Below are positions 1 through 64,000 of a stretch of 64,000 nt of DNA, in pieces; the first letter of the stretch is position 1, and every line of letters begins with the position of its first letter. The stretch covers positions 4,480,001 to 4,544,000 of the forward strand of contig OZ244065.1 of the NCBI GenBank assembly GCA_965215505.1, given 5' to 3'. The notes beneath the pieces are model-generated. The model made no database searches and was not told the origin of the DNA. It saw only the letters and a program-made list of their open reading frames with translations. The DNA is from Capsulimonadaceae bacterium (GTDB lineage: Bacteria > Armatimonadota > Armatimonadia > Armatimonadales > Capsulimonadaceae). The translations under genes and the position numbers were made by a program.

Positions 1-532
1 TGCATGTAGTGGCCGCCGTCCCCGTCGCCGGCCCGGTCCCGCCGCCCAGCATCGTGGTCGTGCCGCCCGACAGCGCCTCGTGAATCTGTTGCGGGCAGAT
101 AAAGTGGATGTGGCTGTCCATCGCGCCGGGCGTGACGATCAGGTTCTCGCCCGCGATGACCTCCGTCCCCGCGCCGACGACCAGTTGGGGGTCCACGCCC
201 GCCATCGTGTCCGGGTTGCCCGCCTTGCCGACCTTGACGATGCGCCCGTCTTTGACACCGATGTCGCCCTTGACGATGCCCCAATGGTCTAGGATGAGCG
301 CGTTCGTGATGACCAGATCGAGCGCCCCGTCAGGTCCTTCCCGCGTGGCCCGGCTGCTCTGCCCCATGCCGTCCCGGATGACCTTGCCACCGCCGAACGT
401 GATCTCATCGCCATAGGTGGTGAAGTCGCGCTCGACCTCGATGATCAGGTCGGTGTCGGCCAGCCGCACCCGGTCCCCCGTCGTCGGGCCGTACAGGTCG
501 GCGTAGGTCCGCCGTGGGATGCTCAGACTCAT
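1..532 (-). CDS. ureC: urease subunit alpha (5' part; runs off window)
   Basis: Manual translation [27 protein letters not shown]...[12 protein letters not shown]...[11 protein letters not shown]...GGGTGP; ATG overlaps the ureB stop (ATGA). Confidence 0.97.
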
Positions 533-891
533 GCGGCTGCCCACTCCCTCACCCGGTCCAGCGCGGCCTGCCTGACACCGGCGTCATCCAGAGCGCCGCC
601 GACCAGTCCGTTGTGGCCGTGCATCACGCGCTCCCCGGCCAGCGGCGTCAGTTCCACTTCCTTCTCCTCGCCCGGCTCGAAGCGGACCGCCGTCCCCGCC
701 GCGATGTTCAGCCGCGCCCCGTAGGCCGCCTCCCGGTCGAAGCGCAGGGCGCGGTTGACCTCAAAGAAGTGGTAATGGCTGCCGACCTGGATGGGCCGGT
801 CGCCCGTATGCGCGACCAGGACCGTGACCGTCGGGCGGCCCGCGTTGGCAACGATATCATCGGCTTCCAGCAAGTATTCGCCCGGCTTCAT
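529..891 (-). CDS. ureB: urease subunit beta
   Basis: [27 protein letters not shown] motifs. Confidence 0.97.
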
Positions 892-900
892 CGCTTCCCC

Positions 901-1203
901 CTACTTGATCGGCTCATGCACCGTCACCAGCTTCGTCCCATCGGGGAAGGTCGCCTCGACCTGGACCTCATGGATCATCTCGGCGATGCCGTCCATGACG
1001 TCCGCGCGTGTCAGGACACCGCCGCCCAGCGTCATGATCTCGGCGACGCTCCGACCGTCGCGCGCCCACTCCATGATCTCGGCGGCCAGGATCGCCATCG
1101 CCTCCGGGTAGTTGAGCTTCAGCCCCCGCGCCTGCCTCTTGCGGGCCAGTTCGGAGGCGGTAAAGAGAAGCAGTTTTTCCTGCTCGCGTGGTGTCAGGTG
1201 CAT
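901..1203 (-). CDS. ureA: urease subunit gamma
   Basis: [12 protein letters not shown]...LNYPEA...[18 protein letters not shown]. Confidence 0.98.
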
Positions 1204-1222
1204 GTGGTCCCCAAAGGAGCTT

Positions 1223-2092
1223 TCAGTAAACCTTGCGCGGCGGCAGCGCGTCCCGCCCGTACAGCACCCGCTTGGCGGCCTGCCAGAACGTCCGCAGGCC
1301 CGCCGGCAGGTCGCGGCCCGTGCGGCTCAGGCCGCGCACGGTCAGCCCGTGCATGGGCAGGGTGCTGGCCCCCCAGAGGGACTCGCCGGGCCGGTTCATG
1401 TCGCGCGCCAGTGCGCCCAATTCCGCTTCCAGCGCCGACCACCGGGCGGGCGGCTCGCCGACACGGCAGACGTAAAGGGTGCAGAAGTGTCCGTAAGGCC
1501 CCAGCCGGGCCGGCGTCTGTAGGGGCCGTAGGTGCGGCTCCAGCCGCGCCCGTTCCCGCGCAATCAGCCGGCCCTCGGCCTGCAAGTCTAAGGCCAGTTC
1601 GAGGCATTCATAGGCGAATGATTCACCGTGCGCGACCCGGCCCGGCGCGACCGTCTCCCACCAGAACAGGCCCGCGCCGGGTGCGAGGGTGATCCGCGTC
1701 TCCTGCCGGAAACGCGCCCCGGCGAAGGGGATGAGCGGGTCGGGCAGGTATTCCAGCAGGCCGCCCGCGGCCACGAAAACGTCCGTCGTCTGGATCGCCG
1801 GCGCGTCCGCCCCGCGCGGGCGATAGACCCGCGTCGCCCCGGTGGTCGTGAGCTGTGCCTGCGCCCCCGGCCCGACCTCGACCACCGTCTCCATCCGGTC
1901 GCCGCCCAGGATGCCGCCCGAGATGTTGTGCAGGTGGACAAGCGCGGCCCCATCGGGCAGATCGAACGCGCGGACGATCTGGAGCGGCGGCTCCTGGGCG
2001 CGCTCGGTCAGATGCGTCCTGCCTTCGGCGTCCGCCCCGAAGCACAGGCGCAGTCTTCCATGTGCCCGGCCTGGTGTCGTGCCTGGTGTCAA
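1223..2092 (-). CDS. ureD: urease accessory protein UreD
   Basis: [34 protein letters not shown]; probable TTG start overlapping the ureF stop. Confidence 0.9.
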
Positions 2093-2772
2093 CTGATGAA
2101 CAGCCGCGTCGCGAGCGTCGGGTGACGCATGGCGGCGCTGTCCAGCATCGGCAGGAAACTGGAAACGGCCTCGGTGTCCGTCGAGGAGGCGGCCCGCGCG
2201 ACGTGCCCGTGCAGGTGCCAGAGCAGAGCGCCCGCCCGCGCCTGGCCGAGCGGCAGGAGGCGCTGGCCGGCGGAGACCAGCGCCGTGAGGGCCTGCTGCA
2301 AAAATGCCAGCGCCGCCTCGTCTTCGGACAGTCTTAACATCCCCCCGACCAGGCCGAATGCCGTGGCGTGATGAACGTCGGTTCCCGCCGCCTTCGCCGC
2401 CTGAAGCGCGTCCGCCAGCTGCTTCTGCTCCGTCAGGCTCGCGGCGAGCTGCAAGAAGCGCCGTCCCAGCGTCGCGCTCGCCGCCCGGCTCTCGCGCGCG
2501 GGCTGCAAGGCGCTCATCTGCTGGTTGAGCGTCAGCCAGGCGGCCTCGAACCGTCCGGCAGACGTGTCCGCCAGTCGGTGCGCGGCGCGGCAATAAGCGG
2601 CATCGCGCACCCCCGCTTCGCTCAAATAGCCCTCCAAGAACTGCCCCAGATCGTCCACCGTCACGGACCCGTCCGCCGTCAGCGTTTCCAGGCCGAACGA
2701 GTGCGCGGCGGAGCCGATGGGGACCTGGCTGTCGGCGAGCTGCAAGAGCTGAAGTAGGGCGCGGTGTTCCAT
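2089..2772 (-). CDS. ureF: urease accessory protein UreF
   Basis: LQLADSQVPIGSAAHSFGLE, C-terminal H...RLFIS; start at MEHRALL. Confidence 0.93.
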   Translation of the reverse strand: MEHRALLQLLQLADSQVPIGSAAHSFGLETLTADGSVTVDDLGQFLEGYLSEAGVRDAAYCRAAHRLADTSAGRFEAAWLTLNQQMSALQPARESRAASATLGRRFLQLAASLTEQKQLADALQAAKAAGTDVHHATAFGLVGGMLRLSEDEAALAFLQQALTALVSAGQRLLPLGQARAGALLWHLHGHVARAASSTDTEAVSSFLPMLDSAAMRHPTLATRLFIS

Positions 2773-2809
2773 CGTGTGCCGGATTCTACGCTGGGCGCGC
2801 GAATTCCTC

Positions 2810-3511
2810 TCAGACCGCCAGGTAGCCCTTGACCGCCGCCTCGTCGAACTCCGAAACCTGCCCCTGCACGACGATGACGCCGTTCTCCATGACGTAGTAG
2901 CGGTCGGCGACGCGCAGGGCGAAATCCAGGAACTGGTCCACGAGCAGGATGGACAGGCCGCCGCGCTCGCGCAGCGACAGGATGACCTGCTCGATCTCCT
3001 GGACGATGTTCGGCTGGACCCCCTCCGTCGGCTCATCCAGCACCAGCAGGGTCGGGCGGCGGATCAGGGCGCGGCCGATGGCGAGTTGCTGCTGCTGGCC
3101 CCCGGAGAGCGTCCCGGCCATCCGCTTGTACATCTGTTTGAGTACCGGGAAGGTCGTGTACACTTCGTCCAGCGAGGCCGCAGCGTCCATCCCGCGCGGC
3201 GCGGCTTCCAGGCCCATCAGCAGGTTCTCGTAGATGGACAGGTACGGGAAGATGCCCCGCCCCTGCGGCACATAGCCGATCCCGGCCTGTGCGCGCTGGT
3301 TGGGCGGGCGGCGCGTCACGTCCTCCCCGCCGAACCTGATGCTGCCCCCGCGCGGGCGCAGGACGCCCATGATCGTCTTGAGCAGTGTCGTCTTGCCGAC
3401 CCCGTTGCGGCCCATGAGGCAGACGACCTGATCGGGGGGCACTTCCAGCCCGATCGAGTGCAGGATCTGGCTCTCGCCGTAGTAGACGTTGACGTCCTGG
3501 ACTTGCAGCAT
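2810..3511 (-). CDS. urtE: urea ABC transporter ATP-binding subunit
   Basis: [38 protein letters not shown]; operon context. Confidence 0.92.
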
Positions 3512-3523
3512 CGGTGTTTCTCC

Positions 3524-4282
3524 TCAGTGTTTTTCCTCGCGGGCGCGGCCCAGGTAGACCTCGATAACGCGCGGATCGCTCTGGACGTCCGCCACCGAAC
3601 CCTCGCACAGCCACTTGCCCATGTGGAGGACGGTGACGGTCCGGGCATAGCGGCGCATGAAGTCCATGTCGTGCTCCACGACCAGGACCGAGCGGCGCGC
3701 GGCCATGCGGTGCAGCAGCTCGCCCGTGTGGTCGCGCTCGGGCCGGGTCATGCCCGCGATCGGCTCGTCCAGCAGCAGCAGCTTCGGCTCCTGCACCAGC
3801 AGCATCCCGATCTCCAGCCACTGCTTCTGGCCGTGCGCCAGAGTCCCGGCCGGTTCCCCTGCCCGCGCGGTCAGCCCGACCTCGTCCAGCGTGGCGGCGA
3901 TGCGCTCCTGGTGGCCCGAGGGGAGGGGGCGCAGCAGGCTGGCCGTGCCGTCGTGCAGGCCCACGGCGGCTTCCAGGTTCTCCCAGACCGTCAGGCTGCC
4001 GAAGACGGCCGGCGTCTGGAACTTGCGCCCGATGCCCTTCTGGACGCGCCGGTACTCGGGCCAGCGCCGGATGTCCGCCCCGCCGTCATAAAGCACCCGT
4101 CCGCTCAGGGGGCGCGTCTTGCCCGTGATGATGTCCAGCAGAGTTGTCTTGCCCGCCCCGTTCGGCCCGATCAGGAAGCGAAGCTCGCCCGGCTGCATGG
4201 AGAAGTTCAGGCCGTCCAGTGCCTTGAACCCGTCGAAGCTGACGGTCACGTCCTGCACGTCTATGACGGCGGGATGAGTCAT
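3524..4282 (-). CDS. urtD: urea ABC transporter ATP-binding subunit
   Basis: [37 protein letters not shown]. Confidence 0.93.
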
Positions 4283-5397
4283 AAGAGCACCTCCAGTCCG
4301 TCTTCGCGCTCGGCGGCGAGGGCGGGTGCCGGGGCGAGGACGGGCCGCCGGAAGCGGCCCAGCCAGCGGACGGCGTTCCGGGCGTACCCGGCCATCCCCT
4401 GCGGGAACAGCAGGACGGTCCCGATGAACAGCGCGCCCATGAAGTACTGCCACTTGTCCGGGAACGAGTCGTTGAAGCTGCTCTTGCCCCAGTTGACCAG
4501 CAGCGCCCCCAGGATGGGGCCGAGCAAAGTCGCGCGCCCGCCGACGGCCACCCAGATCACCATCTCGATGGAGGGCACGACGTCCATGGAGGCGGGGGAG
4601 ATGATGCCGACCTGCGGCACGAACAGCGCCCCGGCCAGCCCGGCCATGCCCGCCGACAGGGCGAAGGTCAGCGTCTTGATCGTCACCGGGTTATAGCCGA
4701 GGAACCGCACCCGGTTCTCGTCGTCGCGGGTCGCCACCAGCAGCCGCCCGAAGCGCGACCGGGTCAGGGCGCGCGCCAGCAGGTAGACACCGGCCAAAGA
4801 CACCACCGTGGCGAGGTAGAGCGCCTTCTGCGTCCCCGAATCGTTCAAGGAGCGGCCGAAGATCGTGGACAGGTTGGTGATGCCGTTGGTGCCCCCCGTG
4901 ACCCCCTGCTGGCCGATAAACAAAATGCTCGCCATAAGCGTCAGGGCCTGCGTGATGATGGAGAAGTAAACCCCCTGGATGCGGCTGCGGAAGATCAGGA
5001 AGCCGATCACGCCGGCCAAAGCCGCCGGCACCAGGACCGCGACCAGCAGGGCGAAGACGGGCGAGTGGAAGGGCCGCCAGAAGGCGGGCAGGACCGTCAT
5101 GCCGTTGTAATCCATGAAGTCCGGAATGTGCGTGCCCGACGCTTCCAGCTTCAGGTACATGGCGAACGCATAGCCGCCCACCCCGAAGAACAGCCCCTGA
5201 CCCAGACTGAGCATCCCGCCGTAGCCCCAGATCAGGTCCAGGCCGACGGCGATGATGGCGTAGGTCAGGAACTTGCCGAGCAGGTTCAGGCCGAAGTCGC
5301 CCAAGAAGTGTGGCACGATGACCGTCATCAGCAGCATAGCCGCCGTGAAGGAGAGCCAGAACCCGAGGCCGCTGCGGTGGCGATTGACAAAGAACAT
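4279..5397 (-). CDS. urtC: urea ABC transporter permease
   Basis: [39 protein letters not shown]. Confidence 0.93.
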
Positions 5398-5406
5398 GGC
5401 TTCCCC

Positions 5407-6303
5407 CTAACGTCCCCGCACCGCCGCCAGGCCGGCGGGCTTCCACTGCAAGAAGGCGATCACCAGGCCCAGGATCAGCACCTTGCCCAGCGAGGCCGTC
5501 GTCCCAAGCTCCAGGAACGTGTTGCCGACGCCGATAATGAGGGCCGCCAGGATCACGCCCGGCAGGCGGCCCACGCCGCCCAGCACGACCACGATGAAGG
5601 CGTCCACGATGTAGTGCGTCCCCAGCGACGGCCCGATGGGGCCGAGCAGGGTCAGCGCGGCCCCGGCCACGCCGGCAAGCCCCGCGCCCAGGGCGAACGT
5701 GCCCGCGTCCACCCGCCGCGAGGCGACCCCGAGGCAGGCGGCCATCTGCCGGTTCTGCATGGTCGCCCGCAGCCGCCGGCCGCCGGACGTGCGGAACAGG
5801 AACACATAGATCGCCCCGATGCAGACGCCGGCCAGCCCGATGATGAACAGGCGGCTGAACGGCAGCACCAGGTCCGGGCCGAGATGGACCGCGCCGCCGA
5901 GCCAGGCGGGGCTGTCCACCTGGACGTTCTGCGCGCCGAAAATGGACCGGGCGGCCTGCTGCAAGATCAGCCCCACGCCCCAGGTCGCCAGCAATGTGTC
6001 CAGGGGCCGCCCGTACAGGAAGCGGATCAGGCAGACCTCAAGCAGTGCGCCCAATAGGGCAGCCACGAGGAAGGCGGCGGGCAGGGCCAGAACAAACCAG
6101 ACGCCCCGCTCCACCCCGCCGAGCGGGGCGGCCAGGGTCTTCTGGAACTCGTAGGCGACATAAGCGCCGACCATGATGAACTCGCCGTGGGCCATGTTGA
6201 TGACGTTCATCAGGCCGAACGAGAAGACCAGCCCCAGCGAAATGAGCAGCAGGATCGAGCTGAGGCTGAGGCCATTGAAGAGCTGGGACAGGATCATGTC
6301 CAT
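5407..6303 (-). CDS. urtB: urea ABC transporter permease
   Basis: [34 protein letters not shown]. Confidence 0.93.
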
Positions 6304-6355
6304 GGGAAACTCCTTCCCCGCCCGGTGCAGTGGCGGGCGGGGACCTTGTGAGTCG

Positions 6356-7636
6356 CTACTTCTCCATCTCGGCCACCACCGTCGGTTTGCCCTGGGCAAG
6401 CCCCTTGGCCCAGGCAAGCTTGGTCAGGTACGGGTCCGGCTCGACCGGCTTGCCTGAGCTGGAAACCTCGTCGATCAGGCCGTCCGCGCGGAACTTGCCG
6501 ATGCGGGCCGTCTTCCAGGTGTGGTGGTTGCCGCCGTCTATCTTGACCATCCCCTCCGGCGCGGCGAACGTGACGCCGTCCGCCGCCGCCTTCACGGCGT
6601 CCACGTCCGTGGACTTCGCCTTCTCGACGGCCGCTTTCCACAGGTAGACCCCGAAGTAGCCCGCCTCGATGGGGTCATCAGTCACGCGGTCCGCCCCGTA
6701 CTTCGCCTTGTAGGCGGCGACGAACTTGGTGTTCTCCGGCGTCTTGGTGGTCTGGAAATAGTTCCAGGCGCACAGGTGGCCGGCGATGTTGGCCGGGCCG
6801 ATGCCGCGCGCCTCCTCTTCGGCGACGCTCACCGAGAGGACCGGCATCTGGGCCGCCGTGATGCCCGCCTCCTTGAGCTGCTTGAAGAAGGCGACGTTGC
6901 TGTCGCCGTTCAGGGTGTTGAAGACGGCGTCCGGGCGGGCGGCCTTGATCTTGCTGATGACCGTGCTGTACTCGGTCGCCCCCAGCGGCGTGTACTCCTC
7001 GCCCGCCAGAATCCCGCCCTGGGCGGCGAGCTGCGCCTTGATGATCTTGTTGGCGGTGCGCGGGAAGACGTAGTCCGAGCCGAGCAGGAAGATCTTCTTC
7101 TTGCCGATCTTGAGCAGATAGTTCACGCCCGGCACGATCTGCTCGGTCGGCTCCGCCCCGGTGTAGTAGATGTCCGGCGACGTTTCCAGCCCCTCATACT
7201 GGACCGGGTAGAACAGCAGGCCGTGCTGGCTCTCGACCACCGGCAGGACGGCCTTGCGGCTGGCGCTGGTCCAGCAGCCGAAGATCACGGCGACCTTGTC
7301 CTGCTGGAGCAGCTTCTTGGTCTTCTCGGCGAAGGTGGGCCAGTCGCTCGCGCCGTCCTCGGTCACCGGGACGATCTGCTTGCCCAGGACGCCGCCGCCC
7401 TTGTTGATCTCGTCAATCGCCATCATCTCGGCGTCCTTGACGCTCACCTCACTGATCGCCATCGTGCCGCTGAGGGAGTGCAGGATGCCGACCTTGATGG
7501 TGTTCGCGTCGTCGGCGGGGGCCGCCGAGGCCGTCGTGCCGCCGGGCGCGGCGGCGTCCTTTTGGCCGCAGCCGCTCAGGGCGGCCACGCCCAGCGCGGC
7601 GGAGGCCGCCAGGCCGAGCCAGGAATTCTTACGCAT
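6356..7636 (-). CDS. urtA: urea ABC transporter substrate-binding lipoprotein
   Basis: Lipobox [40 protein letters not shown]. Confidence 0.95.
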
Positions 7637-7659
7637 AGTGTTTCTCCTTATTGACAGGC

Positions 7660-8964
7660 CTAGAATGAGAACAGGCCGGCGACGAGGACCGCGTTCTGGT
7701 CCGAAGTGGGGTCCGGGCGATCACTCTTCGTGAAGCCGAAGAGGGCGGCATTATTGCTGTTGTCGTGCCGGTACTCGAAGCGCGTGGTGAAGTTCGCGGC
7801 GACCTTGTACTCGTAGGTCGCCGTGACCTCGTTGGCTCCGAAGCTGGTCGTGGCGTTCGGCGTGCCCAAAGTCTCCACATGTTTGGTCAGCCGCGAGACG
7901 CGCAGGGCGTAGGCGTTGCGCGGGTTGAGCTGCTGGCGGAGGTACGCGCCGTAGCCGTCGCCGCGCAGGTTGTAGCCGCCGCCCTTGTCGTGGTCCTTGC
8001 GGTAGACGTACTCGCCGGCCAGGGTGATGGCCTTGGTGGCATGGAAGGTGAGCCAGTTGTCAAAGAGGGTGATGTCCTCGTTGCCGCTGGCGGAGAGCTT
8101 GTCGCTGCCGACGCCGTAGGCGGGGATGTAGTTGAACCGGCCGTCGGGCGTGGTGTAGTTGAGCCGCAGGATGTAGTCCTTGCGGCCGTTGTCGTCCTGG
8201 ACGCCCGCGGTGGGCGTCTCTTCCAGCGAGTTGACCACGAAGGCGGAGACGGCGAGGTTGAGGTTCTTGATCGGGTAGGTGGCGCGCGCCCCGGCCAGGT
8301 AGTTCGGGACAAGATAAGTCGCCAGGGTGAGCGTGTAGTTGTAGTTCAGCGTCGCCTCGGTGGTGTCGTAGCCGTAGGGCGAAAGGAACTTCCCGAAATC
8401 CACGGTGAAGCCGCCTGACGTGGTGTAGGTGCCGAAGAGCTGCGCCACGTTCTTGAACCGCGACTCGCCGACGCCCGATCCGGCATCCGGGACGTCCCGG
8501 TCGGCGGCGTCACCCGTCGCGAGGCTGGCCTTGAAGCCGAACCCGCCGGCCGGGGGGGCGGTGTGGTAAACATCCAGCCAGGCGAGGCGGAGGGCGGGCG
8601 TGTTGTGGCGGAAGGCGTAGATGCGGCCGTTGAGCGGCTGGCCTTTGGTCGGGCTGGTCGCCTGGTACTGGTAGTAGCCGTCAATCTCTCCCGTCGTCAC
8701 GATGTTCGGGGCGGGGGCGACCGGCGTCTGCTTGGGCGGGGGCGCAGCCGCCGACGGCGAGGAAGGCGTGGGCGTCGTGGTCGTGGGAGTCGGGGGCGTC
8801 CCTGGCGCGGCCGGAGCCGGGGCCGGCGTGGTGACCGTGGGGACTGCGGGCGCGTCCTGGGCGCATGCGGGGACTGCGGCCAGTGCCGGCCAGGTCAAGG
8901 CGGCGAAGGCGAGGGCGTGGAGACGCCTTGGGGCGTGAGGACGCCTGTGGGAGCGGTGGGGCAT
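7660..8964 (-). CDS. outer-membrane beta-barrel protein (putative porin)
   Basis: Signal peptide, Pro/Thr linker, DFGKF motif, alternating beta-strands, EYRHD, C-terminal Phe. Confidence 0.75.
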
Positions 8965-9199
8965 GTTTGTCCTGTCCTCCGGTGAAGTCTACACGGCTCA
9001 GGGCCGTGCCGTTCTCGGGTGGTGCGTCCTGCACGGGACTCATGCGAGAGTGCATGAATGGGACAAACGTCTGCGTTTGACGGGGCGGAAGGCCGAAGAG
9101 CGGCGGGTGAGGGATGCCAAAGAGTGGCAGGCGTGGGAGCGGACGGGAGGCGTCAATGCCGGTGGCTGCTTGGGTGTGCTCAACAGTGAGGTTGCTGCC

Positions 9200-9228
9200 A
9201 GTATAGCGGTTATTCAGATGCCTGTCAA
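9200..9228 (-). promoter_or_regulatory. sigma70-type promoter of the porin-urt-ure operon
   Basis: TTGACA-N17-TATACT on the minus strand. Confidence 0.8.
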
Positions 9229-9263
9229 GGGGAAAGGCACTATTTTTTCGCGCCGTGCCGGAC

Positions 9264-9947
9264 TCAGTGGGTGTGCGCGTGGCTGTGCGGGATGCCGACG
9301 TAGGGCGCGTGGGCGTCAATGATGGACCGGCGCTCGCCCGAGGGCACGGCCAGCTTCCCCTCCAGCCAGCCGACCACGGCGTCCAGCCCCTCGCCGTCTT
9401 TGAGGTTCGTGAACAGGAAGGGCCGGTCAATACGCATGAGCCGCGCGTCGCGGTCCATGACGGCAAGCGACGCGCCGACCATCTCGGCCAGGTCCGTCTT
9501 GTTGATGACCAGCAGGTCCGAGCGCTGGACGCCCGGACCGCCCTTGCGCGGGACCTTGTCGCCGCCCGCCACGTCAATGACGTAGACCCAGACGTCCACC
9601 AGTTCGGGGCTGAACGCGGCGGAGAGGTTGTCGCCGCCGCTCTCGACGAAGATCAGTTCCAGCCCCGGCAGGGCGTCTTCCAGGTCGGCAATGGCCTCCA
9701 GGTTCATGGAGGCGTCCTCGCGGATAGCGGCGTGGGGGCAGCCGCCGGTCTCGACGCCCCGGATGCGCTCCAGGGGCAGCGTCCCCTGCCGCAGCAAAAA
9801 CTCGGCGTCTTCTTTGGTGTAGATGTCGTTGGTGACAACGGCGAGGCTATACTTCGCCGAGAGCCGGCGGCTCAGGCAATCCACAAGCGCCGTTTTGCCG
9901 CTCCCGACCGGCCCGGCGATCCCGACGCGATATGCTCTTTCAGTCAT
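9264..9947 (-). CDS. ureG: urease accessory GTPase UreG with His-rich tail
   Basis: [27 protein letters not shown]; ends HSHAHTH. Confidence 0.97.
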
Positions 9948-9973
9948 GATCCTGCTCCTCTCGGACGATTGAG

Positions 9974-10951
<978 letters not shown>

Positions 10952-11010
10952 GGTGTGTTCTTTCTGAGTGTCCGGGACTGCCGCCCGGCTTCCTCGGCCT
11001 GCCGGGCCTG

Positions 11011-13698
11011 TCACCGCTGCGGCTCCCCGTCAGCCAGCGCGTATTCCATTGCCTGCTCCATCGTCATCGCCCGCCCCGCGTCCCAGGCGGCGACGAAGGC
11101 GGCCTCCCCCAGCGCCGCGCGCACGGCAGCCACCTGCGCGTCGATCTTCCCTTGTGCCGCCGGGGGAAAAGGGCTGCCGATGCTCGCGCGCAGGGCGGAG
11201 GCGGCGGCCCCCAACCGCGCCGCTCGTGACGCCTGGCTCTGCCCACAGGCCACGGCAGACATGCCTTCCAAATTACAGGCGATGCCCCGCTGGTCCCCTA
11301 GCTGACGATAGAGGGTCAGGCTCTCCTCGTGCAAGGCCCGCGCCCCTACGAAGTCACCCTGTTCAAAGGCCACAACCCCCAGGTTTATGAGCGATTCGGC
11401 GATGCCGTTCTGGTCCCCCAACTGCCGAGAGAGGGTCAGGCCCTCCTCCTGCAAGGCCCGAGCATCCGCCAAGTCGCCTTGCTGGTAGGCCACATTTCCC
11501 AGGTTGTTCAGCGCGTTGGCGACGCCCTGCTGGTCCCCCAACTGCCGAAAGAGGCTCAGGCCCTCCTCGTACAAGGCCCGCGCCCCCGCAAAGTCGCTCT
11601 GACCAGAGGCCACAACCCCCAGGTTGCCGAGCGAGCCGGCGATGCCCTGCTGGTCCCCCAACTGCCGCCGGATCGTCAGGCTCTCCTCGAACAAGGCCCG
11701 CGCCCCCGCAAAGTCGCCCTGCGCCCAGGCCAGAGCGCCTGCTCCGTTGAGCGCCTTGGCCCGTGCCGCCGATCCCTCCCGGACTCCCACGCCCTCTCTC
11801 CCTGCGCCCTCCGGCTTTATCCGCGCCAACGCCCGGCCCAGCCATTGACGACCCTCCGTAAAGTGGCCGCGCACCCACCAGAACCGCCACAGCGGCCCCG
11901 CCAGGCGCAGGCCATCCTCCCGACCGTCCGCCGACTGCTCCTCCCAAGCAAGGCTCGCCCGCAGGTTGTCGTGCTCCCGCTCCAGACGCCCAAGCCACGA
12001 CGCCTGCTCAGGACCCCGCAACTGGCTCTCCGCCTCCTCCGCCAGACCCAGGAACCAAGACGCCGACCGACCCTGCACCGCCGCCGCCTCCCCGCTCTCC
12101 CCCAGACGGTCCCCCGCGTACTGCCGCACTGTCTCCAGCAGTCGGTAGCGCCCCACATCCCCGTCTACCCCTTCTTCATACACCGCCAGCGACTTGTCTG
12201 CTAACCCCGTCAGCAGGTCCAGCACCTCCCACCCCTCGACGCCATCGCCCGAACAGACCCCCTCTGCCGCCGCCAGAGTCCAACCCCCCGCGAAGACCGA
12301 CAGCCGGCAGAGCAAGGTCTTCTCCGCCGCAGTCAGCAGGTCATACGACCAGTCAATCAAAGCCCGCAGCGTCTGCTGCCGGGGGAGCGTGTTCCTCGCA
12401 CCGCCCGTCAGCAGCCGGAACCTCTGGCCCAGCCGCGTGTTGATCTCCTCCACCGACAAAGACCGCACCCGCGCCGCCGCCAGTTCCAGGGCCAGCGGGA
12501 TGCCGTCCAGGCGGAAACACACCCGCGCCACGGCGGGCGCGTTCCCGTTTGTCACCGCGAACGACGGCCGCACGGCCTGGGCGCGCTCGATGAACAGGCG
12601 CACCGCCTCGAACTGAGACAGCGACTCGAGCGTCTGCGCCCGCTTGGGGTCCGGCATGGACAATGACGGGACGCGGTAGACCTGCTCGCCCGCCACGTTC
12701 AGCGGCTCGCGCGAGGAGGCCAGCAGGTGAACGTCTGGGCAAGCGCGCAGCAGGTCGGCGGTCAGGGAGGCACAGGCGGCGACCAGATGCTCGCAGTTAT
12801 CCAGGACGAGCAGGAGGCGCTTGGCCTTCAAGGCATTCACGAGCGTCTGCTGGATCGGCTTTCCGGCCTGCTCCTGGACGCCCAGCACGTCGGCGACGGC
12901 CTGGGGGACGAGGGCGGGGTCGGAGAGTGCAGCCAGCTCGACGAGCCAGACGCCGTCGCCGTCGCCCGTCAGCAGGTCGGCGGCCACTTGCAGCGACAGC
13001 CGCGTCTTGCCCGCCCCGCCCGGCCCTACCAGAGTCAGCAGGCGCGTCCGGCCCAGCAGCGCCTCGACCTCCTCCACCTGTTTCTCGCGCCCGATGAAAC
13101 TCGTGGGCTGCTGGGGCAGGTTGTTGGGCAGGTCCGGGTTGTCCAGCGAGCGCAGGGGCGGGAAATCGGCGGCGAGCGCGGGGTGGAGAAGCTGGAAGAC
13201 CTGTTCGGGGCGTCCGAGGTCCTTGAGCCGGTGCTGGTTCAGGTCGCGCAGGGTGGCACCCGGCGGTAGCGCGTCCTGGACCAGTTCGCGTGTGGCCGTG
13301 GAGAGCAGCACCTGGCCGCCATGCCCCGCCGCCATCAGCCGGGCGACGCGGTTGAGGGGCGGTCCGAAGTAGTCGCCGCCGCGCTCTTCGGCGGCCCCGG
13401 TGTGCAGGGCCATCCGCACGGAAAGTGGCGTGGGCATCTCCCACGGCTCGGCGGCGAGTGCGAGTTGGGCGGCGAGGGTGGCCTCCAGCGCATCGTTTGC
13501 GGTGGGGAAGGCGGCGCAGAAGGCATCGCCGACGGTCTTGAAGACGTAGCCTTCATGGTCCTCGATATTGCTGCGAAGGAGGTCTTCGTGGCGGGCGAGG
13601 GCTTGGCGCATGGCCTCGGGGCGCTGCTCCCAGAGCTTCGTGCTGCCCTCGATGTCGGTGAACAGGAACGTGACGGTGCCGGTAGGCGGGAGAGGCAT
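11011..13698 (-). CDS. class III nucleotide cyclase - STAND ATPase - TPR protein
   Basis: [58 protein letters not shown]-terminal TPR repeats. Confidence 0.9.
11281..11730. repeat. intragenic ~120-bp tandem repeats (TPR units), about 3.5 copies
   Basis: Near-identical blocks 'tggtcccc(c/t)a..ctg' and 'aaggcccg' recur with a 120-bp period (11281, 11401, 11521, 11641). Confidence 0.9.
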
Positions 13699-13961
13699 GG
13701 TGGTCCTCCTCGATGTGTCGCAGGACGTGTCGCAGGACGAGGGACGGCGGTAACAGTTCCACGGGTACGCCGGGATTTCCTGCCCGCCACTGTGACACGG
13801 GGGGCGCTCAAGGATTATGACAAGCCACCGGCACTCCCAGTGCCGGTCTACTGAGGAGTGAAAGTCGCTCCGCGACTGAGGACAGGAGGACAAGCCGGCA
13901 GGGGTCTGAGTCTTCACGATGGGCGTTGGTTTACAAGTGATGGCCTCCTAGCGAGGGGGTA

Positions 13962-14115
13962 CGAGTGGTTGGAAACCACTCGCTAGGAGCAGCGTCCTTC
14001 GGACGAGAACCAGCCCGGCCGAGGGATACGGGCATCTTCGCGCATGGCCGCACAGTTCCGTATTCCTCTGCCGTCCGCAGGACGCCTTTTCTAGCGAGTG
14101 GTTTCCAACCACTCG
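13962..14115. repeat. REPIN-like element (inverted REP doublet)
   Basis: CGAGTGGTTGGAAACCACTCGCTAG ... CTAGCGAGTGGTTTCCAACCACTCG. Confidence 0.8.
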
Positions 14116-14134
14116 GCCTCTCTCGGCTATTGAT

Positions 14135-16477
14135 CTAATCGCTTGCCAGCGTGATGACCACCGAACCCGCGCCCGCCGTTGGCCGAATCAGAACACCGCC
14201 CTCAGTCGTCTCCGCCGCGCCGCCCTGCACCGCCTCAACGCCCGCGATGCCCACCAGCAGCACCCGCCAGTCGCCTTCGCCGCGCACGTCCGCCGTGAGC
14301 GTCCGGCCCCGCCGCTTGACTTCGATCACCAAAGCCTCGCCGCCCTCGCGGGTCGGGACCACGGCGCTCATCGTCGCGCCTTCCGATGCCTCATAGACCT
14401 GGAACGTGACGCCGCTTGCGTAGTCATAGTCCGGGCGGTCGTCGGTGTCGCCGACGGGGATGACCGAGCCGGGCCGCACCAGCAGGGGCAGGCTCAGGAA
14501 GCCGTGCGTTTCGTTGACCCAGCGCGGGCCGACAATGACCCGGCCCGTCAGGAAGTCGGTCCAGCGGCCTTCGGGCACATAGTAGCTCACGCGGTCATTT
14601 GAAAAGACGGGGGCGACCAGCAGGGACGGGCCGAGCATGTACTGGCGGTCCAAATAGTCGGAGGCCGGGTCGTCCGGGAACTCCAAGAGCATGGCGCGCA
14701 TCATCGGGGCACCCGTCTGGTGCGCCTCAGTGGCCGCGCCGAACAGATACGGCATGAGCCGGCACTTGAGCTTGGTGAAGAAGCGCAGCACGTCCACGGC
14801 TTCATCGTCATACACCCAGGGCACCCGGTACGACGAGCTTCCGTGCAGGCGGCTGTGCGGGGACAGCAGGCCGAAGGCCACCCAGCGTTTGTAGACGGCG
14901 GCGGGCGGCGTCCCCTCGAAGCCGCCGATGTCGTGGCTCCAGAACCCGAACCCGGACAGGCACAGCGACAGGCCGCCACGCAGGCTCTCGGCCATGGACT
15001 CGAACTCCGAGGCACAGTCGCCGCCCCAGTGGACCGGGAACTGCTGGCTCCCCGCTGACCCCGACCGCGCGAACAGGACCGCCTCTCCCTCCCCGCGCTC
15101 CTGACGCAGCAGGTCGAAGACCACTTTGTTGTAGAGGTACGAGTAGTAGTTGTGCATCCCCGCCGGGTCCGACCCGTCAAAGTAGGCGACATCGGTCGGG
15201 ATGCGCTCCCCGAAGTCCGTCTTGAAGCAATCCACGCCCTGATGGAGCAGTGCCCGTAGCTTGCCCGCGTACCACGCAGCGGCCTCGGGGTTGGTGAAGT
15301 CCACGATGCCCATGCCCGGCTGCCACTGGTCGGTCTGCCAGACGGACCCGTCGGCCCGCTTCAGCAGGTAGCCATTTGCCTCGCCCTCCTTGAACAGCGG
15401 CGACCGCTGGCCGATGTACGGGTTGATCCAGACGCAGATGTGCAGGCCGCGCTCCTTGAGCCGCGCGAGCATCCCCGCCGGGTCCGGGAAGACGCGCGCG
15501 TCCCACTCGAAGTCGCACCAGCGGAACTCGCGCATCCAGAAGCAGTCGAAGTGGAAGACGTGCAGCGGCAGGTCTCGGTCGGCCATGCCCTGGATGAACC
15601 CCGTGACCGTGTCCTCATCGTAGCTCGTCGTGAACGAGGTCGTCAGCCACAGCCCGAACGACCACGGCGGCGGCAGCGCGGGCCGCCCGGTCAGGGCCGT
15701 ATACTTTGCCAGCACCTCTTTGGGCGAAGGCCCGTAGATGACGAAGTATTCCAATGCTCGGCCCGGAACGCTGAACTGGACGCGCGAGACCTTCTCCGAG
15801 GCCACTTCAAACGAGACGTTCTCGGGGTGGTTGACGAAGACGCCGTAGCCCCGATTGGTCAAATAGAACGGCACGTTTTTGTAGGCCTGGTCGCTGCCGG
15901 TGCCGCCGTCCTTGTTCCACATCTCCACGACCTGGCCGTTCTTGGCAAAGGCCGTGAACCGCTCGCCTAGGCCGTAGACGTTCTCGCCGACGCCAAGCCC
16001 GAGCCGCGTCATCATGTACGGCCCGAGCGGGTCACCTTCGGCCCCCGCGCCAAGCTCGGCCAGGCCCATGCTGCGGTCCCCACTCCGGGTGACGATTTTG
16101 CCCTCGGCGTCTACGAAGTCCAGGCTAAAGCCCGACCGGCTGACGCGCGCCGTCAGGCTCCCGCTGGTCAGGGAGGCGTACTGCTCGCCGTCCTGCACCG
16201 TGACCTCGTGCCCCTCCTGCGGGTAGACGGGGAAGTGCGGGCCGGAATCGAGGCCGCCCTCGTAGTGCGTCAGGCGCACCCGGATCACGTCCGGCATCGG
16301 GGAAGAGAGCCTCAGGGTCAGCAGCGGCCCAGTGAGCGTATCGCCCCGGTGCCGGATCGGCTGGGCTGGGGCGTAGACCGTCAGCGTCTCGTCGGTCGCG
16401 TCTACTTCGTGTGCCTGCGCCGGGTAGGAAGCGCGCACGCCCTGACGCATCAGCCAGTTGCCATCGGTAAATTTCAT
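14135..16477 (-). CDS. yicI: alpha-xylosidase, GH31
   Basis: MKFTDGNWL start, HFDCFWM, FKTDFGERIP, HWGGD, WSHDIGGFE. Confidence 0.93.
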   Translation of the reverse strand: MKFTDGNWLMRQGVRASYPAQAHEVDATDETLTVYAPAQPIRHRGDTLTGPLLTLRLSSPMPDVIRVRLTHYEGGLDSGPHFPVYPQEGHEVTVQDGEQYASLTSGSLTARVSRSGFSLDFVDAEGKIVTRSGDRSMGLAELGAGAEGDPLGPYMMTRLGLGVGENVYGLGERFTAFAKNGQVVEMWNKDGGTGSDQAYKNVPFYLTNRGYGVFVNHPENVSFEVASEKVSRVQFSVPGRALEYFVIYGPSPKEVLAKYTALTGRPALPPPWSFGLWLTTSFTTSYDEDTVTGFIQGMADRDLPLHVFHFDCFWMREFRWCDFEWDARVFPDPAGMLARLKERGLHICVWINPYIGQRSPLFKEGEANGYLLKRADGSVWQTDQWQPGMGIVDFTNPEAAAWYAGKLRALLHQGVDCFKTDFGERIPTDVAYFDGSDPAGMHNYYSYLYNKVVFDLLRQERGEGEAVLFARSGSAGSQQFPVHWGGDCASEFESMAESLRGGLSLCLSGFGFWSHDIGGFEGTPPAAVYKRWVAFGLLSPHSRLHGSSSYRVPWVYDDEAVDVLRFFTKLKCRLMPYLFGAATEAHQTGAPMMRAMLLEFPDDPASDYLDRQYMLGPSLLVAPVFSNDRVSYYVPEGRWTDFLTGRVIVGPRWVNETHGFLSLPLLVRPGSVIPVGDTDDRPDYDYASGVTFQVYEASEGATMSAVVPTREGGEALVIEVKRRGRTLTADVRGEGDWRVLLVGIAGVEAVQGGAAETTEGGVLIRPTAGAGSVVITLASD

Positions 16478-16483
16478 GGCGCT

Positions 16484-16551
16484 ATTATACTGCGAAGTCG
16501 CCGTTTGCACAAGTAGAGTCTCTTGACTCGGCTCCCATTCGCCGCTATAAT
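16484..16551. promoter_or_regulatory. divergent promoters for GH31 (leaderless) and GH2
   Basis: Minus-strand TATAAT at 16484-16489, 6 nt before ATG; plus-strand TTGACT-N17-TATAAT at 16523-16551; GAGTC-N4-GACTC palindrome overlaps that -35. Confidence 0.7.
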
Positions 16552-16611
16552 CAAAGCATAACCTGACGACCCCGCAATGCGCCGGCTCCGCCGGCCCCCC
16601 GAACTAACCCG

Positions 16612-19600
16612 ATGAAAACAAAACTTTTTCTCTGCTTCTTTGCCCTCCTTGCGCCGGTATCTGTGACGCCGGCCATGTCCCAGATCATGCCGTCGGCCAC
16701 GCCGGGCGTGTCCCCCGCCTCACTGCCCCTGCCGCTGCCCGGCATGTCCGCGCTGCCTCCGGACCGGCTGCGGGCCGAAAACCCGTGGAACCTGCCAATG
16801 ACCGGCCTGTGGCGTTTCAAGCTGACCCACGGGCGAATCATAGACGGCCATTTCCAGACGGGGCCGCCCGGAGACCGGTTCGTGACCGCCTCCAGCAGCG
16901 AGAACGGCAACCCGCCCCGAAACGCCTTCGACGGTGACCCCAACACGCGCTGGTGCGCCGACGGCCCGACCTTCCCGCAGCGTCTCCAGGCCGACCTGGG
17001 GCGGACCCGGCGCGTCTCCGGCCTCACCCTGACTTGGGAGAAGCCCGACGAGCGGTTCCAGTGCCGCGTGGAGGGCGGCGCGGACGGGCGGCGCTGGACG
17101 ACGCTGGCGGATGCGTCCGCCGCGCCCGGCCTCGGCGACGGGCCAGTGACGCTCACGCCCGCCGACGTCCGCTACGTCCGCGTCGTCGTCCTGGGCGGCG
17201 CATCGGGCAACTGGGCGTCCCTCCGCGAGTGCCGGATTCAGTTCGTTGAGGACGGCAAGGAGGTCGCCTGGCAGCCGCCCGCCCCGGAGCCTGTGACCGT
17301 CCCGGCCTCCGACACCGACTTCGCCCAGCCCGCCACGGCGGACCAGGACTGGGACAATCTCGCCGTCCCCTCCAACTGGGAGATGGCGGGCTACTCCGTC
17401 CCGACCTACAACTCCGTGGATGACACCGTGGGCCAATACCGGCGCTATGTCACCATCCCCAAGACGTGGACGGGCCGGCACATCTTCTGGCGCTTCGACG
17501 GGGCATTGGTCGGCGCGGAGGTCTTCGTCAACGGACAGTCGGCGGGCTACCACGAGAGCGGCTATACGGCCTTCGATGTGGACGTGACCGGCCTGGTCAA
17601 GCCAGGCCAGCGCAACCTGTTCGCCGTGCGCGTCTCCAAAACGACGCCCTCTTCGGACTGCGAGACCGGGGACTTCCAGTGCATGGGAGGCATCTACCGG
17701 GAGACGTCTTTGATCTCCGTCCCCGCCACACACGTCCACGACCTGACCGTGCGGACCCCCCTGGCCGCCAACCACCAGGACGCCACCCTCGCCGCCGACG
17801 TGCAGGTGATGGGGACGCCGGGCGAGGCGGTCGGCCTGGCCGGAACCCTGGTCGGGTCAGACGGGCGGCAGACGCCGGTCCGGCTGGCCGGGTCTGGCCG
17901 CGTCGGCGCGGACGGGACGGTCACGGTCGCCCTGAGCAGCCCCGTCGCCGCCCCCAGGCTGTGGTCGGCGGAGAAGCCGAACCTGTACTACCTCGTCTTG
18001 CAGTTAACGCGCGCCGGCAAACCGGTCGAACGGGTGGAGCAGCGGTTCGGGTTCCACCAGGTCGAGATCCGAAACAACGTAGTTTTGTGGAACGGCAAGC
18101 CCATCAAATGCACCGGCGTCTGCCGGCACGACGAGTGGGCCGACAAGGGCTTCGCGCTGACCGATGTGCAGTGGCGCAAAGATTTGAGCATGATGAAGGC
18201 CGCCAACATCAACGCCATCCGCACCTCCCACTACAACCATGCCGCCCGGTTCCTGGAACTGTGCGAGGAGCAGGGCGTCTATATCCTGGACGAAGTGCCC
18301 TTCTGCTGGATCAATGAGAAGAATAATGACCCCGCCTTCGCGCCCGCCCTGCTGCGCCGCGCCGCCGACACCCTGGGCCGCGACAAGAACCGGCCCTGCG
18401 TTCTCTCCTGGAGCCTGGGCAACGAGAACGGGGTCGGGAAGAACTCCCAGACCGTGATCGATTTCGTCAAGGCGCAGGACCCGACGCGCCCCTCCTTCAT
18501 CTCGCAGGGCGGCTATTGGGGACCGAAGGGGCAGTCCTTCCAGGACATGCACTACCCGACGCCCGCCGACGTGGACAACTACGTCGCTCGGGACTCGGGC
18601 AGGCTGCCCGCCCAGTTCTCCGAGCAGCCGCACATCTTCTACCAGAAAGAGGCGCAGGACTTCGACCCCGGCGCCTCCGATCTCTGGTCCGAAACCCTGA
18701 CGCGGACCTGGGACAAGATCCGGGTCGCGCCGACGATCCTCGGCTCGTTCATCTGGGAGTGGCAGAACCAGGGCATCGCGGACCCGAACCCCGACAAGAC
18801 GCGCGACTTCTACTACGGCAGAGACTATCTGCGCCAGGAGAACAACAAGGGCGTCGTGGACGCCTACCGCAACCCCAAGCCCGAGTATTGGATCGTTAAG
18901 ATGGCCTACAGCCCGGTCGGCATCGGCGCGCGCACGGTTTCCCCGGTGGGCGGCTCCTGTGCGGTCGCACTCACGAACCGCTACTCCTTCACCGACCTCA
19001 GCGAACTCCCCTGCCGCTGGACCGCCCTCAGCGGCGCGGCCGTCCTGAAGAGCGGCGTCAGCCGCATCCCCTGCGCCCCTGGCGGGTCGGCGACGGCTCA
19101 CTTCCCGGCCCCGGCCAACATGACCGCGCTGCGCCTGGAGTTCGTCCGGGCCGATGGAGTCGCGCTTGCCCTCGCGCGGCTGGATGTGACGGGTGCCCCG
19201 GCCCCGATGCCGCCCGCTGCCGTTGCCACCGGCGGGCCGCTGGCCGTTCAGGACGGCGCGGACGCGCTGACGGTCAGCAGCGCCGCGCAGGCCATCACCT
19301 TTGATAAGGCCGACGGGTCCATCCGGTCCTGGCACGTCGCTGGGCGCGACATGCTGGCGTCCGGCCCCGCGCTCACCCTGGGCGAGTCGCGCGGCGGCAA
19401 CACGAGAGGCTATTACCGGTCTGCCACACCGCCCGTCACGGGCGGCGCGACCGTCACCTCCCAGACTCAGCCGGACGGCTCCGTCCGCGTCGCCGTCACC
19501 GGCCCCGTCTTGGCGAGCGTTGGAGGTCAAGCCCTTGGCACTCTCGACCGCACCTACGACATCCGGCCTACGGGCGAGGTCGCCGTCCACTGGACACTCA

Positions 19601-20037
19601 ACTGGACTGCCCCCCAGACCAATCTGTGGGAGGTCGGCATGAAGCTCGCCGCCCCCGCCGCCGACACCCGCCTGAACTGGCTGCGCGACTCGTTCTTCAC
19701 CGTCTACCCCGCCGGGCACCTGGGCGAGCCGACCGGAACCGCCGTCGCCGGCAGCACCCTGTTCCGCGCCTCCAAGCGCGGCCTGCACTGGTTGACGCTC
19801 ACGGATGCATCGGGCGCAGGCCTCGCCCTCCTGGAAGACGGCTCGCCGCTCGTGGGCCGCGCCCAGCCCACAGACGGGGCCACAGCCCTGTTCGCCAGCC
19901 GCGAAGTCGCCGTGTCCAAGGAGTTCAGCGGGACTTGGGTGGCTGACCATGACATCGTCGCCGCTCCGGGCAAGCCGATCACCGGGGCCTTCACCCTGCG
20001 CGCGGTCGCGCCGGGCCGGGCCGTGGCGAAGCGATAG
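16612..20037 (+). CDS. secreted GH2 beta-galactosidase-like enzyme with F5/8 type C (CBM32-like) insert
   Basis: Signal peptide; NAFDGDPNTRW; NINAIRTSHY, WSLGNE, FIWEWQNQG. Confidence 0.88.
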   Translation: MKTKLFLCFFALLAPVSVTPAMSQIMPSATPGVSPASLPLPLPGMSALPPDRLRAENPWNLPMTGLWRFKLTHGRIIDGHFQTGPPGDRFVTASSSENGNPPRNAFDGDPNTRWCADGPTFPQRLQADLGRTRRVSGLTLTWEKPDERFQCRVEGGADGRRWTTLADASAAPGLGDGPVTLTPADVRYVRVVVLGGASGNWASLRECRIQFVEDGKEVAWQPPAPEPVTVPASDTDFAQPATADQDWDNLAVPSNWEMAGYSVPTYNSVDDTVGQYRRYVTIPKTWTGRHIFWRFDGALVGAEVFVNGQSAGYHESGYTAFDVDVTGLVKPGQRNLFAVRVSKTTPSSDCETGDFQCMGGIYRETSLISVPATHVHDLTVRTPLAANHQDATLAADVQVMGTPGEAVGLAGTLVGSDGRQTPVRLAGSGRVGADGTVTVALSSPVAAPRLWSAEKPNLYYLVLQLTRAGKPVERVEQRFGFHQVEIRNNVVLWNGKPIKCTGVCRHDEWADKGFALTDVQWRKDLSMMKAANINAIRTSHYNHAARFLELCEEQGVYILDEVPFCWINEKNNDPAFAPALLRRAADTLGRDKNRPCVLSWSLGNENGVGKNSQTVIDFVKAQDPTRPSFISQGGYWGPKGQSFQDMHYPTPADVDNYVARDSGRLPAQFSEQPHIFYQKEAQDFDPGASDLWSETLTRTWDKIRVAPTILGSFIWEWQNQGIADPNPDKTRDFYYGRDYLRQENNKGVVDAYRNPKPEYWIVKMAYSPVGIGARTVSPVGGSCAVALTNRYSFTDLSELPCRWTALSGAAVLKSGVSRIPCAPGGSATAHFPAPANMTALRLEFVRADGVALALARLDVTGAPAPMPPAAVATGGPLAVQDGADALTVSSAAQAITFDKADGSIRSWHVAGRDMLASGPALTLGESRGGNTRGYYRSATPPVTGGATVTSQTQPDGSVRVAVTGPVLASVGGQALGTLDRTYDIRPTGEVAVHWTLNWTAPQTNLWEVGMKLAAPAADTRLNWLRDSFFTVYPAGHLGEPTGTAVAGSTLFRASKRGLHWLTLTDASGAGLALLEDGSPLVGRAQPTDGATALFASREVAVSKEFSGTWVADHDIVAAPGKPITGAFTLRAVAPGRAVAKR

Positions 20038-20065
20038 TCTTGCTGCAATCGAAAGGAAATAGAAA

Positions 20066-20992
20066 ATGACTGTTATCACCCCTACGGGCTTGGTCGGAAC
20101 CTCAGCGCGGCTGCCGGGCCTGACCCGCTACGTCTACGGCACCACGCGGCTCGGCGACGGCTCCCTGCCCTTCGAGGCGCGCGTCGCCGTCGCCCGCGCC
20201 GCCATTGATGCGGGCGTGTCCCTGCACACCAGCCACTCCTACGGGGACGCCCTGCAAGTCCTGCGGGCGGCTCTGGATCAGGACCGCTCCACCATCCCCA
20301 CCATGATCTACAAGATCGGCTGGGACTCGGTCGCGCAGATCCGCGAGGTCATCCAGCAGAACCTCGAACCGCTGGCCCTGGACCACATGGCCGTCGGCCA
20401 GCTCTGCCTGGGCGGCCCGCTGGCCGAACAGTTCCGCACCGGTGGCCCCGCCTGCGCCGAGCTGCGCGGGCTGAAGGAAGAGGGCTTGGTCGGGCGCTTC
20501 GTGCTGGAAACCTGGCCCTGGAGTTCCGATGTGCCTGTGGACGCCCTCCGCGGCGGCCACGCCGAGGGCCTGATTGACGGCTACATCTTCTACCTGAATC
20601 CCTTGCAGCGCTTCGTTTCGGACGCCCTGTGGGACCTGCTCCAAGAGCGTGGGGAGACGATCGTTGCCATGCGGACCGTCGCGGGCGGGTCGCTGGACCG
20701 GCTGAAGGAGAATGGCCCGGAGTACCTGCGGACGCGGGCGGCACAGATGGCCCCCGTCTACGCGCGTTCGGGCTGCGGGTCGTGGCCGGAGTTCTGCGCG
20801 CGTTTTGCTCTGGGGTATTCCAACGTGGCGGCGACGGTGGGGGCGACCTCGCGGGTGGAGAACCTGCGCGAGTTCACGGCGGCGGTGGAGGCTGTGGAGC
20901 CGCTGCCGGCTGACGTGGTAGCGGAGATCGAGGCCTTACAGCGGCGCTGGGCCGACGAACACGACCGGCATGCGGCCCCGTGGTCCATGTAG
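20066..20992 (+). CDS. aldo/keto reductase-like protein (divergent)
   Basis: YGTTRLG, HTSHSYG, VGATSRVENLRE resemble AKR barrel motifs. Confidence 0.7.
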   Translation: MTVITPTGLVGTSARLPGLTRYVYGTTRLGDGSLPFEARVAVARAAIDAGVSLHTSHSYGDALQVLRAALDQDRSTIPTMIYKIGWDSVAQIREVIQQNLEPLALDHMAVGQLCLGGPLAEQFRTGGPACAELRGLKEEGLVGRFVLETWPWSSDVPVDALRGGHAEGLIDGYIFYLNPLQRFVSDALWDLLQERGETIVAMRTVAGGSLDRLKENGPEYLRTRAAQMAPVYARSGCGSWPEFCARFALGYSNVAATVGATSRVENLREFTAAVEAVEPLPADVVAEIEALQRRWADEHDRHAAPWSM

Positions 20993-21038
20993 AGGCAGGG
21001 GACGGGGACCCGGCCCGAAAGACCCGGCGCGCATGAAC

Positions 21039-21060
21039 CCGGCCCTGAAGGGCCGGTCTA
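21039..21060. repeat. single REP-like hairpin
   Basis: CCGGCCC-TGAA-GGGCCGG followed by TCTA, between convergent genes. Confidence 0.55.
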
Positions 21061-21101
21061 CTCCCGGCTCCGCCGGAGGGCCGCCCCTTCGGGGCTTCGG
21101 A

Positions 21102-22502
21102 TTATTCTGGAGGCGGGCGGCGTGACGGGCGGCGCGAGGGCCGGGCCGCCGCCTCGGCGCGCATCTTTGTCAGGCGCGGCAGGGCGAAGAACTGCACATA
21201 GACCCACCAGGCCACGCCGATCCCCCCCAACAGCAAGCCCGCGCCCCAGAACTCGACGCCGGGCTGGGCGAACACCCCAACACCCATCGCGACGAAAATC
21301 AGGGCGGTCAGGCCGGGCAAGGCCAGGCCGCCCGTCATGCGAAAGGGCCGCGCCCGGTCACGGTCTTTGAGGCGCAGCGCGATGACGCAGGCCGCAGCGA
21401 AGGCATAGATGAACGCCTCGGTCCCCGCCGCCAAATTGACCAGCAGGATGAACTTCTGCGTCCAGTAGACGAGGGCCGAGACCAGCAGCGCGATCCCATA
21501 GACCACCAGAACCGCCCGGTCCGGCGTGCTGAACCGCTGGGAGATGTTCGCCAGCCCCTTCGGCAGCACCTGGTCGCGTGCCATGCCGTAGAGGAACCGG
21601 CTGATGCTCATCAGGCCCGCGTTGAAGGTCGTCAAGGACATGCACAGGCTCGTCCCGATCATGCACCAGCGCCCGGCGGGGCCGAGCGCGGCAAGGGCGA
21701 AGACGAGGTGCGGGACCGGGACTCGGGCGCTTGGCGTCCCGAACAAAGCTGGGCGGCCTTCATGGGGCAGGGCGGCGAACATGGCCGTCGAGAGCAGCGC
21801 GTAGACCAGGACCAGCAGGACGACTGCGATGAACATGCCGACGGGGATGGCCCGCGCCGACTTGACCTCGTCGGCCAGCGGCGTCACCCACTCAAACCCG
21901 ACGAACAGGAAGATGGCGACCCCGACCGCCTGGAAGACCGGCCCGACGCCCCCCGTGTGCAGCGGCTGCGGGACCACGAAATGGGCGTGGGAAAGCGCCA
22001 AAATACTCATCGTCACGATGGAGGCCACGACCGAGTAGGTGACGACGTTCTGGAAGGTCCCGGCGATCCTCAGCCCGCCGTAGTTGAAGAGCGTTGCCAG
22101 GGAGAGCATCAGGAATATCCACCAGGGCGGGGAGACGGCGGGCAGGGCGGCGCTCAGGACGTGCGAAAGGACATACGCTTCCGTGCCGACCACGAGTGTC
22201 ACGCCCGACATGTAGGTCAGCGCGACCACGAGGGAGAGCTTTTCGCCGAAGGCGCGGAGGATATAAAGCCGGATGCCGTTGACGCTCGGCCACATCCCGT
22301 TCAGCTCGGAGAAGGCCGCCGCCGCCAGCGTACACAGCCCCCCCGCCAGGAGGATCGCGATCCAGGCGGCGTCCCCGGCGAGGTAACAGGCTACCTGGAC
22401 GACGACGAGGAACGTGGAGGAGGCGAAGGTCAGGCCGGCGCTGGTCGAGACGACGGTCGCCAGGCCGATGCTCCGCTTGAGCTGCGGCCCGGTTACTGCC
22501 AT
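21102..22502 (-). CDS. APC-family amino acid/amine permease
   Basis: About 12 TM segments, FSELNGMWP, FVGFEW, RPFR. Confidence 0.9.
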   Translation of the reverse strand: MAVTGPQLKRSIGLATVVSTSAGLTFASSTFLVVVQVACYLAGDAAWIAILLAGGLCTLAAAAFSELNGMWPSVNGIRLYILRAFGEKLSLVVALTYMSGVTLVVGTEAYVLSHVLSAALPAVSPPWWIFLMLSLATLFNYGGLRIAGTFQNVVTYSVVASIVTMSILALSHAHFVVPQPLHTGGVGPVFQAVGVAIFLFVGFEWVTPLADEVKSARAIPVGMFIAVVLLVLVYALLSTAMFAALPHEGRPALFGTPSARVPVPHLVFALAALGPAGRWCMIGTSLCMSLTTFNAGLMSISRFLYGMARDQVLPKGLANISQRFSTPDRAVLVVYGIALLVSALVYWTQKFILLVNLAAGTEAFIYAFAAACVIALRLKDRDRARPFRMTGGLALPGLTALIFVAMGVGVFAQPGVEFWGAGLLLGGIGVAWWVYVQFFALPRLTKMRAEAAARPSRRPSRRPPPE

Positions 22503-22506
22503 GAGA

Positions 22507-22857
22507 TCACTCCCATAGCATCGCCGTCACGAAGTCGAGCCGGACGATGTCCGCCTCCGGCCCCTGGATACGCAGCGTCCCGGCGTTGTACGGGTCGTTG
22601 GGGGACACCTCGCCGTAGAAGATCTGGGACAGGATCCCCGCCGTGGACTGGAGGGCCAGGTCAGCGGACGTAGGTGCCCCCCGCTGCGCGGTCATCACGC
22701 CGTCCCGCGTGGTCAGCGTCCCTTCCACGCCGATGTCGGCGGCGTGGATGTGCATGGTCCGGTTCCAGTCCTTGATCATCGCCATCAGGCGCGCGTTCTC
22801 GTTGCAGCTCCGGGCGAACGATTCGAGGCTGTCGTACATCTCTTCGGCGGGTGTCAT
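22507..22857 (-). CDS. SCP2 sterol/lipid-binding domain protein
   Basis: 116 aa; IFYGEVSPNDPYNAGTLRIQG resembles the SCP2 C-terminal motif. Confidence 0.7.
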   Translation of the reverse strand: MTPAEEMYDSLESFARSCNENARLMAMIKDWNRTMHIHAADIGVEGTLTTRDGVMTAQRGAPTSADLALQSTAGILSQIFYGEVSPNDPYNAGTLRIQGPEADIVRLDFVTAMLWE

Positions 22858-23792
22858 CGCGCGTCCGTCTCCTTCGATTCCTCGTTCTCGTCAAATAAAT
22901 GGACCGCGCCGTGCCAGCCCAGGCGCTCGGTCCAGTCTTCGTAATCCTGGGGCGTGATCTCGGCCAGCGGTTTCTCCATGAGAGCGACCAGGGCGGCCTC
23001 CATCAGATTGGTGCCGCCCGAAAGGCCGTCCATCTCGGGCGTCGTGGTCGCGACCCAGCGGATGCCGGCCGCCCGGAAGCGCGCCATGCTCTGCGGCCGG
23101 GTCGTGTTGGTGACGATCCCCTTGCCCGCCACTGCCGGGGGCAGGTGACGCAAAATAAGATGGCCGTCGCCTGCGATCACGTCCGCCGCCTCGTAATACT
23201 TGGCATAACGCGGGTCCGCCTCGGGCGCGTCCTGGGCCGCTCCGGTCGGGTAGAGCTGGTGGAAAGGCGTCGTGAGCAGGCGCGAGCGGTACTTCCGGGC
23301 GAGGTCTTCGATCTCGGCGAGTGTCGTCAAGGGGAAGTCCAGGCCGATGTTGAAGATCAGGTCCCCGAAGACGCAGGGGCAGCCCATCCCGACGAACGCC
23401 TCGGCCATGCCGAAGCGGTCCAGGGCGCTGACCATCAGCACCTTCGTCGCGGGGGTGACCAGCCCGCGCGAGGCCAGAGTGCGCACCACGTCCCGCTCCA
23501 GAGTGTTCTTCAGCCCGCTGCCGTCCACGACCGGCGTCCGGGTCGCCGCCTCGGCCAGCCGCAGGCCGTCGCCGATGACGAACCGCTCCCCGTTGACCGA
23601 GAGGTACATGTCAATGCCGCCCAGCCCCAGCGCGTCCACCTGGCCGTCCATCTCCTGGATGCGGGCGCGGGCGCGGGCCATGTCCCCGCCGGTCCCCTCG
23701 CGCGAGAGCCGCACCGTCTGACCCGCCAGCGTGACCTCGCGGACGAAATCCCCGCCCGCCGACCCGAGGCTGACGCTCACCACCTGCTTCAT
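22854..23792 (-). CDS. uncharacterised protein of the family often labelled 'quinate 5-dehydrogenase'
   Basis: VVSVSLGS, DALGLGGID, PVVDGSGLKNTLER, SALDRFGMAE, GTNLMEAAL; function unproven. Confidence 0.7.
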   Translation of the reverse strand: MKQVVSVSLGSAGGDFVREVTLAGQTVRLSREGTGGDMARARARIQEMDGQVDALGLGGIDMYLSVNGERFVIGDGLRLAEAATRTPVVDGSGLKNTLERDVVRTLASRGLVTPATKVLMVSALDRFGMAEAFVGMGCPCVFGDLIFNIGLDFPLTTLAEIEDLARKYRSRLLTTPFHQLYPTGAAQDAPEADPRYAKYYEAADVIAGDGHLILRHLPPAVAGKGIVTNTTRPQSMARFRAAGIRWVATTTPEMDGLSGGTNLMEAALVALMEKPLAEITPQDYEDWTERLGWHGAVHLFDENEESKETDAR

Positions 23793-23905
23793 GCCGTAAT
23801 CATACCTCTTTTTTGCGGGCGGTTGGAACCGCCTCCGTATCCGATTCCGCCCCGATTGGGGTATCTTTAAGGGACTCTAGCGAACTAGAACGGTATCACC
23901 CACCC

Positions 23906-25621
23906 ATGCTATCCCGCTTTCTCTCCTACTACCGGCCCCACCGGGGGCTGTTCCTGCTCGATTTCTGCTGTGCGGTCGTGTCCGGCCTGCTGGAGCTTGC
24001 CTTCCCGCTCGCCGTCAAAATGTTCGTGGACAAGCTGCTGCCGGGCCAGAACTGGGGGCTGATCCTTGGTGCGACGGCGGGCCTGCTCGGGATCTATTTC
24101 CTGAACACGGGCTTGCAGTACATCGTCAACTACTGGGGGCACGTCCTGGGCATCTCGATTGAAACGGAGATGCGGCGCAAGATCTTCGACCACATGCAGA
24201 AGCTCTCGTTCCGGTTCTACGACAACCAGAAGACGGGCCGGCTGGTCGCCCGCGTCACGAAAGACCTGGAGGAAGTGGGCGAGGTGGCCCACCACGGGCC
24301 GGAGGACGCCTTCGTCGCCGTGATGACCTTCCTCGGCTCGTTCGGGCTGATGGTTTCGCTGAACCTCAAGCTCGCCCTGATCACCGGGCTGGTCGTGCCG
24401 CCCATGATGTGGATCTCGACCCGCTACGGGCGGGCGATGACGCAGACCATGCGGACGCTGTTCGGGCGCGTCGGGGACTTCAACGCCCGGATCGAGGAGA
24501 ACGTCGGCGGCATCCGCGTGGTCCAGGCGTTCGCCAATGAGGACCACGAGCGCGCCCTGTTCGCGGTGGACAACGGGAAGTACCGCGAAACCAAGCTGAA
24601 CGCCTACCTGCTCATGTCCAAGAGCATGTCCCTGAGCTACATGACCATGCGGATCGTGACGATGTTCGTGATGCTCGCGGGTGCCTACTTCGTCCTGCAC
24701 CACGCTCTCTCCGTGGGCGGGTTCATGGGTTTCCTGCTCCTGGTGAACGTCTTCTTCCGGCCCGTCGAGAAGATCAACGCCGTGCTGGAGTCGTACCCCA
24801 AGGGGATCGCGGGCTTCAAACGCTACACGGAGCTTCTGGACACCGAGCCGGACATCGCCGACGCGCCCGATGCCGTGGACGTCGGGCACCTGCGCGGCGC
24901 GATCCGGTTCGAGGGCGTGACCTTCGGCTACGACCGCCACAAGACCGTGCTGCGCGACATCGACCTGTCCATCCGCCCCGGCGAGACGATCGCCTTCGTC
25001 GGCCCGAGCGGCGCGGGCAAGACGACCCTCTGCTCCCTCCTGCCGCGCTTCTATGACCTGGACTCGGGGCGGATCACGATTGACGGCGTGGACATCCGGC
25101 ACATGACACTGGCCTCCCTGCGGCGCAACATCGGCATCGTCCAGCAGGACGTGTTCCTGTTCGCGGGCACGGTCCGGGAGAACATCGCCTACGGCCGCCT
25201 GGGCGCGAGCGACGCCGACATCTGGGAGGCGGCCCGGCGGGCGCGGCTGGGCGAGATGATCCAGGGCCTCCCGGACGGTCTGGACACCCTGACCGGCGAG
25301 CGCGGCGTGAAGCTGTCCGGCGGGCAGAAGCAGCGCATGGCCATCGCGCGCATGTTCCTGAAGAACCCCCCCATCCTGATCCTCGACGAAGCCACGTCCG
25401 CCCTGGACACCGAAACCGAGCGGGCGATCCAGGCTTCCCTGGCCGAACTCGCCGTGGGCCGCACGACCCTGGTCATCGCGCACCGCCTGGCGACCATCCA
25501 GAACGCCGACCGCATCGTCGTCGTGGACGAGAGCGGGGTCGCCGAGCAGGGCCGCCACGACGACCTGCTCGCCTTCGCCGGGGTCTACCAGCGCCTCCAC
25601 GCCGCCCAGTTCGGGTCGTAG
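23906..25621 (+). CDS. ABC exporter, fused permease/ATPase
   Basis: TM domain plus GPSGAGKT, LSGGQKQR, ILDEATSALD. Confidence 0.95.
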   Translation: MLSRFLSYYRPHRGLFLLDFCCAVVSGLLELAFPLAVKMFVDKLLPGQNWGLILGATAGLLGIYFLNTGLQYIVNYWGHVLGISIETEMRRKIFDHMQKLSFRFYDNQKTGRLVARVTKDLEEVGEVAHHGPEDAFVAVMTFLGSFGLMVSLNLKLALITGLVVPPMMWISTRYGRAMTQTMRTLFGRVGDFNARIEENVGGIRVVQAFANEDHERALFAVDNGKYRETKLNAYLLMSKSMSLSYMTMRIVTMFVMLAGAYFVLHHALSVGGFMGFLLLVNVFFRPVEKINAVLESYPKGIAGFKRYTELLDTEPDIADAPDAVDVGHLRGAIRFEGVTFGYDRHKTVLRDIDLSIRPGETIAFVGPSGAGKTTLCSLLPRFYDLDSGRITIDGVDIRHMTLASLRRNIGIVQQDVFLFAGTVRENIAYGRLGASDADIWEAARRARLGEMIQGLPDGLDTLTGERGVKLSGGQKQRMAIARMFLKNPPILILDEATSALDTETERAIQASLAELAVGRTTLVIAHRLATIQNADRIVVVDESGVAEQGRHDDLLAFAGVYQRLHAAQFGS

Positions 25622-25639
25622 GAGCCTGGAGGGAGTGCC

Positions 25640-26155
25640 ATGACGCTCGTGCTGCGCCCGCTGCGACCCGAAGACATCGCCGAAGTCGCCGCCGCATTCG
25701 CCGCCCTCGGCTGGGGCGGGAAGTTGGAGGCGCAGTACGCGAGGTATCTGGCAGAACACGAGGCCGGAATGCGGGTGACACGCTTCGCGTTCGTCGGCGG
25801 CGTGTTCGCGGGCTACCTGAACGTGCTGTGGCGCTCAAACTACCCGCCGTTCGCCGACGCCCACATTCCCGAGATCAACGACTTCAACGTGATGCCCTCA
25901 GCCCGGCGGCGCGGCATCGGGACGGCCCTCATGGACGAAGCGGAACTGGTGATTGCGACGCGCTCCCCGATCGCGGGGGTCGGCGTGGGCATGGCGGCGG
26001 GCTACGGCCCGGCGCAAAGGCTGTACGTCAAGCGCGGCTACGTCCCCGACGGGCGCGGGCTGAGGACCCACGAGCGGCCCGTTGTTGAGGGTGAAAGCGT
26101 CCGTGTTGACGACGACCTAGTCCTGTATTTCACCAAACAACTGCGGGCGGCGTAA
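25640..26155 (+). CDS. GNAT acetyltransferase
   Basis: RRRGIGTALM motif A; AQRLYVKRGYVPDG. Confidence 0.9.
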   Translation: MTLVLRPLRPEDIAEVAAAFAALGWGGKLEAQYARYLAEHEAGMRVTRFAFVGGVFAGYLNVLWRSNYPPFADAHIPEINDFNVMPSARRRGIGTALMDEAELVIATRSPIAGVGVGMAAGYGPAQRLYVKRGYVPDGRGLRTHERPVVEGESVRVDDDLVLYFTKQLRAA

Positions 26156-26171
26156 GCAAACTCGGAATGCT

Positions 26172-26489
26172 TCAGGCCGCGCTGCCGCCTGCGCCGGGTT
26201 CGTCATCATCGGCGACGACCTCGATCTCGACGGCCTGGTACATCTTGACGGCGAAGCCGTCTTCCATCATGGCCTCGCGGACGCCCAGCGCGATCTCCAG
26301 GTCCTCGCAGACCTCAAAGGCGACGTCCTCGCCCGCCTCGCCGACCACGATGTAAGTCTCTTCGTCCTCCTCGATCTCGTCGCTCTGGTCTACCAGGGTG
26401 AGCGGAACGAGCGGCTTGCGCTCGCCGCCTTTGCCCCCGCCCCCGTTGCTGCCGCCGTTCTTGTTGCCGCCGTTCTTGGTGCCTGCCAT
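26172..26489 (-). CDS. small acidic hypothetical protein
   Basis: AAGGAG RBS; Gly/Asn-rich N-terminus, acidic C-terminus. Confidence 0.65.
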   Translation of the reverse strand: MAGTKNGGNKNGGSNGGGGKGGERKPLVPLTLVDQSDEIEEDEETYIVVGEAGEDVAFEVCEDLEIALGVREAMMEDGFAVKMYQAVEIEVVADDDEPGAGGSAA

Positions 26490-26518
26490 CGGTCGCGTCA
26501 CTCCTTGTGTGTGGTTCG

Positions 26519-27556
26519 TTATTCGGCACCCAGGGGGGTGTCCGGGTCGGTCGTCGCCGTGCGGGACGCGCGCGGGGTCAGTGGTTTTCCTACCGCCCCG
26601 CCCGTCAGCGTCTCGACGACCAGGCGGTTGAAGGCCTGCGCCTGCTCGTCGTGCGGGAGCAGTCCGCTCTTGTCGAAGACGGTCAGCTCGGCGCGGGCGT
26701 TGGCGGCGAGAAACGCCTCGGCGTCGGAGAGCGGCGTCAGCCGCGCCTCCCGGCCCCAGATGATCCGCACGGCCTTCTGCGTCAGTTTGGGGAACGTCTC
26801 CGCCACGCTCAGGTTCAGCAGGCCGCTGAAGAAGGACGGCGGCGCGTTCTGCGAGCCGTACTGGTGGGTCGCCGTCGAGTAGTGGTCGAGCAGGGCGTCG
26901 TCCACATGGGACGGGTCAAAATACGTCTCGTTCATCAAATAGTGGCGCAGGCCCGGCAGTGACGTGATCGCGTTATGGATCGTTGTCCCCAGCAGGGGTG
27001 CATGGGTGAGCGCGTAGACCGCCGCCGTGCGCGCGTCGGGCGCTTTGGCGAGGTGCCGGAAGCCGGTCGGGCAGACCAGTACCAGGCTGTGAACGGCGTC
27101 GGGGAGGTCGGCGGCCACCTGGACGGCATAGGCGCAGGCGAGCGAGGAGGCGACGATGTCGCACGGCTCCTTGACCACTTCACGCAGGAACTGGCCGAGC
27201 TGCTCGACATACTGGGCGGCGGTGTAACGGACGCGCGGCTTGTCCGACAGCCCAAAGCCCAGCCAGTCGGGGGCGTAGACCAGGCCGTGTTCCGAGAGCG
27301 CGTCGAAGTTCTTGCGCCACTCGTAGCCGGACGCGCCCGCATAGATGCCGTGCAGCAGGACGACAGGGCGGCCGCCCTCGGCGGGTTTCCCCTGGCGCGT
27401 GTAGAAGATGTCGCCATACGGGCCGGGCCAGAAGCGGCCTTCGCCGCCGAGCGGGTTGCCGAGCGCCTTGGCCCGGCCAAAGACGGCGTTGTTGGCGGCG
27501 GCCAGGGCGGTCGCCCCCGCGCCGGCCCAGAGCAGCGTCTTGAGGGTCTTGTTCAT
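26519..27556 (-). CDS. alpha/beta hydrolase
   Basis: VLLHGIYAGAS, PDWLGFGLSDKP, ASSL nucleophile elbow, LPHDE. Confidence 0.9.
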   Translation of the reverse strand: MNKTLKTLLWAGAGATALAAANNAVFGRAKALGNPLGGEGRFWPGPYGDIFYTRQGKPAEGGRPVVLLHGIYAGASGYEWRKNFDALSEHGLVYAPDWLGFGLSDKPRVRYTAAQYVEQLGQFLREVVKEPCDIVASSLACAYAVQVAADLPDAVHSLVLVCPTGFRHLAKAPDARTAAVYALTHAPLLGTTIHNAITSLPGLRHYLMNETYFDPSHVDDALLDHYSTATHQYGSQNAPPSFFSGLLNLSVAETFPKLTQKAVRIIWGREARLTPLSDAEAFLAANARAELTVFDKSGLLPHDEQAQAFNRLVVETLTGGAVGKPLTPRASRTATTDPDTPLGAE

Positions 27557-28353
27557 CGGGTGGGGACCTCGCGCGTTGTGATGGGGCTAGTATACCCAAG
27601 AACCCACCCCGGCGCAAGCGCGGCGCTTGCGCCGGGGTGGGTTCCAAAATGCCCCGCCAGAGCGTCCCGGAACGCCCCCGGCCCCGCCCCGTCCCCCGCC
27701 GCCCCCAACGCGGCGAAGCGCCAGTATTCGGTCGCGAAGAAGAGCAGCGGGCGGTCGCCGCCGGTCTGGGCGGCGACGGCGAGGCCCAGACGGAACTCGT
27801 TCCCCTCGGCGGTCGGGCGGCCCGCAGGCATGGCGTAGACGTCCAGCGGCCTGCCGCCGGGGAGCGCGTAAGTGGCGTGGAACAGGGTCGTGAGCGTGGA
27901 GGGTAGGACGGTCTTCCGGTCACGCGCGAGCCGCCGGTAGGGGCCGAGCGTTGGCGGGAAAACGTCATCGAGCGTGGCGGCGGCGACCGGCAGGGTCGTC
28001 AGCGCGGCGGCCGGGGGGACCGCAGGCGCGGCGTGGGTGATGGCGGCAGGCGCGGCGTGGCGGTGACGGCTACGGGCGCCGCTGACGATCAGGACGATCC
28101 CCAGGATCAGCGTGACGAGGGTGATCCCCACAACGGCAAGGCACGCGCCGAAGGACTGCTCTTTGAACCGCTCATCGTCGGCGGCCTTCACCTGCTGGAA
28201 CTCCGGCGATCGCTCCACCTCCGCGCGGGCGGCGGTCAGCTCCTCCGCCGTGGCGTCGTCCACGGTGACCAGGACGGCGAAGCACTCCGGGCAGGTGGTG
28301 GATTTGAGGTTCGGGTACTGCGCGCCGCAGCGCGGGCAGACTTTGGCGGGCAT
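27553..28353 (-). CDS. membrane protein with N-terminal zinc ribbon
   Basis: CPRC...CPEC, one TM helix; leaderless start (TACAAT 6 nt upstream). Confidence 0.7.
   Translation of the reverse strand: MPAKVCPRCGAQYPNLKSTTCPECFAVLVTVDDATAEELTAARAEVERSPEFQQVKAADDERFKEQSFGACLAVVGITLVTLILGIVLIVSGARSRHRHAAPAAITHAAPAVPPAAALTTLPVAAATLDDVFPPTLGPYRRLARDRKTVLPSTLTTLFHATYALPGGRPLDVYAMPAGRPTAEGNEFRLGLAVAAQTGGDRPLLFFATEYWRFAALGAAGDGAGPGAFRDALAGHFGTHPGASAALAPGWVLGYTSPITTREVPTR
27600..27644. repeat. perfect 22-bp inverted repeat
   Basis: GAACCCACCCCGGCGCAAGCGC-G-GCGCTTGCGCCGGGGTGGGTTC. Confidence 0.9.
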
Positions 28354-28397
28354 GGGCCTATTGTACCCCGCCCGGCGTCACAGAACTGCCCTTGATG

Positions 28398-28952
28398 TCA
28401 GGGCTTCAGCGTCTCGCGTCCCGGTTTCCAGTCGGAGGGGCAAAGTCCGCCTGATTGAACGGCTTGCAGGACGCGCAACGTCTCCTCCACACTGCGCCCA
28501 ACATTAAGGTTGTTGATCGTTGCGTGTTGAACGATGCCCTCAGGGTCCACGATGAACAAGCCGCGCAGAGTCAGCCCCGCATTTTCAACCAGAACCCCGT
28601 AGTCCGCCGCGACTTGGTGTGTTCGGTCAGCCAGGAGCGGAAAGCGGAGGCCGGAAATGCCGTTCGCCTCGCGTGGGATTGCTACCCATGCTTTGTGACA
28701 ATGCTCACTGTCGGTACTGGCCCCAAGGATATCACAGTCCAGTTCCAGGAACTCGTCAGCCCGGTCCGAGAGCGCCGTGATCTCCGTGGGGCAGATGTGC
28801 GTGAAGTCCGAGGGATACCAGAACAGCACCAGCCACCGGCCCACATAGTCGCTGAGGCTGATGGAGCGGAACGGCGCAAGTGGGGGAAGGGTAGGGTCGT
28901 AGGCTTGCGCCGTGAAAGGAGCGGCGGGCTGACCGACTTGAAGGCTGGTCAT
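28398..28952 (-). CDS. 2-Cys peroxiredoxin (AhpC/Prx1 type)
   Basis: YPSDFTHICPTE, LRGLFIVDP, GRSVEETLR, GLCPSDW. Confidence 0.93.
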   Translation of the reverse strand: MTSLQVGQPAAPFTAQAYDPTLPPLAPFRSISLSDYVGRWLVLFWYPSDFTHICPTEITALSDRADEFLELDCDILGASTDSEHCHKAWVAIPREANGISGLRFPLLADRTHQVAADYGVLVENAGLTLRGLFIVDPEGIVQHATINNLNVGRSVEETLRVLQAVQSGGLCPSDWKPGRETLKP

Positions 28953-28999
28953 GGTAATGTGGCTTCCTCTCAGACGTGGTGACGTATCAACAACAGCCA

Positions 29000-29692
29000 C
29001 TACGGGTACTCAGGCGCTTCATAGGAGAACAGCCCCGTCAAATCAAATGAAGACCCCGAAAGGCTCTTCACATGTCCATCCGCCATCAAGACATTGTAAC
29101 GGCGGTAAGGAGACTCCTTTTCCCCATGCCAGGCACCACAGCCATCGTAAAATAGCGGAATCTCGGACGGCCCATATTCCGGGTAGTGTTCCGCCGCGAT
29201 GTCATAAAGGTTGTAGGCTGTTAGACTCGACACCGTGGCGTGTGCTAAAACAATTTTTGTTGTGTAGTAGTAGCTGGTGCCGAAAGTCTCAAAAGAACTG
29301 TTCCTTGCATCCAGCGGATAATAAGAAAACAGATCGAAACTCGAAAATCCCGCGTCTGACGGACATCTCCAAGCATTCGGAGAGTTGACATACGGCTGCA
29401 ATACGACGTTGATTGGCTTCATCTGAGAGACGAGAAGCCAGTCTTCCCCGCCCACGGTCTGCCAGTAGTTTGTTTTTAGATCAAACGGATCGCCACCAAG
29501 GGGGTAAAAGTCGTCATTGTCTTGGGAATACAGGCTGCAAGCCATCCCCAGGTTCCGGAGGTTCGATAGGCAAGCCGTGCGCCGCCCTGCTTCTCTGACG
29601 GACTGAAACACCGGGAAAATCATTGCGGCTAGAATAGAGACGATCCCTATTACTATCAGCAACTCGACAAGAGTGAACCCTTTTCGTTTCAT
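29000..29692 (-). CDS. prepilin-type N-methylation / DUF1559 (H-X9-DG) protein
   Basis: KGFTLVELLIV...FPVF...CLSNLRNLG; WRCPSD; H...NVLMADGHVK. Confidence 0.9.
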   Translation of the reverse strand: MKRKGFTLVELLIVIGIVSILAAMIFPVFQSVREAGRRTACLSNLRNLGMACSLYSQDNDDFYPLGGDPFDLKTNYWQTVGGEDWLLVSQMKPINVVLQPYVNSPNAWRCPSDAGFSSFDLFSYYPLDARNSSFETFGTSYYYTTKIVLAHATVSSLTAYNLYDIAAEHYPEYGPSEIPLFYDGCGAWHGEKESPYRRYNVLMADGHVKSLSGSSFDLTGLFSYEAPEYP

Positions 29693-29696
29693 GACC

Positions 29697-30149
29697 TTAA
29701 TCCTGTTGCATCAGTCTTTTCAACGAGTTCTCCGCCGTCTTCAAGCCAAGCCCGCCTGCGGCTCGGCTACGCAGTTTTCCGGCGGCATCAAAGAGAAAAT
29801 AGCTCGGCCAAAGCCCTGATGTTTGGAAGCGGTCCCCAATCGTGTGATCATTGTCTATGGCGCAGGGACCATTAATCCCTAGCTCTTCCGCGACCACTTT
29901 CACCTTCGCTATCTCTGTGTCCTCTGGGGAACGGGGCTGATGTATCGAAACCAAATACAATCCTTGCTCCCGGTATGCCGCCAATAGTTCTTTGAGCCGA
30001 GGCATGTTCATTTTGCAGATCGGGCAAGAGATAGCCCAAAACTGAAACAGTGTCGGGCGCTCAATTAGGTCTTGACTCGCCACACTACGATTCAGCCACT
30101 CCGTTGCTCCTTCCAGTGAAGGAATTGATGTACCAACTTGCAAAGCCAA
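29697..30149 (-). CDS. thioredoxin-fold redoxin (TlpA-like)
   Basis: FWAISCPIC, SIHQPR, WPSYFLFD; TTG start. Confidence 0.88.
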   Translation of the reverse strand: MALQVGTSIPSLEGATEWLNRSVASQDLIERPTLFQFWAISCPICKMNMPRLKELLAAYREQGLYLVSIHQPRSPEDTEIAKVKVVAEELGINGPCAIDNDHTIGDRFQTSGLWPSYFLFDAAGKLRSRAAGGLGLKTAENSLKRLMQQD

Positions 30150-30170
30150 AACCGCTCTCCACTGAAAGAC

Positions 30171-30797
30171 TCATTGCGAACTGATATGCTTGATCGCGCT
30201 CGCGGCCCTGCGGCGAACCACAACGTCAGTATCGTTCAATAAAGGCGTCAGGTATGGGAGCGCTCGTGTATCCTTCAACTGGTTGAAAACTCCCATAGAC
30301 CGTAATTTGTCTGTTCTGTTTGAATGCATTATGAACGTTGCCATGGTCTGAAATACCACTTCTTTTTGAGAGGGTGTATAGCTCTTGACTTCCTGCAACG
30401 CCTCAAAGAAATTTGCCCGCCTGATGGATGAGACAGTAACATCTTGGCTGGGTCCTGGGCTTTTCAACATCTGAATGAGCCAGTTCAAATCTGTGTCAGA
30501 GATAGTGCCGTTCTTCGCGCTTTCTAGAATATGTCCCCTCTTAACGTAGTCATCTTTATACATCACCCCTTCACTCTCGTTGATCTTGGCTTGTTCAGCA
30601 GGAGGCATATCCGAAAAATTGACTGGGTGGCGATGTAGAGATTGCACTGAGACATGGTTACTGCGGAGGGTAAGCAGGCCAAACACGACACAGAGGGCGA
30701 TAAAACCAATTAGTAGAATTGCCGGCCTTGAAATTTTCAATGCAAAAGTCCTCGACGCCCAGGCAGTCATGAAACTGATGTCACACGGGCTTTCCAT
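30171..30797 (-). CDS. membrane-anchored HEAT-repeat protein
   Basis: N-terminal TM helix; C-terminal DTRALPYLTPLLNDTDVVVRRRAASAI; start uncertain. Confidence 0.75.
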   Translation of the reverse strand: MESPCDISFMTAWASRTFALKISRPAILLIGFIALCVVFGLLTLRSNHVSVQSLHRHPVNFSDMPPAEQAKINESEGVMYKDDYVKRGHILESAKNGTISDTDLNWLIQMLKSPGPSQDVTVSSIRRANFFEALQEVKSYTPSQKEVVFQTMATFIMHSNRTDKLRSMGVFNQLKDTRALPYLTPLLNDTDVVVRRRAASAIKHISSQ

Positions 30798-30913
30798 TCA
30801 GACTGAAATCTGCGTCTTCAACGAAGCAACCGTCCGCCTGCACGGACTGATGAAGTAGATATGGACTCCGGCCCGAATGGAAAGCCTGTGTGACATCAGC
30901 CACCCATATGGCA

Positions 30914-31381
30914 TTAGCCAGTAGGAGAAACTCCTCCCCCACAGTAATTGTCCCCCACTCTGGCTTGGCATAGTAGGCCAGCTTGAGTGAGATTGCCATC
31001 TGGAGTTGTTCCAAAACATCTGCCGCAGGCATTTATTACACACTGATCGCAGGTTCCACCTTCGATTGGATGTGTACGAGGTCCTCCCGGTTGTGCTGGG
31101 CATCCTGAGCAGTTGAAGCCTAATTGTGCGTCGGAACATCCATCGGCGTCGCAGACCGGATTCGCGAACGCGATTCCCGCCTGCTGGAACTCCTTAGCGA
31201 TCGCCTGAGCCACCCTGTTGTCACCCGCCATGCGCTCCATGCGTTGGCCGACGAGACGTGCAAGATCGTCCACGCTGAACATGGACAGCGCGGCGATGCC
31301 CGCCCCAAAGCCCAGTTTCCGGAGGGCCGCTCGGCGCGTCATCTTCTCGCGCTCCACCCGCCGCGCGGTGTCGGCGTCCAT
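30914..31381 (-). CDS. twin-arginine-leader, Cys-rich secreted peptide precursor (possible longer start at 31432 is interrupted by TAA)
   Basis: TRRAALR plus hydrophobic stretch, AFA cleavage-like site, then an ~82-aa core with 10 Cys. Confidence 0.75.
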   Translation of the reverse strand: MDADTARRVEREKMTRRAALRKLGFGAGIAALSMFSVDDLARLVGQRMERMAGDNRVAQAIAKEFQQAGIAFANPVCDADGCSDAQLGFNCSGCPAQPGGPRTHPIEGGTCDQCVINACGRCFGTTPDGNLTQAGLLCQARVGDNYCGGGVSPTG

Positions 31382-31418
31382 TGCCTTGGTTTTGGCAGGT
31401 TAATCCGCCTTCGTTTGC

Positions 31419-31637
31419 TCATTGTCCGGCATGTGTGTTCTCCTCAGATGATCCCTCTGATGCTTCGATGAGTGCTTCGCCTAACACGGCTTTTGCCTGC
31501 GCCTGTATCTCTTGCAAGGCCAAGACGCGGGCCACGACCAGTCCGACCAGACCTTCAATCCGGTCGCGCTCTTCCATCTTGTCGATGACGGCCTGGGCAA
31601 CGAGGTCAACGAACTCGTCACGGTCTTCGATACGCAT
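31419..31637 (-). CDS. small helical hypothetical protein
   Basis: GAGGAG RBS; MRIEDRDEFVDLVAQAVIDKMEE...; first gene of the island operon. Confidence 0.7.
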   Translation of the reverse strand: MRIEDRDEFVDLVAQAVIDKMEERDRIEGLVGLVVARVLALQEIQAQAKAVLGEALIEASEGSSEENTHAGQ

Positions 31638-31695
31638 GGGCGCTCCTCGCGCGGTGGTTTGGGTGGCGACCCTCGCATTTCGTCCGGCATCTCTT

Positions 31696-31767
31696 GGGAG
31701 GGAGGATGTCAGAGGGAGGGAGGATGTCAGAGGGAGGGAGGATGTCAGAGGGAGGGAGGATGTCAGA
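31696..31767. repeat. 18-bp tandem repeat x4 (GGGAGGGAGGATGTCAGA)
   Basis: Four exact copies, directly downstream of a minus-strand TATAAT (31771-31776). Confidence 0.97.
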
Positions 31768-31915
31768 GACATTATACAGCACAATTTCGAGTTTTGATGT
31801 TAAGAAAATGTTAAATCCGCGATTTATTTTTGGACCGAGAGCGTCGGCTATTTTTGGCGTCGAGCCACGGCCCGGCGGCTTGAATTTGCCGGCCCGTTCT
31901 GTTATGATGGTGGGC

Positions 31916-33574
31916 ATGAAGGCAAGTCTTTTCCTGACGCCGCTGCTGGCGATCATCGGCCTCTGTGTGGCCCCGCGCGCCAACGCGGACCCCTCCGGCC
32001 CGTTCACCTGGGGCGAAACCACGCACATGGCAGACGCCGGCTGGGGGCGCATGACGCCGCTCAAAGACGGCCGCTGGCTGGGCGTCAACGCGCTCTATCC
32101 CCATCCCAACAGTATCCTGCAACTGGAGATCAGCGCCGACAAGGCGCGGACCTGGACGCCCCTTGCCACCGTCGCCGAGCCGGGGCGCAACCTGGACAAC
32201 GGCGAGGTCATCCAACTGCCCAATGGCGACCTGCTGCTGACGGGCCGGTCGGTCGTGGACGGGCCGGGCCGGCCCCGCTCGTACCACCTGCCGGTCTACC
32301 GAAGTGCGGACGGCGGCAAGACCTGGACCTTCCAGAGCCAGATAGACACCTCGGAGCCGCCGCCGGCCCAAGCGCGGCACCCCTCGGTCGGGCTGTGGGA
32401 GCCGCACTTCTTTTTTCTTCCTGACGGCAAACTCGCCTGTGCCTATGCCAACGAGAAACCCGCGGTCGCCACGCCCGCCTACAGCCAGATCGTCTCGGAA
32501 AAGGTGTCGCCGGACGAAGGGAAGACGTGGGGGCCGGAGATCGTCCTGGCCGCCCAGGTCGGCGGCGGCGGGCAGCGGCCCGGAATGCCCGTCTTGACCC
32601 GCCTGTCGAACGGCCAGTACATGGCCGTGTATGAAGTCGTCGGGGTGGGGGACGCCGACGTCTACTTCAAGACCTCGCGCGACGGCGTCACCTGGCCGCC
32701 CGGCATCGGCGTCCGTATTCCCTGCCAGCACGCGGGGCCGTGGGTGACGACGCTGACGAGTGGCCGCGTGGTCGTCACTTCCTGCGAGAACCAGATCTCC
32801 ACCAGCGACGACGACGGGGCGACCTGGCTCCTGGCGACCCCACCCGCCTGGCCCATCGGCCACGTCCTCACCTGGCCCGCCCTCTACCAGACCGCCCCGG
32901 ACACGCTGGCCGCGATGAACACCTATCACGGCGTCAACATCCGGTGGGGGAAGATCATCCCCGTCAAACCCTGGCCCGCCCTCTTCACCTCGGATTTCGC
33001 GGCGGGGGATGACGATGGCTGGACCCGGTACGGCGGCCACACCGGGTTCGCCGGCGGGGCTTACCTCCTGAACAACGCCGGCACGACCGGCAAGTCGCTG
33101 ACGGGCGATCCCGCCTGGCACGACGGGACCTTGGAGGCCGACGTGATGCTGACCTCGGCGGGGAACGCAGGCCTGATGTTCCGCACGACGAACGCCGACC
33201 TCTCCGGCCCGGACTCGTTCTCCGGGTACTACGTCGGCCTGGACTCGACCGGCAGCGTCTTCCTCAGCCGCTCGGTGAATAATTATACCGAACTTGCGCG
33301 CGCCCCCCTGGACGTGCCGCTCAACACCTGGCAGCATGTGAGAATCGTCCTGCGCGGGGCTACCCTCGCCGTGTATGTGGGCGACAGCAAGACGCCCACC
33401 CTGCGCGTCTCGGACAGCTTTTTCCTTCGTGGCCAGATCGGCGTCCGCGCCCACAACTGCAACGCCGCGTTCCGGCGGGTGCGGTTCCAGAGCGCGGCGG
33501 CTGTATCGCCTGGGGGCGGGCGTCGGCGTGAAGGGCAGGCACGGGGGCCTGCCCCTACGTTTCGTGGGCGGTAG
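31916..33574 (+). CDS. secreted BNR/Asp-box (sialidase-like) protein with C-terminal DUF1080-like lectin domain
   Basis: Signal peptide; Asp-boxes SADGGKTW, SPDEGKTW, SRDGVTW, SDDDGATW; GLWEP; WQHVRI, GQIGVR; TTGAAT-N17-TATGAT leaderless promoter. Confidence 0.85.
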   Translation: MKASLFLTPLLAIIGLCVAPRANADPSGPFTWGETTHMADAGWGRMTPLKDGRWLGVNALYPHPNSILQLEISADKARTWTPLATVAEPGRNLDNGEVIQLPNGDLLLTGRSVVDGPGRPRSYHLPVYRSADGGKTWTFQSQIDTSEPPPAQARHPSVGLWEPHFFFLPDGKLACAYANEKPAVATPAYSQIVSEKVSPDEGKTWGPEIVLAAQVGGGGQRPGMPVLTRLSNGQYMAVYEVVGVGDADVYFKTSRDGVTWPPGIGVRIPCQHAGPWVTTLTSGRVVVTSCENQISTSDDDGATWLLATPPAWPIGHVLTWPALYQTAPDTLAAMNTYHGVNIRWGKIIPVKPWPALFTSDFAAGDDDGWTRYGGHTGFAGGAYLLNNAGTTGKSLTGDPAWHDGTLEADVMLTSAGNAGLMFRTTNADLSGPDSFSGYYVGLDSTGSVFLSRSVNNYTELARAPLDVPLNTWQHVRIVLRGATLAVYVGDSKTPTLRVSDSFFLRGQIGVRAHNCNAAFRRVRFQSAAAVSPGGGRRREGQARGPAPTFRGR

Positions 33575-33597
33575 GGGCGGCCCCCCGTGGCCGCCCT
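33532..33597. repeat. GTAG-type REP doublet
   Basis: AGGGCAGGCACGGGGGCCTGCCCCTAC / GTAGGGGCGGCCCCCCGTGGCCGCCCT. Confidence 0.75.
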
Positions 33598-33636
33598 TTC
33601 CCTCCGCGCCCAATTTCCCGCCTTTTTCCCCGTCGC

Positions 33637-34656
33637 CTACACCACCCACCACGCCTTAGCCGCCGCGACGCGCGCCACCGACTCGTCAACCCGCGACTCG
33701 GACAGCCGCCCCGTCTCGACGGCCCCAACCAGCGCCCGCTGAATCTGCCGCTGCGTCTCCCAGGTGTGGCAGCAGAGCAGGACATCCGCCCCGGCAAGCA
33801 CCGCCAGCACGGCAGCCTCGGCAGCCCCCCAGCCGTCGGCCACGCCCTTCATTTCCAGATCGTCCGTGATGACCAGGCCCTCAAACCCTAGCTCCCCGCG
33901 CAGCAGCCCCGTCAGGATGGCCGGGGACAGTGTCGCGGGCAGGTGGGCGTCGAGGGCCGGGAACAGGATGTGCGAGGTCATCACGGCCGAAAGCCCCGCC
34001 GCCAACGCCGCCCGAAAGGGGACCAGTTCCACCGCCTCCAGCCGCGCCCGGCCAATCCCAATGCGCGGCAAAGCGTGGTGCGAATCCGTGTCCGTGTCGC
34101 CGTGTCCGGGGAAGTGCTTGCCGCAGGCCAGGATGCCCGCGTCCTCCTGGAACCCGCGCACGGCCGCCGCCCCCATCGCGGCAACGAGGGCAGGGTCGGA
34201 GCCATACGCCCGGTCCCCGATGACCGGGTTCTTCGGGTTGTTGTTCACGTCCAAGACCGGCGCGAAGTCCCAGTTGAACCCCACCGCCCGCAGCCCCTCG
34301 CCGATTTGCCGTGCCGCCGCCCGTGCCTGCTCTGGGTCCTGCGTGTCGCCGACCACGCGGGCGGCGGGGTGGGCGGGATAGTACGGCGGGCCGAGCCGCT
34401 GGACGCGCCCCCCCTCCTGGTCCACGGCCACGAACAGCGGCGGCAGGCCGTTCGCCTTCGCCCGCGCCTGAATCTCCGCGATTGTCGCCCGAGTCTGGTC
34501 AGGCGGCCCGACATTGCGGCCCATCAGGACGATGCCGCCCACGGCGAACTCGTCCACCAATGCGGCGGCATGGGCGTTGACGGTGCGGCTCCCTTCCGGC
34601 GTGTCGCCGGACCAGCCGAACAGGAGCATCTGGCCGATTTTATCGTGGAGTGTCAT
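33637..34656 (-). CDS. nagZ: beta-N-acetylhexosaminidase, GH3
   Basis: VDQEGGRVQR, KHFPGHGDTDTDSH, ITDDLEM. Confidence 0.93.
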   Translation of the reverse strand: MTLHDKIGQMLLFGWSGDTPEGSRTVNAHAAALVDEFAVGGIVLMGRNVGPPDQTRATIAEIQARAKANGLPPLFVAVDQEGGRVQRLGPPYYPAHPAARVVGDTQDPEQARAAARQIGEGLRAVGFNWDFAPVLDVNNNPKNPVIGDRAYGSDPALVAAMGAAAVRGFQEDAGILACGKHFPGHGDTDTDSHHALPRIGIGRARLEAVELVPFRAALAAGLSAVMTSHILFPALDAHLPATLSPAILTGLLRGELGFEGLVITDDLEMKGVADGWGAAEAAVLAVLAGADVLLCCHTWETQRQIQRALVGAVETGRLSESRVDESVARVAAAKAWWVV

Positions 34657-34662
34657 GGTAGG

Positions 34663-36111
34663 TTAATGGATATCCGGGGGCGGCGTGTCCGAGACCGGCA
34701 CGGTGAAGGTCATCGGGATCGTCTGAAGGTCCACGCGCTGGTGGATGATGACGGTGAAGTCTTTAAGGACCGGCGGCGGGTCAAGAAACAGAGGGACACG
34801 GGGAGCGCCCTTCGGCTGGGGGTAGTGCCATGCCGGGTTCTTCGGAGGCCACATGCTGTACGTCCGCGTGTCTCCAGGAGCGTCGATGTAGCCGTCCGCA
34901 TCATAAGGCGGTGCGAACTTGACGCTGACTTCGACTGGCTTCCCGAACTGGCGCACGAGCGGGGACTGGGGGAGATCGCTCGGTGCAGCGGTATGTCGGG
35001 CCGTGATCTTAAGGTTGATCCTCTCACCCATCACGGCACTTGTATCACGACTCTGCGCTGGAAGCGTCACGACGACGCCGCTCGGCGTCGTGAGAGTCAC
35101 AGGGCGCGCGAGTACAAAGGTGTAGGTCCTCAAAGGCCAGTCCCTAGGGTTGCCCGTGTCTCCCTTGACGGCCAGGTTGTGGAACGTCACCTGCTCATCG
35201 TAGGTTTCAAACTGGTGCAGCTCGCAGTCTACCTGCACATACCGGCTTGCAGAGCGGTAGGGAGCAGGGAAGCGGGCGGCATGGCCACTGGAGTACACGT
35301 CGTCCTGCTTCATAAAGATGCCCCCGCGTCCCAAAATCGGCGGCCAGGTGGTGGCACCGTCCGGTCGGGGCCGATCAAACTTTTCCCACTCCGACCACTG
35401 ATCGTTGGTCGCGAGTTCCCATTGATGGGAGTCGTTCGGCAGAATCGGACGTATCTGAGTGAATATCTGATGCCGACCTCGCCAGGCGCGCGCCGTGGTA
35501 GTGATGCCGTCTTTTGTCACGCTGTCCGCGATCTGGGGCGCATCAGGGATCGCATGGCGCATGTTCGGCAGGCGCTTGATGCGCCAGCGGGGGAAGGGGC
35601 CAGTGCTGGGGACGAGCGTCACGTTCATGTACCGGCACTCGCTGGAATAGCCGCCGGGGACTTCAACGCGGTAAAACTGTGGCCCCGACTGAGTGCCGAC
35701 GATCTTCCAGTTCAGCGGCGTGACATCGCCATTTGAGGTCTGGGCCGAGGCTTGCATGGGAGGCATTCTGCTGTCGTAGTTGTCGCCATAGTAAGAAGTG
35801 CCATCAGAACTTTGGGATTGGGCGGTGAGGCGCGGGAAGGCGGGCGGGCGGATGAGGAGAACTGCGGCGTCCTCTCTGTCATCGCCCCATGGCCCGTCAT
35901 TGTTGCCCGGAGTCTTGATTTCTTTCAGGGTGAAGCCGTTCTGTGTGCGCGGCGTGGAGGCGTCCAAAACCGGCGGCAGGTGCAGGACGTTGACCCAGCC
36001 GCCGCGCGCTGTGACGTACCAGGCTGCCGCACTCGCTATCAGGAGCGTGATCAGGGCGAATCGCCGCAACGGGCGCTGCCATAGGGAACGAAGTAGCGGG
36101 CGCATTGCCAT
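34663..36111 (-). CDS. hypothetical exported/membrane-anchored protein
   Basis: 482-aa ORF, N-terminal TM/signal, co-oriented within the operon; no recognisable family. Confidence 0.75.
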   Translation of the reverse strand: MAMRPLLRSLWQRPLRRFALITLLIASAAAWYVTARGGWVNVLHLPPVLDASTPRTQNGFTLKEIKTPGNNDGPWGDDREDAAVLLIRPPAFPRLTAQSQSSDGTSYYGDNYDSRMPPMQASAQTSNGDVTPLNWKIVGTQSGPQFYRVEVPGGYSSECRYMNVTLVPSTGPFPRWRIKRLPNMRHAIPDAPQIADSVTKDGITTTARAWRGRHQIFTQIRPILPNDSHQWELATNDQWSEWEKFDRPRPDGATTWPPILGRGGIFMKQDDVYSSGHAARFPAPYRSASRYVQVDCELHQFETYDEQVTFHNLAVKGDTGNPRDWPLRTYTFVLARPVTLTTPSGVVVTLPAQSRDTSAVMGERINLKITARHTAAPSDLPQSPLVRQFGKPVEVSVKFAPPYDADGYIDAPGDTRTYSMWPPKNPAWHYPQPKGAPRVPLFLDPPPVLKDFTVIIHQRVDLQTIPMTFTVPVSDTPPPDIH

Positions 36112-36150
36112 GATCGCTTGTTCGCGCTCCGGCAGCCGATCTCCTGCTCC

Positions 36151-37314
36151 CTACGGCAGTGTCACCACGCCCAGCAGGCGCGGGCCGCGCGCGCCGGTGG
36201 CGGCGGAGACGTTGGCGGGGATGCCGTGCATCCGGGCGGCGGCGAGCAGGGCGAAGGCGAGGCTTTCCTTCGCCCCGGCGGGGATGACGCCTGCACTGGT
36301 GGGGAAGGTGTCGTGGGTCTCGACGGTGACGGCCGGCAGGGCGGAACGGAGGCCGTCCATCAGGGCGCGGTTATGCGTCCCGCCGCCCCCCGCGATCAGG
36401 CGGTCGGGGAGGCGGGGGAGGAAGGCGCGCAGGGCGTGGGCGATGCTGTCCACAGTGAGCCGAGTCGCCGTGGCGAGGGAGTTGGCGGGGGACAAGTGGG
36501 CGGCTAGGCGCAGGAGATCGGCGACATAGGCGGGGCTGAACAGTTCCGCGCCGGTGCTTTTGGGCGGCGGCAGGGTGTAATAGGGGTGCTGCAAAAGGCG
36601 CGCGAGCAGGGCGGGGTCGGGACGGCCCGAGGCGGCCAGCGCGCCCTCTTTGTCATACGGCTGCCCGGTGAGGGCGATGGCAAGGCCGTCCAGGATGAGG
36701 TTGCCGGGGCCGGTGTCGAAGGCCAGCGTGTCGGCCAGCGCGCCGCCTGCGGGCAGGAAGGCGACGTTTGCGATGCCGCCCAGGTTCAGGGCGACGCGGG
36801 TTTCCGTCGGCGAATGCAGCAGCGCGTAGTCGGCGAACGGCACGAGCGGTGCGCCCTCGCCGCCCGCCGCCATGTCGCGGGCGCGGAAGTCGGAGACGAC
36901 GGGGCAGCCGAGACGTTCGGCAAGCATGGCGGGCTGGCCGAGCTGGAGCGTATTCGGGACGGGAGCGCCCGACGAGGGCGGGGCGTGCCACACGGTCTGC
37001 CCGTGCAGGCCCAGCGCGGCGAGTTGGGCAGTCTTGATGCCTGCCTCCAAAGCGGCTCGGAGGACGGCGTTGGCGTAGACTTCGCCGAGTTCGTAATGCA
37101 GTGCGGCGATCTCGCCGACGGGGACGGGTTGGCCCGCCCGGACGGCCTGAAGGCGGGCGCGTAAGGCATCGGGATAAGGGGCAAAGGCGGTTCCGCGCAG
37201 GGCGATGGCGAAGCGCGGGCGGGCCGGGTCAGCGCCCAAGACGGCGATGTCGGCGAACGCGGTGTCCATGCCGTCGAGGCTGGTGCCCGACATGAGGCCG
37301 GCGTAGAGCGTCAT
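36151..37314 (-). CDS. anmK: anhydro-N-acetylmuramic acid kinase
   Basis: GLMSGTSLDG, HGQTVWH, GGEGAPLVP, LNLGGIAN, FDTGPGN, PPKSTGAE. Confidence 0.96.
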   Translation of the reverse strand: MTLYAGLMSGTSLDGMDTAFADIAVLGADPARPRFAIALRGTAFAPYPDALRARLQAVRAGQPVPVGEIAALHYELGEVYANAVLRAALEAGIKTAQLAALGLHGQTVWHAPPSSGAPVPNTLQLGQPAMLAERLGCPVVSDFRARDMAAGGEGAPLVPFADYALLHSPTETRVALNLGGIANVAFLPAGGALADTLAFDTGPGNLILDGLAIALTGQPYDKEGALAASGRPDPALLARLLQHPYYTLPPPKSTGAELFSPAYVADLLRLAAHLSPANSLATATRLTVDSIAHALRAFLPRLPDRLIAGGGGTHNRALMDGLRSALPAVTVETHDTFPTSAGVIPAGAKESLAFALLAAARMHGIPANVSAATGARGPRLLGVVTLP

Positions 37315-38774
37315 TGCCGCGCCGCCTGCCGCCCGTTGTCCACCCAGATGCGGGTGTGGGTGGGGGGGGGCAATGTCTGGTCGCCCGCGTCCTGGGCCAG
37401 CGCCTCGATAACGTACTCGCCGTCGGGGACGGAGCGCGTGTTCCAGGAGAAGACGTAAGGGGCCGAGTTGGTGACGCCCCGCAACTGGCCGTCCACATAG
37501 AAAGCGACGTAGGCGGTGCGGCGGTCGGGAGTGGCGGCGGTGAGGGTGATCAGGCCGCGCGTCACCATCGTCTTGCCCGCGCGGGCGGCGGCCAGGGCGG
37601 TGGCGGCGTAGTCGCGCTCGGCGACGGCGATCTCCCCCTTGCGCCAGGCCGCATCGCCCGGCTCGTCCCGAACCAGGCGCAGGGCGGTGACGTCGGCCAA
37701 GCCCAGCGTGTGGTCGCCGATGACGGTGGGCATCGCCTGCCATGGGCCGTGGCGGCGCTGAACCTCGGCCCGCCAGGAGTGGCCGGGCTGGTCCCGGCTC
37801 CAGGCCAGGTCGAAGTAGCCGTAGAAGAGCGGCGGCGTCCCTTCCATTTCGGGCGCGGGCGGCTTCTTGCGGGACCCGATGACAAGAACGGAGGGTGCGC
37901 CCGCACCGTCCCCCTGGGCGTTATGGTAGGCGGGCTGGATCTGGAAGCCACCGCGCCGCTCCGGGCCGATTCCCTCGAACAGCGGCGAGGTCGTGACCGG
38001 GGCCGTCGAGACCGTCAGCACGCCGTCGTGGTTCGTGTTCAGCGCCCCGACGCCCGTATACGAGCAGCCGTCGTAGCGGCCCACGCCGACGACGGGCTTG
38101 ACGACGTGCGTCAGCAGTTTCGTCGTCCGGTCGGCGAAGGTCGCCCGCACCTCTCCGCCCGCCACGTTGTCGAAAAACACCTCTTTGAGCGGGTTGGCCG
38201 GGGCGAGGGCGCGGATGAGAAGAACGTCGCCTTCGTGCGGTATGTAGTTGAGCGGGAGCGGCATCGAGTCCCCACCCACTTTGTTCTCCAGCGACACGGG
38301 GTTGCCGACGAAGGGGCTGAGGTCGCGGAAGATGCCGGTGCCGACGGGAATGTTGGTGTAGATGCCGGACAGGCCCGAGACGTGCCCGCCGAACAGGTTG
38401 GGCGTCTGGGCGAACTCGCGCGGCAAAATGTTGATGAGCAGCGGGTCGGGCGCGTCCAGATCGCCCACCCGTATCCGCAGGCCGTGGACGGCAACGGCGG
38501 CGACCGTGCCGGGCTGGGCGTAGCCGCTGGCCGAGTAGCCCATCAGGCTCTCCGTCGCGGGCGCGGTGACGCGCCCGACGAGGTGCCAGGTCTTGCCGGT
38601 ATCGCTTGAAACCTGGATCGCGCCGTCAATGCTGTTGACGATGCGGATGCGGTGCGTCTCCACCTGCGTGAACGGGGCAAAGGCCGGCGGCCTCTCGTCC
38701 GCACGGGCGGGGTGAGACGTAAGGAGGCTGGTGAGGAGAAGGAGAACGGAGAGCAGCAGGGCCGGGACGCGCAT
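37311..38774 (-). CDS. secreted hypothetical protein with C-terminal bacterial Ig-like domain
   Basis: Signal peptide; VAFYVDG...APYVFSWNTRSVPDGEY; leaderless TATACT. Confidence 0.8.
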   Translation of the reverse strand: MRVPALLLSVLLLLTSLLTSHPARADERPPAFAPFTQVETHRIRIVNSIDGAIQVSSDTGKTWHLVGRVTAPATESLMGYSASGYAQPGTVAAVAVHGLRIRVGDLDAPDPLLINILPREFAQTPNLFGGHVSGLSGIYTNIPVGTGIFRDLSPFVGNPVSLENKVGGDSMPLPLNYIPHEGDVLLIRALAPANPLKEVFFDNVAGGEVRATFADRTTKLLTHVVKPVVGVGRYDGCSYTGVGALNTNHDGVLTVSTAPVTTSPLFEGIGPERRGGFQIQPAYHNAQGDGAGAPSVLVIGSRKKPPAPEMEGTPPLFYGYFDLAWSRDQPGHSWRAEVQRRHGPWQAMPTVIGDHTLGLADVTALRLVRDEPGDAAWRKGEIAVAERDYAATALAAARAGKTMVTRGLITLTAATPDRRTAYVAFYVDGQLRGVTNSAPYVFSWNTRSVPDGEYVIEALAQDAGDQTLPPPTHTRIWVDNGRQAARQ

Positions 38775-38797
38775 GGGGTGAGTATACCCGACACGGA

Positions 38798-38843
38798 CCT
38801 AACCCCGGCCCAAGGGCCGACCCTTCCCCGTCAAGGAAGGGGC
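38798..38843. repeat. REP-like element (related copy at 50177-50218)
   Basis: ACCTAACCCCGGCCCAAGGGCCGACCCTTCCC vs reverse complement of 50177-50218 ACCTAACCCCGGCGCGAGCGCCGACCCTTCCC. Confidence 0.7.
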
Positions 38844-38844
38844 T

Positions 38845-39188
38845 GGAAGGGATGCTTGAGCGCGGGCCGCGCGTCTCGGCGACCGCCTTCACGAACGGGC
38901 CGCCGAGGTCTGCGAGCAGCGTGGCCGAGGCCCGCCCGCCGTCGTTGAAGAGGATCGGATGCTGCTGGTCCAGCGGGGGCCGGTTTGTCTGGTTGCAGTA
39001 GCCGCCCAAGACTTCGAGCGTGCCGCCGTTCTGCCGCAGCAGCGTCTCAGGAAACGTGATGTCCGGCCCCCGCTCTGGTCCCCCGTCCGCGCGGCATGGG
39101 CGGGGTTGGGGAGGGCAGTCAGGGCCAGGATCAGGAAGAAAATCGCCATTCGGAGGAGCGCGGCACGGGCGCGGTGGGTGTAGGTCAT
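38845..39188 (-). pseudogene. probable fragment of a secreted-protein gene, frameshifted and truncated
   Basis: Signal peptide ending AHA; protein-like sequence continues in another frame across G5 runs near 39067-39084 and ends at the REP element. Confidence 0.4.
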
Positions 39189-39261
39189 GGGGGCAGTCTT
39201 TCCGCGCCGTGGCCTGGTTCTCCTGCCTGGCGTGCAGGCGGCCAAGAGCAGGACGAGAACA

Positions 39262-39403
39262 GGCCGAGTGATTGAAATCACTCGCTACGTTAGGATTTGT
39301 CCAGGGGACAATCGGACAGAGGGAGGCTGCCCCCGACTACTGTACTCCCTCTTCTGTCCCCTGGACAGGTCCGGCGTCAGCGAGTGATTTCAATCACTCG
39401 GCC
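39262..39403. repeat. REPIN-like element
   Basis: GCCGAGTGATTGAAATCACTCGCT ... AGCGAGTGATTTCAATCACTCGGC with inner IR TGTCCAGGGGACA/TGTCCCCTGGACA. Confidence 0.82.
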
Positions 39404-39494
39404 CACATCTTTGTCCCACATTCTTGTCCCACACCCTTCCGGCCCGGAAGTCCGCCCGCGAACCCTTTTGCCCCCGGGCCCCGTTATCACAGCC

Positions 39495-40256
39495 ATGACA
39501 CCCACACGCCGCCCCGGCTTTACGCTGATCGATCTGCTCGTCGTCCTGGCGATCCTCGCCGTCATCATGGCGATCCTGTTTCCCGTCTTCGTCCATGTGC
39601 GCGAACGGGCGTGGCAGGCGACGTGCGCCTCCAACCTGCGGCAGATCGGGATCGCGACGATGCAGTACGCGGGCGACAGCGACGGCGTACTGTTTAATGC
39701 GCTGCCTCACGCTGATGCCGGCGGCGTCACGCATTGGAGTTTCTGTTCCGAGCAGACGCCGGGCACGCCCGAGGTTAGGGTTGACGCCTCCTGCGGCCCA
39801 TTGGGTCCTTTCCTCAAGAGCGCGAGCATCTGGCAGTGTCCGTCCGCGTCGGGAGTGAAGGCCGCAGACTATTACACGGCTGTGCCCCCCGCTTACGGCC
39901 TTAACATCGCGTATGTGCGGGTGGAGATCAGCCAGGGACACCCTACATCCCTCGCCCAAGTCGCGGCTCCTTCAGAAACCATCCTCGTCGCCGACAGCGC
40001 CGCCGCCTCTTCGGGGGCGGCGACATGGGCTAAATATATTTTCCTGCCCTCCGATCACGAGCCTGCCGTTCACGGGCTGCATTCGGGGATGGCGAACGTC
40101 CTGTGGCTCGACGGCCATGTCAAGGCCCGGAGGCCGGTCGGCCCGGACGCACAACATCAGGCGCTAAACATCGGCGACATCCTGAAAGGTTCTTACACAG
40201 GGAACGCGCAGGCCGACGACTACTATTACGAGCTGGTAAAGCCTTCGGGGAAGTAG
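39495..40256 (+). CDS. prepilin-type / DUF1559 (H-X9-DG) protein
   Basis: GFTLIDLLVVLAILAVIMAILFPVF, CASNLRQIG, WQCPS, HSGMANVLWLDGHVK. Confidence 0.9.
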   Translation: MTPTRRPGFTLIDLLVVLAILAVIMAILFPVFVHVRERAWQATCASNLRQIGIATMQYAGDSDGVLFNALPHADAGGVTHWSFCSEQTPGTPEVRVDASCGPLGPFLKSASIWQCPSASGVKAADYYTAVPPAYGLNIAYVRVEISQGHPTSLAQVAAPSETILVADSAAASSGAATWAKYIFLPSDHEPAVHGLHSGMANVLWLDGHVKARRPVGPDAQHQALNIGDILKGSYTGNAQADDYYYELVKPSGK

Positions 40257-40323
40257 CAGGTGTGAGCCGCCGCCCGCGCGGGCGTAACAGCCTTGCACAA
40301 AGCCATCATCAAGGGAGGACACT

Positions 40324-40680
40324 ATGGGAAACGCTTCGCTGGAAGGGCTGACGCTGCACGTCGCCGACCTGGACCGCTCCTTGGAGTTCTACGGCAAGAT
40401 ACCGGGGGCGTGCGTCGTGGACCACCGCCCCGGCGTGTTCGCGATGCTCCAGATCGGCAAGACCCGGCTGGGGCTGCTGGCGCGCGGGCAGAAATTGGGC
40501 TTTCACCTGGAGATCGAGACGGAGGACTTAGAGGCGATGTATACGCGCCTCCGGGCGGCGGGGATCGAGCCGAAGACGCCGCCGACGAAGCACCCCTGGG
40601 GAGAGGTGGACTTTACGGTCACGGACCCCGACGGCAATACAGTCGAGTTTGGGGAGCCGAGCGGGCGGGGCGGCGCTTAG
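40324..40680 (+). CDS. VOC/glyoxalase-family protein
   Basis: LHVADLDRSLEFY, PWGEVDFTVTDPDGNTVEF. Confidence 0.92.
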   Translation: MGNASLEGLTLHVADLDRSLEFYGKIPGACVVDHRPGVFAMLQIGKTRLGLLARGQKLGFHLEIETEDLEAMYTRLRAAGIEPKTPPTKHPWGEVDFTVTDPDGNTVEFGEPSGRGGA

Positions 40681-40695
40681 GAGGTACGGATTCCG

Positions 40696-41673
40696 TCAGG
40701 CCTTGGCGGGAATCTGTTTCCGCAGGGTGGAGACGTACCAGTCCATAAACAGGTCCGCGTGTGGATGGACGAGGACCGTGACGTTCGGCGGGCCGTCGGT
40801 GATCCGCGTCAGGCCATTGTCATCCACCACGACGTGGTCCCGCTCCTCGTCGCAGAAGCTATGGCCGAGGCTATAAGCCACCGCCGCCACATCGTAGAGC
40901 GTCGGGGTGATCCCGCCCCACAGGTTTGTCAGGGCGGCCAGGGCATCCGTCCCCGGCGTCCCATCGGCGAAGAGGCGCTTCTGCCGCTCGGCGTCCAGGT
41001 GGAGCATCGTCGTGACCTCCAAGCCCGCCATTACCAGCGGCACCCCGCTCGTGAAGACGACGCGGGCGGCGGCCGGGTCGCGGCTGATGTTCCACTCCGG
41101 CCCGGTTGGGGCCTGGCCGTTGTAGCCGGTGTAGACCGCCCCGCCCATCAGCACGATGCGTCGTATCTTCGGCTTGACCTCGGGGTAGCGGGCCAGCAGG
41201 TCCCCCAGGTTCATCAGCGGGCCGATGCCGATCAGCGTGACCTGCCCAGGCGCGGCCTCTATCTGGGCCTTCAAGAACAGGACCGCGTCTCCCAACCGAA
41301 GGGTGGGGGACCGGAAGCCGCGCGCCCACTCGGACTGACGACCGATCACCGAGGCGCCTTTGCGGCCCGCGTAGACCGGGACATCGCTCCGCCCCAGGGC
41401 CGCCAACAGTTTGGCGGCGACCTGCGCCCGCTTCCCGGTCTCGCCGAAGGCGGTCGTCACCCCCAGCAGCTTCACATTGGGCGCGGAGGCCAGCAGGGCA
41501 AGCGCATAGGCGTCATCAATGTCATCCGCGATGTCCGTGTCCAGGATGACTTTTTCCTGCACCGCCACGGCAACCGGGGGCAGGGCGCGGCCCGGCCCGG
41601 CGGACAGGAGGAACGCGACCACCACGGCGGCCCACGCCGTCAGCCCCTGCGGCCATGTGCAGCGTGACCTCAC
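40696..41673 (-). CDS. nucleoside hydrolase (IU-NH family), with signal peptide
   Basis: [33 protein letters not shown] start overlapping the cysK stop. Confidence 0.88.
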
Positions 41674-42626
41674 TGGTCGTCGCGCAGGTCCGCGAACAGG
41701 ATGGTGGACAGGTAGCGCTCGCCGTTGGAGGGGATGATGACGACGATCGTCTTCCCGGCGTTCTCGGGCCGGTGGGCCACCTGCATGGCGGCGCACATGG
41801 CGGAGCCAGAGGACAGGCCGATCAGGATGCCTTCCTCGAAGGCCGTGCGTCGCGCCCAGTGGACCGAGTCCTCGGTCGTCACCTGGATGACCTCGTCAAT
41901 GATGCTCATGTCCAGGTTGGCCGGGATGAACCCCGCGCCGATGCCTTGCAGTTTGTGCGGGCCGGGCTTCAGAGGCTGCCCCTCGCGGGTCTGGGTGATG
42001 ATCGGCGAGTCGCGCGGCTCGACCGCGATGGCCCGGAAGGACGGCTTGCGCGCCTTCAGCACCTCGGCGGTGCCGCTGATGGTGCCGCCGGTGCCGACGC
42101 CCGCCACCAAGATGTCCGCCGTGCCGTCCGTGTCGTTCCAAATCTCCTCCGCCGTCGTGGTGCGGTGGATGGCGGGGTTGGCGGGGTTCGTGAACTGCTG
42201 CGGGACGAACGAATACGGCGTCCGGGCGGCGATTCGCTCGGCCTCGGCGATGGCCCCGCGCATCCCTTCGGTGCCCGGCGTCAGGACAAGCTCGGCCCCG
42301 TAGCCGCGCAGCAGCAGGCGGCGCTCCATGCTCATGGTGTCCGGCATGGTCAGGATGCAGCGGTAGCCCTTGGCCGCGCAGGCGAAGGCCATGCCGATGC
42401 CCGTGTTGCCCGAGGTCGGCTCGACCACGACCGAGTCGGCCGTGAGGATGCCGCGCTTCTCGGCGTCGTCGAGCATGGCGACGGCGATGCGGTCCTTGAC
42501 CGAGGAGGCCGGGTTGAAAAACTCCAGCTTGGCGAGGACCGTGGCCGGTGCGCCGTCGGTGACGCGGTTCAGCTTGACCAGCGGCGTGAAGCCGACCAGA
42601 TCGGTGATACGCTCATATACCTTCAT
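41670..42626 (-). CDS. cysK: cysteine synthase A
   Basis: [54 protein letters not shown]17-TATCAT promoter at 42653-42681. Confidence 0.96.
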
Positions 42627-42723
42627 GGGATTTGGGTTCCTTCTTTGGCCTGATGATACCCAAAGGGGGGGTGGGTGTCAACCTGCCCCGGCGTGCCCGT
42701 CGACTGCGCCGGAGAGCCATGAC

Positions 42724-43524
42724 TTACGGGGCCGCCACGAGCCATCGGAAGGCTGCTCCGATTTGGTAGCTGCCATCCTCACGACAAAACGGTGCCAATG
42801 CGGCGGCATGTGCCTGGTTGACCGCCTCCTCGCTTGAGTTCTCCGCCGCGCGGACGGCGACACCGGAGGAGCCGAGGCCTCGCAAGGCAATTTCCAAGTC
42901 CGGGTACTGCCACACACACGCAACATCCCTGACTTCCAACGGCTTGAGGCCCGCTGCCGTGGCAAAGGTTGTCAGCGCCGCCGCATCGGACAACGCGAAC
43001 GGCCCCGGTGCGCCCGGCGGAGGCGGCGGCAGCAGAGGCCGCAGCGCGCTCACCAAGGAAGCCGCCTCCATCCCTTCCGGGCTGCCCCAGGTCATCACGA
43101 CGACGCGCCCGGTCGGCTTCGTGATTCGCTTTGCTTCTGCAAGTGCGATGACTGGACTTGCCGCGTATTGGAAGGAATTGAAGCCGGTGACAACATCAAA
43201 CACACCGTCTGAAAACGGAAGTTCCTCTAGTTCCCCTAATCGCAAGTCCGCCCTCGGCACTCTTGCGCGGGCGAGACTGAGGAGAGCGTCTGCCGCGTCG
43301 AGGCCGGAGACGTGTGCGCCCCGTTGTGAGGCGATCAGTGCCGCCATGCCCGCTCCACAGCCCAAATCACAGTAGGAAGTCGCCTGCGTGAGATCAAGGC
43401 CGTTGAATACAGCTTCATAGGCCGCACGAAATTGGCCTTCCTGCACCTCCGCCCAATCTTGGGCGTGCGTTCCCCAAAGGCGGCCATTACTCGCTGCGGT
43501 TTTTGGCATTTCCCTTGCTGTCAT
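42724..43524 (-). CDS. class I SAM-dependent methyltransferase (last integron cassette)
   Basis: DLGCGAG, LPFSDGVFDVVTGFNS; preceded by GTTGGAC core site. Confidence 0.9.
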   Translation of the reverse strand: MTAREMPKTAASNGRLWGTHAQDWAEVQEGQFRAAYEAVFNGLDLTQATSYCDLGCGAGMAALIASQRGAHVSGLDAADALLSLARARVPRADLRLGELEELPFSDGVFDVVTGFNSFQYAASPVIALAEAKRITKPTGRVVVMTWGSPEGMEAASLVSALRPLLPPPPPGAPGPFALSDAAALTTFATAAGLKPLEVRDVACVWQYPDLEIALRGLGSSGVAVRAAENSSEEAVNQAHAAALAPFCREDGSYQIGAAFRWLVAAP

Positions 43525-43595
43525 GCTCCACCTTTGTCTCGCGGGCGTAGAGTGCTCGACTCTCTGTTGCCTCTCTGCTTAGTCCCCGGTATGGT

Positions 43596-43692
43596 GTCCA
43601 ACGGTGGCGCTCACCGGCGACACCGCCTGCACAGCCAACCGACCTGGCAGAGACAAAGGACAGGGGGCGTCCGGTGCAGCGCGTTGTTGGGC
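43596..43692 (-). repeat. attC site (97 bp)
   Basis: Minus strand GCCCAAC AACGCGCTGCACCGGAC ... GCCGGTGAGCGCCACC GTTGGAC (RYYYAAC...GTTRRRY). Confidence 0.92.
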
Positions 43693-43702
43693 CGCACACG
43701 AC

Positions 43703-44026
43703 TCAGGCTTCGGACAAAGGCTCTTTGGCCGCCTGACTGCGCTTCTTCCTCTCGGCCAAATGGTAAACCGCCATAAATACCATCGGCATACCGCAACCCA
43801 TCGCGATACCCGTTTCCACCGGGGACATCCCCACACTATGATGATAGTTCAATGCTTGAGGCGCAATAGCAAACCCAAGGCGCAGAAGAACGGCTTCGAA
43901 AAAGAAGCCGAGCAGAACGGTGTAAGACCCCTTGTACCTCAGCCGCCAAAGGACAGAAAAGGTAAACAAGAACAACGGGAAGAAAAGCGAGGCTGTTATG
44001 CCAAGGTCGATGAAAAAGTTGCCCAT
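43703..44026 (-). CDS. small integral membrane protein (cassette)
   Basis: About 3 TM helices; fills the interval between attC sites. Confidence 0.75.
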   Translation of the reverse strand: MGNFFIDLGITASLFFPLFLFTFSVLWRLRYKGSYTVLLGFFFEAVLLRLGFAIAPQALNYHHSVGMSPVETGIAMGCGMPMVFMAVYHLAERKKRSQAAKEPLSEA

Positions 44027-44088
44027 TCGTGTTTCCAAATACTTCTGTCTCTGAAAGCGTCGGCTATTAGGAACGGCTACTTTGTGCG

Positions 44089-44187
44089 GCCCAACGGTGG
44101 CGCTCACCGGCGGCACCTGACTGCACAGCCAGACGACTTTGCAGAGATGCCCCGACAGGTGGCGTCCGGTGCAGCGCAGTGTTGGGC
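44089..44187 (-). repeat. attC site (99 bp)
   Basis: GCCCAAC ACTGCGCTGCACCGGAC ... GCCGGTGAGCGCCACC GTTGGGC. Confidence 0.92.
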
Positions 44188-44209
44188 CGTCAGGCTGTTG
44201 GAGGCTCAG

Positions 44210-44662
44210 TTATCGACGCTCCGTAAAATAGTGTTGCCAATCGTTCCAAATCGGACACCACCCGGACTTGTGCAACTCGACACCGCGCCTGTAGGGATCA
44301 TCCTCCGCCAATGCCTGTACTGCCTCTTTTGTCTGGCGAACATCCAAGCCCGTAAAGCCCAGCAGGTTTCCCAACAAGAACGCTTTGACCTCGGTTTCGG
44401 TGTCAAGACGGAGCATCCGATGTTCGCCCTGATAAACATCAAATAGCTGACCATCAGAAACATCAAACCGGAAGCCGTCTCCCTCGCGTTTCAGGCCGAA
44501 CCATAGGCTCTCCAAACCATCGGCATTGACGTTTCTTTCTGTTGTCATCCACCCATGAGCAATACCGTCCGGTTCAATCACTGAAAAACTCAAGCCGACC
44601 AGGCTAAGAGCTTCAAGAATATCGTCCAAGGTGTCGGAGATACTAACATTGGTTTGCGCCAT
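44210..44662 (-). CDS. hypothetical protein (cassette)
   Basis: AGAGG RBS, 150 aa, bounded by attC sites. Confidence 0.78.
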   Translation of the reverse strand: MAQTNVSISDTLDDILEALSLVGLSFSVIEPDGIAHGWMTTERNVNADGLESLWFGLKREGDGFRFDVSDGQLFDVYQGEHRMLRLDTETEVKAFLLGNLLGFTGLDVRQTKEAVQALAEDDPYRRGVELHKSGWCPIWNDWQHYFTERR

Positions 44663-44683
44663 GATATAAGCCTCTATACTGCG

Positions 44684-44781
44684 GCCCAACGGCAAAGCTC
44701 ACCTGCGACACCGACCCGCACAGCACACTGACCTTGCAGAGACAAGGGACAGGTGGCGTCAGGTGCAGCGCATTGTTAGGC
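44684..44781 (-). repeat. attC site (98 bp)
   Basis: GCCTAAC AATGCGCTGCACCTGAC ... GCAGGTGAGCTTTGCC GTTGGGC. Confidence 0.92.
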
Positions 44782-44808
44782 TGAACTGCTTGTCCGCCTC
44801 CGCCCGGC

Positions 44809-45078
44809 TCATGATGCCGAACGTGTCAATATCCGCTGTAATCTTCGCAGAGGCTCTGGAAAGGGAGTTTCCTCAAAATCCTGCACCAATTCGACTTCGT
44901 CTTGGGTCAACACTAAGTCTACATCCTGCTCGTGACGATTGATGAATGAAGCTTCATAGTAGGTGAAAGGAGGGCAATTGTCAATGCACCAAATAATTCC
45001 ACAGTCACCTTCTCGTAAATCATCCTCGTCGGGATCATGTCTGAGACGGACTATATCACCATAATCAAGTTTGGTCAT
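44809..45078 (-). CDS. small DUF4926-like protein (first cassette)
   Basis: GDIVRL...LREGDCGII...YEASF pattern; AGGAGG RBS. Confidence 0.7.
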   Translation of the reverse strand: MTKLDYGDIVRLRHDPDEDDLREGDCGIIWCIDNCPPFTYYEASFINRHEQDVDLVLTQDEVELVQDFEETPFPEPLRRLQRILTRSAS

Positions 45079-45117
45079 AGTTGCCTCCTGACGGCTGGCA
45101 GGGCTTCCGCCAGTGCG

Positions 45118-45150
45118 GCCTAACTAGTATTCAGCCGCACTATTGCGGCA
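45118..45150 (-). other. putative attI site
   Basis: GTTAGGC core complementary to the GCCTAAC of the first attC; not part of an attC stem. Confidence 0.6.
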
Positions 45151-45476
45151 GAACACGCCTCCCCGGTTTCTCTCAAACCTAGCGAGGAGACACCGGCGCA
45201 ATTACCGCACAATCATCCACGGATATGACTTAGCCCCTCGCCGGGACAGGTCAGGAGAACATACCACCTGGATTCCCTCGAATCCTCCCTTGCTTTCGTT
45301 CGACGCACCGTTCGCGCCCGCCCCGACGTGCGCGGCGTCCGCAGCCCCCAAGCCCATTCTCTGTTTCGCCCCTTGACGATCTGCGCCACCGCCGGGGCTT
45401 TTTGTAGTCCCGGCGGCCAGACTGAGGCGGCTGGCCGCTTTTCAGCGCTGGGCAGAACGCTCGCGTCAGGACTGCT

Positions 45477-47019
45477 TCATAATGGACGGTAACGGAAATC
45501 GGCGAAGCGTGCGCCGCCCGTGCCGCTCGCCGCAAGCGCCGGGCGGAGAGATTGAAATCCGTGCAAGGCGTTATTGTTGAAGCCCGACGCATCAACATCG
45601 GCGGCCAGGTTTTGCCAGTCGCGCCCGTTCTCGCTGGCTGAAAAATCGACGCGGTTGTGGCGGTTCTGGACCCTCAAATGCGCCGCGCCCGCCTTCCATG
45701 GGCGGCTCGCCAGCGTTTCTTTCGCCCCGAAAACGCGCACTTGGCCGCCTTTGAGTTCGGCGAACAGCCAGTGTTCGGGGCTGTAAAACAGGCCAATCGC
45801 CGCGCCGCAGCCGTCCTGCGGCGTCGCCGCGACCTGCACCTGGTAGCTCGCATCGCGCGCCATGACGGTGAGCGGCGAGCTATGGCCGGGCGCGTCGCCC
45901 TTGGCCCGCACCGTCAGCGCGCCATGTCCCACCTGGAAACGGCTCATGTCGGTCTCGTCCCACGCGCCCCAGGTCGCCCGGAGGCTGGGCGCGCGGAAAT
46001 CATCCGACAGCCCAATCATCGGGCGCTGCGCGACGCCCATGGGCGCGGGCATCGGCTCGCCGCGCCGTGCGCCAAGCGGCGCGCGCGGCCAGCCGTCCGG
46101 CGTCCACTCGACCGGCTCCATCAGCGTGTGACGGCCCAGCGTTTGCAGCCCGTTCCGGTAGCCGTGGTAGACGAAATACCAGCGGTCGTCGGGCGTCGAA
46201 ACCAGTGTGCCGTGCCCGACCGACCACCAAGCCTCGTCCGCGCTGTAGGTGTGGATGAGCGGGTTGTGCGGCGAGTTCTCCCACGGGCCGAGCGGCGATT
46301 TTGACCGCGCCACGACCGCCATGTGGCTGGTCGGGGGACCGGCGGTGCCGCCCTCCGCGCAGATGAGGTAGTAGTATTCGCCGCGCTTCGTCAGCTTCGG
46401 GCTTTCCAGCCAGAACCCTTCAGTCTTCCACTCCGAGGGGAACTGCCAGCCGTCATAGATTTTCGTCCGCTCCCCGACCGTCGCCAGGCCGTCGGGGCTT
46501 AGTTCAACGGCGTGGCCCCCGGCGGTGTAGAGGTAGCGTTTCCCGTCCGGGCCGACCACATGGCCGGGATCAATGTCGTCAACCTTCAGGCTGATCGGGG
46601 CGCTCCAGGGTCCGCCCGGGTGGTCGGCATGGACGACAAAAATGCCCCCCATCGGGAAATAGATGAAGTAGCGCCCCCATGCTCGACCATCTCGGGTGCC
46701 CAGACCTCTGCGCGCGTGCCCCACATGTCGGCCAGCGCGTGCGAGATCGGCGTCCAGTTGACCATATCGCGCGAGTGCCAGACCACCAACCCCGGCGCGT
46801 AGCGGTAGGAAGTGTGGGTGAAGTAAAAATCACCGCCCACGCGCAGGATCGTGGGGTCGGCGAAGTCGCCGGCGAACAGCGGGTTTTGGAACTCGGCGGC
46901 GTGGCTCTTGGGGCGATCTCCCCCCACGCCGCCGGGAAGCGGCCCGCCAGCGTCGCCGCCGATGCGCCTGCCGCGAGCTGAAGCAGAGCGCGGCGCGAGA
47001 GTCTGTCATCGTTTGGCAT
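45477..47019 (-). pseudogene. Tat-exported GH43 glycoside hydrolase split by two frameshifts (may be sequencing error)
   Basis: SRRALL Tat leader; NPLFAGDFADPTILRVG, VWAPE, DIDPG, ESPKL lie in three frames joined at G runs 46920-46925 and 46674-46678. Confidence 0.85.
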
Positions 47020-47090
47020 CGTCTAGTATCCTCGCGCCATTATACTGCAACTGCGGCCCTGGTGCAAGCCGGGCTGCGGCGCGAGGCCCA

Positions 47091-47229
47091 GACCATGCGT
47101 TGAAACGCACGGCTAGACGGCCTGCGGCCCGGAAGCGCCGCTTCGCGGGGCTAACATCCTTTCCCGAGTGCCGCGAAGCGCTACTTCCTGGCGTCCTCGC
47201 CGCGTAGCCGTGCGTTTCAACGCATGGTC
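47091..47229. repeat. REPIN-like element
   Basis: GACCATGCGTTGAAACGCACGGCTA ... TAGCCGTGCGTTTCAACGCATGGTC with inner imperfect IR. Confidence 0.82.
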
Positions 47230-47310
47230 CGAACTGCCATAGCAGCCTCGGTGCAAGGCCCGCCCCCGCCGGGTCTTGACAACCCGCCCCAAAAATGCTA
47301 CCCTCTACCC

Positions 47311-48279
47311 ATGAGCGATGCCGCCACAGGCCCACCCGCCGGCCCGCCTCCGAGGAGAACACATGTGGTCGTGGTCGGCAGCGCGAACACGGACATGACG
47401 GCGCGCGTCGCGCGCCTGCCTGGGCCGGGCGAAACGGTTCTGGGCACCGGCTTCGAGAGCCTGCCGGGCGGCAAGGGCGCGAATCAAGCCGTGGCGGCGG
47501 CCCGGCTGGGCGCGTCCGTGACCTTCATCGCCTGCGTCGGCGCAGACGGGCTGGGCGACGACATGGTGCTGGGCCTGGAGGCCGAGGGCATCAACACCCG
47601 TTACGTCGTCCGCGACCCGGACGCGCCGACGGGCGTCGCGCTCATCACCGTGGACGAGGCGACCGGCGAGAACGTGATCGTCGTGGCCTCGGGGGCGAAC
47701 GCCAAGCTGAGCGTCGGGCTGATAGACATGGCCCAAGATGCCATCCGCGACGCCGACGTGCTGGTCTGCCAGCTCGAATCGCCGCTGGAGACGGTCACGG
47801 CGGCGTTGAAGCTGGCGCGGGCGGCGGGGAAGACGACGATCCTCAACCCCGCTCCGGCGCAGTCCCTGTCCGACGCACTGCTGGCGCTGGTGTCCGTCCT
47901 GACGCCGAACGAAACCGAAGATGCTTTGCTGGCGGGGGATGCTTCCCTGTCGCCCGAGTCTGCGGCAAAGATGCTGCTGGCGCGGGGTGTCGGACAAGTC
48001 GCGGTGACGCTGGGCGCGGCGGGCGTCCTGCTGGTGACCTCGGACGGCGAGGCGCGCATTCCGGGCCGGGCCGTGGCGCAGGCCGTGGACACGACGGCGG
48101 CGGGCGACTGCTTCACCGGTGCCCTGGCCGTGGCCTTGGGCGAGGGGAGACCTTTGGAAGAGGCGGCGGCCTTCGCCAACGCCGCCGCCGCGCTGAGTGT
48201 GACGAAATCCGGCGCGCAGCCGTCCCTGCCGTCCCGGTTTGAGGTGGAAGAGTTTTTGGCCGGTGTCCCACGGGGCTGA
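47311..48279 (+). CDS. rbsK: ribokinase
   Basis: [49 protein letters not shown]17-TACCCT leaderless promoter. Confidence 0.94.
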
Positions 48280-48425
48280 ACCCCCGTGCCTCGGTAGTGC
48301 AAGCCCCCGCCTCCGCGGGCGAAGATTCCAAACGCTCCGATGCCCGCGCCTCCTAGTCGCTCCGCTCCATAGCGGAGTGAAAGGCGGGGAGTTGCTTTTC
48401 TAAAGCCCAGGGGTTCAGCCCTGGG
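48269..48425. repeat. REPIN-like element; supplies the rbsK stop codon
   Basis: CACGGGGCTGAACCCCCGTG ... AGCCCAGGGGTTCAGCCCTGGG. Confidence 0.7.
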
Positions 48426-48446
48426 GATGTCAGGTATCTGTTTATT

Positions 48447-49919
48447 ATGACCAATGTTCGCGTGCGCTTCGCGCCGTCCCCGACCGGGGCGCTGCACATC
48501 GGCGGCATCCGCACCGCCTTCTGGGACTGGCTGTATGCCCGGCACACCGGCGGGACCTTCGTCCTGCGGATCGAGGACACCGACAAGAACCGCGAGACGG
48601 CGGACGGCGTCCAGGTCATCCTCGACTCGCTGCGCGAGTACGGGCTGGACTACGACGAGGGGCCGGAGAAGGGCGGGCCGCACGCGCCCTACATCCAGTC
48701 GCAGCGGCTCCCCCTCTACCACAAGTACGCCGAACAGCTCATCGCCGAGGGCAAAGCCTACCGGGCCTACGACACGCCCGAGGAGCTGGCCCGGATGCGC
48801 GAGAACCAGCAGAAGCGCGGCCTGCCGCCCGGCTATGACCGCCGCCATCGGCATTTAAACGACGCCGAGCGGGCCGACTATGAGAGGACGCGCGGCGAGT
48901 TTGCCACCGTCCGCTTCGCCGTGCCCCTGGAGGGCAAGACGACGTTTGAAGATGCCGTCTACGGGGAGATCACGGTCGAGAACCGCATCCTGGAAGACGC
49001 CATCCTGCTGAAGTCCGACGGCTACCCGACTTATCATCTGGCCGCGCAAGTAGACGACCACCTGATGGAGATCTCGCATGTGCTGCGCGGCGAGGAGTGG
49101 CTGCCCTCCGCGCCCATGCACATCCTGATTCACCGGGCTTTAGGCTGGGAGCCGCCGATCTACGCCCACCTGCCCGTGATGATGGGGCCGGACAAGAAGA
49201 AGTTCGGCAAGCGCAACGGGGCACTTGGGGCGTTGGAGTATCCCAAGCAGGGCTATTTGCGGGCGGCCTCGCTGAACTTCCTCGCCATGCAGGGCTGGTC
49301 GCCCAAGGAGGAGCGCGACCTGTTCACGGTGCCCGAGCTAGTGGAGCGGTTCGACCTTGACGGCATCCTGAACCGCTCGCCGATCAGCGACCCCGAGAAG
49401 TTGCTCTGGTTCAATGGCCAGTACATCCGGCAATTAACGCTGCCGGACCTCGCCGCCCAGACCCTGCCGTTCCTGCGCGAAGCGGGCCTGGTCGGTGCCG
49501 ATTCGGACGCCCAAACGCTGGACTACATCGGCCGCGTCCTGGCCTTGGAGCAGGAGCGGATGAAGACCCTGGCCGAAGCGCCCGCCCTGGCCGACTTCTT
49601 CCTGCTAGGCGACGACGAGTATCTGTTCGACGACAAGGCCGTCGCCAAATGGTTCACGAGTCCCGGCATCGGCGACCGTCTGCGCCGCGTCCGCGCGGGC
49701 TTCGCAGACGTGGAAGTGTTCGACGAGGCGGCGACCGAGCAGGTCGTCCGGGACACCATCACGGAGTTCGAGGTCAAGGGCGGCGAGGTCATCCACCCCG
49801 TCCGCGTCGCCCTCTCAGGCCGGACGACCGGGCCTGGCCTGTTCGAGATGATCGCCGTTCTGGGCCGCGAACGCTGCCTGCGCCGTCTGGACCGGGCGCT
49901 GGGGATGGTGGGGGCCTGA
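48447..49919 (+). CDS. gltX: glutamate--tRNA ligase
   Basis: RVRFAPSPTGALHIGG, LRIEDTD, HVLRGEEW, KKFGKR. Confidence 0.97.
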   Translation: MTNVRVRFAPSPTGALHIGGIRTAFWDWLYARHTGGTFVLRIEDTDKNRETADGVQVILDSLREYGLDYDEGPEKGGPHAPYIQSQRLPLYHKYAEQLIAEGKAYRAYDTPEELARMRENQQKRGLPPGYDRRHRHLNDAERADYERTRGEFATVRFAVPLEGKTTFEDAVYGEITVENRILEDAILLKSDGYPTYHLAAQVDDHLMEISHVLRGEEWLPSAPMHILIHRALGWEPPIYAHLPVMMGPDKKKFGKRNGALGALEYPKQGYLRAASLNFLAMQGWSPKEERDLFTVPELVERFDLDGILNRSPISDPEKLLWFNGQYIRQLTLPDLAAQTLPFLREAGLVGADSDAQTLDYIGRVLALEQERMKTLAEAPALADFFLLGDDEYLFDDKAVAKWFTSPGIGDRLRRVRAGFADVEVFDEAATEQVVRDTITEFEVKGGEVIHPVRVALSGRTTGPGLFEMIAVLGRERCLRRLDRALGMVGA

Positions 49920-49920
49920 T

Positions 49921-50118
49921 ATGGAACTGCTGCGGCGGATACGTCGATCTTTTCGGAGGTTCGGGAACCGTCCCGGCGTATGCCCTGACTGCGATTCGGA
50001 GGACGTTACTCTAAAGATGACCGAATGGATCATCGGCGCTCAGGTTGAGAACGCGGGCCGAACCGCCTTCCTTCGGCTCTGTGAAACCTGCGGGCACGAG
50101 TGGCAAAGGAAGCCATAA
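49921..50118 (+). CDS. small zinc-ribbon protein
   Basis: CPDC...CETCGHEW; starts 1 nt after gltX. Confidence 0.6.
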   Translation: MELLRRIRRSFRRFGNRPGVCPDCDSEDVTLKMTEWIIGAQVENAGRTAFLRLCETCGHEWQRKP

Positions 50119-50221
50119 ACATGTCACCCATCTGCCCGCTCCGCCAAGCAATCGGTCACTACTTATTTTTCACGCTTCCCTAACAGGGAAGGGTCGGCGC
50201 TCGCGCCGGGGTTAGGTTCTT

Positions 50222-50953
50222 ATGGAAATCACGGACGTCAACACGCTGTTCGGGGCCTACCCCGCCCAGCACGCCGACAGCAGCCCCGAGTCGCTGGTCG
50301 AGGTGATGCGCGCGCAGGGCGTGGACTGGTGCCTCGCCCTCTCCACCTGGGGCCTGTTCCACTCAGCGGAAGCGGGCAACGCGGAAACCATGCGGGCCTG
50401 CCAGGCGCACGACCACCTGATCCCCGTCGCCACGGTCAACCCCTGCCACTACTGGGGCCAGGAAGGCATGATCGAGGGCATCGCCGAGGGGGCCTTCGAA
50501 ATGTTCCGGTTCTTCCCGCACCTCCAGGGCTGGCCGCTCGAATTCGCGCCCTTCATGCGGATACTCTCCGTCCTGGGCCGGTCCGCGCGGACGCCCATCA
50601 TGGTGAGCGTCGAGGCGCGCGGCGAGGCGACCCAGCTCCTGCGCCTGCTGGACGACTTCCCGCACCCGGTCATCCTGGCGGGCGTCTCGCCCGCGACCTT
50701 GACCGAGGCCGTCTCGCTGATGCGGGTGCATGAGAACCTGTACGTCGAGACCAGCGCCCTACTCGCGCCCCACGCCCTGCCCCTGCTGCGGGACGCGGCG
50801 GGCATCGGGCGCGTCCTGTTCGGGTCCGACGCGCCGGGGCGCTCGCTGGCCGCCGCGCTCGGCTATGTGCGGGCCTCCGGGCTGTCCCCGGCGGACCAGG
50901 ACGCGGTCCTGTCGGGCAACGCCCAGCGGGTCTGGCACGGCGGGGGAGAATAG
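50222..50953 (+). CDS. amidohydrolase-family protein
   Basis: VATVNP, NLYVETS, RVLFGSDAP, LSGNA. Confidence 0.85.
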   Translation: MEITDVNTLFGAYPAQHADSSPESLVEVMRAQGVDWCLALSTWGLFHSAEAGNAETMRACQAHDHLIPVATVNPCHYWGQEGMIEGIAEGAFEMFRFFPHLQGWPLEFAPFMRILSVLGRSARTPIMVSVEARGEATQLLRLLDDFPHPVILAGVSPATLTEAVSLMRVHENLYVETSALLAPHALPLLRDAAGIGRVLFGSDAPGRSLAAALGYVRASGLSPADQDAVLSGNAQRVWHGGGE

Positions 50954-50956
50954 ATT

Positions 50957-51718
50957 ATGCCGACTCTTGATGTCCACGCCTACTACGGCGCGACGCCCTT
51001 CTCGTCCGACATGGCGACCCGCGACTCGCTGCTGGCGACCCTGCGGCGGGACGGCCTCGACGGGGCCGTACTCATCTCCGGGCTTGCCGCCGACTGCGAC
51101 TTCGTGGCCGGCAACCGGCAGCTCCGCGAGGCCGTCTCGTCCGAGGACGGCCTGTTCGGGTGGGTGACTCTGAACGCGGGCTACCCGGTCGAGTCGCAGG
51201 AGGAGCAGCGGCGGCACATGAACCGGCGCGGCATGGTCGGCGCGGCCCTGTTCGGGACGCCGGGGCGGCCCGTGACCCTGACCGACGCCCGCGAGATATT
51301 GAACGCCCAGCGGCGCTACGCCAAGCCCGTCGCGATCTCGGTCCCCGACGCCGACGCGGTCCACGCCGCCCGGCTGATCGCTGCCGAGTTCCCCGCCATG
51401 CGCTTCGTCTTCCTGGGCATGGGCGGCGAGGACTGGCGCACCGCCGTCGCCGTGGCGAAGCAGCACCTGAACGTCTATCTAGAGGTTTCGGGCAGCCTGG
51501 ACGCCGACAAGGTGGCCCAGGCCTCCTCCGTCGTGACCGCCCGCAAGCTGCTCTACGGCAGCGGCCTGCCCCACGGCAGCCCGCACCTGACGCGCGCCCT
51601 GGTCGAGAGCGCGTCGACCCTGACGCGGTCCGACAGGAACCGCATCCTGTCCGAGAACGCCGCCGCCCTGCTGCGGACCTCGGTCGAGCCGGAAGAGGGG
51701 GAAGACGGGGCGGAATGA
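50957..51718 (+). CDS. amidohydrolase-family protein
   Basis: DVHAY, GMGG, NVYLEVSG, KLLYGSG, ILSENA. Confidence 0.85.
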   Translation: MPTLDVHAYYGATPFSSDMATRDSLLATLRRDGLDGAVLISGLAADCDFVAGNRQLREAVSSEDGLFGWVTLNAGYPVESQEEQRRHMNRRGMVGAALFGTPGRPVTLTDAREILNAQRRYAKPVAISVPDADAVHAARLIAAEFPAMRFVFLGMGGEDWRTAVAVAKQHLNVYLEVSGSLDADKVAQASSVVTARKLLYGSGLPHGSPHLTRALVESASTLTRSDRNRILSENAAALLRTSVEPEEGEDGAE

Positions 51719-51730
51719 GCCGTCACCCGA

Positions 51731-52183
51731 ATGCCTGAAGTCAAGTTCACGGCGCAGAGCTATCTGGCGGCGGCTCAAGAACACCTCTCCGCCTCCCGCC
51801 GTCTGCATGAGGCCGCCTCGTTCTTCCTGGCGCACTACATCGCCGGGCTTGCCGTGGAGTGCATCCTGCGGGCACACGCGCGTCAGGCGGATGACACGTT
51901 CACGGGCAGACACGACCTGAGCCAGCTCGCGGCGCAGGGCAACTTCTTCAGCCTGGCGCGTGGCGGGAAGCAGATCGAGTATGACGCGAAGCTGAACGAG
52001 ATCAACCTGCGCGGGCGGAGCAACCAGCGTTACATGACCGAAAGCCAGTTGCTATCTTATCTGAACAACACCCGGCTGGACTGGCGGGCCCGTGGGGACC
52101 GGATGAAGTACAACAGCAAGCGGATGTACAACCTCGCGGAAGAAACCGTAGGCTTGGGGGTGCTGAAGTGGAAGAACGAATAA
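51731..52183 (+). CDS. HEPN-domain protein
   Basis: YIAGLAVECILRA ... RHDL pattern. Confidence 0.7.
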   Translation: MPEVKFTAQSYLAAAQEHLSASRRLHEAASFFLAHYIAGLAVECILRAHARQADDTFTGRHDLSQLAAQGNFFSLARGGKQIEYDAKLNEINLRGRSNQRYMTESQLLSYLNNTRLDWRARGDRMKYNSKRMYNLAEETVGLGVLKWKNE

Positions 52184-52416
52184 AAGAAGCACTGCAACGG
52201 AATTTCGTGGGCGCGCAGGTCTACCTGCGGCAAGACGATGGGGCAGAAAAAGTCAATGGGTATGTACTCTGGGAGGGCTTCTCCGGACACGACTTCCTCT
52301 GGCGTCAGAACTCCTTGCACCGTGTGCTGCGCCGCGAGTTCGGGGCGGAAGCGCAGGGCATCGCACACCTGTTCACCTACACGCCGAACGAGTACGAACA
52401 GATGACTGCCGTCTGA
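52168..52416 (+). CDS. small hypothetical protein overlapping the HEPN gene
   Basis: 82 aa, GTG start within the HEPN gene end. Confidence 0.65.
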   Translation: MEERIKEALQRNFVGAQVYLRQDDGAEKVNGYVLWEGFSGHDFLWRQNSLHRVLRREFGAEAQGIAHLFTYTPNEYEQMTAV

Positions 52417-52463
52417 GATGCCCTGCGTATGATGCCCTGCGTATTGAGAAAAGGTGAGACGGA

Positions 52464-54266
52464 ATGAGCGAGGCCCCCACTGCCGACAGGGCCGAGCGCC
52501 GTGTCGTCGCCGCCCTGCTCGCCTTCACCCTGCTCGCCTCCACCCTGCCGTATGCCCTGGGGTACTTCCTCGCGCCCGTGATCGGGCCGCAGGGGACCAC
52601 CTTCATCGGCACCCCCTACAATATTGACGACTACTGCAACTACCTGTCCTGGCTGCGGCAGATGGCCGACGGCCGGTTCTTCCTGCACAACATGTTCACG
52701 ACGGACGCCCAGAACGACCTGGAGTTCAACGTCTTCTTCTGGGTGCTGGGGCGCGTTATGGCCCTCACCCACTGCTCCCCCCAGGCCGTTCTGCAAGGGG
52801 CGCGGCTGGCCGGCGGCGGCGTGCTGCTGCGGCTCGTCTATCGCTTCTACCGGCACTGCCTCCCCGCCGACCGGAACGCCCGTCTGACCGCCTTCGGCTT
52901 CGCCTGCCTGTCCAGCGGGTTCGGCTGGGTGCAGTGGTCGCACTGGCGCGACAAGAACCTCCCCGGCGCACCCGTGGACGCCTGGCAGCCGGAGGCGTAC
53001 ACCTTCCTCAGCGTCTACACGTCGGCCCTGATGACCGTCAGCACCGTCTTCATCGTGGGCGCGCTGTATGCGCTCCTGCGCGGCGAGCAGACCGGCAAAA
53101 TGCGCTACGCGGTCTATGCGGGGCTGTGCGGCGGCATCCTGGGCAACATGCACTCCTACGACGTCCTGCACCTGTCGGCGGCCTGGGGCCTGTTCCTCGT
53201 CGTCTGGACCATCTTCAAACGCGGCCGAGGCGTCGCCCCGAGCTGGGCGCGCGCCCTCGTCGCCCTCGGCTTGACCCTGCCGACGACGCTCTACATGTAT
53301 CACGTTTTCAACGCCGAGGCGGTCTTCAAAGCCCGCGCGAACGTGCCGACTCTGTCCCCCGCCGTCTGGCACTACTTCCTGGCCTACGGGCTTGTCTTCC
53401 TGCTGGCGGTCGTGGCGGCAGTGAAGATGATCCGGTCAGCCCCCACCCCCCGCCCCTCCCCCGCAAGCGGGAGAGGGGAGCCGGATGGAGAAGGTCTGGA
53501 TAGAGAAGGTGCGGGTAGTCTCCATTCCCCTTCTGAATCCAAATCTGACTCCCCTCTCCCGCTTGCGGGGGAGGGGCGGGGGGTGGGGGCCTCCCTCCCC
53601 CTCGTCTTCGCCCTCTGCTGGGCCGTCGGCGGCTTGCTGGTCTGCTACCTGCCCTTCGCCTTCCAGCGCAAGATGCTGATGGGCGAACACATCCCCCTGT
53701 GCCTGCTGGCCGGGGTCGGCGCGGCCTGGCTGGCGCGTCGCCATGCGCCCCGTGTTCAGGTGCTTGTCCTCGCCCTGCTCGTGCTGGCCTCCGCCCCCTC
53801 CAACGCCCTGTTCCTGCTCCGCGACATGCATCACCTCACGACCGACCACAGCGAGACGCACCTGTTCCCCTTCCTGCCCGCAGACCTCGTGGACGTGTAC
53901 CGCTGGCTCCGGGCGGAGACGCCCGCCGAGGCGGCCGTGGTCGGGCCGCCCGGCTACTGCACCTACCTCCCCGGCGAGGCGGGCCGCGTCGTCTGGGCCG
54001 GCCACTGGGCCGAGACGCCGCACTACGGCCGCAAGGACGCCGAGTTCGCCGACGCCTTCGACCGCGTCGCCTCGGACTATGGACGCCATCAGTTCCTGCT
54101 GGACACCAAGGCGCAGTACCTGTTCTATCCCAACGAGATCACCCCGACCGACACGTTCAAGCGCCGCGACGGGCCGCATCATTGGGTGGAACTGACCAAG
54201 GCGCCTCCGCCGTACCTGAGAGAAGTCTACAAGAACGGCTCGTTCACGGTGTACGAGATACGGTAG
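52464..54266 (+). CDS. polytopic membrane protein (possible GT-C-type glycosyltransferase)
   Basis: Many TM helices, DD in first loop, C-terminal soluble domain (GHWAET); contains an in-frame palindrome insertion. Confidence 0.75.
   Translation: MSEAPTADRAERRVVAALLAFTLLASTLPYALGYFLAPVIGPQGTTFIGTPYNIDDYCNYLSWLRQMADGRFFLHNMFTTDAQNDLEFNVFFWVLGRVMALTHCSPQAVLQGARLAGGGVLLRLVYRFYRHCLPADRNARLTAFGFACLSSGFGWVQWSHWRDKNLPGAPVDAWQPEAYTFLSVYTSALMTVSTVFIVGALYALLRGEQTGKMRYAVYAGLCGGILGNMHSYDVLHLSAAWGLFLVVWTIFKRGRGVAPSWARALVALGLTLPTTLYMYHVFNAEAVFKARANVPTLSPAVWHYFLAYGLVFLLAVVAAVKMIRSAPTPRPSPASGRGEPDGEGLDREGAGSLHSPSESKSDSPLPLAGEGRGVGASLPLVFALCWAVGGLLVCYLPFAFQRKMLMGEHIPLCLLAGVGAAWLARRHAPRVQVLVLALLVLASAPSNALFLLRDMHHLTTDHSETHLFPFLPADLVDVYRWLRAETPAEAAVVGPPGYCTYLPGEAGRVVWAGHWAETPHYGRKDAEFADAFDRVASDYGRHQFLLDTKAQYLFYPNEITPTDTFKRRDGPHHWVELTKAPPPYLREVYKNGSFTVYEIR
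53439..53590. repeat. 152-bp palindromic element with perfect 42-bp terminal IRs, inside a CDS
   Basis: GCCCCCACCCCCCGCCCCTCCCCCGCAAGCGGGAGAGGGGAG and its exact reverse complement at 53549-53590. Confidence 0.92.
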
Positions 54267-54303
54267 GTTGCATTTCCTGCCTGACTTACGATATAATATC
54301 CTG

Positions 54304-55746
54304 ATGACAATTGTAAGCGAAGTGCCCCCGTCGGGCCTGAACTCCATAGAACTGCCGGGCACCGGGCGGGGCGGCTACACCGTCTTGACCTGGGGCTGCC
54401 AGATGAACGAGGACGACTCGGCCCAAATGGCCGCCATGCTCGAAGGGCAGGGGTACGTCCCCGCCGAGCGGATCGAGGACGCCTCGGTCATCCTGCTCAA
54501 CACCTGCTCCGTCCGCGCAAAGCCCGAGCGCAAGGCCTACAGCAAGTTGGGCGAGCTGCGCGAGCTGAAGGCGCTGAACCCCGACCTCGTGATCGGCGTC
54601 TGCGGCTGCATGGCGCAGAAGGAAGCGCCCGAGATCCGGCGCCGCGCCCCCTATGTGGACCTCGTCGTCGGGACGGGCCAGATAGACCGCGTCCCGGCCC
54701 TCGTGGAGCGGGTCCGGGCCGAGCGGTCGGCAATCATCGCCACCGAACTGCCCTCGCGCCGGGACCGTAATGATAAGTTCACGCCGCTCCGCGTCGTGGG
54801 CGTGCCGCGCGGGACCGCCCCCAAGCTGAAGTCGTTCGTGTCCATCTCCTATGGATGCGACAAGTTCTGCGAGTTCTGCATCGTCCCCATCACGCGCGGC
54901 AAGGAGCGGTCCCGGCCCGCCGATGACATTGTTCTGGAAGTGGAGAGGCTGGCCTCGCTCGGCACCAAGCAGGTGACACTGCTGGGGCAGACCGTGAACT
55001 CCTACGGCAAGTTTCTGGACGAGCCGTGTTCCTTCGCGCATCTATTGGAGCGTCTGAACGCCATCGAGGGCATCGAGCGGATACGCTACACCTCGCCATA
55101 CCCCAAGGACTTCCATCAGGACGTCATTGACGCCATCGCCGGGCTTCCTAAAGTCTGTGAGCAGGTGCATATGCCCGTGCAAGTGGGCGACGACGTTCTG
55201 CTGAAACGGATGCACCGTGGGTACACTCTCGACCAGTACAAAGACATCGTGGCCCGCCTCCGGGCCGCCGTCCCGGACGTGGGGCTGACGACGGACCTGA
55301 TGCTCGGCTTTCCCGGCGAGACGCACGAGCAGTTCGAAAACACCTTGCGGTTCGTGGCCGAGACGCGCTACGACGCCGCCTTCATGTTCGCCTACTCGCC
55401 GCGCGAGGGGACGAAAGCGGCCGTCCTGGACGACCAGATCCCCGAGGCCGTCAAGATGGCCCGGCTGAACGAATTGATAGAACTGCAAAATCGGATCACC
55501 CTGCAAATGAACGCGGAGCAGGTGGGGAACGTCTATGAGGTGCTGGTCGAGCGGCGCAGCCCCAAGGACCCCCTGAAGTGGACCGGGCTGAACCGGCAGG
55601 GCAAGACGATCAACTTCCCCGCTTCGCGCGACCTGGAAGGCCAGCTAGTCCGCGTGAAAGCCGTCAAGTCGCACCTATGGGGCTTCACGGGCGAGATGCT
55701 GCCCGCGCGCACGGGGCGCGGGCTGACGCTTACGATGGCGGAGTAG
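54304..55746 (+). CDS. miaB: tRNA-2-methylthio-N6-dimethylallyladenosine synthase
   Basis: TWGCQMN, NTCSVR, GCMAQ, CDKFCEFC radical-SAM motif, TRAM domain. Confidence 0.96.
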   Translation: MTIVSEVPPSGLNSIELPGTGRGGYTVLTWGCQMNEDDSAQMAAMLEGQGYVPAERIEDASVILLNTCSVRAKPERKAYSKLGELRELKALNPDLVIGVCGCMAQKEAPEIRRRAPYVDLVVGTGQIDRVPALVERVRAERSAIIATELPSRRDRNDKFTPLRVVGVPRGTAPKLKSFVSISYGCDKFCEFCIVPITRGKERSRPADDIVLEVERLASLGTKQVTLLGQTVNSYGKFLDEPCSFAHLLERLNAIEGIERIRYTSPYPKDFHQDVIDAIAGLPKVCEQVHMPVQVGDDVLLKRMHRGYTLDQYKDIVARLRAAVPDVGLTTDLMLGFPGETHEQFENTLRFVAETRYDAAFMFAYSPREGTKAAVLDDQIPEAVKMARLNELIELQNRITLQMNAEQVGNVYEVLVERRSPKDPLKWTGLNRQGKTINFPASRDLEGQLVRVKAVKSHLWGFTGEMLPARTGRGLTLTMAE

Positions 55747-55756
55747 GGTTTCATCT

Positions 55757-57172
55757 ATGAGCAAAGGCAAAAAGATCGCGCTGTGGTCTACCCTGACCGT
55801 TCTTTTCCTGGTCGCATTCGGGGCGACCGCGTTGCTGCGGACTTACGGCAAGATGATCCACGCGGGCGGCGGCTTTAAAGGCATCGGCCGGACCATCAGA
55901 GGCATCGGGGAGACACTGCACCCCAAAGAGGGCTTCCCAGGTCAGGACAAGCTCACCATCGTCTGCATGGGGATCGACGACAACTGGACCAACAACGATG
56001 TCGTCTACACGGCCAACGCCCGCACCGACACCCTGTTTGTCCTGACGCTCGACCTGAAGAACAAGAAGGCGACGATGCTTTCTATCCCGCGCGACACCTA
56101 CGCCCACATCGTCGGCACCAAGAACGACTGGCACTTCAAGATCAACGCCGCCTACACTACGGGCGGGCCGCTCCGCACCGTCGCCACCGTGAACGAGTTC
56201 CTGGGGACCAGCGCCGACCACTACATGGTGCTGAACATTGACGCCACCAAAAAGATGGTAGACGCCATCGGCGGCGTGGACGTGAACGTCGAACACGAGA
56301 TGCACTACCACGACAAGTGGGGCCACCTCAGCATTGACCTCCACCCCGGCGAGCAGCACCTGATGGGCGACGACGCAGTCGGGTTTGCCCGCTACCGCCA
56401 CCCGGACGCGGGCAAAAAGATCACGCCCGAGGACGGCGACGAGCGCCGCATGTACCGCCAGCACCTCCTGCTGCGCGCGATGGTGGACAGGGGCAAGACC
56501 TTCGCGAACGTCGCGCAGGCCCCGCACCTGGTGGACGTCGCCATGGGGTCCATCCGCACCGACCTGACTCGCCAGCAGCTCTTCGACCTGGCCGCGATCT
56601 TCAAGGGCGTCCAGCAGAACGACATCCAGACCGCCTCCATCCCCGGCGATGACTTCCGGGGCGAGGACGGTGCGTGGCTCTACCGGATCAAGCCCGAGAT
56701 CGCCCACGCCTACGCCGACTGGCTGGTCAAGGGCGACCCGACTGCCCCCCGCCGGCTGGTCACGGTGGTCGTCAAGAACGGCACCCTGACGCCGGGCCTG
56801 GCCCAGCGCGCCGTGGAGCAGCTCCGGGCGATGGGCTACACGGACGTCCAGAACGGCGGCAACGCCGACCGGCCCCGCCTCCAGATGGCCTCGGTGAAAC
56901 CCTCCGGCAAGGCGGAAGTCCCCCGGACCACCCTGCTCGACACGGGCGTCGCCGACGCCGCCGCCCCCCAGGACGTCGCAAACCTGCTGGGCATCAGCGC
57001 GCCCGTGGCCTCGCGCCACCCGCTCAAGCCCAACAAACTCGGCTGGACACCCCCGCCCACCGTGACCGTGACGCTGGGCCAGGACTACGCCTCCGCCTAC
57101 AAAACCGCCGTCGCCAACGGCCTCCTCCCATCGCCGCGCATGGGGAGCGGTACGCCGGCGAGCGCGAACTAG
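55757..57172 (+). CDS. LCP (LytR-CpsA-Psr) family protein with LytR C-terminal domain
   Basis: ARTDTL, LSIPRDT, KINAAY, ARYRH, VKNGT..GLA, VTLGQD. Confidence 0.92.
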   Translation: MSKGKKIALWSTLTVLFLVAFGATALLRTYGKMIHAGGGFKGIGRTIRGIGETLHPKEGFPGQDKLTIVCMGIDDNWTNNDVVYTANARTDTLFVLTLDLKNKKATMLSIPRDTYAHIVGTKNDWHFKINAAYTTGGPLRTVATVNEFLGTSADHYMVLNIDATKKMVDAIGGVDVNVEHEMHYHDKWGHLSIDLHPGEQHLMGDDAVGFARYRHPDAGKKITPEDGDERRMYRQHLLLRAMVDRGKTFANVAQAPHLVDVAMGSIRTDLTRQQLFDLAAIFKGVQQNDIQTASIPGDDFRGEDGAWLYRIKPEIAHAYADWLVKGDPTAPRRLVTVVVKNGTLTPGLAQRAVEQLRAMGYTDVQNGGNADRPRLQMASVKPSGKAEVPRTTLLDTGVADAAAPQDVANLLGISAPVASRHPLKPNKLGWTPPPTVTVTLGQDYASAYKTAVANGLLPSPRMGSGTPASAN

Positions 57173-57200
57173 CCACGCCCGCTGGGGCAAGGGGGCCAGT

Positions 57201-58019
57201 GTGCAGCAGACCCCGATCCGCGCTTTGATGATCGGGGCGCATCCCGACGACTGCGAATATCTGGCCGGCGGGCTTGCCGCCAAGTACCGCGCCCTGGGCC
57301 ACACAGTCAAATTCGTGTCCGTGACCAACGGCAATGCCGGGCATCACGAGATGGGCGGCGGGCCGCTCGCCCGGCGGCGCTTGGAGGAGACGCGCCGCGT
57401 CTCCGCCCTGACCGGGATCGAGTACGAGATCCTGGACAATGACGACGGCAAATTAGAGGCCGATCTCGCCGCCCGCGCCCAGGTCATCAGCCTGATCCGT
57501 GCCTCCAAGCCTGACCTGATCTTCACCCACCGGACCAACGACTACCACCCCGACCACCGGCGCACCGGCATCCTCGTCCAGGACGCCTCCTACCTGATCC
57601 GCGTCCCCAACGTCTGCCCCCTCGCCCCCCACCTGAGCTACAGCCCGGTCATCCTGCACCTCCAGGACGGCTTCCAGAAGCCCATCCCGTTCTCGCCCGA
57701 TGTCGTCGTCGCCATTGACGACGTGCTGGACGACAAGGTCCGGATGCTCCACTGCCACGAGTCGCAGTTCTACGAGTGGCTGCCCTGGATCGGCGGCTAC
57801 GCCGACCATCTCCCCGACGGTGACGCGGCCCGCCTCGCCTGGATGCGCGAGCGCCGGGAAGAGTACGATGGCGAAGTCGCCGACCGCTTCCGCGGCCATC
57901 TCGTCGCCCGCTACGGCGAGGCGGAAGGCCGGGCCGTGCGGTGTGCCGAGGCGTTCGAAGTGAGCGAATACGGCCGCCCCCTCCCCCCGGACGAGGTCGC
58001 CCGCTGGTTCCCTTTGTAG
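57201..58019 (+). CDS. PIG-L family deacetylase
   Basis: GAHPDD, DYHPDH, HESQF, AEAF. Confidence 0.93.
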   Translation: MQQTPIRALMIGAHPDDCEYLAGGLAAKYRALGHTVKFVSVTNGNAGHHEMGGGPLARRRLEETRRVSALTGIEYEILDNDDGKLEADLAARAQVISLIRASKPDLIFTHRTNDYHPDHRRTGILVQDASYLIRVPNVCPLAPHLSYSPVILHLQDGFQKPIPFSPDVVVAIDDVLDDKVRMLHCHESQFYEWLPWIGGYADHLPDGDAARLAWMRERREEYDGEVADRFRGHLVARYGEAEGRAVRCAEAFEVSEYGRPLPPDEVARWFPL

Positions 58020-58118
58020 GGGCGAGGTTTCCCCGCCCTCCCTCATCCCGCCCTCGCCTTGCCATTCGCATTCCGTATCTGCTATAATCAAGAGGCCGTG
58101 TGATGGGAAGACTGCCTC

Positions 58119-58527
58119 ATGCCTGCGATAGAGGTCGTTTTTTATAAAGGATGTTGATGACACCGTCCCTGTGCGAGACCGGCTCACGGCACTACGGCGC
58201 AGACAGCCTCGTGCGTATGCCAAATGCGAGGTGCGTATCGCCCGACTGGCAGAAGTCGGCCATGAGATACGGCCTCCTGAGTCTGACTTCTTGCGGGACG
58301 GCATCCATGAATTGCGGACACGCCTCGGTACTGTCAACTACCGCCTCCTCTATTTTTATCACGGTCAAACCGCTGCTGTGTTGGTACACGCAATGACGAA
58401 AGAGGCCGCCGTGCCCGGTCGTGAAATAGATCGCGCCATCGAGCGAATGCAGAAGTTCCAGGCAGGCCCGGACAGGCACACTTATCGGGAGCCGGTCGCG
58501 GAGGACGATAATGAAGACGACCAGTGA
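58119..58527 (+). pseudogene. RelE/ParE-superfamily (Gp49-like) toxin with a +1 frameshift near its start
   Basis: MPAIEVVFY(K) from ATG 58119 joins DVDDTVPVRD...LRDGIHELR...YRLLYFY...HAMTKE only if one base is removed at 58146-58150. Confidence 0.75.
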
Positions 58528-58822
58528 TGCCGTAGAAATATTGGACCGGATGGTAGGTGATGATCGCGAGATGCGGGTCATGCTCGAAGAAGAGCAGGAA
58601 AAATCGCGCGTCGCCCGGATGATTTATGATGCCCGTATTGCAGCAGGCTTGACACAGGGAGAGCTTGCAACGCGTGTCGGTACGCGGCCCTGGGTCATCG
58701 CCCGTCTGGAAGACGCGGATTACGACGGGAATATATTGGACATGCTGGCCCGTATCGCACGTTGCCTGGATCAGCGGGTGGAAGCCCGATTGGTTCCTCG
58801 TCAGGCCGCAGCAGTGGCCTGA
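58511..58822 (+). CDS. XRE-family HTH antitoxin (HigA-like)
   Basis: ARIAAGLTQGELATRVGT..VIARLEDADY; overlaps the toxin gene. Confidence 0.88.
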   Translation: MKTTSDAVEILDRMVGDDREMRVMLEEEQEKSRVARMIYDARIAAGLTQGELATRVGTRPWVIARLEDADYDGNILDMLARIARCLDQRVEARLVPRQAAAVA

Positions 58823-58935
58823 GCCTCGTCCGACGACCTCCTGACCCATCCCGCCGCTGCGCGGCCACCGAAAGCGCGCCGGGGCGGGTTCTTTTTGTTT
58901 CTTGGGCACCGATACCGAACGGGTGTACGATAAAA

Positions 58936-61593
58936 ATGGCCTTCTCACTCTCCAGCCTCAACTCTACCAGCCTCTCCCCCATGCTGCGGCAGTACTTCGA
59001 CTTCAAAGCCGAGCGGCCCGATGTCGTCCTGCTAATGCGCGTCGGGGACTTCTACGAGGCTTACGGGGAGGACGCCGAGATCATCGCGCGGGAGCTGGAG
59101 ATCACGCTGACGGGCCGCGAGGACAAGCAGGCCGGCGCGCGCATCCCCATGGCGGGCGTCCCACACCACGCGATGGAGCGGTATGTGGCCCGGCTCATCG
59201 GCAAGGGGTACAAGGTCGCCGTCTGCGACCAGGTGGAAGACCCCAAATTGTCCAAGGGCCTGGTCAAGCGCAAGGTGACGCGCGTGATGACGCCCGGCAC
59301 CATCGTCGAGGACGCCATGCTCGACGCCAAGACCAACAACTACCTGGTCGCGGCGATCACCGGCGCGAAGGTGCCTTCGGGCGTCGGGGTCGTAGACGTA
59401 TCCACGGGCGAGTTCCTGGCGACCGAGATGCCCTGTGATGCGGGGCCGGAGAAGGTGGTGGAGGAGATCATGCGCCTCCAACCCGCCGAGTGCCTGCTGC
59501 TGCCGGGCATGGAAGAGCTGGGCGACCAGATCAAGGCGGCCTCCAAGACCGTCGTGACCTTCCACCAACCCGCCGAGACGCGCCGGTCCTCCCGGCAGGT
59601 GCTTTTGGACCACTTCGGGACGCCTTCGCTTCGCGGCTACGGGGCCGAGCAGATGACGTCCGGCCTGGACGCCGCCGCCCTGCTTCTGGACTATGTCAAG
59701 CAGACTCAGCAGGGGGCGGCGACGCACATCCGGAGCCTCGCGACCTACTCCACCGAGAACTACATGGTGCTGGATGCCGCCGCCCGGCGCAACCTGGAGC
59801 TGACGCACTCCCTGGCGGACGGGGCCAAGAGCAAGAGCCTCGTTTCCATCCTGGACCGCACCGTCACCCCGCTTGGCGGGCGGCTGCTGCGGAAGTGGTT
59901 CGACCAGCCCTTGCTGGCGCTGGACAAGATTCACAACCGGCAGGCCGCCGTCGGCGAGTGCCACGCCGACGCCCTGCTGCGCGGGGACCTGCGCGACGCC
60001 CTGCGGCGCATCGCCGACCTGGAGCGGCTGACCGCCCGCATCTGCTCCGGGGCGGCCAACGCCCGCGACCTGATCTCGCTCAAACAGTCGCTCCAGGCCT
60101 TGCCCGAAGTAGAAACCGCCCTGGCCCGCGCCCCCGAAGGCGGCGCGCTCGCCCCCATGCGGGCGGTGATCGCCGACGCCCCGCCCGCCCTGCTGGAACT
60201 GCTGGAGACGACCATCCAGCCCGAGCCGCCCGTGCTGCTCCGCGAGGGCGGCCTGATCCGGGACGGCTACAGCGAGGAACTGGACGCCCTGCGCGAGCTT
60301 CGGTCCGGCGGCAAGGCGTTTATCGCCAAGATCGAGGAAACGGAGCGCGAGCGGACCGGCATCAAGGGCCTCAAAGTCGGCTTCAACAACGTCTTCGGCT
60401 ACTACATCGAGGTCAGCAAGGCCGGCGGCGGCGGGGCTTCCATCCCTGCTGACTACCAGCGCAAGCAGACCACGGCGAACGCCGAGCGGTACATCACGCC
60501 CGCCCTCAAAGAGTACGAGGCGCAGGTCTTGGGGGCCGAGGAAAAGATCTTCGAGTTGGAGTACCGGCTGTTCATCCAGGTCCGGGACGAGATCGCGGAC
60601 AAGTACACCGGCCAGATTTTGAAGCTGGCGAAGACCCTAGCACGGCTGGACGTGTTCGGCGGGCTGGCCGAGGTCGCCCTGTCGGGCCGCTTCGTCTGCC
60701 CCGAGGTCCATGCGGGCGACACCCTCTCGATCACGGCGGGCCGCCACCCGGTCGTGGAAAGCCTGCAAAGCGGGACGTTGTTCGTCCCGAACGACACCTA
60801 CCTCGACGGCGAGGCGGCCCGGCTGCACATCATCACCGGCCCGAACTCGGCGGGCAAGAGTACCTATCTCCGTCAGGTCGCCCTGATCGTGCTTCTGGCC
60901 CAGATCGGGTCGTTCGTCCCCGCCGACGCCGCCTCCATCGGGCTGGTGGACCGCATCTTCACCCGAGTCGGCGCGCACGACGACCTGGCGAGCGGCCAGT
61001 CCACGTTCATGGTGGAGATGAACGAGACGGCCAACATCCTTAATAACGCCACGCCCCGGTCGCTGGTCATTTTGGACGAAGTGGGGCGCGGGACCAGCAC
61101 CTATGACGGCCTGGCCCTGGCCTGGGCGATCACCGAGTATCTGCACGCGGTCGGCGTCAAGACGCTGTTCGCCACCCACTACCACCACCTGAACGAACTC
61201 GAAAAGACCTTGGCGGGCGTCAAGAACTACCGCGTGGCCGTCAAGGAGCAGGGCGACCACATCGTCTGGCTCCGCAAGATCATGCCCGGCGGCACCGACA
61301 AGAGCTACGGCATCCAGGTGGCGAAGCTGGCCGGCGTCCCCGACCCCGTCCTGCGCCGCGCCCGCGAGGTCCTGAAGACCCTGGAGTCCATGGGCAAGGG
61401 TGAGGGGGCCGTCGGCGGCACCGACGCCGGGGAGCGCCTGTCGGCACAGACCCAGCGCCTCCAGGCCACGCTCTTCGAGGCCGAGCGCCACCCCGTGCTG
61501 GACGAGCTGGAGTCGCTCGACCTGGGCACGCTCTCGCCCATCGAGTCCTTGACCAAGCTGTACGAGCTACAGCGCAAGCTGACGGCCGGGTGA
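58936..61593 (+). CDS. mutS: DNA mismatch repair protein MutS
   Basis: PMLRQY, GDFYE, TGPNSAGKST, STFMVEM, DEVGRGTST, SYGIQVA. Confidence 0.98.
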   Translation: MAFSLSSLNSTSLSPMLRQYFDFKAERPDVVLLMRVGDFYEAYGEDAEIIARELEITLTGREDKQAGARIPMAGVPHHAMERYVARLIGKGYKVAVCDQVEDPKLSKGLVKRKVTRVMTPGTIVEDAMLDAKTNNYLVAAITGAKVPSGVGVVDVSTGEFLATEMPCDAGPEKVVEEIMRLQPAECLLLPGMEELGDQIKAASKTVVTFHQPAETRRSSRQVLLDHFGTPSLRGYGAEQMTSGLDAAALLLDYVKQTQQGAATHIRSLATYSTENYMVLDAAARRNLELTHSLADGAKSKSLVSILDRTVTPLGGRLLRKWFDQPLLALDKIHNRQAAVGECHADALLRGDLRDALRRIADLERLTARICSGAANARDLISLKQSLQALPEVETALARAPEGGALAPMRAVIADAPPALLELLETTIQPEPPVLLREGGLIRDGYSEELDALRELRSGGKAFIAKIEETERERTGIKGLKVGFNNVFGYYIEVSKAGGGGASIPADYQRKQTTANAERYITPALKEYEAQVLGAEEKIFELEYRLFIQVRDEIADKYTGQILKLAKTLARLDVFGGLAEVALSGRFVCPEVHAGDTLSITAGRHPVVESLQSGTLFVPNDTYLDGEAARLHIITGPNSAGKSTYLRQVALIVLLAQIGSFVPADAASIGLVDRIFTRVGAHDDLASGQSTFMVEMNETANILNNATPRSLVILDEVGRGTSTYDGLALAWAITEYLHAVGVKTLFATHYHHLNELEKTLAGVKNYRVAVKEQGDHIVWLRKIMPGGTDKSYGIQVAKLAGVPDPVLRRAREVLKTLESMGKGEGAVGGTDAGERLSAQTQRLQATLFEAERHPVLDELESLDLGTLSPIESLTKLYELQRKLTAG

Positions 61594-61627
61594 ATACTGG
61601 TATAATGGCCGCAGAGGGAGACGGGGC

Positions 61628-61936
61628 ATGGAGAACGTGACGCTGGACCGAGCCGCCGAGATCGTCAAGGCACTCACGCCGCAGGAGCAGTTGCAGCTCC
61701 GCGCGATGATAGACTCGTGGCAGGTGGAAACGCCGACTGAGACGCCAGCGGAAACGACGCCGGAACAGCAGCGTCGGCTGGCGGAGCATCTTTTCGCGGA
61801 GGGGATGATTGAGAATCTTCCCGCCCGCTATCGTGAGGGTTATGATCCTGAAGATGGCGCTGACCGGCATCCGCCCATCGTGGTGAGAGGCCGCCCCGTT
61901 TCAGAAACCCTTCTGGAAGACCGGGGGCCACGATAG
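61628..61936 (+). CDS. putative antitoxin (VapB-like)
   Basis: Directly upstream of a PIN gene; C-terminal GRPVSETLLEDR. Confidence 0.7.
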   Translation: MENVTLDRAAEIVKALTPQEQLQLRAMIDSWQVETPTETPAETTPEQQRRLAEHLFAEGMIENLPARYREGYDPEDGADRHPPIVVRGRPVSETLLEDRGPR

Positions 61937-62398
61937 ATGGCGGTCTACTTCCTGGACAGCAGCGGCATCGTCAAGCGGTACGTCACTGAAACCGGCACGA
62001 CATGGATCAAGCGGGTTTGTGACCCTGCCGTGGGTAACGACATTTACACGGCCCATGTGACAGGGGCGGAAGCCGCCGCCGTCATGCGCCGCGCTCGCCG
62101 GGGTGAGGTTTCCGTTGCGGATGCTGTCACTGCCGTTTCCGATCTGCAAAATCATCTTCGCAGCGGCTACACGCCCGTTTACATTACCGACGGCCTGGTG
62201 CAACTGGCGATTGAGTTGGTCCAGCGTCATCCGTTGCGCGGCTATGACGCCGTCCAACTGGCCTCCGCTCTGCAAGTAAAAGCCGGGTGTGCCGCGCTCG
62301 GCATTCCCGCTCCGATCTTCGTCTCCGCCGACAATGACCTCAACGCCGCCGCTGCCGCCGAGGGTCTTGCGACCGACGACCCCAACGCGCACCCGTAG
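61937..62398 (+). CDS. PIN-domain toxin (VapC-like)
   Basis: YFLDSSGIVKRY, LRGYDAVQLASA, FVSAD. Confidence 0.92.
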   Translation: MAVYFLDSSGIVKRYVTETGTTWIKRVCDPAVGNDIYTAHVTGAEAAAVMRRARRGEVSVADAVTAVSDLQNHLRSGYTPVYITDGLVQLAIELVQRHPLRGYDAVQLASALQVKAGCAALGIPAPIFVSADNDLNAAAAAEGLATDDPNAHP

Positions 62399-62418
62399 AC
62401 TCTAGGTGAGGGAACCCG

Positions 62419-62964
62419 ATGATCACCAAGACACGCGCAACGCTCGATGACCTCTACGCCACGCCAGGTAAGGCGGAACTCGTGAACGGAGAACTGGTGC
62501 TGATGAGTCCTACTGGAGCTACGCCGGGCTACGCCGGGGACGAGATATTCGCCAGCCTCCGTGACTATGTGCGGATGACGCGGTTTGGGCGGGCCGTGAG
62601 TGACAACAAGGGCTTCCTGACCCATCTCCCAAACCGCAAGTCTTTCAGCCCAGATGCGGCATTCTATCTGGGGCCGCTGCCCGGCATGAAATTCTTCCCT
62701 GACCCACCGGTCTTCGCCGCCGAGGTCCGCAGCGAGAACGACTATGGGCCGAAAGCCGAGCAAGACATGGCCGCCAAGCGCGCCGACTACTTTGCCGCCG
62801 GCTGCCAGGTCGTCTGGGACGTGGATCTGCTTGGTGAAGACGTGGTGCGCGTCTACCGCGCGGACGACCCCGACAGCCCGACCGTCTACCGCCGGGGCGA
62901 AACTGCCGAGGCCCGGCCCGCCGTGCCCGGCTGGACGATGCCGGTGGACGACCTGTTCGAGTGA
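62419..62964 (+). CDS. Uma2-family (DUF820) endonuclease-fold protein
   Basis: AELVNG..MSP, SPDAAF, AEVRS, KRADYFAAG..VVWDVD. Confidence 0.9.
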   Translation: MITKTRATLDDLYATPGKAELVNGELVLMSPTGATPGYAGDEIFASLRDYVRMTRFGRAVSDNKGFLTHLPNRKSFSPDAAFYLGPLPGMKFFPDPPVFAAEVRSENDYGPKAEQDMAAKRADYFAAGCQVVWDVDLLGEDVVRVYRADDPDSPTVYRRGETAEARPAVPGWTMPVDDLFE

Positions 62965-62986
62965 ACAAAGCATCGGAGGAACAGTC

Positions 62987-63331
62987 ATGCAAGTGCACCA
63001 GACGTTTCAGCTTGTTTTCGGGATAGTGATAGGAAGCGGCGGGCTATTCATCCTCTTCGGGAGTTCTTACGAGTGCTTCAAGAGCAAGTCCTTACCTCCC
63101 GATGTTCAGCAACTTTTGGTGTCGGCCGTACTCTTCACTGCTCTGGCGGCCACGCACCTCTCTCAATCTTTCGACTGGCCGCATCAAGACTCGCATCGGA
63201 CGGACCTAATTAACTTGGTTGCGCTGCCGGTCGTCTTTATCGGCCTTGTTTTGCTGTTCCTTCTCAAGCGGGCTGAGAAGAAGGCGAAAGCCGATGTGGG
63301 TACAACTGCACTGGGAGAACACAAAGTATGA
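62987..63331 (+). CDS. small 3-TM membrane protein
   Basis: GGAGGA RBS; three hydrophobic segments; lower GC. Confidence 0.7.
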   Translation: MQVHQTFQLVFGIVIGSGGLFILFGSSYECFKSKSLPPDVQQLLVSAVLFTALAATHLSQSFDWPHQDSHRTDLINLVALPVVFIGLVLLFLLKRAEKKAKADVGTTALGEHKV

Positions 63332-64000
63332 CCGACATCACCAAGGGCCCCTGGCAGGTGCAGGATGAACTCATCGAGCAGCCGAGTTGGGGCGGGCAAT
63401 ATATCATTGACCTGAAAGGGCTGGCCGACGACCCGCAGTGGAAGGGTAAGAAGGTCGGGCAGTCCTATGAAATGGCGAAGGCGTCGAAGCTGATTGACCC
63501 CGACGGCGGGGCGGTGACGCCGCTGGCCGATCTGATCGAGGCGGGCCCGGCGGGCTTCCTGGGGCAAAAAGTGCTGGACCGACACGGGCCGGACCTGTCG
63601 CTGCTCATCAAGCTGACCCAGGCCAAGGGCAACTCGTTCCAGGTCCACCTCCCGGAAGGCAGGTCGCTCGGCCATTGGGTGCCCAAGCCAGAAGCCTGGT
63701 TCTACCTCGCGCCGGGCCTGTACACGTTCGGCCTGAAGGCGGGCACGGACTTTGAGGCGTACTCGCGCGTCCTGCACACCCTCGACGACGACATGGGCCG
63801 CCTGAGCCGCGAGGTCAAGTCGGGCCGGTTCTCCGTGGAGGAGGCGCGGGCGCAGGCGCAACAGCGGATCCAGACTTTGGACCCGTTCGCCTATGTGAAC
63901 ACGGTCGAGGCGCAGACGGACGACGTGATCGACCTGACGGCGGGCGGCATCCACCACTCCTGGGAGCAGGACGACGCGCGCTTCCCGGACGGCAACCTGG
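63328..64000 (+). CDS. phosphomannose-isomerase type I-like cupin (partial)
   Basis: Manual translation: PSWGG, GQSYE, LLIKLTQAKGNSFQVHLP, KPEAWFY, GGIHHSW; runs off the window. Confidence 0.7.
   Translation, partial: MTDITKGPWQVQDELIEQPSWGGQYIIDLKGLADDPQWKGKKVGQSYEMAKASKLIDPDGGAVTPLADLIEAGPAGFLGQKVLDRHGPDLSLLIKLTQAKGNSFQVHLPEGRSLGHWVPKPEAWFYLAPGLYTFGLKAGTDFEAYSRVLHTLDDDMGRLSREVKSGRFSVEEARAQAQQRIQTLDPFAYVNTVEAQTDDVIDLTAGGIHHSWEQDDARFPDGNL

Follow-up and report, generated by a model that had tools for sequence, protein, structure and literature searches.

Bacteriocins and polymorphic toxin-immunity systems combine a conserved N-terminal trafficking part with an active C-terminal part that varies. 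Directly downstream lies a small gene, likewise variable, that tracks the toxin type, a stem-loop is found 3' of the structural gene, and several cassettes per genome occur together with orphan and decayed immunity-like copies. MauA is an exported small Cys-rich protein with a long twin-arginine leader, and MauD is a thioredoxin-like accessory. Other Cys-rich products are the copper storage proteins exported by Tat and the "bufferin" peptides, which carry a signal peptide. In RiPP precursor families one leader serves many unrelated cores and several precursors are found per genome, according to the accessible part of PMC2890512. Cys-rich peptides are also found in animals, such as the conotoxins and the mussel MgCRP-I (accessible part of PMC4558851). 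Peroxiredoxin 4 oxidises PDI-family proteins, as described in the available portions of PMC3744794 and PMC4138195, and in the engineered E. coli cytoplasm (CyDisCo) disulfide-bonded proteins were formed and then exported by Tat (PMC9995818, likewise in its accessible part).

Here we describe a six-gene cassette in the window, the whole stretch of 64,000 nt of Capsulimonadaceae DNA that was analysed. The cassette resembles the bacteriocin and toxin-immunity systems in all features named above, but a double-glycine leader, a C39 or ABC exporter and any known toxin or immunity domain are missing from it. Instead, the leader in the window has a twin-arginine-type motif followed by an extension of 45 residues. 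The cassette is accompanied by genes for a peroxiredoxin, a CPxC redoxin and a prepilin-like protein, and its activity is putative. The one-leader, many-cores arrangement with several precursors per genome is shared with the RiPP precursors as outlined in PMC2890512, whereas the cassette has no conserved maturase, and its cores, with a median of 80 aa, are long and have even numbers of Cys. To the animal peptides, as far as the accessible text of PMC4558851 goes, there is a likeness of logic only and no homology; the present family is bacterial, has a twin-arginine-type and not an ER signal, and its Cys framework varies between types. With MauA and MauD the cassette has in common a small Cys-rich protein, here putatively exported, the long twin-arginine leader and the thioredoxin-fold accessory gene. 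The atlas score of the precursor to clusters of PF02975 was 0.93 and the redoxin matched the MauD model TIGR02661 with E 9e-4 (18.7 vs 188.6 bits), both to be taken as leads only. PF02975 was not matched by the precursor in the Pfam search; other mau genes are absent and the redoxin has neither signal nor anchor. The cores are hypervariable and therefore cannot be an enzyme subunit like MauA. The logic proposed below is that of the PRDX4-to-PDI and CyDisCo work, as far as the accessible parts of these papers go: the cassette combines a 2-Cys peroxiredoxin, a neighbouring CxxC thioredoxin-fold protein and a putative multi-disulfide client with a twin-arginine motif, and neither redox protein has an export signal, so that both would be cytoplasmic. 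In the window, however, electrons could run in either direction, and the same pair is the standard peroxide-reducing couple.

The gene cassette and its recurrence

The six genes are co-directional on the minus strand (28398-31637) and all are present as open reading frames, in the 5' to 3' order g1, precursor, gene 3, redoxin, prepilin-like gene and peroxiredoxin. The intergenic gaps in this order are 37, 116, 21, 4 and about 47 nt. Within the cassette the terminator/promoter scan detected nothing resembling a terminator. The GC content of the cassette is 0.542 compared to 0.681 in the flanks, with values of 0.45-0.55 at 29000-31000 and 0.68-0.73 on either side. The open reading frames and the GC profile thus agree with the initial annotation, which had noted six minus-strand genes of lower GC than their surroundings. 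Its extent of 28398..31776 holds for the six genes but not for the upper end, since g1, read on the minus strand, starts at 31637 and 31696-31768 is a non-coding tandem repeat.

A genome scan using one genome per species found only 14 loci. Besides the window, the genes occur together in 13 loci of Armatimonadota genomes with up to three copies per genome, L003, L007 and L008 being the three cassettes of one genome. With the window proteins as tblastn queries, g1 was found in 12 of the 13 loci, the redoxin and the peroxiredoxin in 9 loci each and the prepilin-like gene in 10, once as a fragment. L006 and L011 were left out of the scoring for the later genes, because their sequence ends soon after the precursor. 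Incomplete copies are L009, which is degenerate, L013, which lacks the peroxiredoxin, and L010, which lacks the pilin. Co-occurrence of the homologues, on which the initial annotation had beforehand staked its reading, was found in 13 loci besides the window, and the cassette is therefore far more than chance. Its GC content was 0.53-0.58 in 9/9 loci measured and always below that of the flanks, which fits a module moving as a unit. Our best reading is that the six genes form one operon-like cassette belonging to an Armatimonadota family that has no name; a literature search found no published description.

No RiPP enzyme was conserved with the cassette in the window or in the other loci, in line with the earlier remark that no RiPP-modifying enzyme could be recognised. 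An HprK-related kinase-like gene follows the pilin in 4/13 loci (L003, L004, L012 and L013), with weak matches to TIGR04352 and TIGR04355 far below cut-off, and L003 also has a PF14907 nucleotidyltransferase. In L002 a radical SAM/SPASM maturase-like gene is located on the opposite strand, 1.3 kb upstream of the cassette; two more ORFs come after it in the same orientation, neither of them identified by any tool.

The first gene, g1 (31419..31637, minus strand), encodes 72 aa from an ATG start with GAGGAG 6 nt upstream, and the protein has no signal peptide. Its family comprises 92 proteins, the one in the window included, and except for a single entry with an evidently wrong label the relatives are unnamed or "hypothetical". 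In the alignment of the family, residues 1-42 hardly vary, and similarity was detected in 28/28 cassette pairs (BLASTP, E <= 0.001). The AlphaFold model is one long helix of residues 2-62 (mean pLDDT 84.5). Searches of g1 against Pfam, NCBIfam, PADLOC and PDB gave no match, nor did they reveal a PqqD-like domain or any other recognition domain. In 12/13 Armatimonadota loci g1 lies directly upstream of the precursor, and it often overlaps the precursor start.

Conserved leader and variable core of the precursor

The precursor (30914-31381, minus strand) has 155 aa. The open reading frame contains everything that had been described for it, the T-R-R-A-A-L-R motif, the A-F-A end and a core of 82 aa with three CxxC among its 10 Cys. 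The division into a conserved leader and a Cys-rich core extends to a large unnamed family with a hypervariable core, comprising 298 clusters at 50% identity in a profile search at E <= 0.001 and 272 at E <= 1e-10. The precursor itself gave no match in Pfam, NCBIfam, PADLOC or PDB.

The leader, residues 1-73 (31163..31381, minus strand), is made up of a twin-arginine-type motif, a weakly hydrophobic segment of 13 residues and a 30-residue helix running to A-F-A at residue 73; helices were predicted at 3-22, 27-33 and 37-67. Throughout the family the first ~75-90 residues are conserved, with T/S-R-R, the short hydrophobic segment and the 30-residue helix to A-x-A. R16 and R17 were invariant in 26/26 aligned precursor sequences, the -3/-1 residues were [A/V/S/T]-x-A in 158/162 family members, and the leader was similar in 105/105 cassette pairs (BLASTP, E <= 0.001). 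The A-x-A lies ~45 residues past the hydrophobic segment and not at a canonical signal-peptidase position, and the NCBIfam Tat-signal model was not reported on the precursor at E <= 0.01. The N-terminus could be an uncleaved membrane anchor instead of an export signal.

In the same comparison the cores were similar in 3/105 cassette pairs only and unalignable in 102/105. The core of the window, residues 74-155 (30914..31162, minus strand), is of a rare type common to P0001-P0003 only, in which 10/10 Cys positions are kept. Members of one core type keep the same Cys framework and vary in the loops, and between types the framework differs. The cores of the family span 9-291 residues (median 80) with predicted helices, and contain 0-18 Cys. 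Their composition is 12.7% Cys and 1.5% His, with 241 CxxC in 159 cores. An even Cys count was found in 149/162 parsed members (63/68 in the first set), the remaining 34/196 members not being parsed by the pattern and left out. The even count favours disulfides and with them one of the two options of the initial annotation, a disulfide-stabilised peptide. The other option, a metal binder, is disfavoured because the cores are hypervariable, His makes up only 1.5% of the residues and the Cys counts are even. The AlphaFold model reached a pLDDT of 67-79 over residues 81-140 of the precursor; Foldseek found 0 matches in the PDB at E <= 0.001 for the window precursor model, and none of the cores showed a toxin domain or fold that is known.

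The gene following the precursor

Gene 3 (30171..30797, minus strand) encodes 208 aa with an N-terminal membrane segment and a HEAT-like C-terminus. It had been annotated as a membrane-anchored HEAT protein. A single hydrophobic segment of 20 residues is present, and the HEAT matches in the window stay slightly below threshold in Pfam (21.7 vs 23.5 and 21.8 vs 27.7 bits), whereas the relative in L005 passes with 29.4 vs 27.7 bits. Elsewhere this position is occupied by HEAT, TPR, PD40 or unassigned proteins. The N-terminal hydrophobic segment was found in 12/13 gene-3 copies, several of them with a lipobox-like x-x-G-C.

Besides the core, gene 3 is the only hypervariable gene of the cassette, being similar in 5/78 cassette pairs (BLASTP, E <= 0.001), and a search of 5.8 billion protein clusters found only 3 homologues of the copy in the window. 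L001 and L003 are alike in core (70% identity) and in gene 3 (74%), as are L009 and L012 (core 68%, gene 3 78% by tblastn, the L012 copy with an in-frame stop). The core type and the gene 3 of the window have 3 relatives each, and one of each is on a 205,123-nt contig. The co-variation of core and gene 3 is thus based on two pairs and one match of 205,123-nt contigs; among the 13 cassettes with intact gene 3, Fisher's test of core against gene-3 similarity gave p = 0.064, and four distant gene-3 similarities (25-28% identity, HEAT-like group) occurred without core similarity. In addition, L009 has an orphan extra gene-3-like copy and L012 a gene-3 pseudogene. The suggestion that the gene after the precursor is an immunity or cognate partner gains from these data, as gene 3 tracks the core type in the two testable pairs, as such a gene would. 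We regard it as a type-specific partner and a putative immunity protein.

Between the precursor and gene 3 a long RNA hairpin is predicted on the minus strand (30775..30899), which encloses the gene-3 start codon (30797). It has 36-nt arms and a folding energy of -78 kcal/mol (z -8.36), and 0/200 shuffles were as stable. Stem-loops were also detected 3' of the precursor in L001, L002a, L003, L004, L008 and L009, judged by mononucleotide shuffles only. A match of the hairpin to mir-607 was sub-threshold on both strands (43.8 vs 94 bits) and is not a real miRNA.

Redox genes and prepilin-like gene

The redoxin (29697..30149, minus strand) is a thioredoxin-fold protein with a CPIC motif, and AhpC-TSA (44.2 bits) and Redoxin (35.4 bits) both scored above cut-off. 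CP[I/V/L]C was found in 9/10 cassette copies and CGYC in 1, and the copies were similar in 36/36 pairs (median 62.5% identity). A typical 2-Cys peroxiredoxin is encoded at 28398..28952 on the minus strand (AhpC-TSA E 1.9e-35), the likely start being ATG 28952 and not GTG 29000 where the ORF begins. The peroxidatic C-P-T-E motif and the C-terminal resolving Cys are kept in 7/7 copies examined, and similarity was seen in 21/21 pairs (median 66.5% identity). Pfam scores and motifs confirm both identities as first annotated. Neither protein has a signal peptide or an N-terminal hydrophobic segment. Any redox maturation would therefore be cytoplasmic and precede export, and would not be periplasmic. 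A peroxiredoxin beside a thioredoxin-fold protein is an ordinary peroxide-reducing pair, so it could also keep the precursor reduced or merely detoxify peroxide. We know of no natural bacterial module of this kind for folding and subsequent Tat export.

The prepilin-type protein (29000..29692, minus strand) has a class III signal (N_methyl 33.3 vs 21.2), a DUF1559 N-terminal region (37.2 vs 23.3, matching only the first 41 of 268 profile positions) and a C-terminal D-G motif. These three features, the first including the methylation motif, are shared with type II secretion pseudopilins and the DUF1559/H-X9-DG prepilin-like proteins of Planctomycetota, Verrucomicrobiota and Armatimonadota. It had been called an H-X9-DG prepilin-like protein. 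The prepilin signal and the D-G half are present, but no His was seen at the nominal H-X9-DG spacing, and the H-X9-DG model TIGR04294 was passed by 0.3 bits (19.3 vs 19) with its second half only. Unlike other DUF1559/H-X9-DG proteins, the subgroup of the window is fixed in a peptide cassette; its copies were similar in 45/45 pairs (median 44% identity). A GspE/PilB-type ATPase adjoins the cassette in 4/13 loci. Since L006/L007 and L008/L012 are orthologous pairs, these count as roughly two independent cases.

Interpretation of the cassette

As judged from its genes, the cassette most likely encodes a weapon and its antidote, together with redox helpers of its own. The first reading as a whole is supported in part, by the co-occurrence, the leader/core family, the cysteine parity and the variable gene 3, and metal binding is disfavoured. 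According to the full proposal, the product is a secreted peptide, polymorphic and rich in disulfides, that has a cognate immunity partner and whose thiols are handled by dedicated redox proteins in the cytoplasm; we put this at an even chance. The single-helix protein g1, encoded beside or overlapping the precursor gene, may handle or regulate the precursor in the cytoplasm. The signal-less peroxiredoxin and the CPxC redoxin would control the thiol state of the core there, most likely through a disulfide relay driven by peroxide, by which the core would be folded prior to export. The folded precursor would then be exported via the twin-arginine motif and its conserved part removed at or near A-x-A. 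The prepilin-like protein might tie the product to a type IV filament or a type II secretion-like machine, and this link could serve its outer-membrane passage or display. Gene 3, presumably anchored at the outer face of the membrane and specific for the core type, would bind or neutralise the cognate core as an immunity protein.

A variable peptide with a variable membrane-tethered partner could also be a recognition or signalling pair, in which the core is an identity tag or signal and gene 3 its membrane receptor (kin recognition, adhesion, pilus-associated). The prepilin-like gene in 10/13 loci, the type IV filament ATPases near 4/13 and the slippage-prone promoter-region repeats typical of surface-variation loci fit this, but the gene-3 proteins are short helical-repeat proteins without a signal-transduction domain in any copy, the conserved genes of the cassette include neither a kinase nor a regulator, and the orphan copy of L009 and the pseudogene of L012 look more like immunity-gene turnover; we consider such a pair unlikely. 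A conserved leader with a hypervariable core is a hallmark of RiPPs. The leader would then be a recognition sequence and the Cys engaged in thioethers or other cross-links, with enzymes encoded elsewhere or in some loci, for which the HprK-like gene (L003, L004, L012, L013), PF14907 (L003) and the radical SAM/SPASM gene near L002 are candidates. We hold this to be improbable: the window lacks a known maturase family, the radical SAM gene occurs in 1/13 loci with nothing tying it to the cassette, g1 has no recognition domain, 80-residue cores with predicted helices are large for a RiPP, and even Cys in 149/162 members is the prediction of all-disulfide products, not of cross-links from Cys to other residues.

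Peroxiredoxin and thioredoxin-fold proteins are classic peroxide-defence genes, and the product could be an exported sacrificial antioxidant or chelator with the redox genes in the same stress response. The Cys and CxxC content of the cores agrees with such a thiol or metal buffer, for which the copper storage proteins and bufferins are precedents. A buffer has no need of a type-specific partner, yet gene 3 tracks the core type; several different cassettes are found per genome, the framework is fixed within a core type while loops vary, Cys parity and the low His content disagree with it, and no metal-handling gene is conserved in the cassette, so this explanation is improbable as well. That the precursor is a resident envelope protein, for example redox-active or structural, which is anchored uncleaved and kept by the redox genes instead of being secreted, is very unlikely. 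The distance of A-x-A from the hydrophobic segment, too large for canonical signal peptidase I, the N-in arrangement of positive residues before and D-D after the segment, and atlas look-alikes among methylamine dehydrogenase light-chain clusters (as a lead only) speak for it. On the other hand, a resident protein with one set task in the envelope would not be expected to carry a core unalignable in nearly all pairs, PF02975 is not matched, and redox proteins without export signals cannot act on an anchored periplasmic domain.

Upstream region

Upstream of g1 a perfect tandem repeat is found at 31696..31768 (minus strand; unit of 18 nt, x4.1, 100% identity between copies, GGGAGGGAGGATGTCAGA on the plus strand). 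On the coding strand it is pyrimidine-rich with a CCUCC core like the anti-Shine-Dalgarno sequence, and folding gave no significant RNA structure in the region (z -0.17). Arrays of related units, 18, 19 or 20 nt long and in 2 to >4 copies, are present at the same place in L001, L003, L006 and L007, and the repeats are therefore non-coding; the array of the window is probably the start of the 5' untranslated region.

Directly before the array lies TATAAT (31771..31776, minus strand), a candidate -10 element. The sigma-70 scan reported no minus-strand promoter at the upstream region of the cassette. Similar hexamers (TATACT, TACACT, TAAACT) are also located directly 5' of the repeats in L003, L006, L001 and L007. 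Further upstream, two direct copies of a TTAACA-containing motif were read from the sequence at 31798..31816 (minus strand), a putative regulator site or -35 region, and comparable paired motifs are found at the same place in L001, L003, L006 and L007.

Organisation of the cassette in the window

The initial annotation described six co-directional genes on the minus strand, and six open reading frames were found in this arrangement. The first, g1, is located at 31419-31637 and encodes 72 amino acids, starting from an ATG with GAGGAG 6 nt 5' of it. It is followed by the gene of the Cys-rich precursor (30914-31381, 155 aa), by gene 3 (30171-30797, 208 aa), by the CPIC thioredoxin-fold protein referred to here as the redoxin (29697-30149), by a prepilin-like protein (29000-29692) and by a 2-Cys peroxiredoxin (28398-28952), all on the minus strand. 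The ORF of the peroxiredoxin extends to a GTG at 29000; its relatives begin at the ATG. The intergenic gaps measure 37, 116, 21, 4 and approx. 47 nt in gene order, and no terminator-like site was detected inside the cassette. The cassette had earlier been drawn up to position 31776, which had to be revised, as 31696-31768 is non-coding and made up of a perfect 18-nt tandem repeat of 4.1 copies. Most of the family assignments made by eye were recovered with Pfam and NCBIfam, the soft spots being the HEAT assignment of gene 3 and the H-X9-DG assignment of the prepilin-like protein. No PADLOC defence-system family was found for the cassette, the sole match being HEAT-ARM with an E-value of 0.0066.

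A GC content lower than that of the surroundings had also been claimed, and it amounts to 0.542 for the whole cassette and 0.681 for the flanks, with values of 0.45-0.55 at 29000-31000 against 0.68-0.73 outside. In 9/9 loci measured the cassette (GC 0.53-0.58) lay below its own flanks, the gap being largest in the window. As all nine measured cassettes share this property, the GC pattern would be consistent with a unit that is passed among Armatimonadota genomes. Marks of a mobile element were missing: the window contains no tRNA, and neither an integrase nor flanking repeats were present at the cassette edges. A second precursor copy, a GspE-type ATPase, an HprK-like gene and a radical SAM gene were likewise not found elsewhere in the window.

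Recurrence of the cassette in other genomes

A genome scan with the precursor alignment as query and one genome per species returned 14 loci (L001-L014), 13 of which were situated in Armatimonadota metagenome-assembled genomes (Armatimonadales, Capsulimonadaceae/Capsulimonadales and Abditibacterium). Using the window proteins as tblastn queries, g1 was found directly upstream of the precursor in 12/13 loci, the redoxin and the peroxiredoxin in 9/13 each and the prepilin-like gene in 10/13, one of these being a fragment. In L006 and L011 the sequence stops a short way past the precursor, and L009 shows visible decay. The co-occurrence of the homologues, on which the initial reading depended, was thus confirmed in 13 Armatimonadota loci, while none of the genes flanking the cassette in the window recurs in them. 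The last three genes are not in a fixed order, the redoxin being the first gene in L008, L010 and L012. L003, L007 and L008 are three cassettes of one complete chromosome, and L002 contains two precursors with their own gene 3 after each. An abstract-level literature search gave no description of the precursor family or the cassette. We concluded that the precursor cassette is real, conserved and without a name.

The fourteenth locus, L014 from Verrucomicrobiia, was ruled out as a member, because the match ran through the signal region only and the peptide family is a different one. Two or more small proteins are encoded in tandem at approx. 4100-4800, combining a twin-arginine-type signal with an ordinary A-x-A close by and a short core rich in Cys; they are shorter, lack the helical extension and are not accompanied by redox or pilin genes.

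Several loci carried additional or damaged genes. In L009 (9606-11518) the precursor has no R-R region, an extra copy resembling gene 3 replaces g1, and the pilin is reduced to a fragment of 55 residues. Gene 3 of L012 contains an in-frame stop (10430-10920), and the redoxin of L013 is broken into two frames (11690-12167). Judged from these sequences, the features appear to be signs of cassette decay and turnover. The pilin and peroxiredoxin genes of L007 are separated by an inserted gene for an AbiEii-type nucleotidyltransferase toxin (12555-13316). An HprK-related, kinase-like gene with a P-loop follows the pilin gene in 4/13 loci (L003 12827-16389, L004 3002-3289, L012 12217-13341 and L013 12878-13801), with weak matches to TIGR04352/TIGR04355; an optional module for tailoring might be encoded here. 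The gene order in L003 continues with an IS element (HTH plus DDE_3) and a PF14907 nucleotidyltransferase. L002 encodes a radical SAM/SPASM protein of 640 aa on the minus strand (6452-8374), 1.3 kb upstream of the cassette and on the opposite strand to it. It is nearest to maturases of Cys-rich peptides (CefB 126 bits, TIGR04463 114 bits, both below cut-off), and a gene of this kind was present in this one locus of the 13.

The precursor: conserved leader and variable core

A word-indexed search retrieved 68 relatives of the precursor, all of them without a Pfam domain and without an informative name, and by exhaustive profile search the family comprises 298 clusters at 50% identity, 272 of them at E <= 1e-10. 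No family is named for the precursor in Pfam, NCBIfam or PADLOC; in NCBIfam none was reported at E <= 0.01, a search in which short signal models are easily missed. The sequences of the PDB gave nothing below an E-value of 0.36. The AlphaFold model of the precursor was of moderate quality (mean pLDDT 62.1, core blocks 67-79), and Foldseek returned 0 matches to it in the PDB at E <= 0.001. A known non-secreted family, which would have spoken against the initial reading, was thus not matched in Pfam, NCBIfam, PADLOC or PDB.

The alignment revealed a sharp split between the first 75-90 residues or so, which are conserved, and a remainder that could not be aligned. Among the 15 cassette precursors the leaders were similar in 105/105 pairs and the cores in 3/105. 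The description of the precursor as a long leader with a Cys-rich core stood and was extended to a family of 298 clusters with a conserved leader and a hypervariable core. The leader consists of a variable N-terminus, the motif E-x-E-K-L-T-R-R-A-A-L-R-K-L-G, a short hydrophobic segment rich in Gly and Ala, V-D-D-L-A-R and a predicted helix of 30 residues. The twin-arginine (Tat) motif S/T-R-R-x-hydrophobic-hydrophobic is present, in the window as T-R-R-A-A-L-R-K, and both arginines were invariant in 26/26 aligned sequences. The residue before the first R-R was T in 112 and S in 48 of 196 members, a count in which the pattern sometimes caught an earlier R-R. An h-region, judged by reading the sequence, follows directly after the motif as a weakly hydrophobic 13-residue segment rich in Gly, Ala and Ser. 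The precursor thus has the motif and the h-region in common with Tat signals and differs from them in the position of the cleavage site, since [A/V/S/T]-x-A is located approx. 45 residues past the h-region, at the end of the predicted helix, where a distance of a few residues would be typical. Among the 162 of 196 sequences parsed with a strict pattern (34 were left unparsed), the leader ended in A-x-A in 138, V-x-A in 15, S-x-A in 4, T-x-A in 1 and A-x-G in 4, so that [A/V/S/T]-x-A was found in 158/162.

The core varies in length between 9 and 291 residues (median 80) and contains 12.7% Cys, 10.2% Gly, 1.5% His and few hydrophobic or charged residues. The number of cysteines was even in 149/162 parsed members and in 63/68 of the first set. 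Such a parity would be expected if every Cys were disulfide-bonded, unlike in metal binding or in thioethers to other residues. In the core type of the window (P0001-P0003) all ten Cys are kept and the loops differ. We consider it probable that the precursor is an exported, hypervariable, disulfide-rich protein.

The relatives of the window precursor start approx. 17-30 residues further upstream (M-P-D-N-E-Q...), within what is 31382-31432 in the window. Here the extension is ended by a TAA stop 18 nt 5' of the ATG at 31381, and the start is an internal Met 13 residues before R-R. In two relatives (P0061 and P0063) approx. 40 residues of the N-terminus of a CPxC redoxin, active site included, are fused ahead of the leader. 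Read from the sequences, these fusions might be a further sign that the redoxin and precursor genes adjoin, or a product of recombination or frameshift.

Gene 3 and its possible variation with the core type

Gene 3 was the sole other variable gene of the cassette, similar in 5/78 pairs. Its position is occupied by HEAT-like proteins in the window, L004 and L005, by TPR proteins in L007, L008 and L011, by a PD40 propeller in L013 and by proteins of no family in L001, L002 (twice), L003, L009 and L010. The HEAT assignment in the window is borderline: its matches, covering only the C-terminal 40 residues or so, lie just below the Pfam cut-offs (HEAT 21.7 vs 23.5, HEAT_2 21.8 vs 27.7), whereas the relative in L005 exceeds the one for HEAT_2 (29.4 vs 27.7). 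A hydrophobic N-terminal segment was found in 12/13 gene-3 proteins, several of them with a lipobox-like x-x-G-C. Going by these segments, gene-3 proteins should therefore be located at the inner membrane on its outer side, which an exported peptide would reach.

Two pairs of loci share both the core and gene 3, namely L001 and L003 (70% and 74%) and L009 and L012 (68%, and 78% by tblastn, the L012 copy of gene 3 being a pseudogene with an in-frame stop). In the third pair with a common core, L006 and one of the L002 precursors (L002a), gene 3 dropped out of the comparison because L006 ends at a contig edge. In a collection of 5.8 billion clusters gene 3 of the window had only three homologues (73, 55 and 57% identity) and the core type of the window equally few, three; one homologue of each was situated on a contig with a length of 205,123 nt. 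In four cases a distant similarity of gene 3 (25-28% identity) came without similarity of the cores. On the intact copies, a small sample, the association between core and gene-3 similarity gave a Fisher p of 0.064. The case that gene 3 varies together with the core type is suggestive but thin.

g1 and the two redox proteins

The other genes of the cassette are conserved. g1 was similar in 28/28 pairs with a median identity of 58.7%, and its 92 relatives are equal to it in size and carry uninformative names throughout. No family was found for it in Pfam, NCBIfam or PADLOC, its profile gave nothing below an E-value of 0.36 among PDB sequences, and the atlas search gave no usable match. Residues 1-42 are almost invariant, residues 2-62 are confidently predicted to form a single helix (AlphaFold pLDDT 84.5), and the protein has no signal peptide. 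The precursor gene often starts before g1 ends, which suggests that the two are coupled in translation. We infer that g1 is a chaperone for the precursor leader. Prediction of a complex between g1 (1-50) and the leader (1-76), with alignments as input, gave a score of 0.00, the mark being 0.32, and spoke for neither side.

The redoxin family call was confirmed, as the protein has a thioredoxin fold with AhpC-TSA (44.2 bits) and Redoxin (35.4 bits) both above cut-off. It was similar in 36/36 pairs (median identity 62.5%), and CxxC was present in 10/10 copies, as CP[I/V/L]C in nine and as CGYC in one. The call of a 2-Cys peroxiredoxin also proved correct: with 121.9 bits for AhpC-TSA it has the typical features of the AhpC/Prx1 group, and the peroxidatic C-P-T-E together with a resolving Cys near the C-terminus was found in 7/7 copies, which were similar in 21/21 pairs (median identity 66.5%). 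In NCBIfam it stays below the equivalog cut-offs (PrxU 160.9 vs 270, AhpC 142 vs 272); it is a member of the AhpC/Prx1 group outside any named equivalog. A hydrophobic N-terminus was found in 0/10 redoxin copies, of which the first 30 residues were read, and the peroxiredoxin copies examined showed no export signal. Any action of the two proteins on the precursor must therefore be cytoplasmic.

The prepilin-like protein

The pilin was similar in 45/45 pairs with a median identity of 44%. The earlier assignment of the window protein as an H-X9-DG prepilin-like protein was sustained in part. N_methyl (33.3 vs 21.2) and DUF1559 (37.2 vs 23.3, the first 41 of 268 profile positions only) both pass, but the cut-off of the H-X9-DG model TIGR04294 was exceeded by only 0.3 bits (19.3 vs 19) over model positions 10-22, its second half, and no His was found at the nominal spacing. 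A GspE/PilB-type ATPase adjoins 4/13 loci, divergent in L006 and L007 and upstream in L008 and L012, which amounts to about two independent cases. It is plausible that the pilin gene links the product to a type IV filament or to a step resembling type II secretion.

Comparison with known systems

With its conserved leader and variable core the precursor resembles those of RiPPs. Conserved beside it there is, however, neither a maturase nor a leader-recognition domain, and none was found in the window; as the defining maturase is absent, the cassette falls outside the RiPP clusters. The earlier statement that the cassette contains no RiPP-modifying enzyme was thus verified, the radical SAM/SPASM (1/13 loci) and HprK-like (4/13) genes being confined to a minority. 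Nor was a dedicated exporter or trafficking domain (double-glycine leader with C39/ABC, T5/T6/T7SS markers) found in or conserved beside the cassette. Bacteriocin and polymorphic-toxin systems with immunity genes follow the same logic, but the cassette has no known exporter, toxin or immunity domain and contains three helper genes not known from such systems. The Cys-rich peptide gene families of animals also share the logic; their parts differ. The redoxin is nearest by sequence to ResA/DsbE/TlpA, which are exported, whereas the cassette protein lacks an N-terminal signal or anchor and scores far below the NCBIfam cut-offs (ResA 52.5 vs 170). An atlas search with the precursor returned unnamed clusters and a look-alike of the methylamine dehydrogenase light chain (0.93, taken as a lead only). 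This candidate was rejected, as PF02975 gave no Pfam match at E <= 0.01 and the cores cannot be aligned between types.

Proposed function

The cassette poses the question of how a bacterium could fold a protein with 5-9 disulfides if the helper proteins are located in the reducing cytoplasm and the export motif is that of Tat, a route for folded proteins. According to published work, a 2-Cys peroxiredoxin can hand peroxide-derived disulfides to thioredoxin-fold proteins (PMC3744794, PMC4138195), and disulfide-bonded proteins from an engineered E. coli cytoplasm were exported by Tat (PMC9995818). On these precedents we propose that a peroxide-driven relay would fold the precursor before export. 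The redox pair might instead keep the precursor reduced, or simply remove peroxide. We see about an even chance that the whole picture is correct, in which a polymorphic, disulfide-rich peptide is exported, has a cognate partner for immunity and is served by dedicated redox proteins in the cytoplasm.

The relay can be extended to a naturally occurring, self-contained module of cytoplasmic oxidative folding and Tat export for multi-disulfide mini-proteins. The 2-Cys peroxiredoxin would convert peroxide to disulfides and pass them to the CPxC thioredoxin-fold protein, which would fold the hypervariable core while the one-helix chaperone g1 held the leader. The folded product would then exit by the twin-arginine pathway, and the cassette-specific prepilin-like adaptor would hand it to a type IV filament machine. 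The unit would move between Armatimonadota genomes and diversify like a venom gene family, with an immunity protein for each type. That all of these parts hold jointly we regard as unlikely. Were the proposed function correct, a little-studied phylum would hold a large, fast-diversifying library of disulfide-rich mini-proteins with at least 298 sequence clusters and mostly unrelated cores. The disulfide-rich scaffolds of animals, such as conotoxins and knottins, are prized as stable, specific binders. In bacteria, a natural oxidation relay from a peroxiredoxin to a thioredoxin-fold protein combined with Tat export would be a novelty, of use in making disulfide-bonded proteins. Within the DUF1559 prepilin-like family, which is very large and unexplained, one subgroup would obtain a functional context for the first time.

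Putative regulatory features

Upstream of g1 in the window two TTAACA-containing motifs and a TATAAT hexamer precede the 18-nt repeat array. The same layout was found in L001 (7389-7470), L003 (approx. 9640-9700), L006 (approx. 9584-9622) and L007 (approx. 9558-9630), with units of 19, 20, 19 and 18 nt, respectively, and 2 to more than 4 perfect copies; the array of L001 continues into a masked run of N. In all five cassettes the pyrimidine-rich unit of 18-20 nt, with a CCUCC core, directly follows the -10-like hexamer. The RNA fold of the 5' region with the array was no different from that of shuffled sequences. The repeats could serve as slippage-prone expression control or as an anti-Shine-Dalgarno mimic. 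The redoxin-first cassettes L008 (approx. 9120-9165) and L010 (approx. 9110-9145) instead contain a promoter-like pair TTGACA / TACAAT (or TAGAGT) with 10-11 consecutive G in a spacer of approx. 19 nt in total. A poly-G spacer between promoter hexamers is the classic layout of a phase-variable promoter. Since both tandem repeats and poly-G are prone to slippage, it is possible that the expression of the cassettes is variable.

Between the precursor and gene 3 a long, very stable hairpin is predicted (-78 kcal/mol, z -8.36), which encloses the start codon of gene 3, and stem-loops follow the precursor in six other cassettes. Such an arrangement would raise the amount of precursor relative to the products encoded after it, as in many bacteriocin operons. 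The only Rfam match, a sub-threshold one to mir-607 on both strands, was rejected, as it corresponds to the long hairpin and not to a member of that RNA family.

Neighbouring genes in the window

The peroxiredoxin gene is followed by a high-GC gene (27553-28353) for a protein of 266 aa with one membrane segment, a zinc-ribbon-like C-x-x-C pair at the N-terminus and no family. It is not conserved with the cassette in the other loci. TACAAT is located 7 nt 5' of its ATG, within 28354-28397, and may give the gene a separate promoter and an mRNA with almost no leader. Towards its 3' end this ORF contains a perfect inverted repeat of 22 nt, the loop being 1 nt (27600-27644); it might function as a terminator, or the ORF might in fact be shorter than annotated. 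On the other side the divergent neighbour (plus strand, approx. 31922-33574) encodes a signal-peptide protein with BNR/sialidase-like and 3-keto-disaccharide hydrolase / concanavalin-like domains. The ORF is listed from 31694, across the repeat array, a start that is probably incorrect; a site resembling a promoter was found at 31880-31908.
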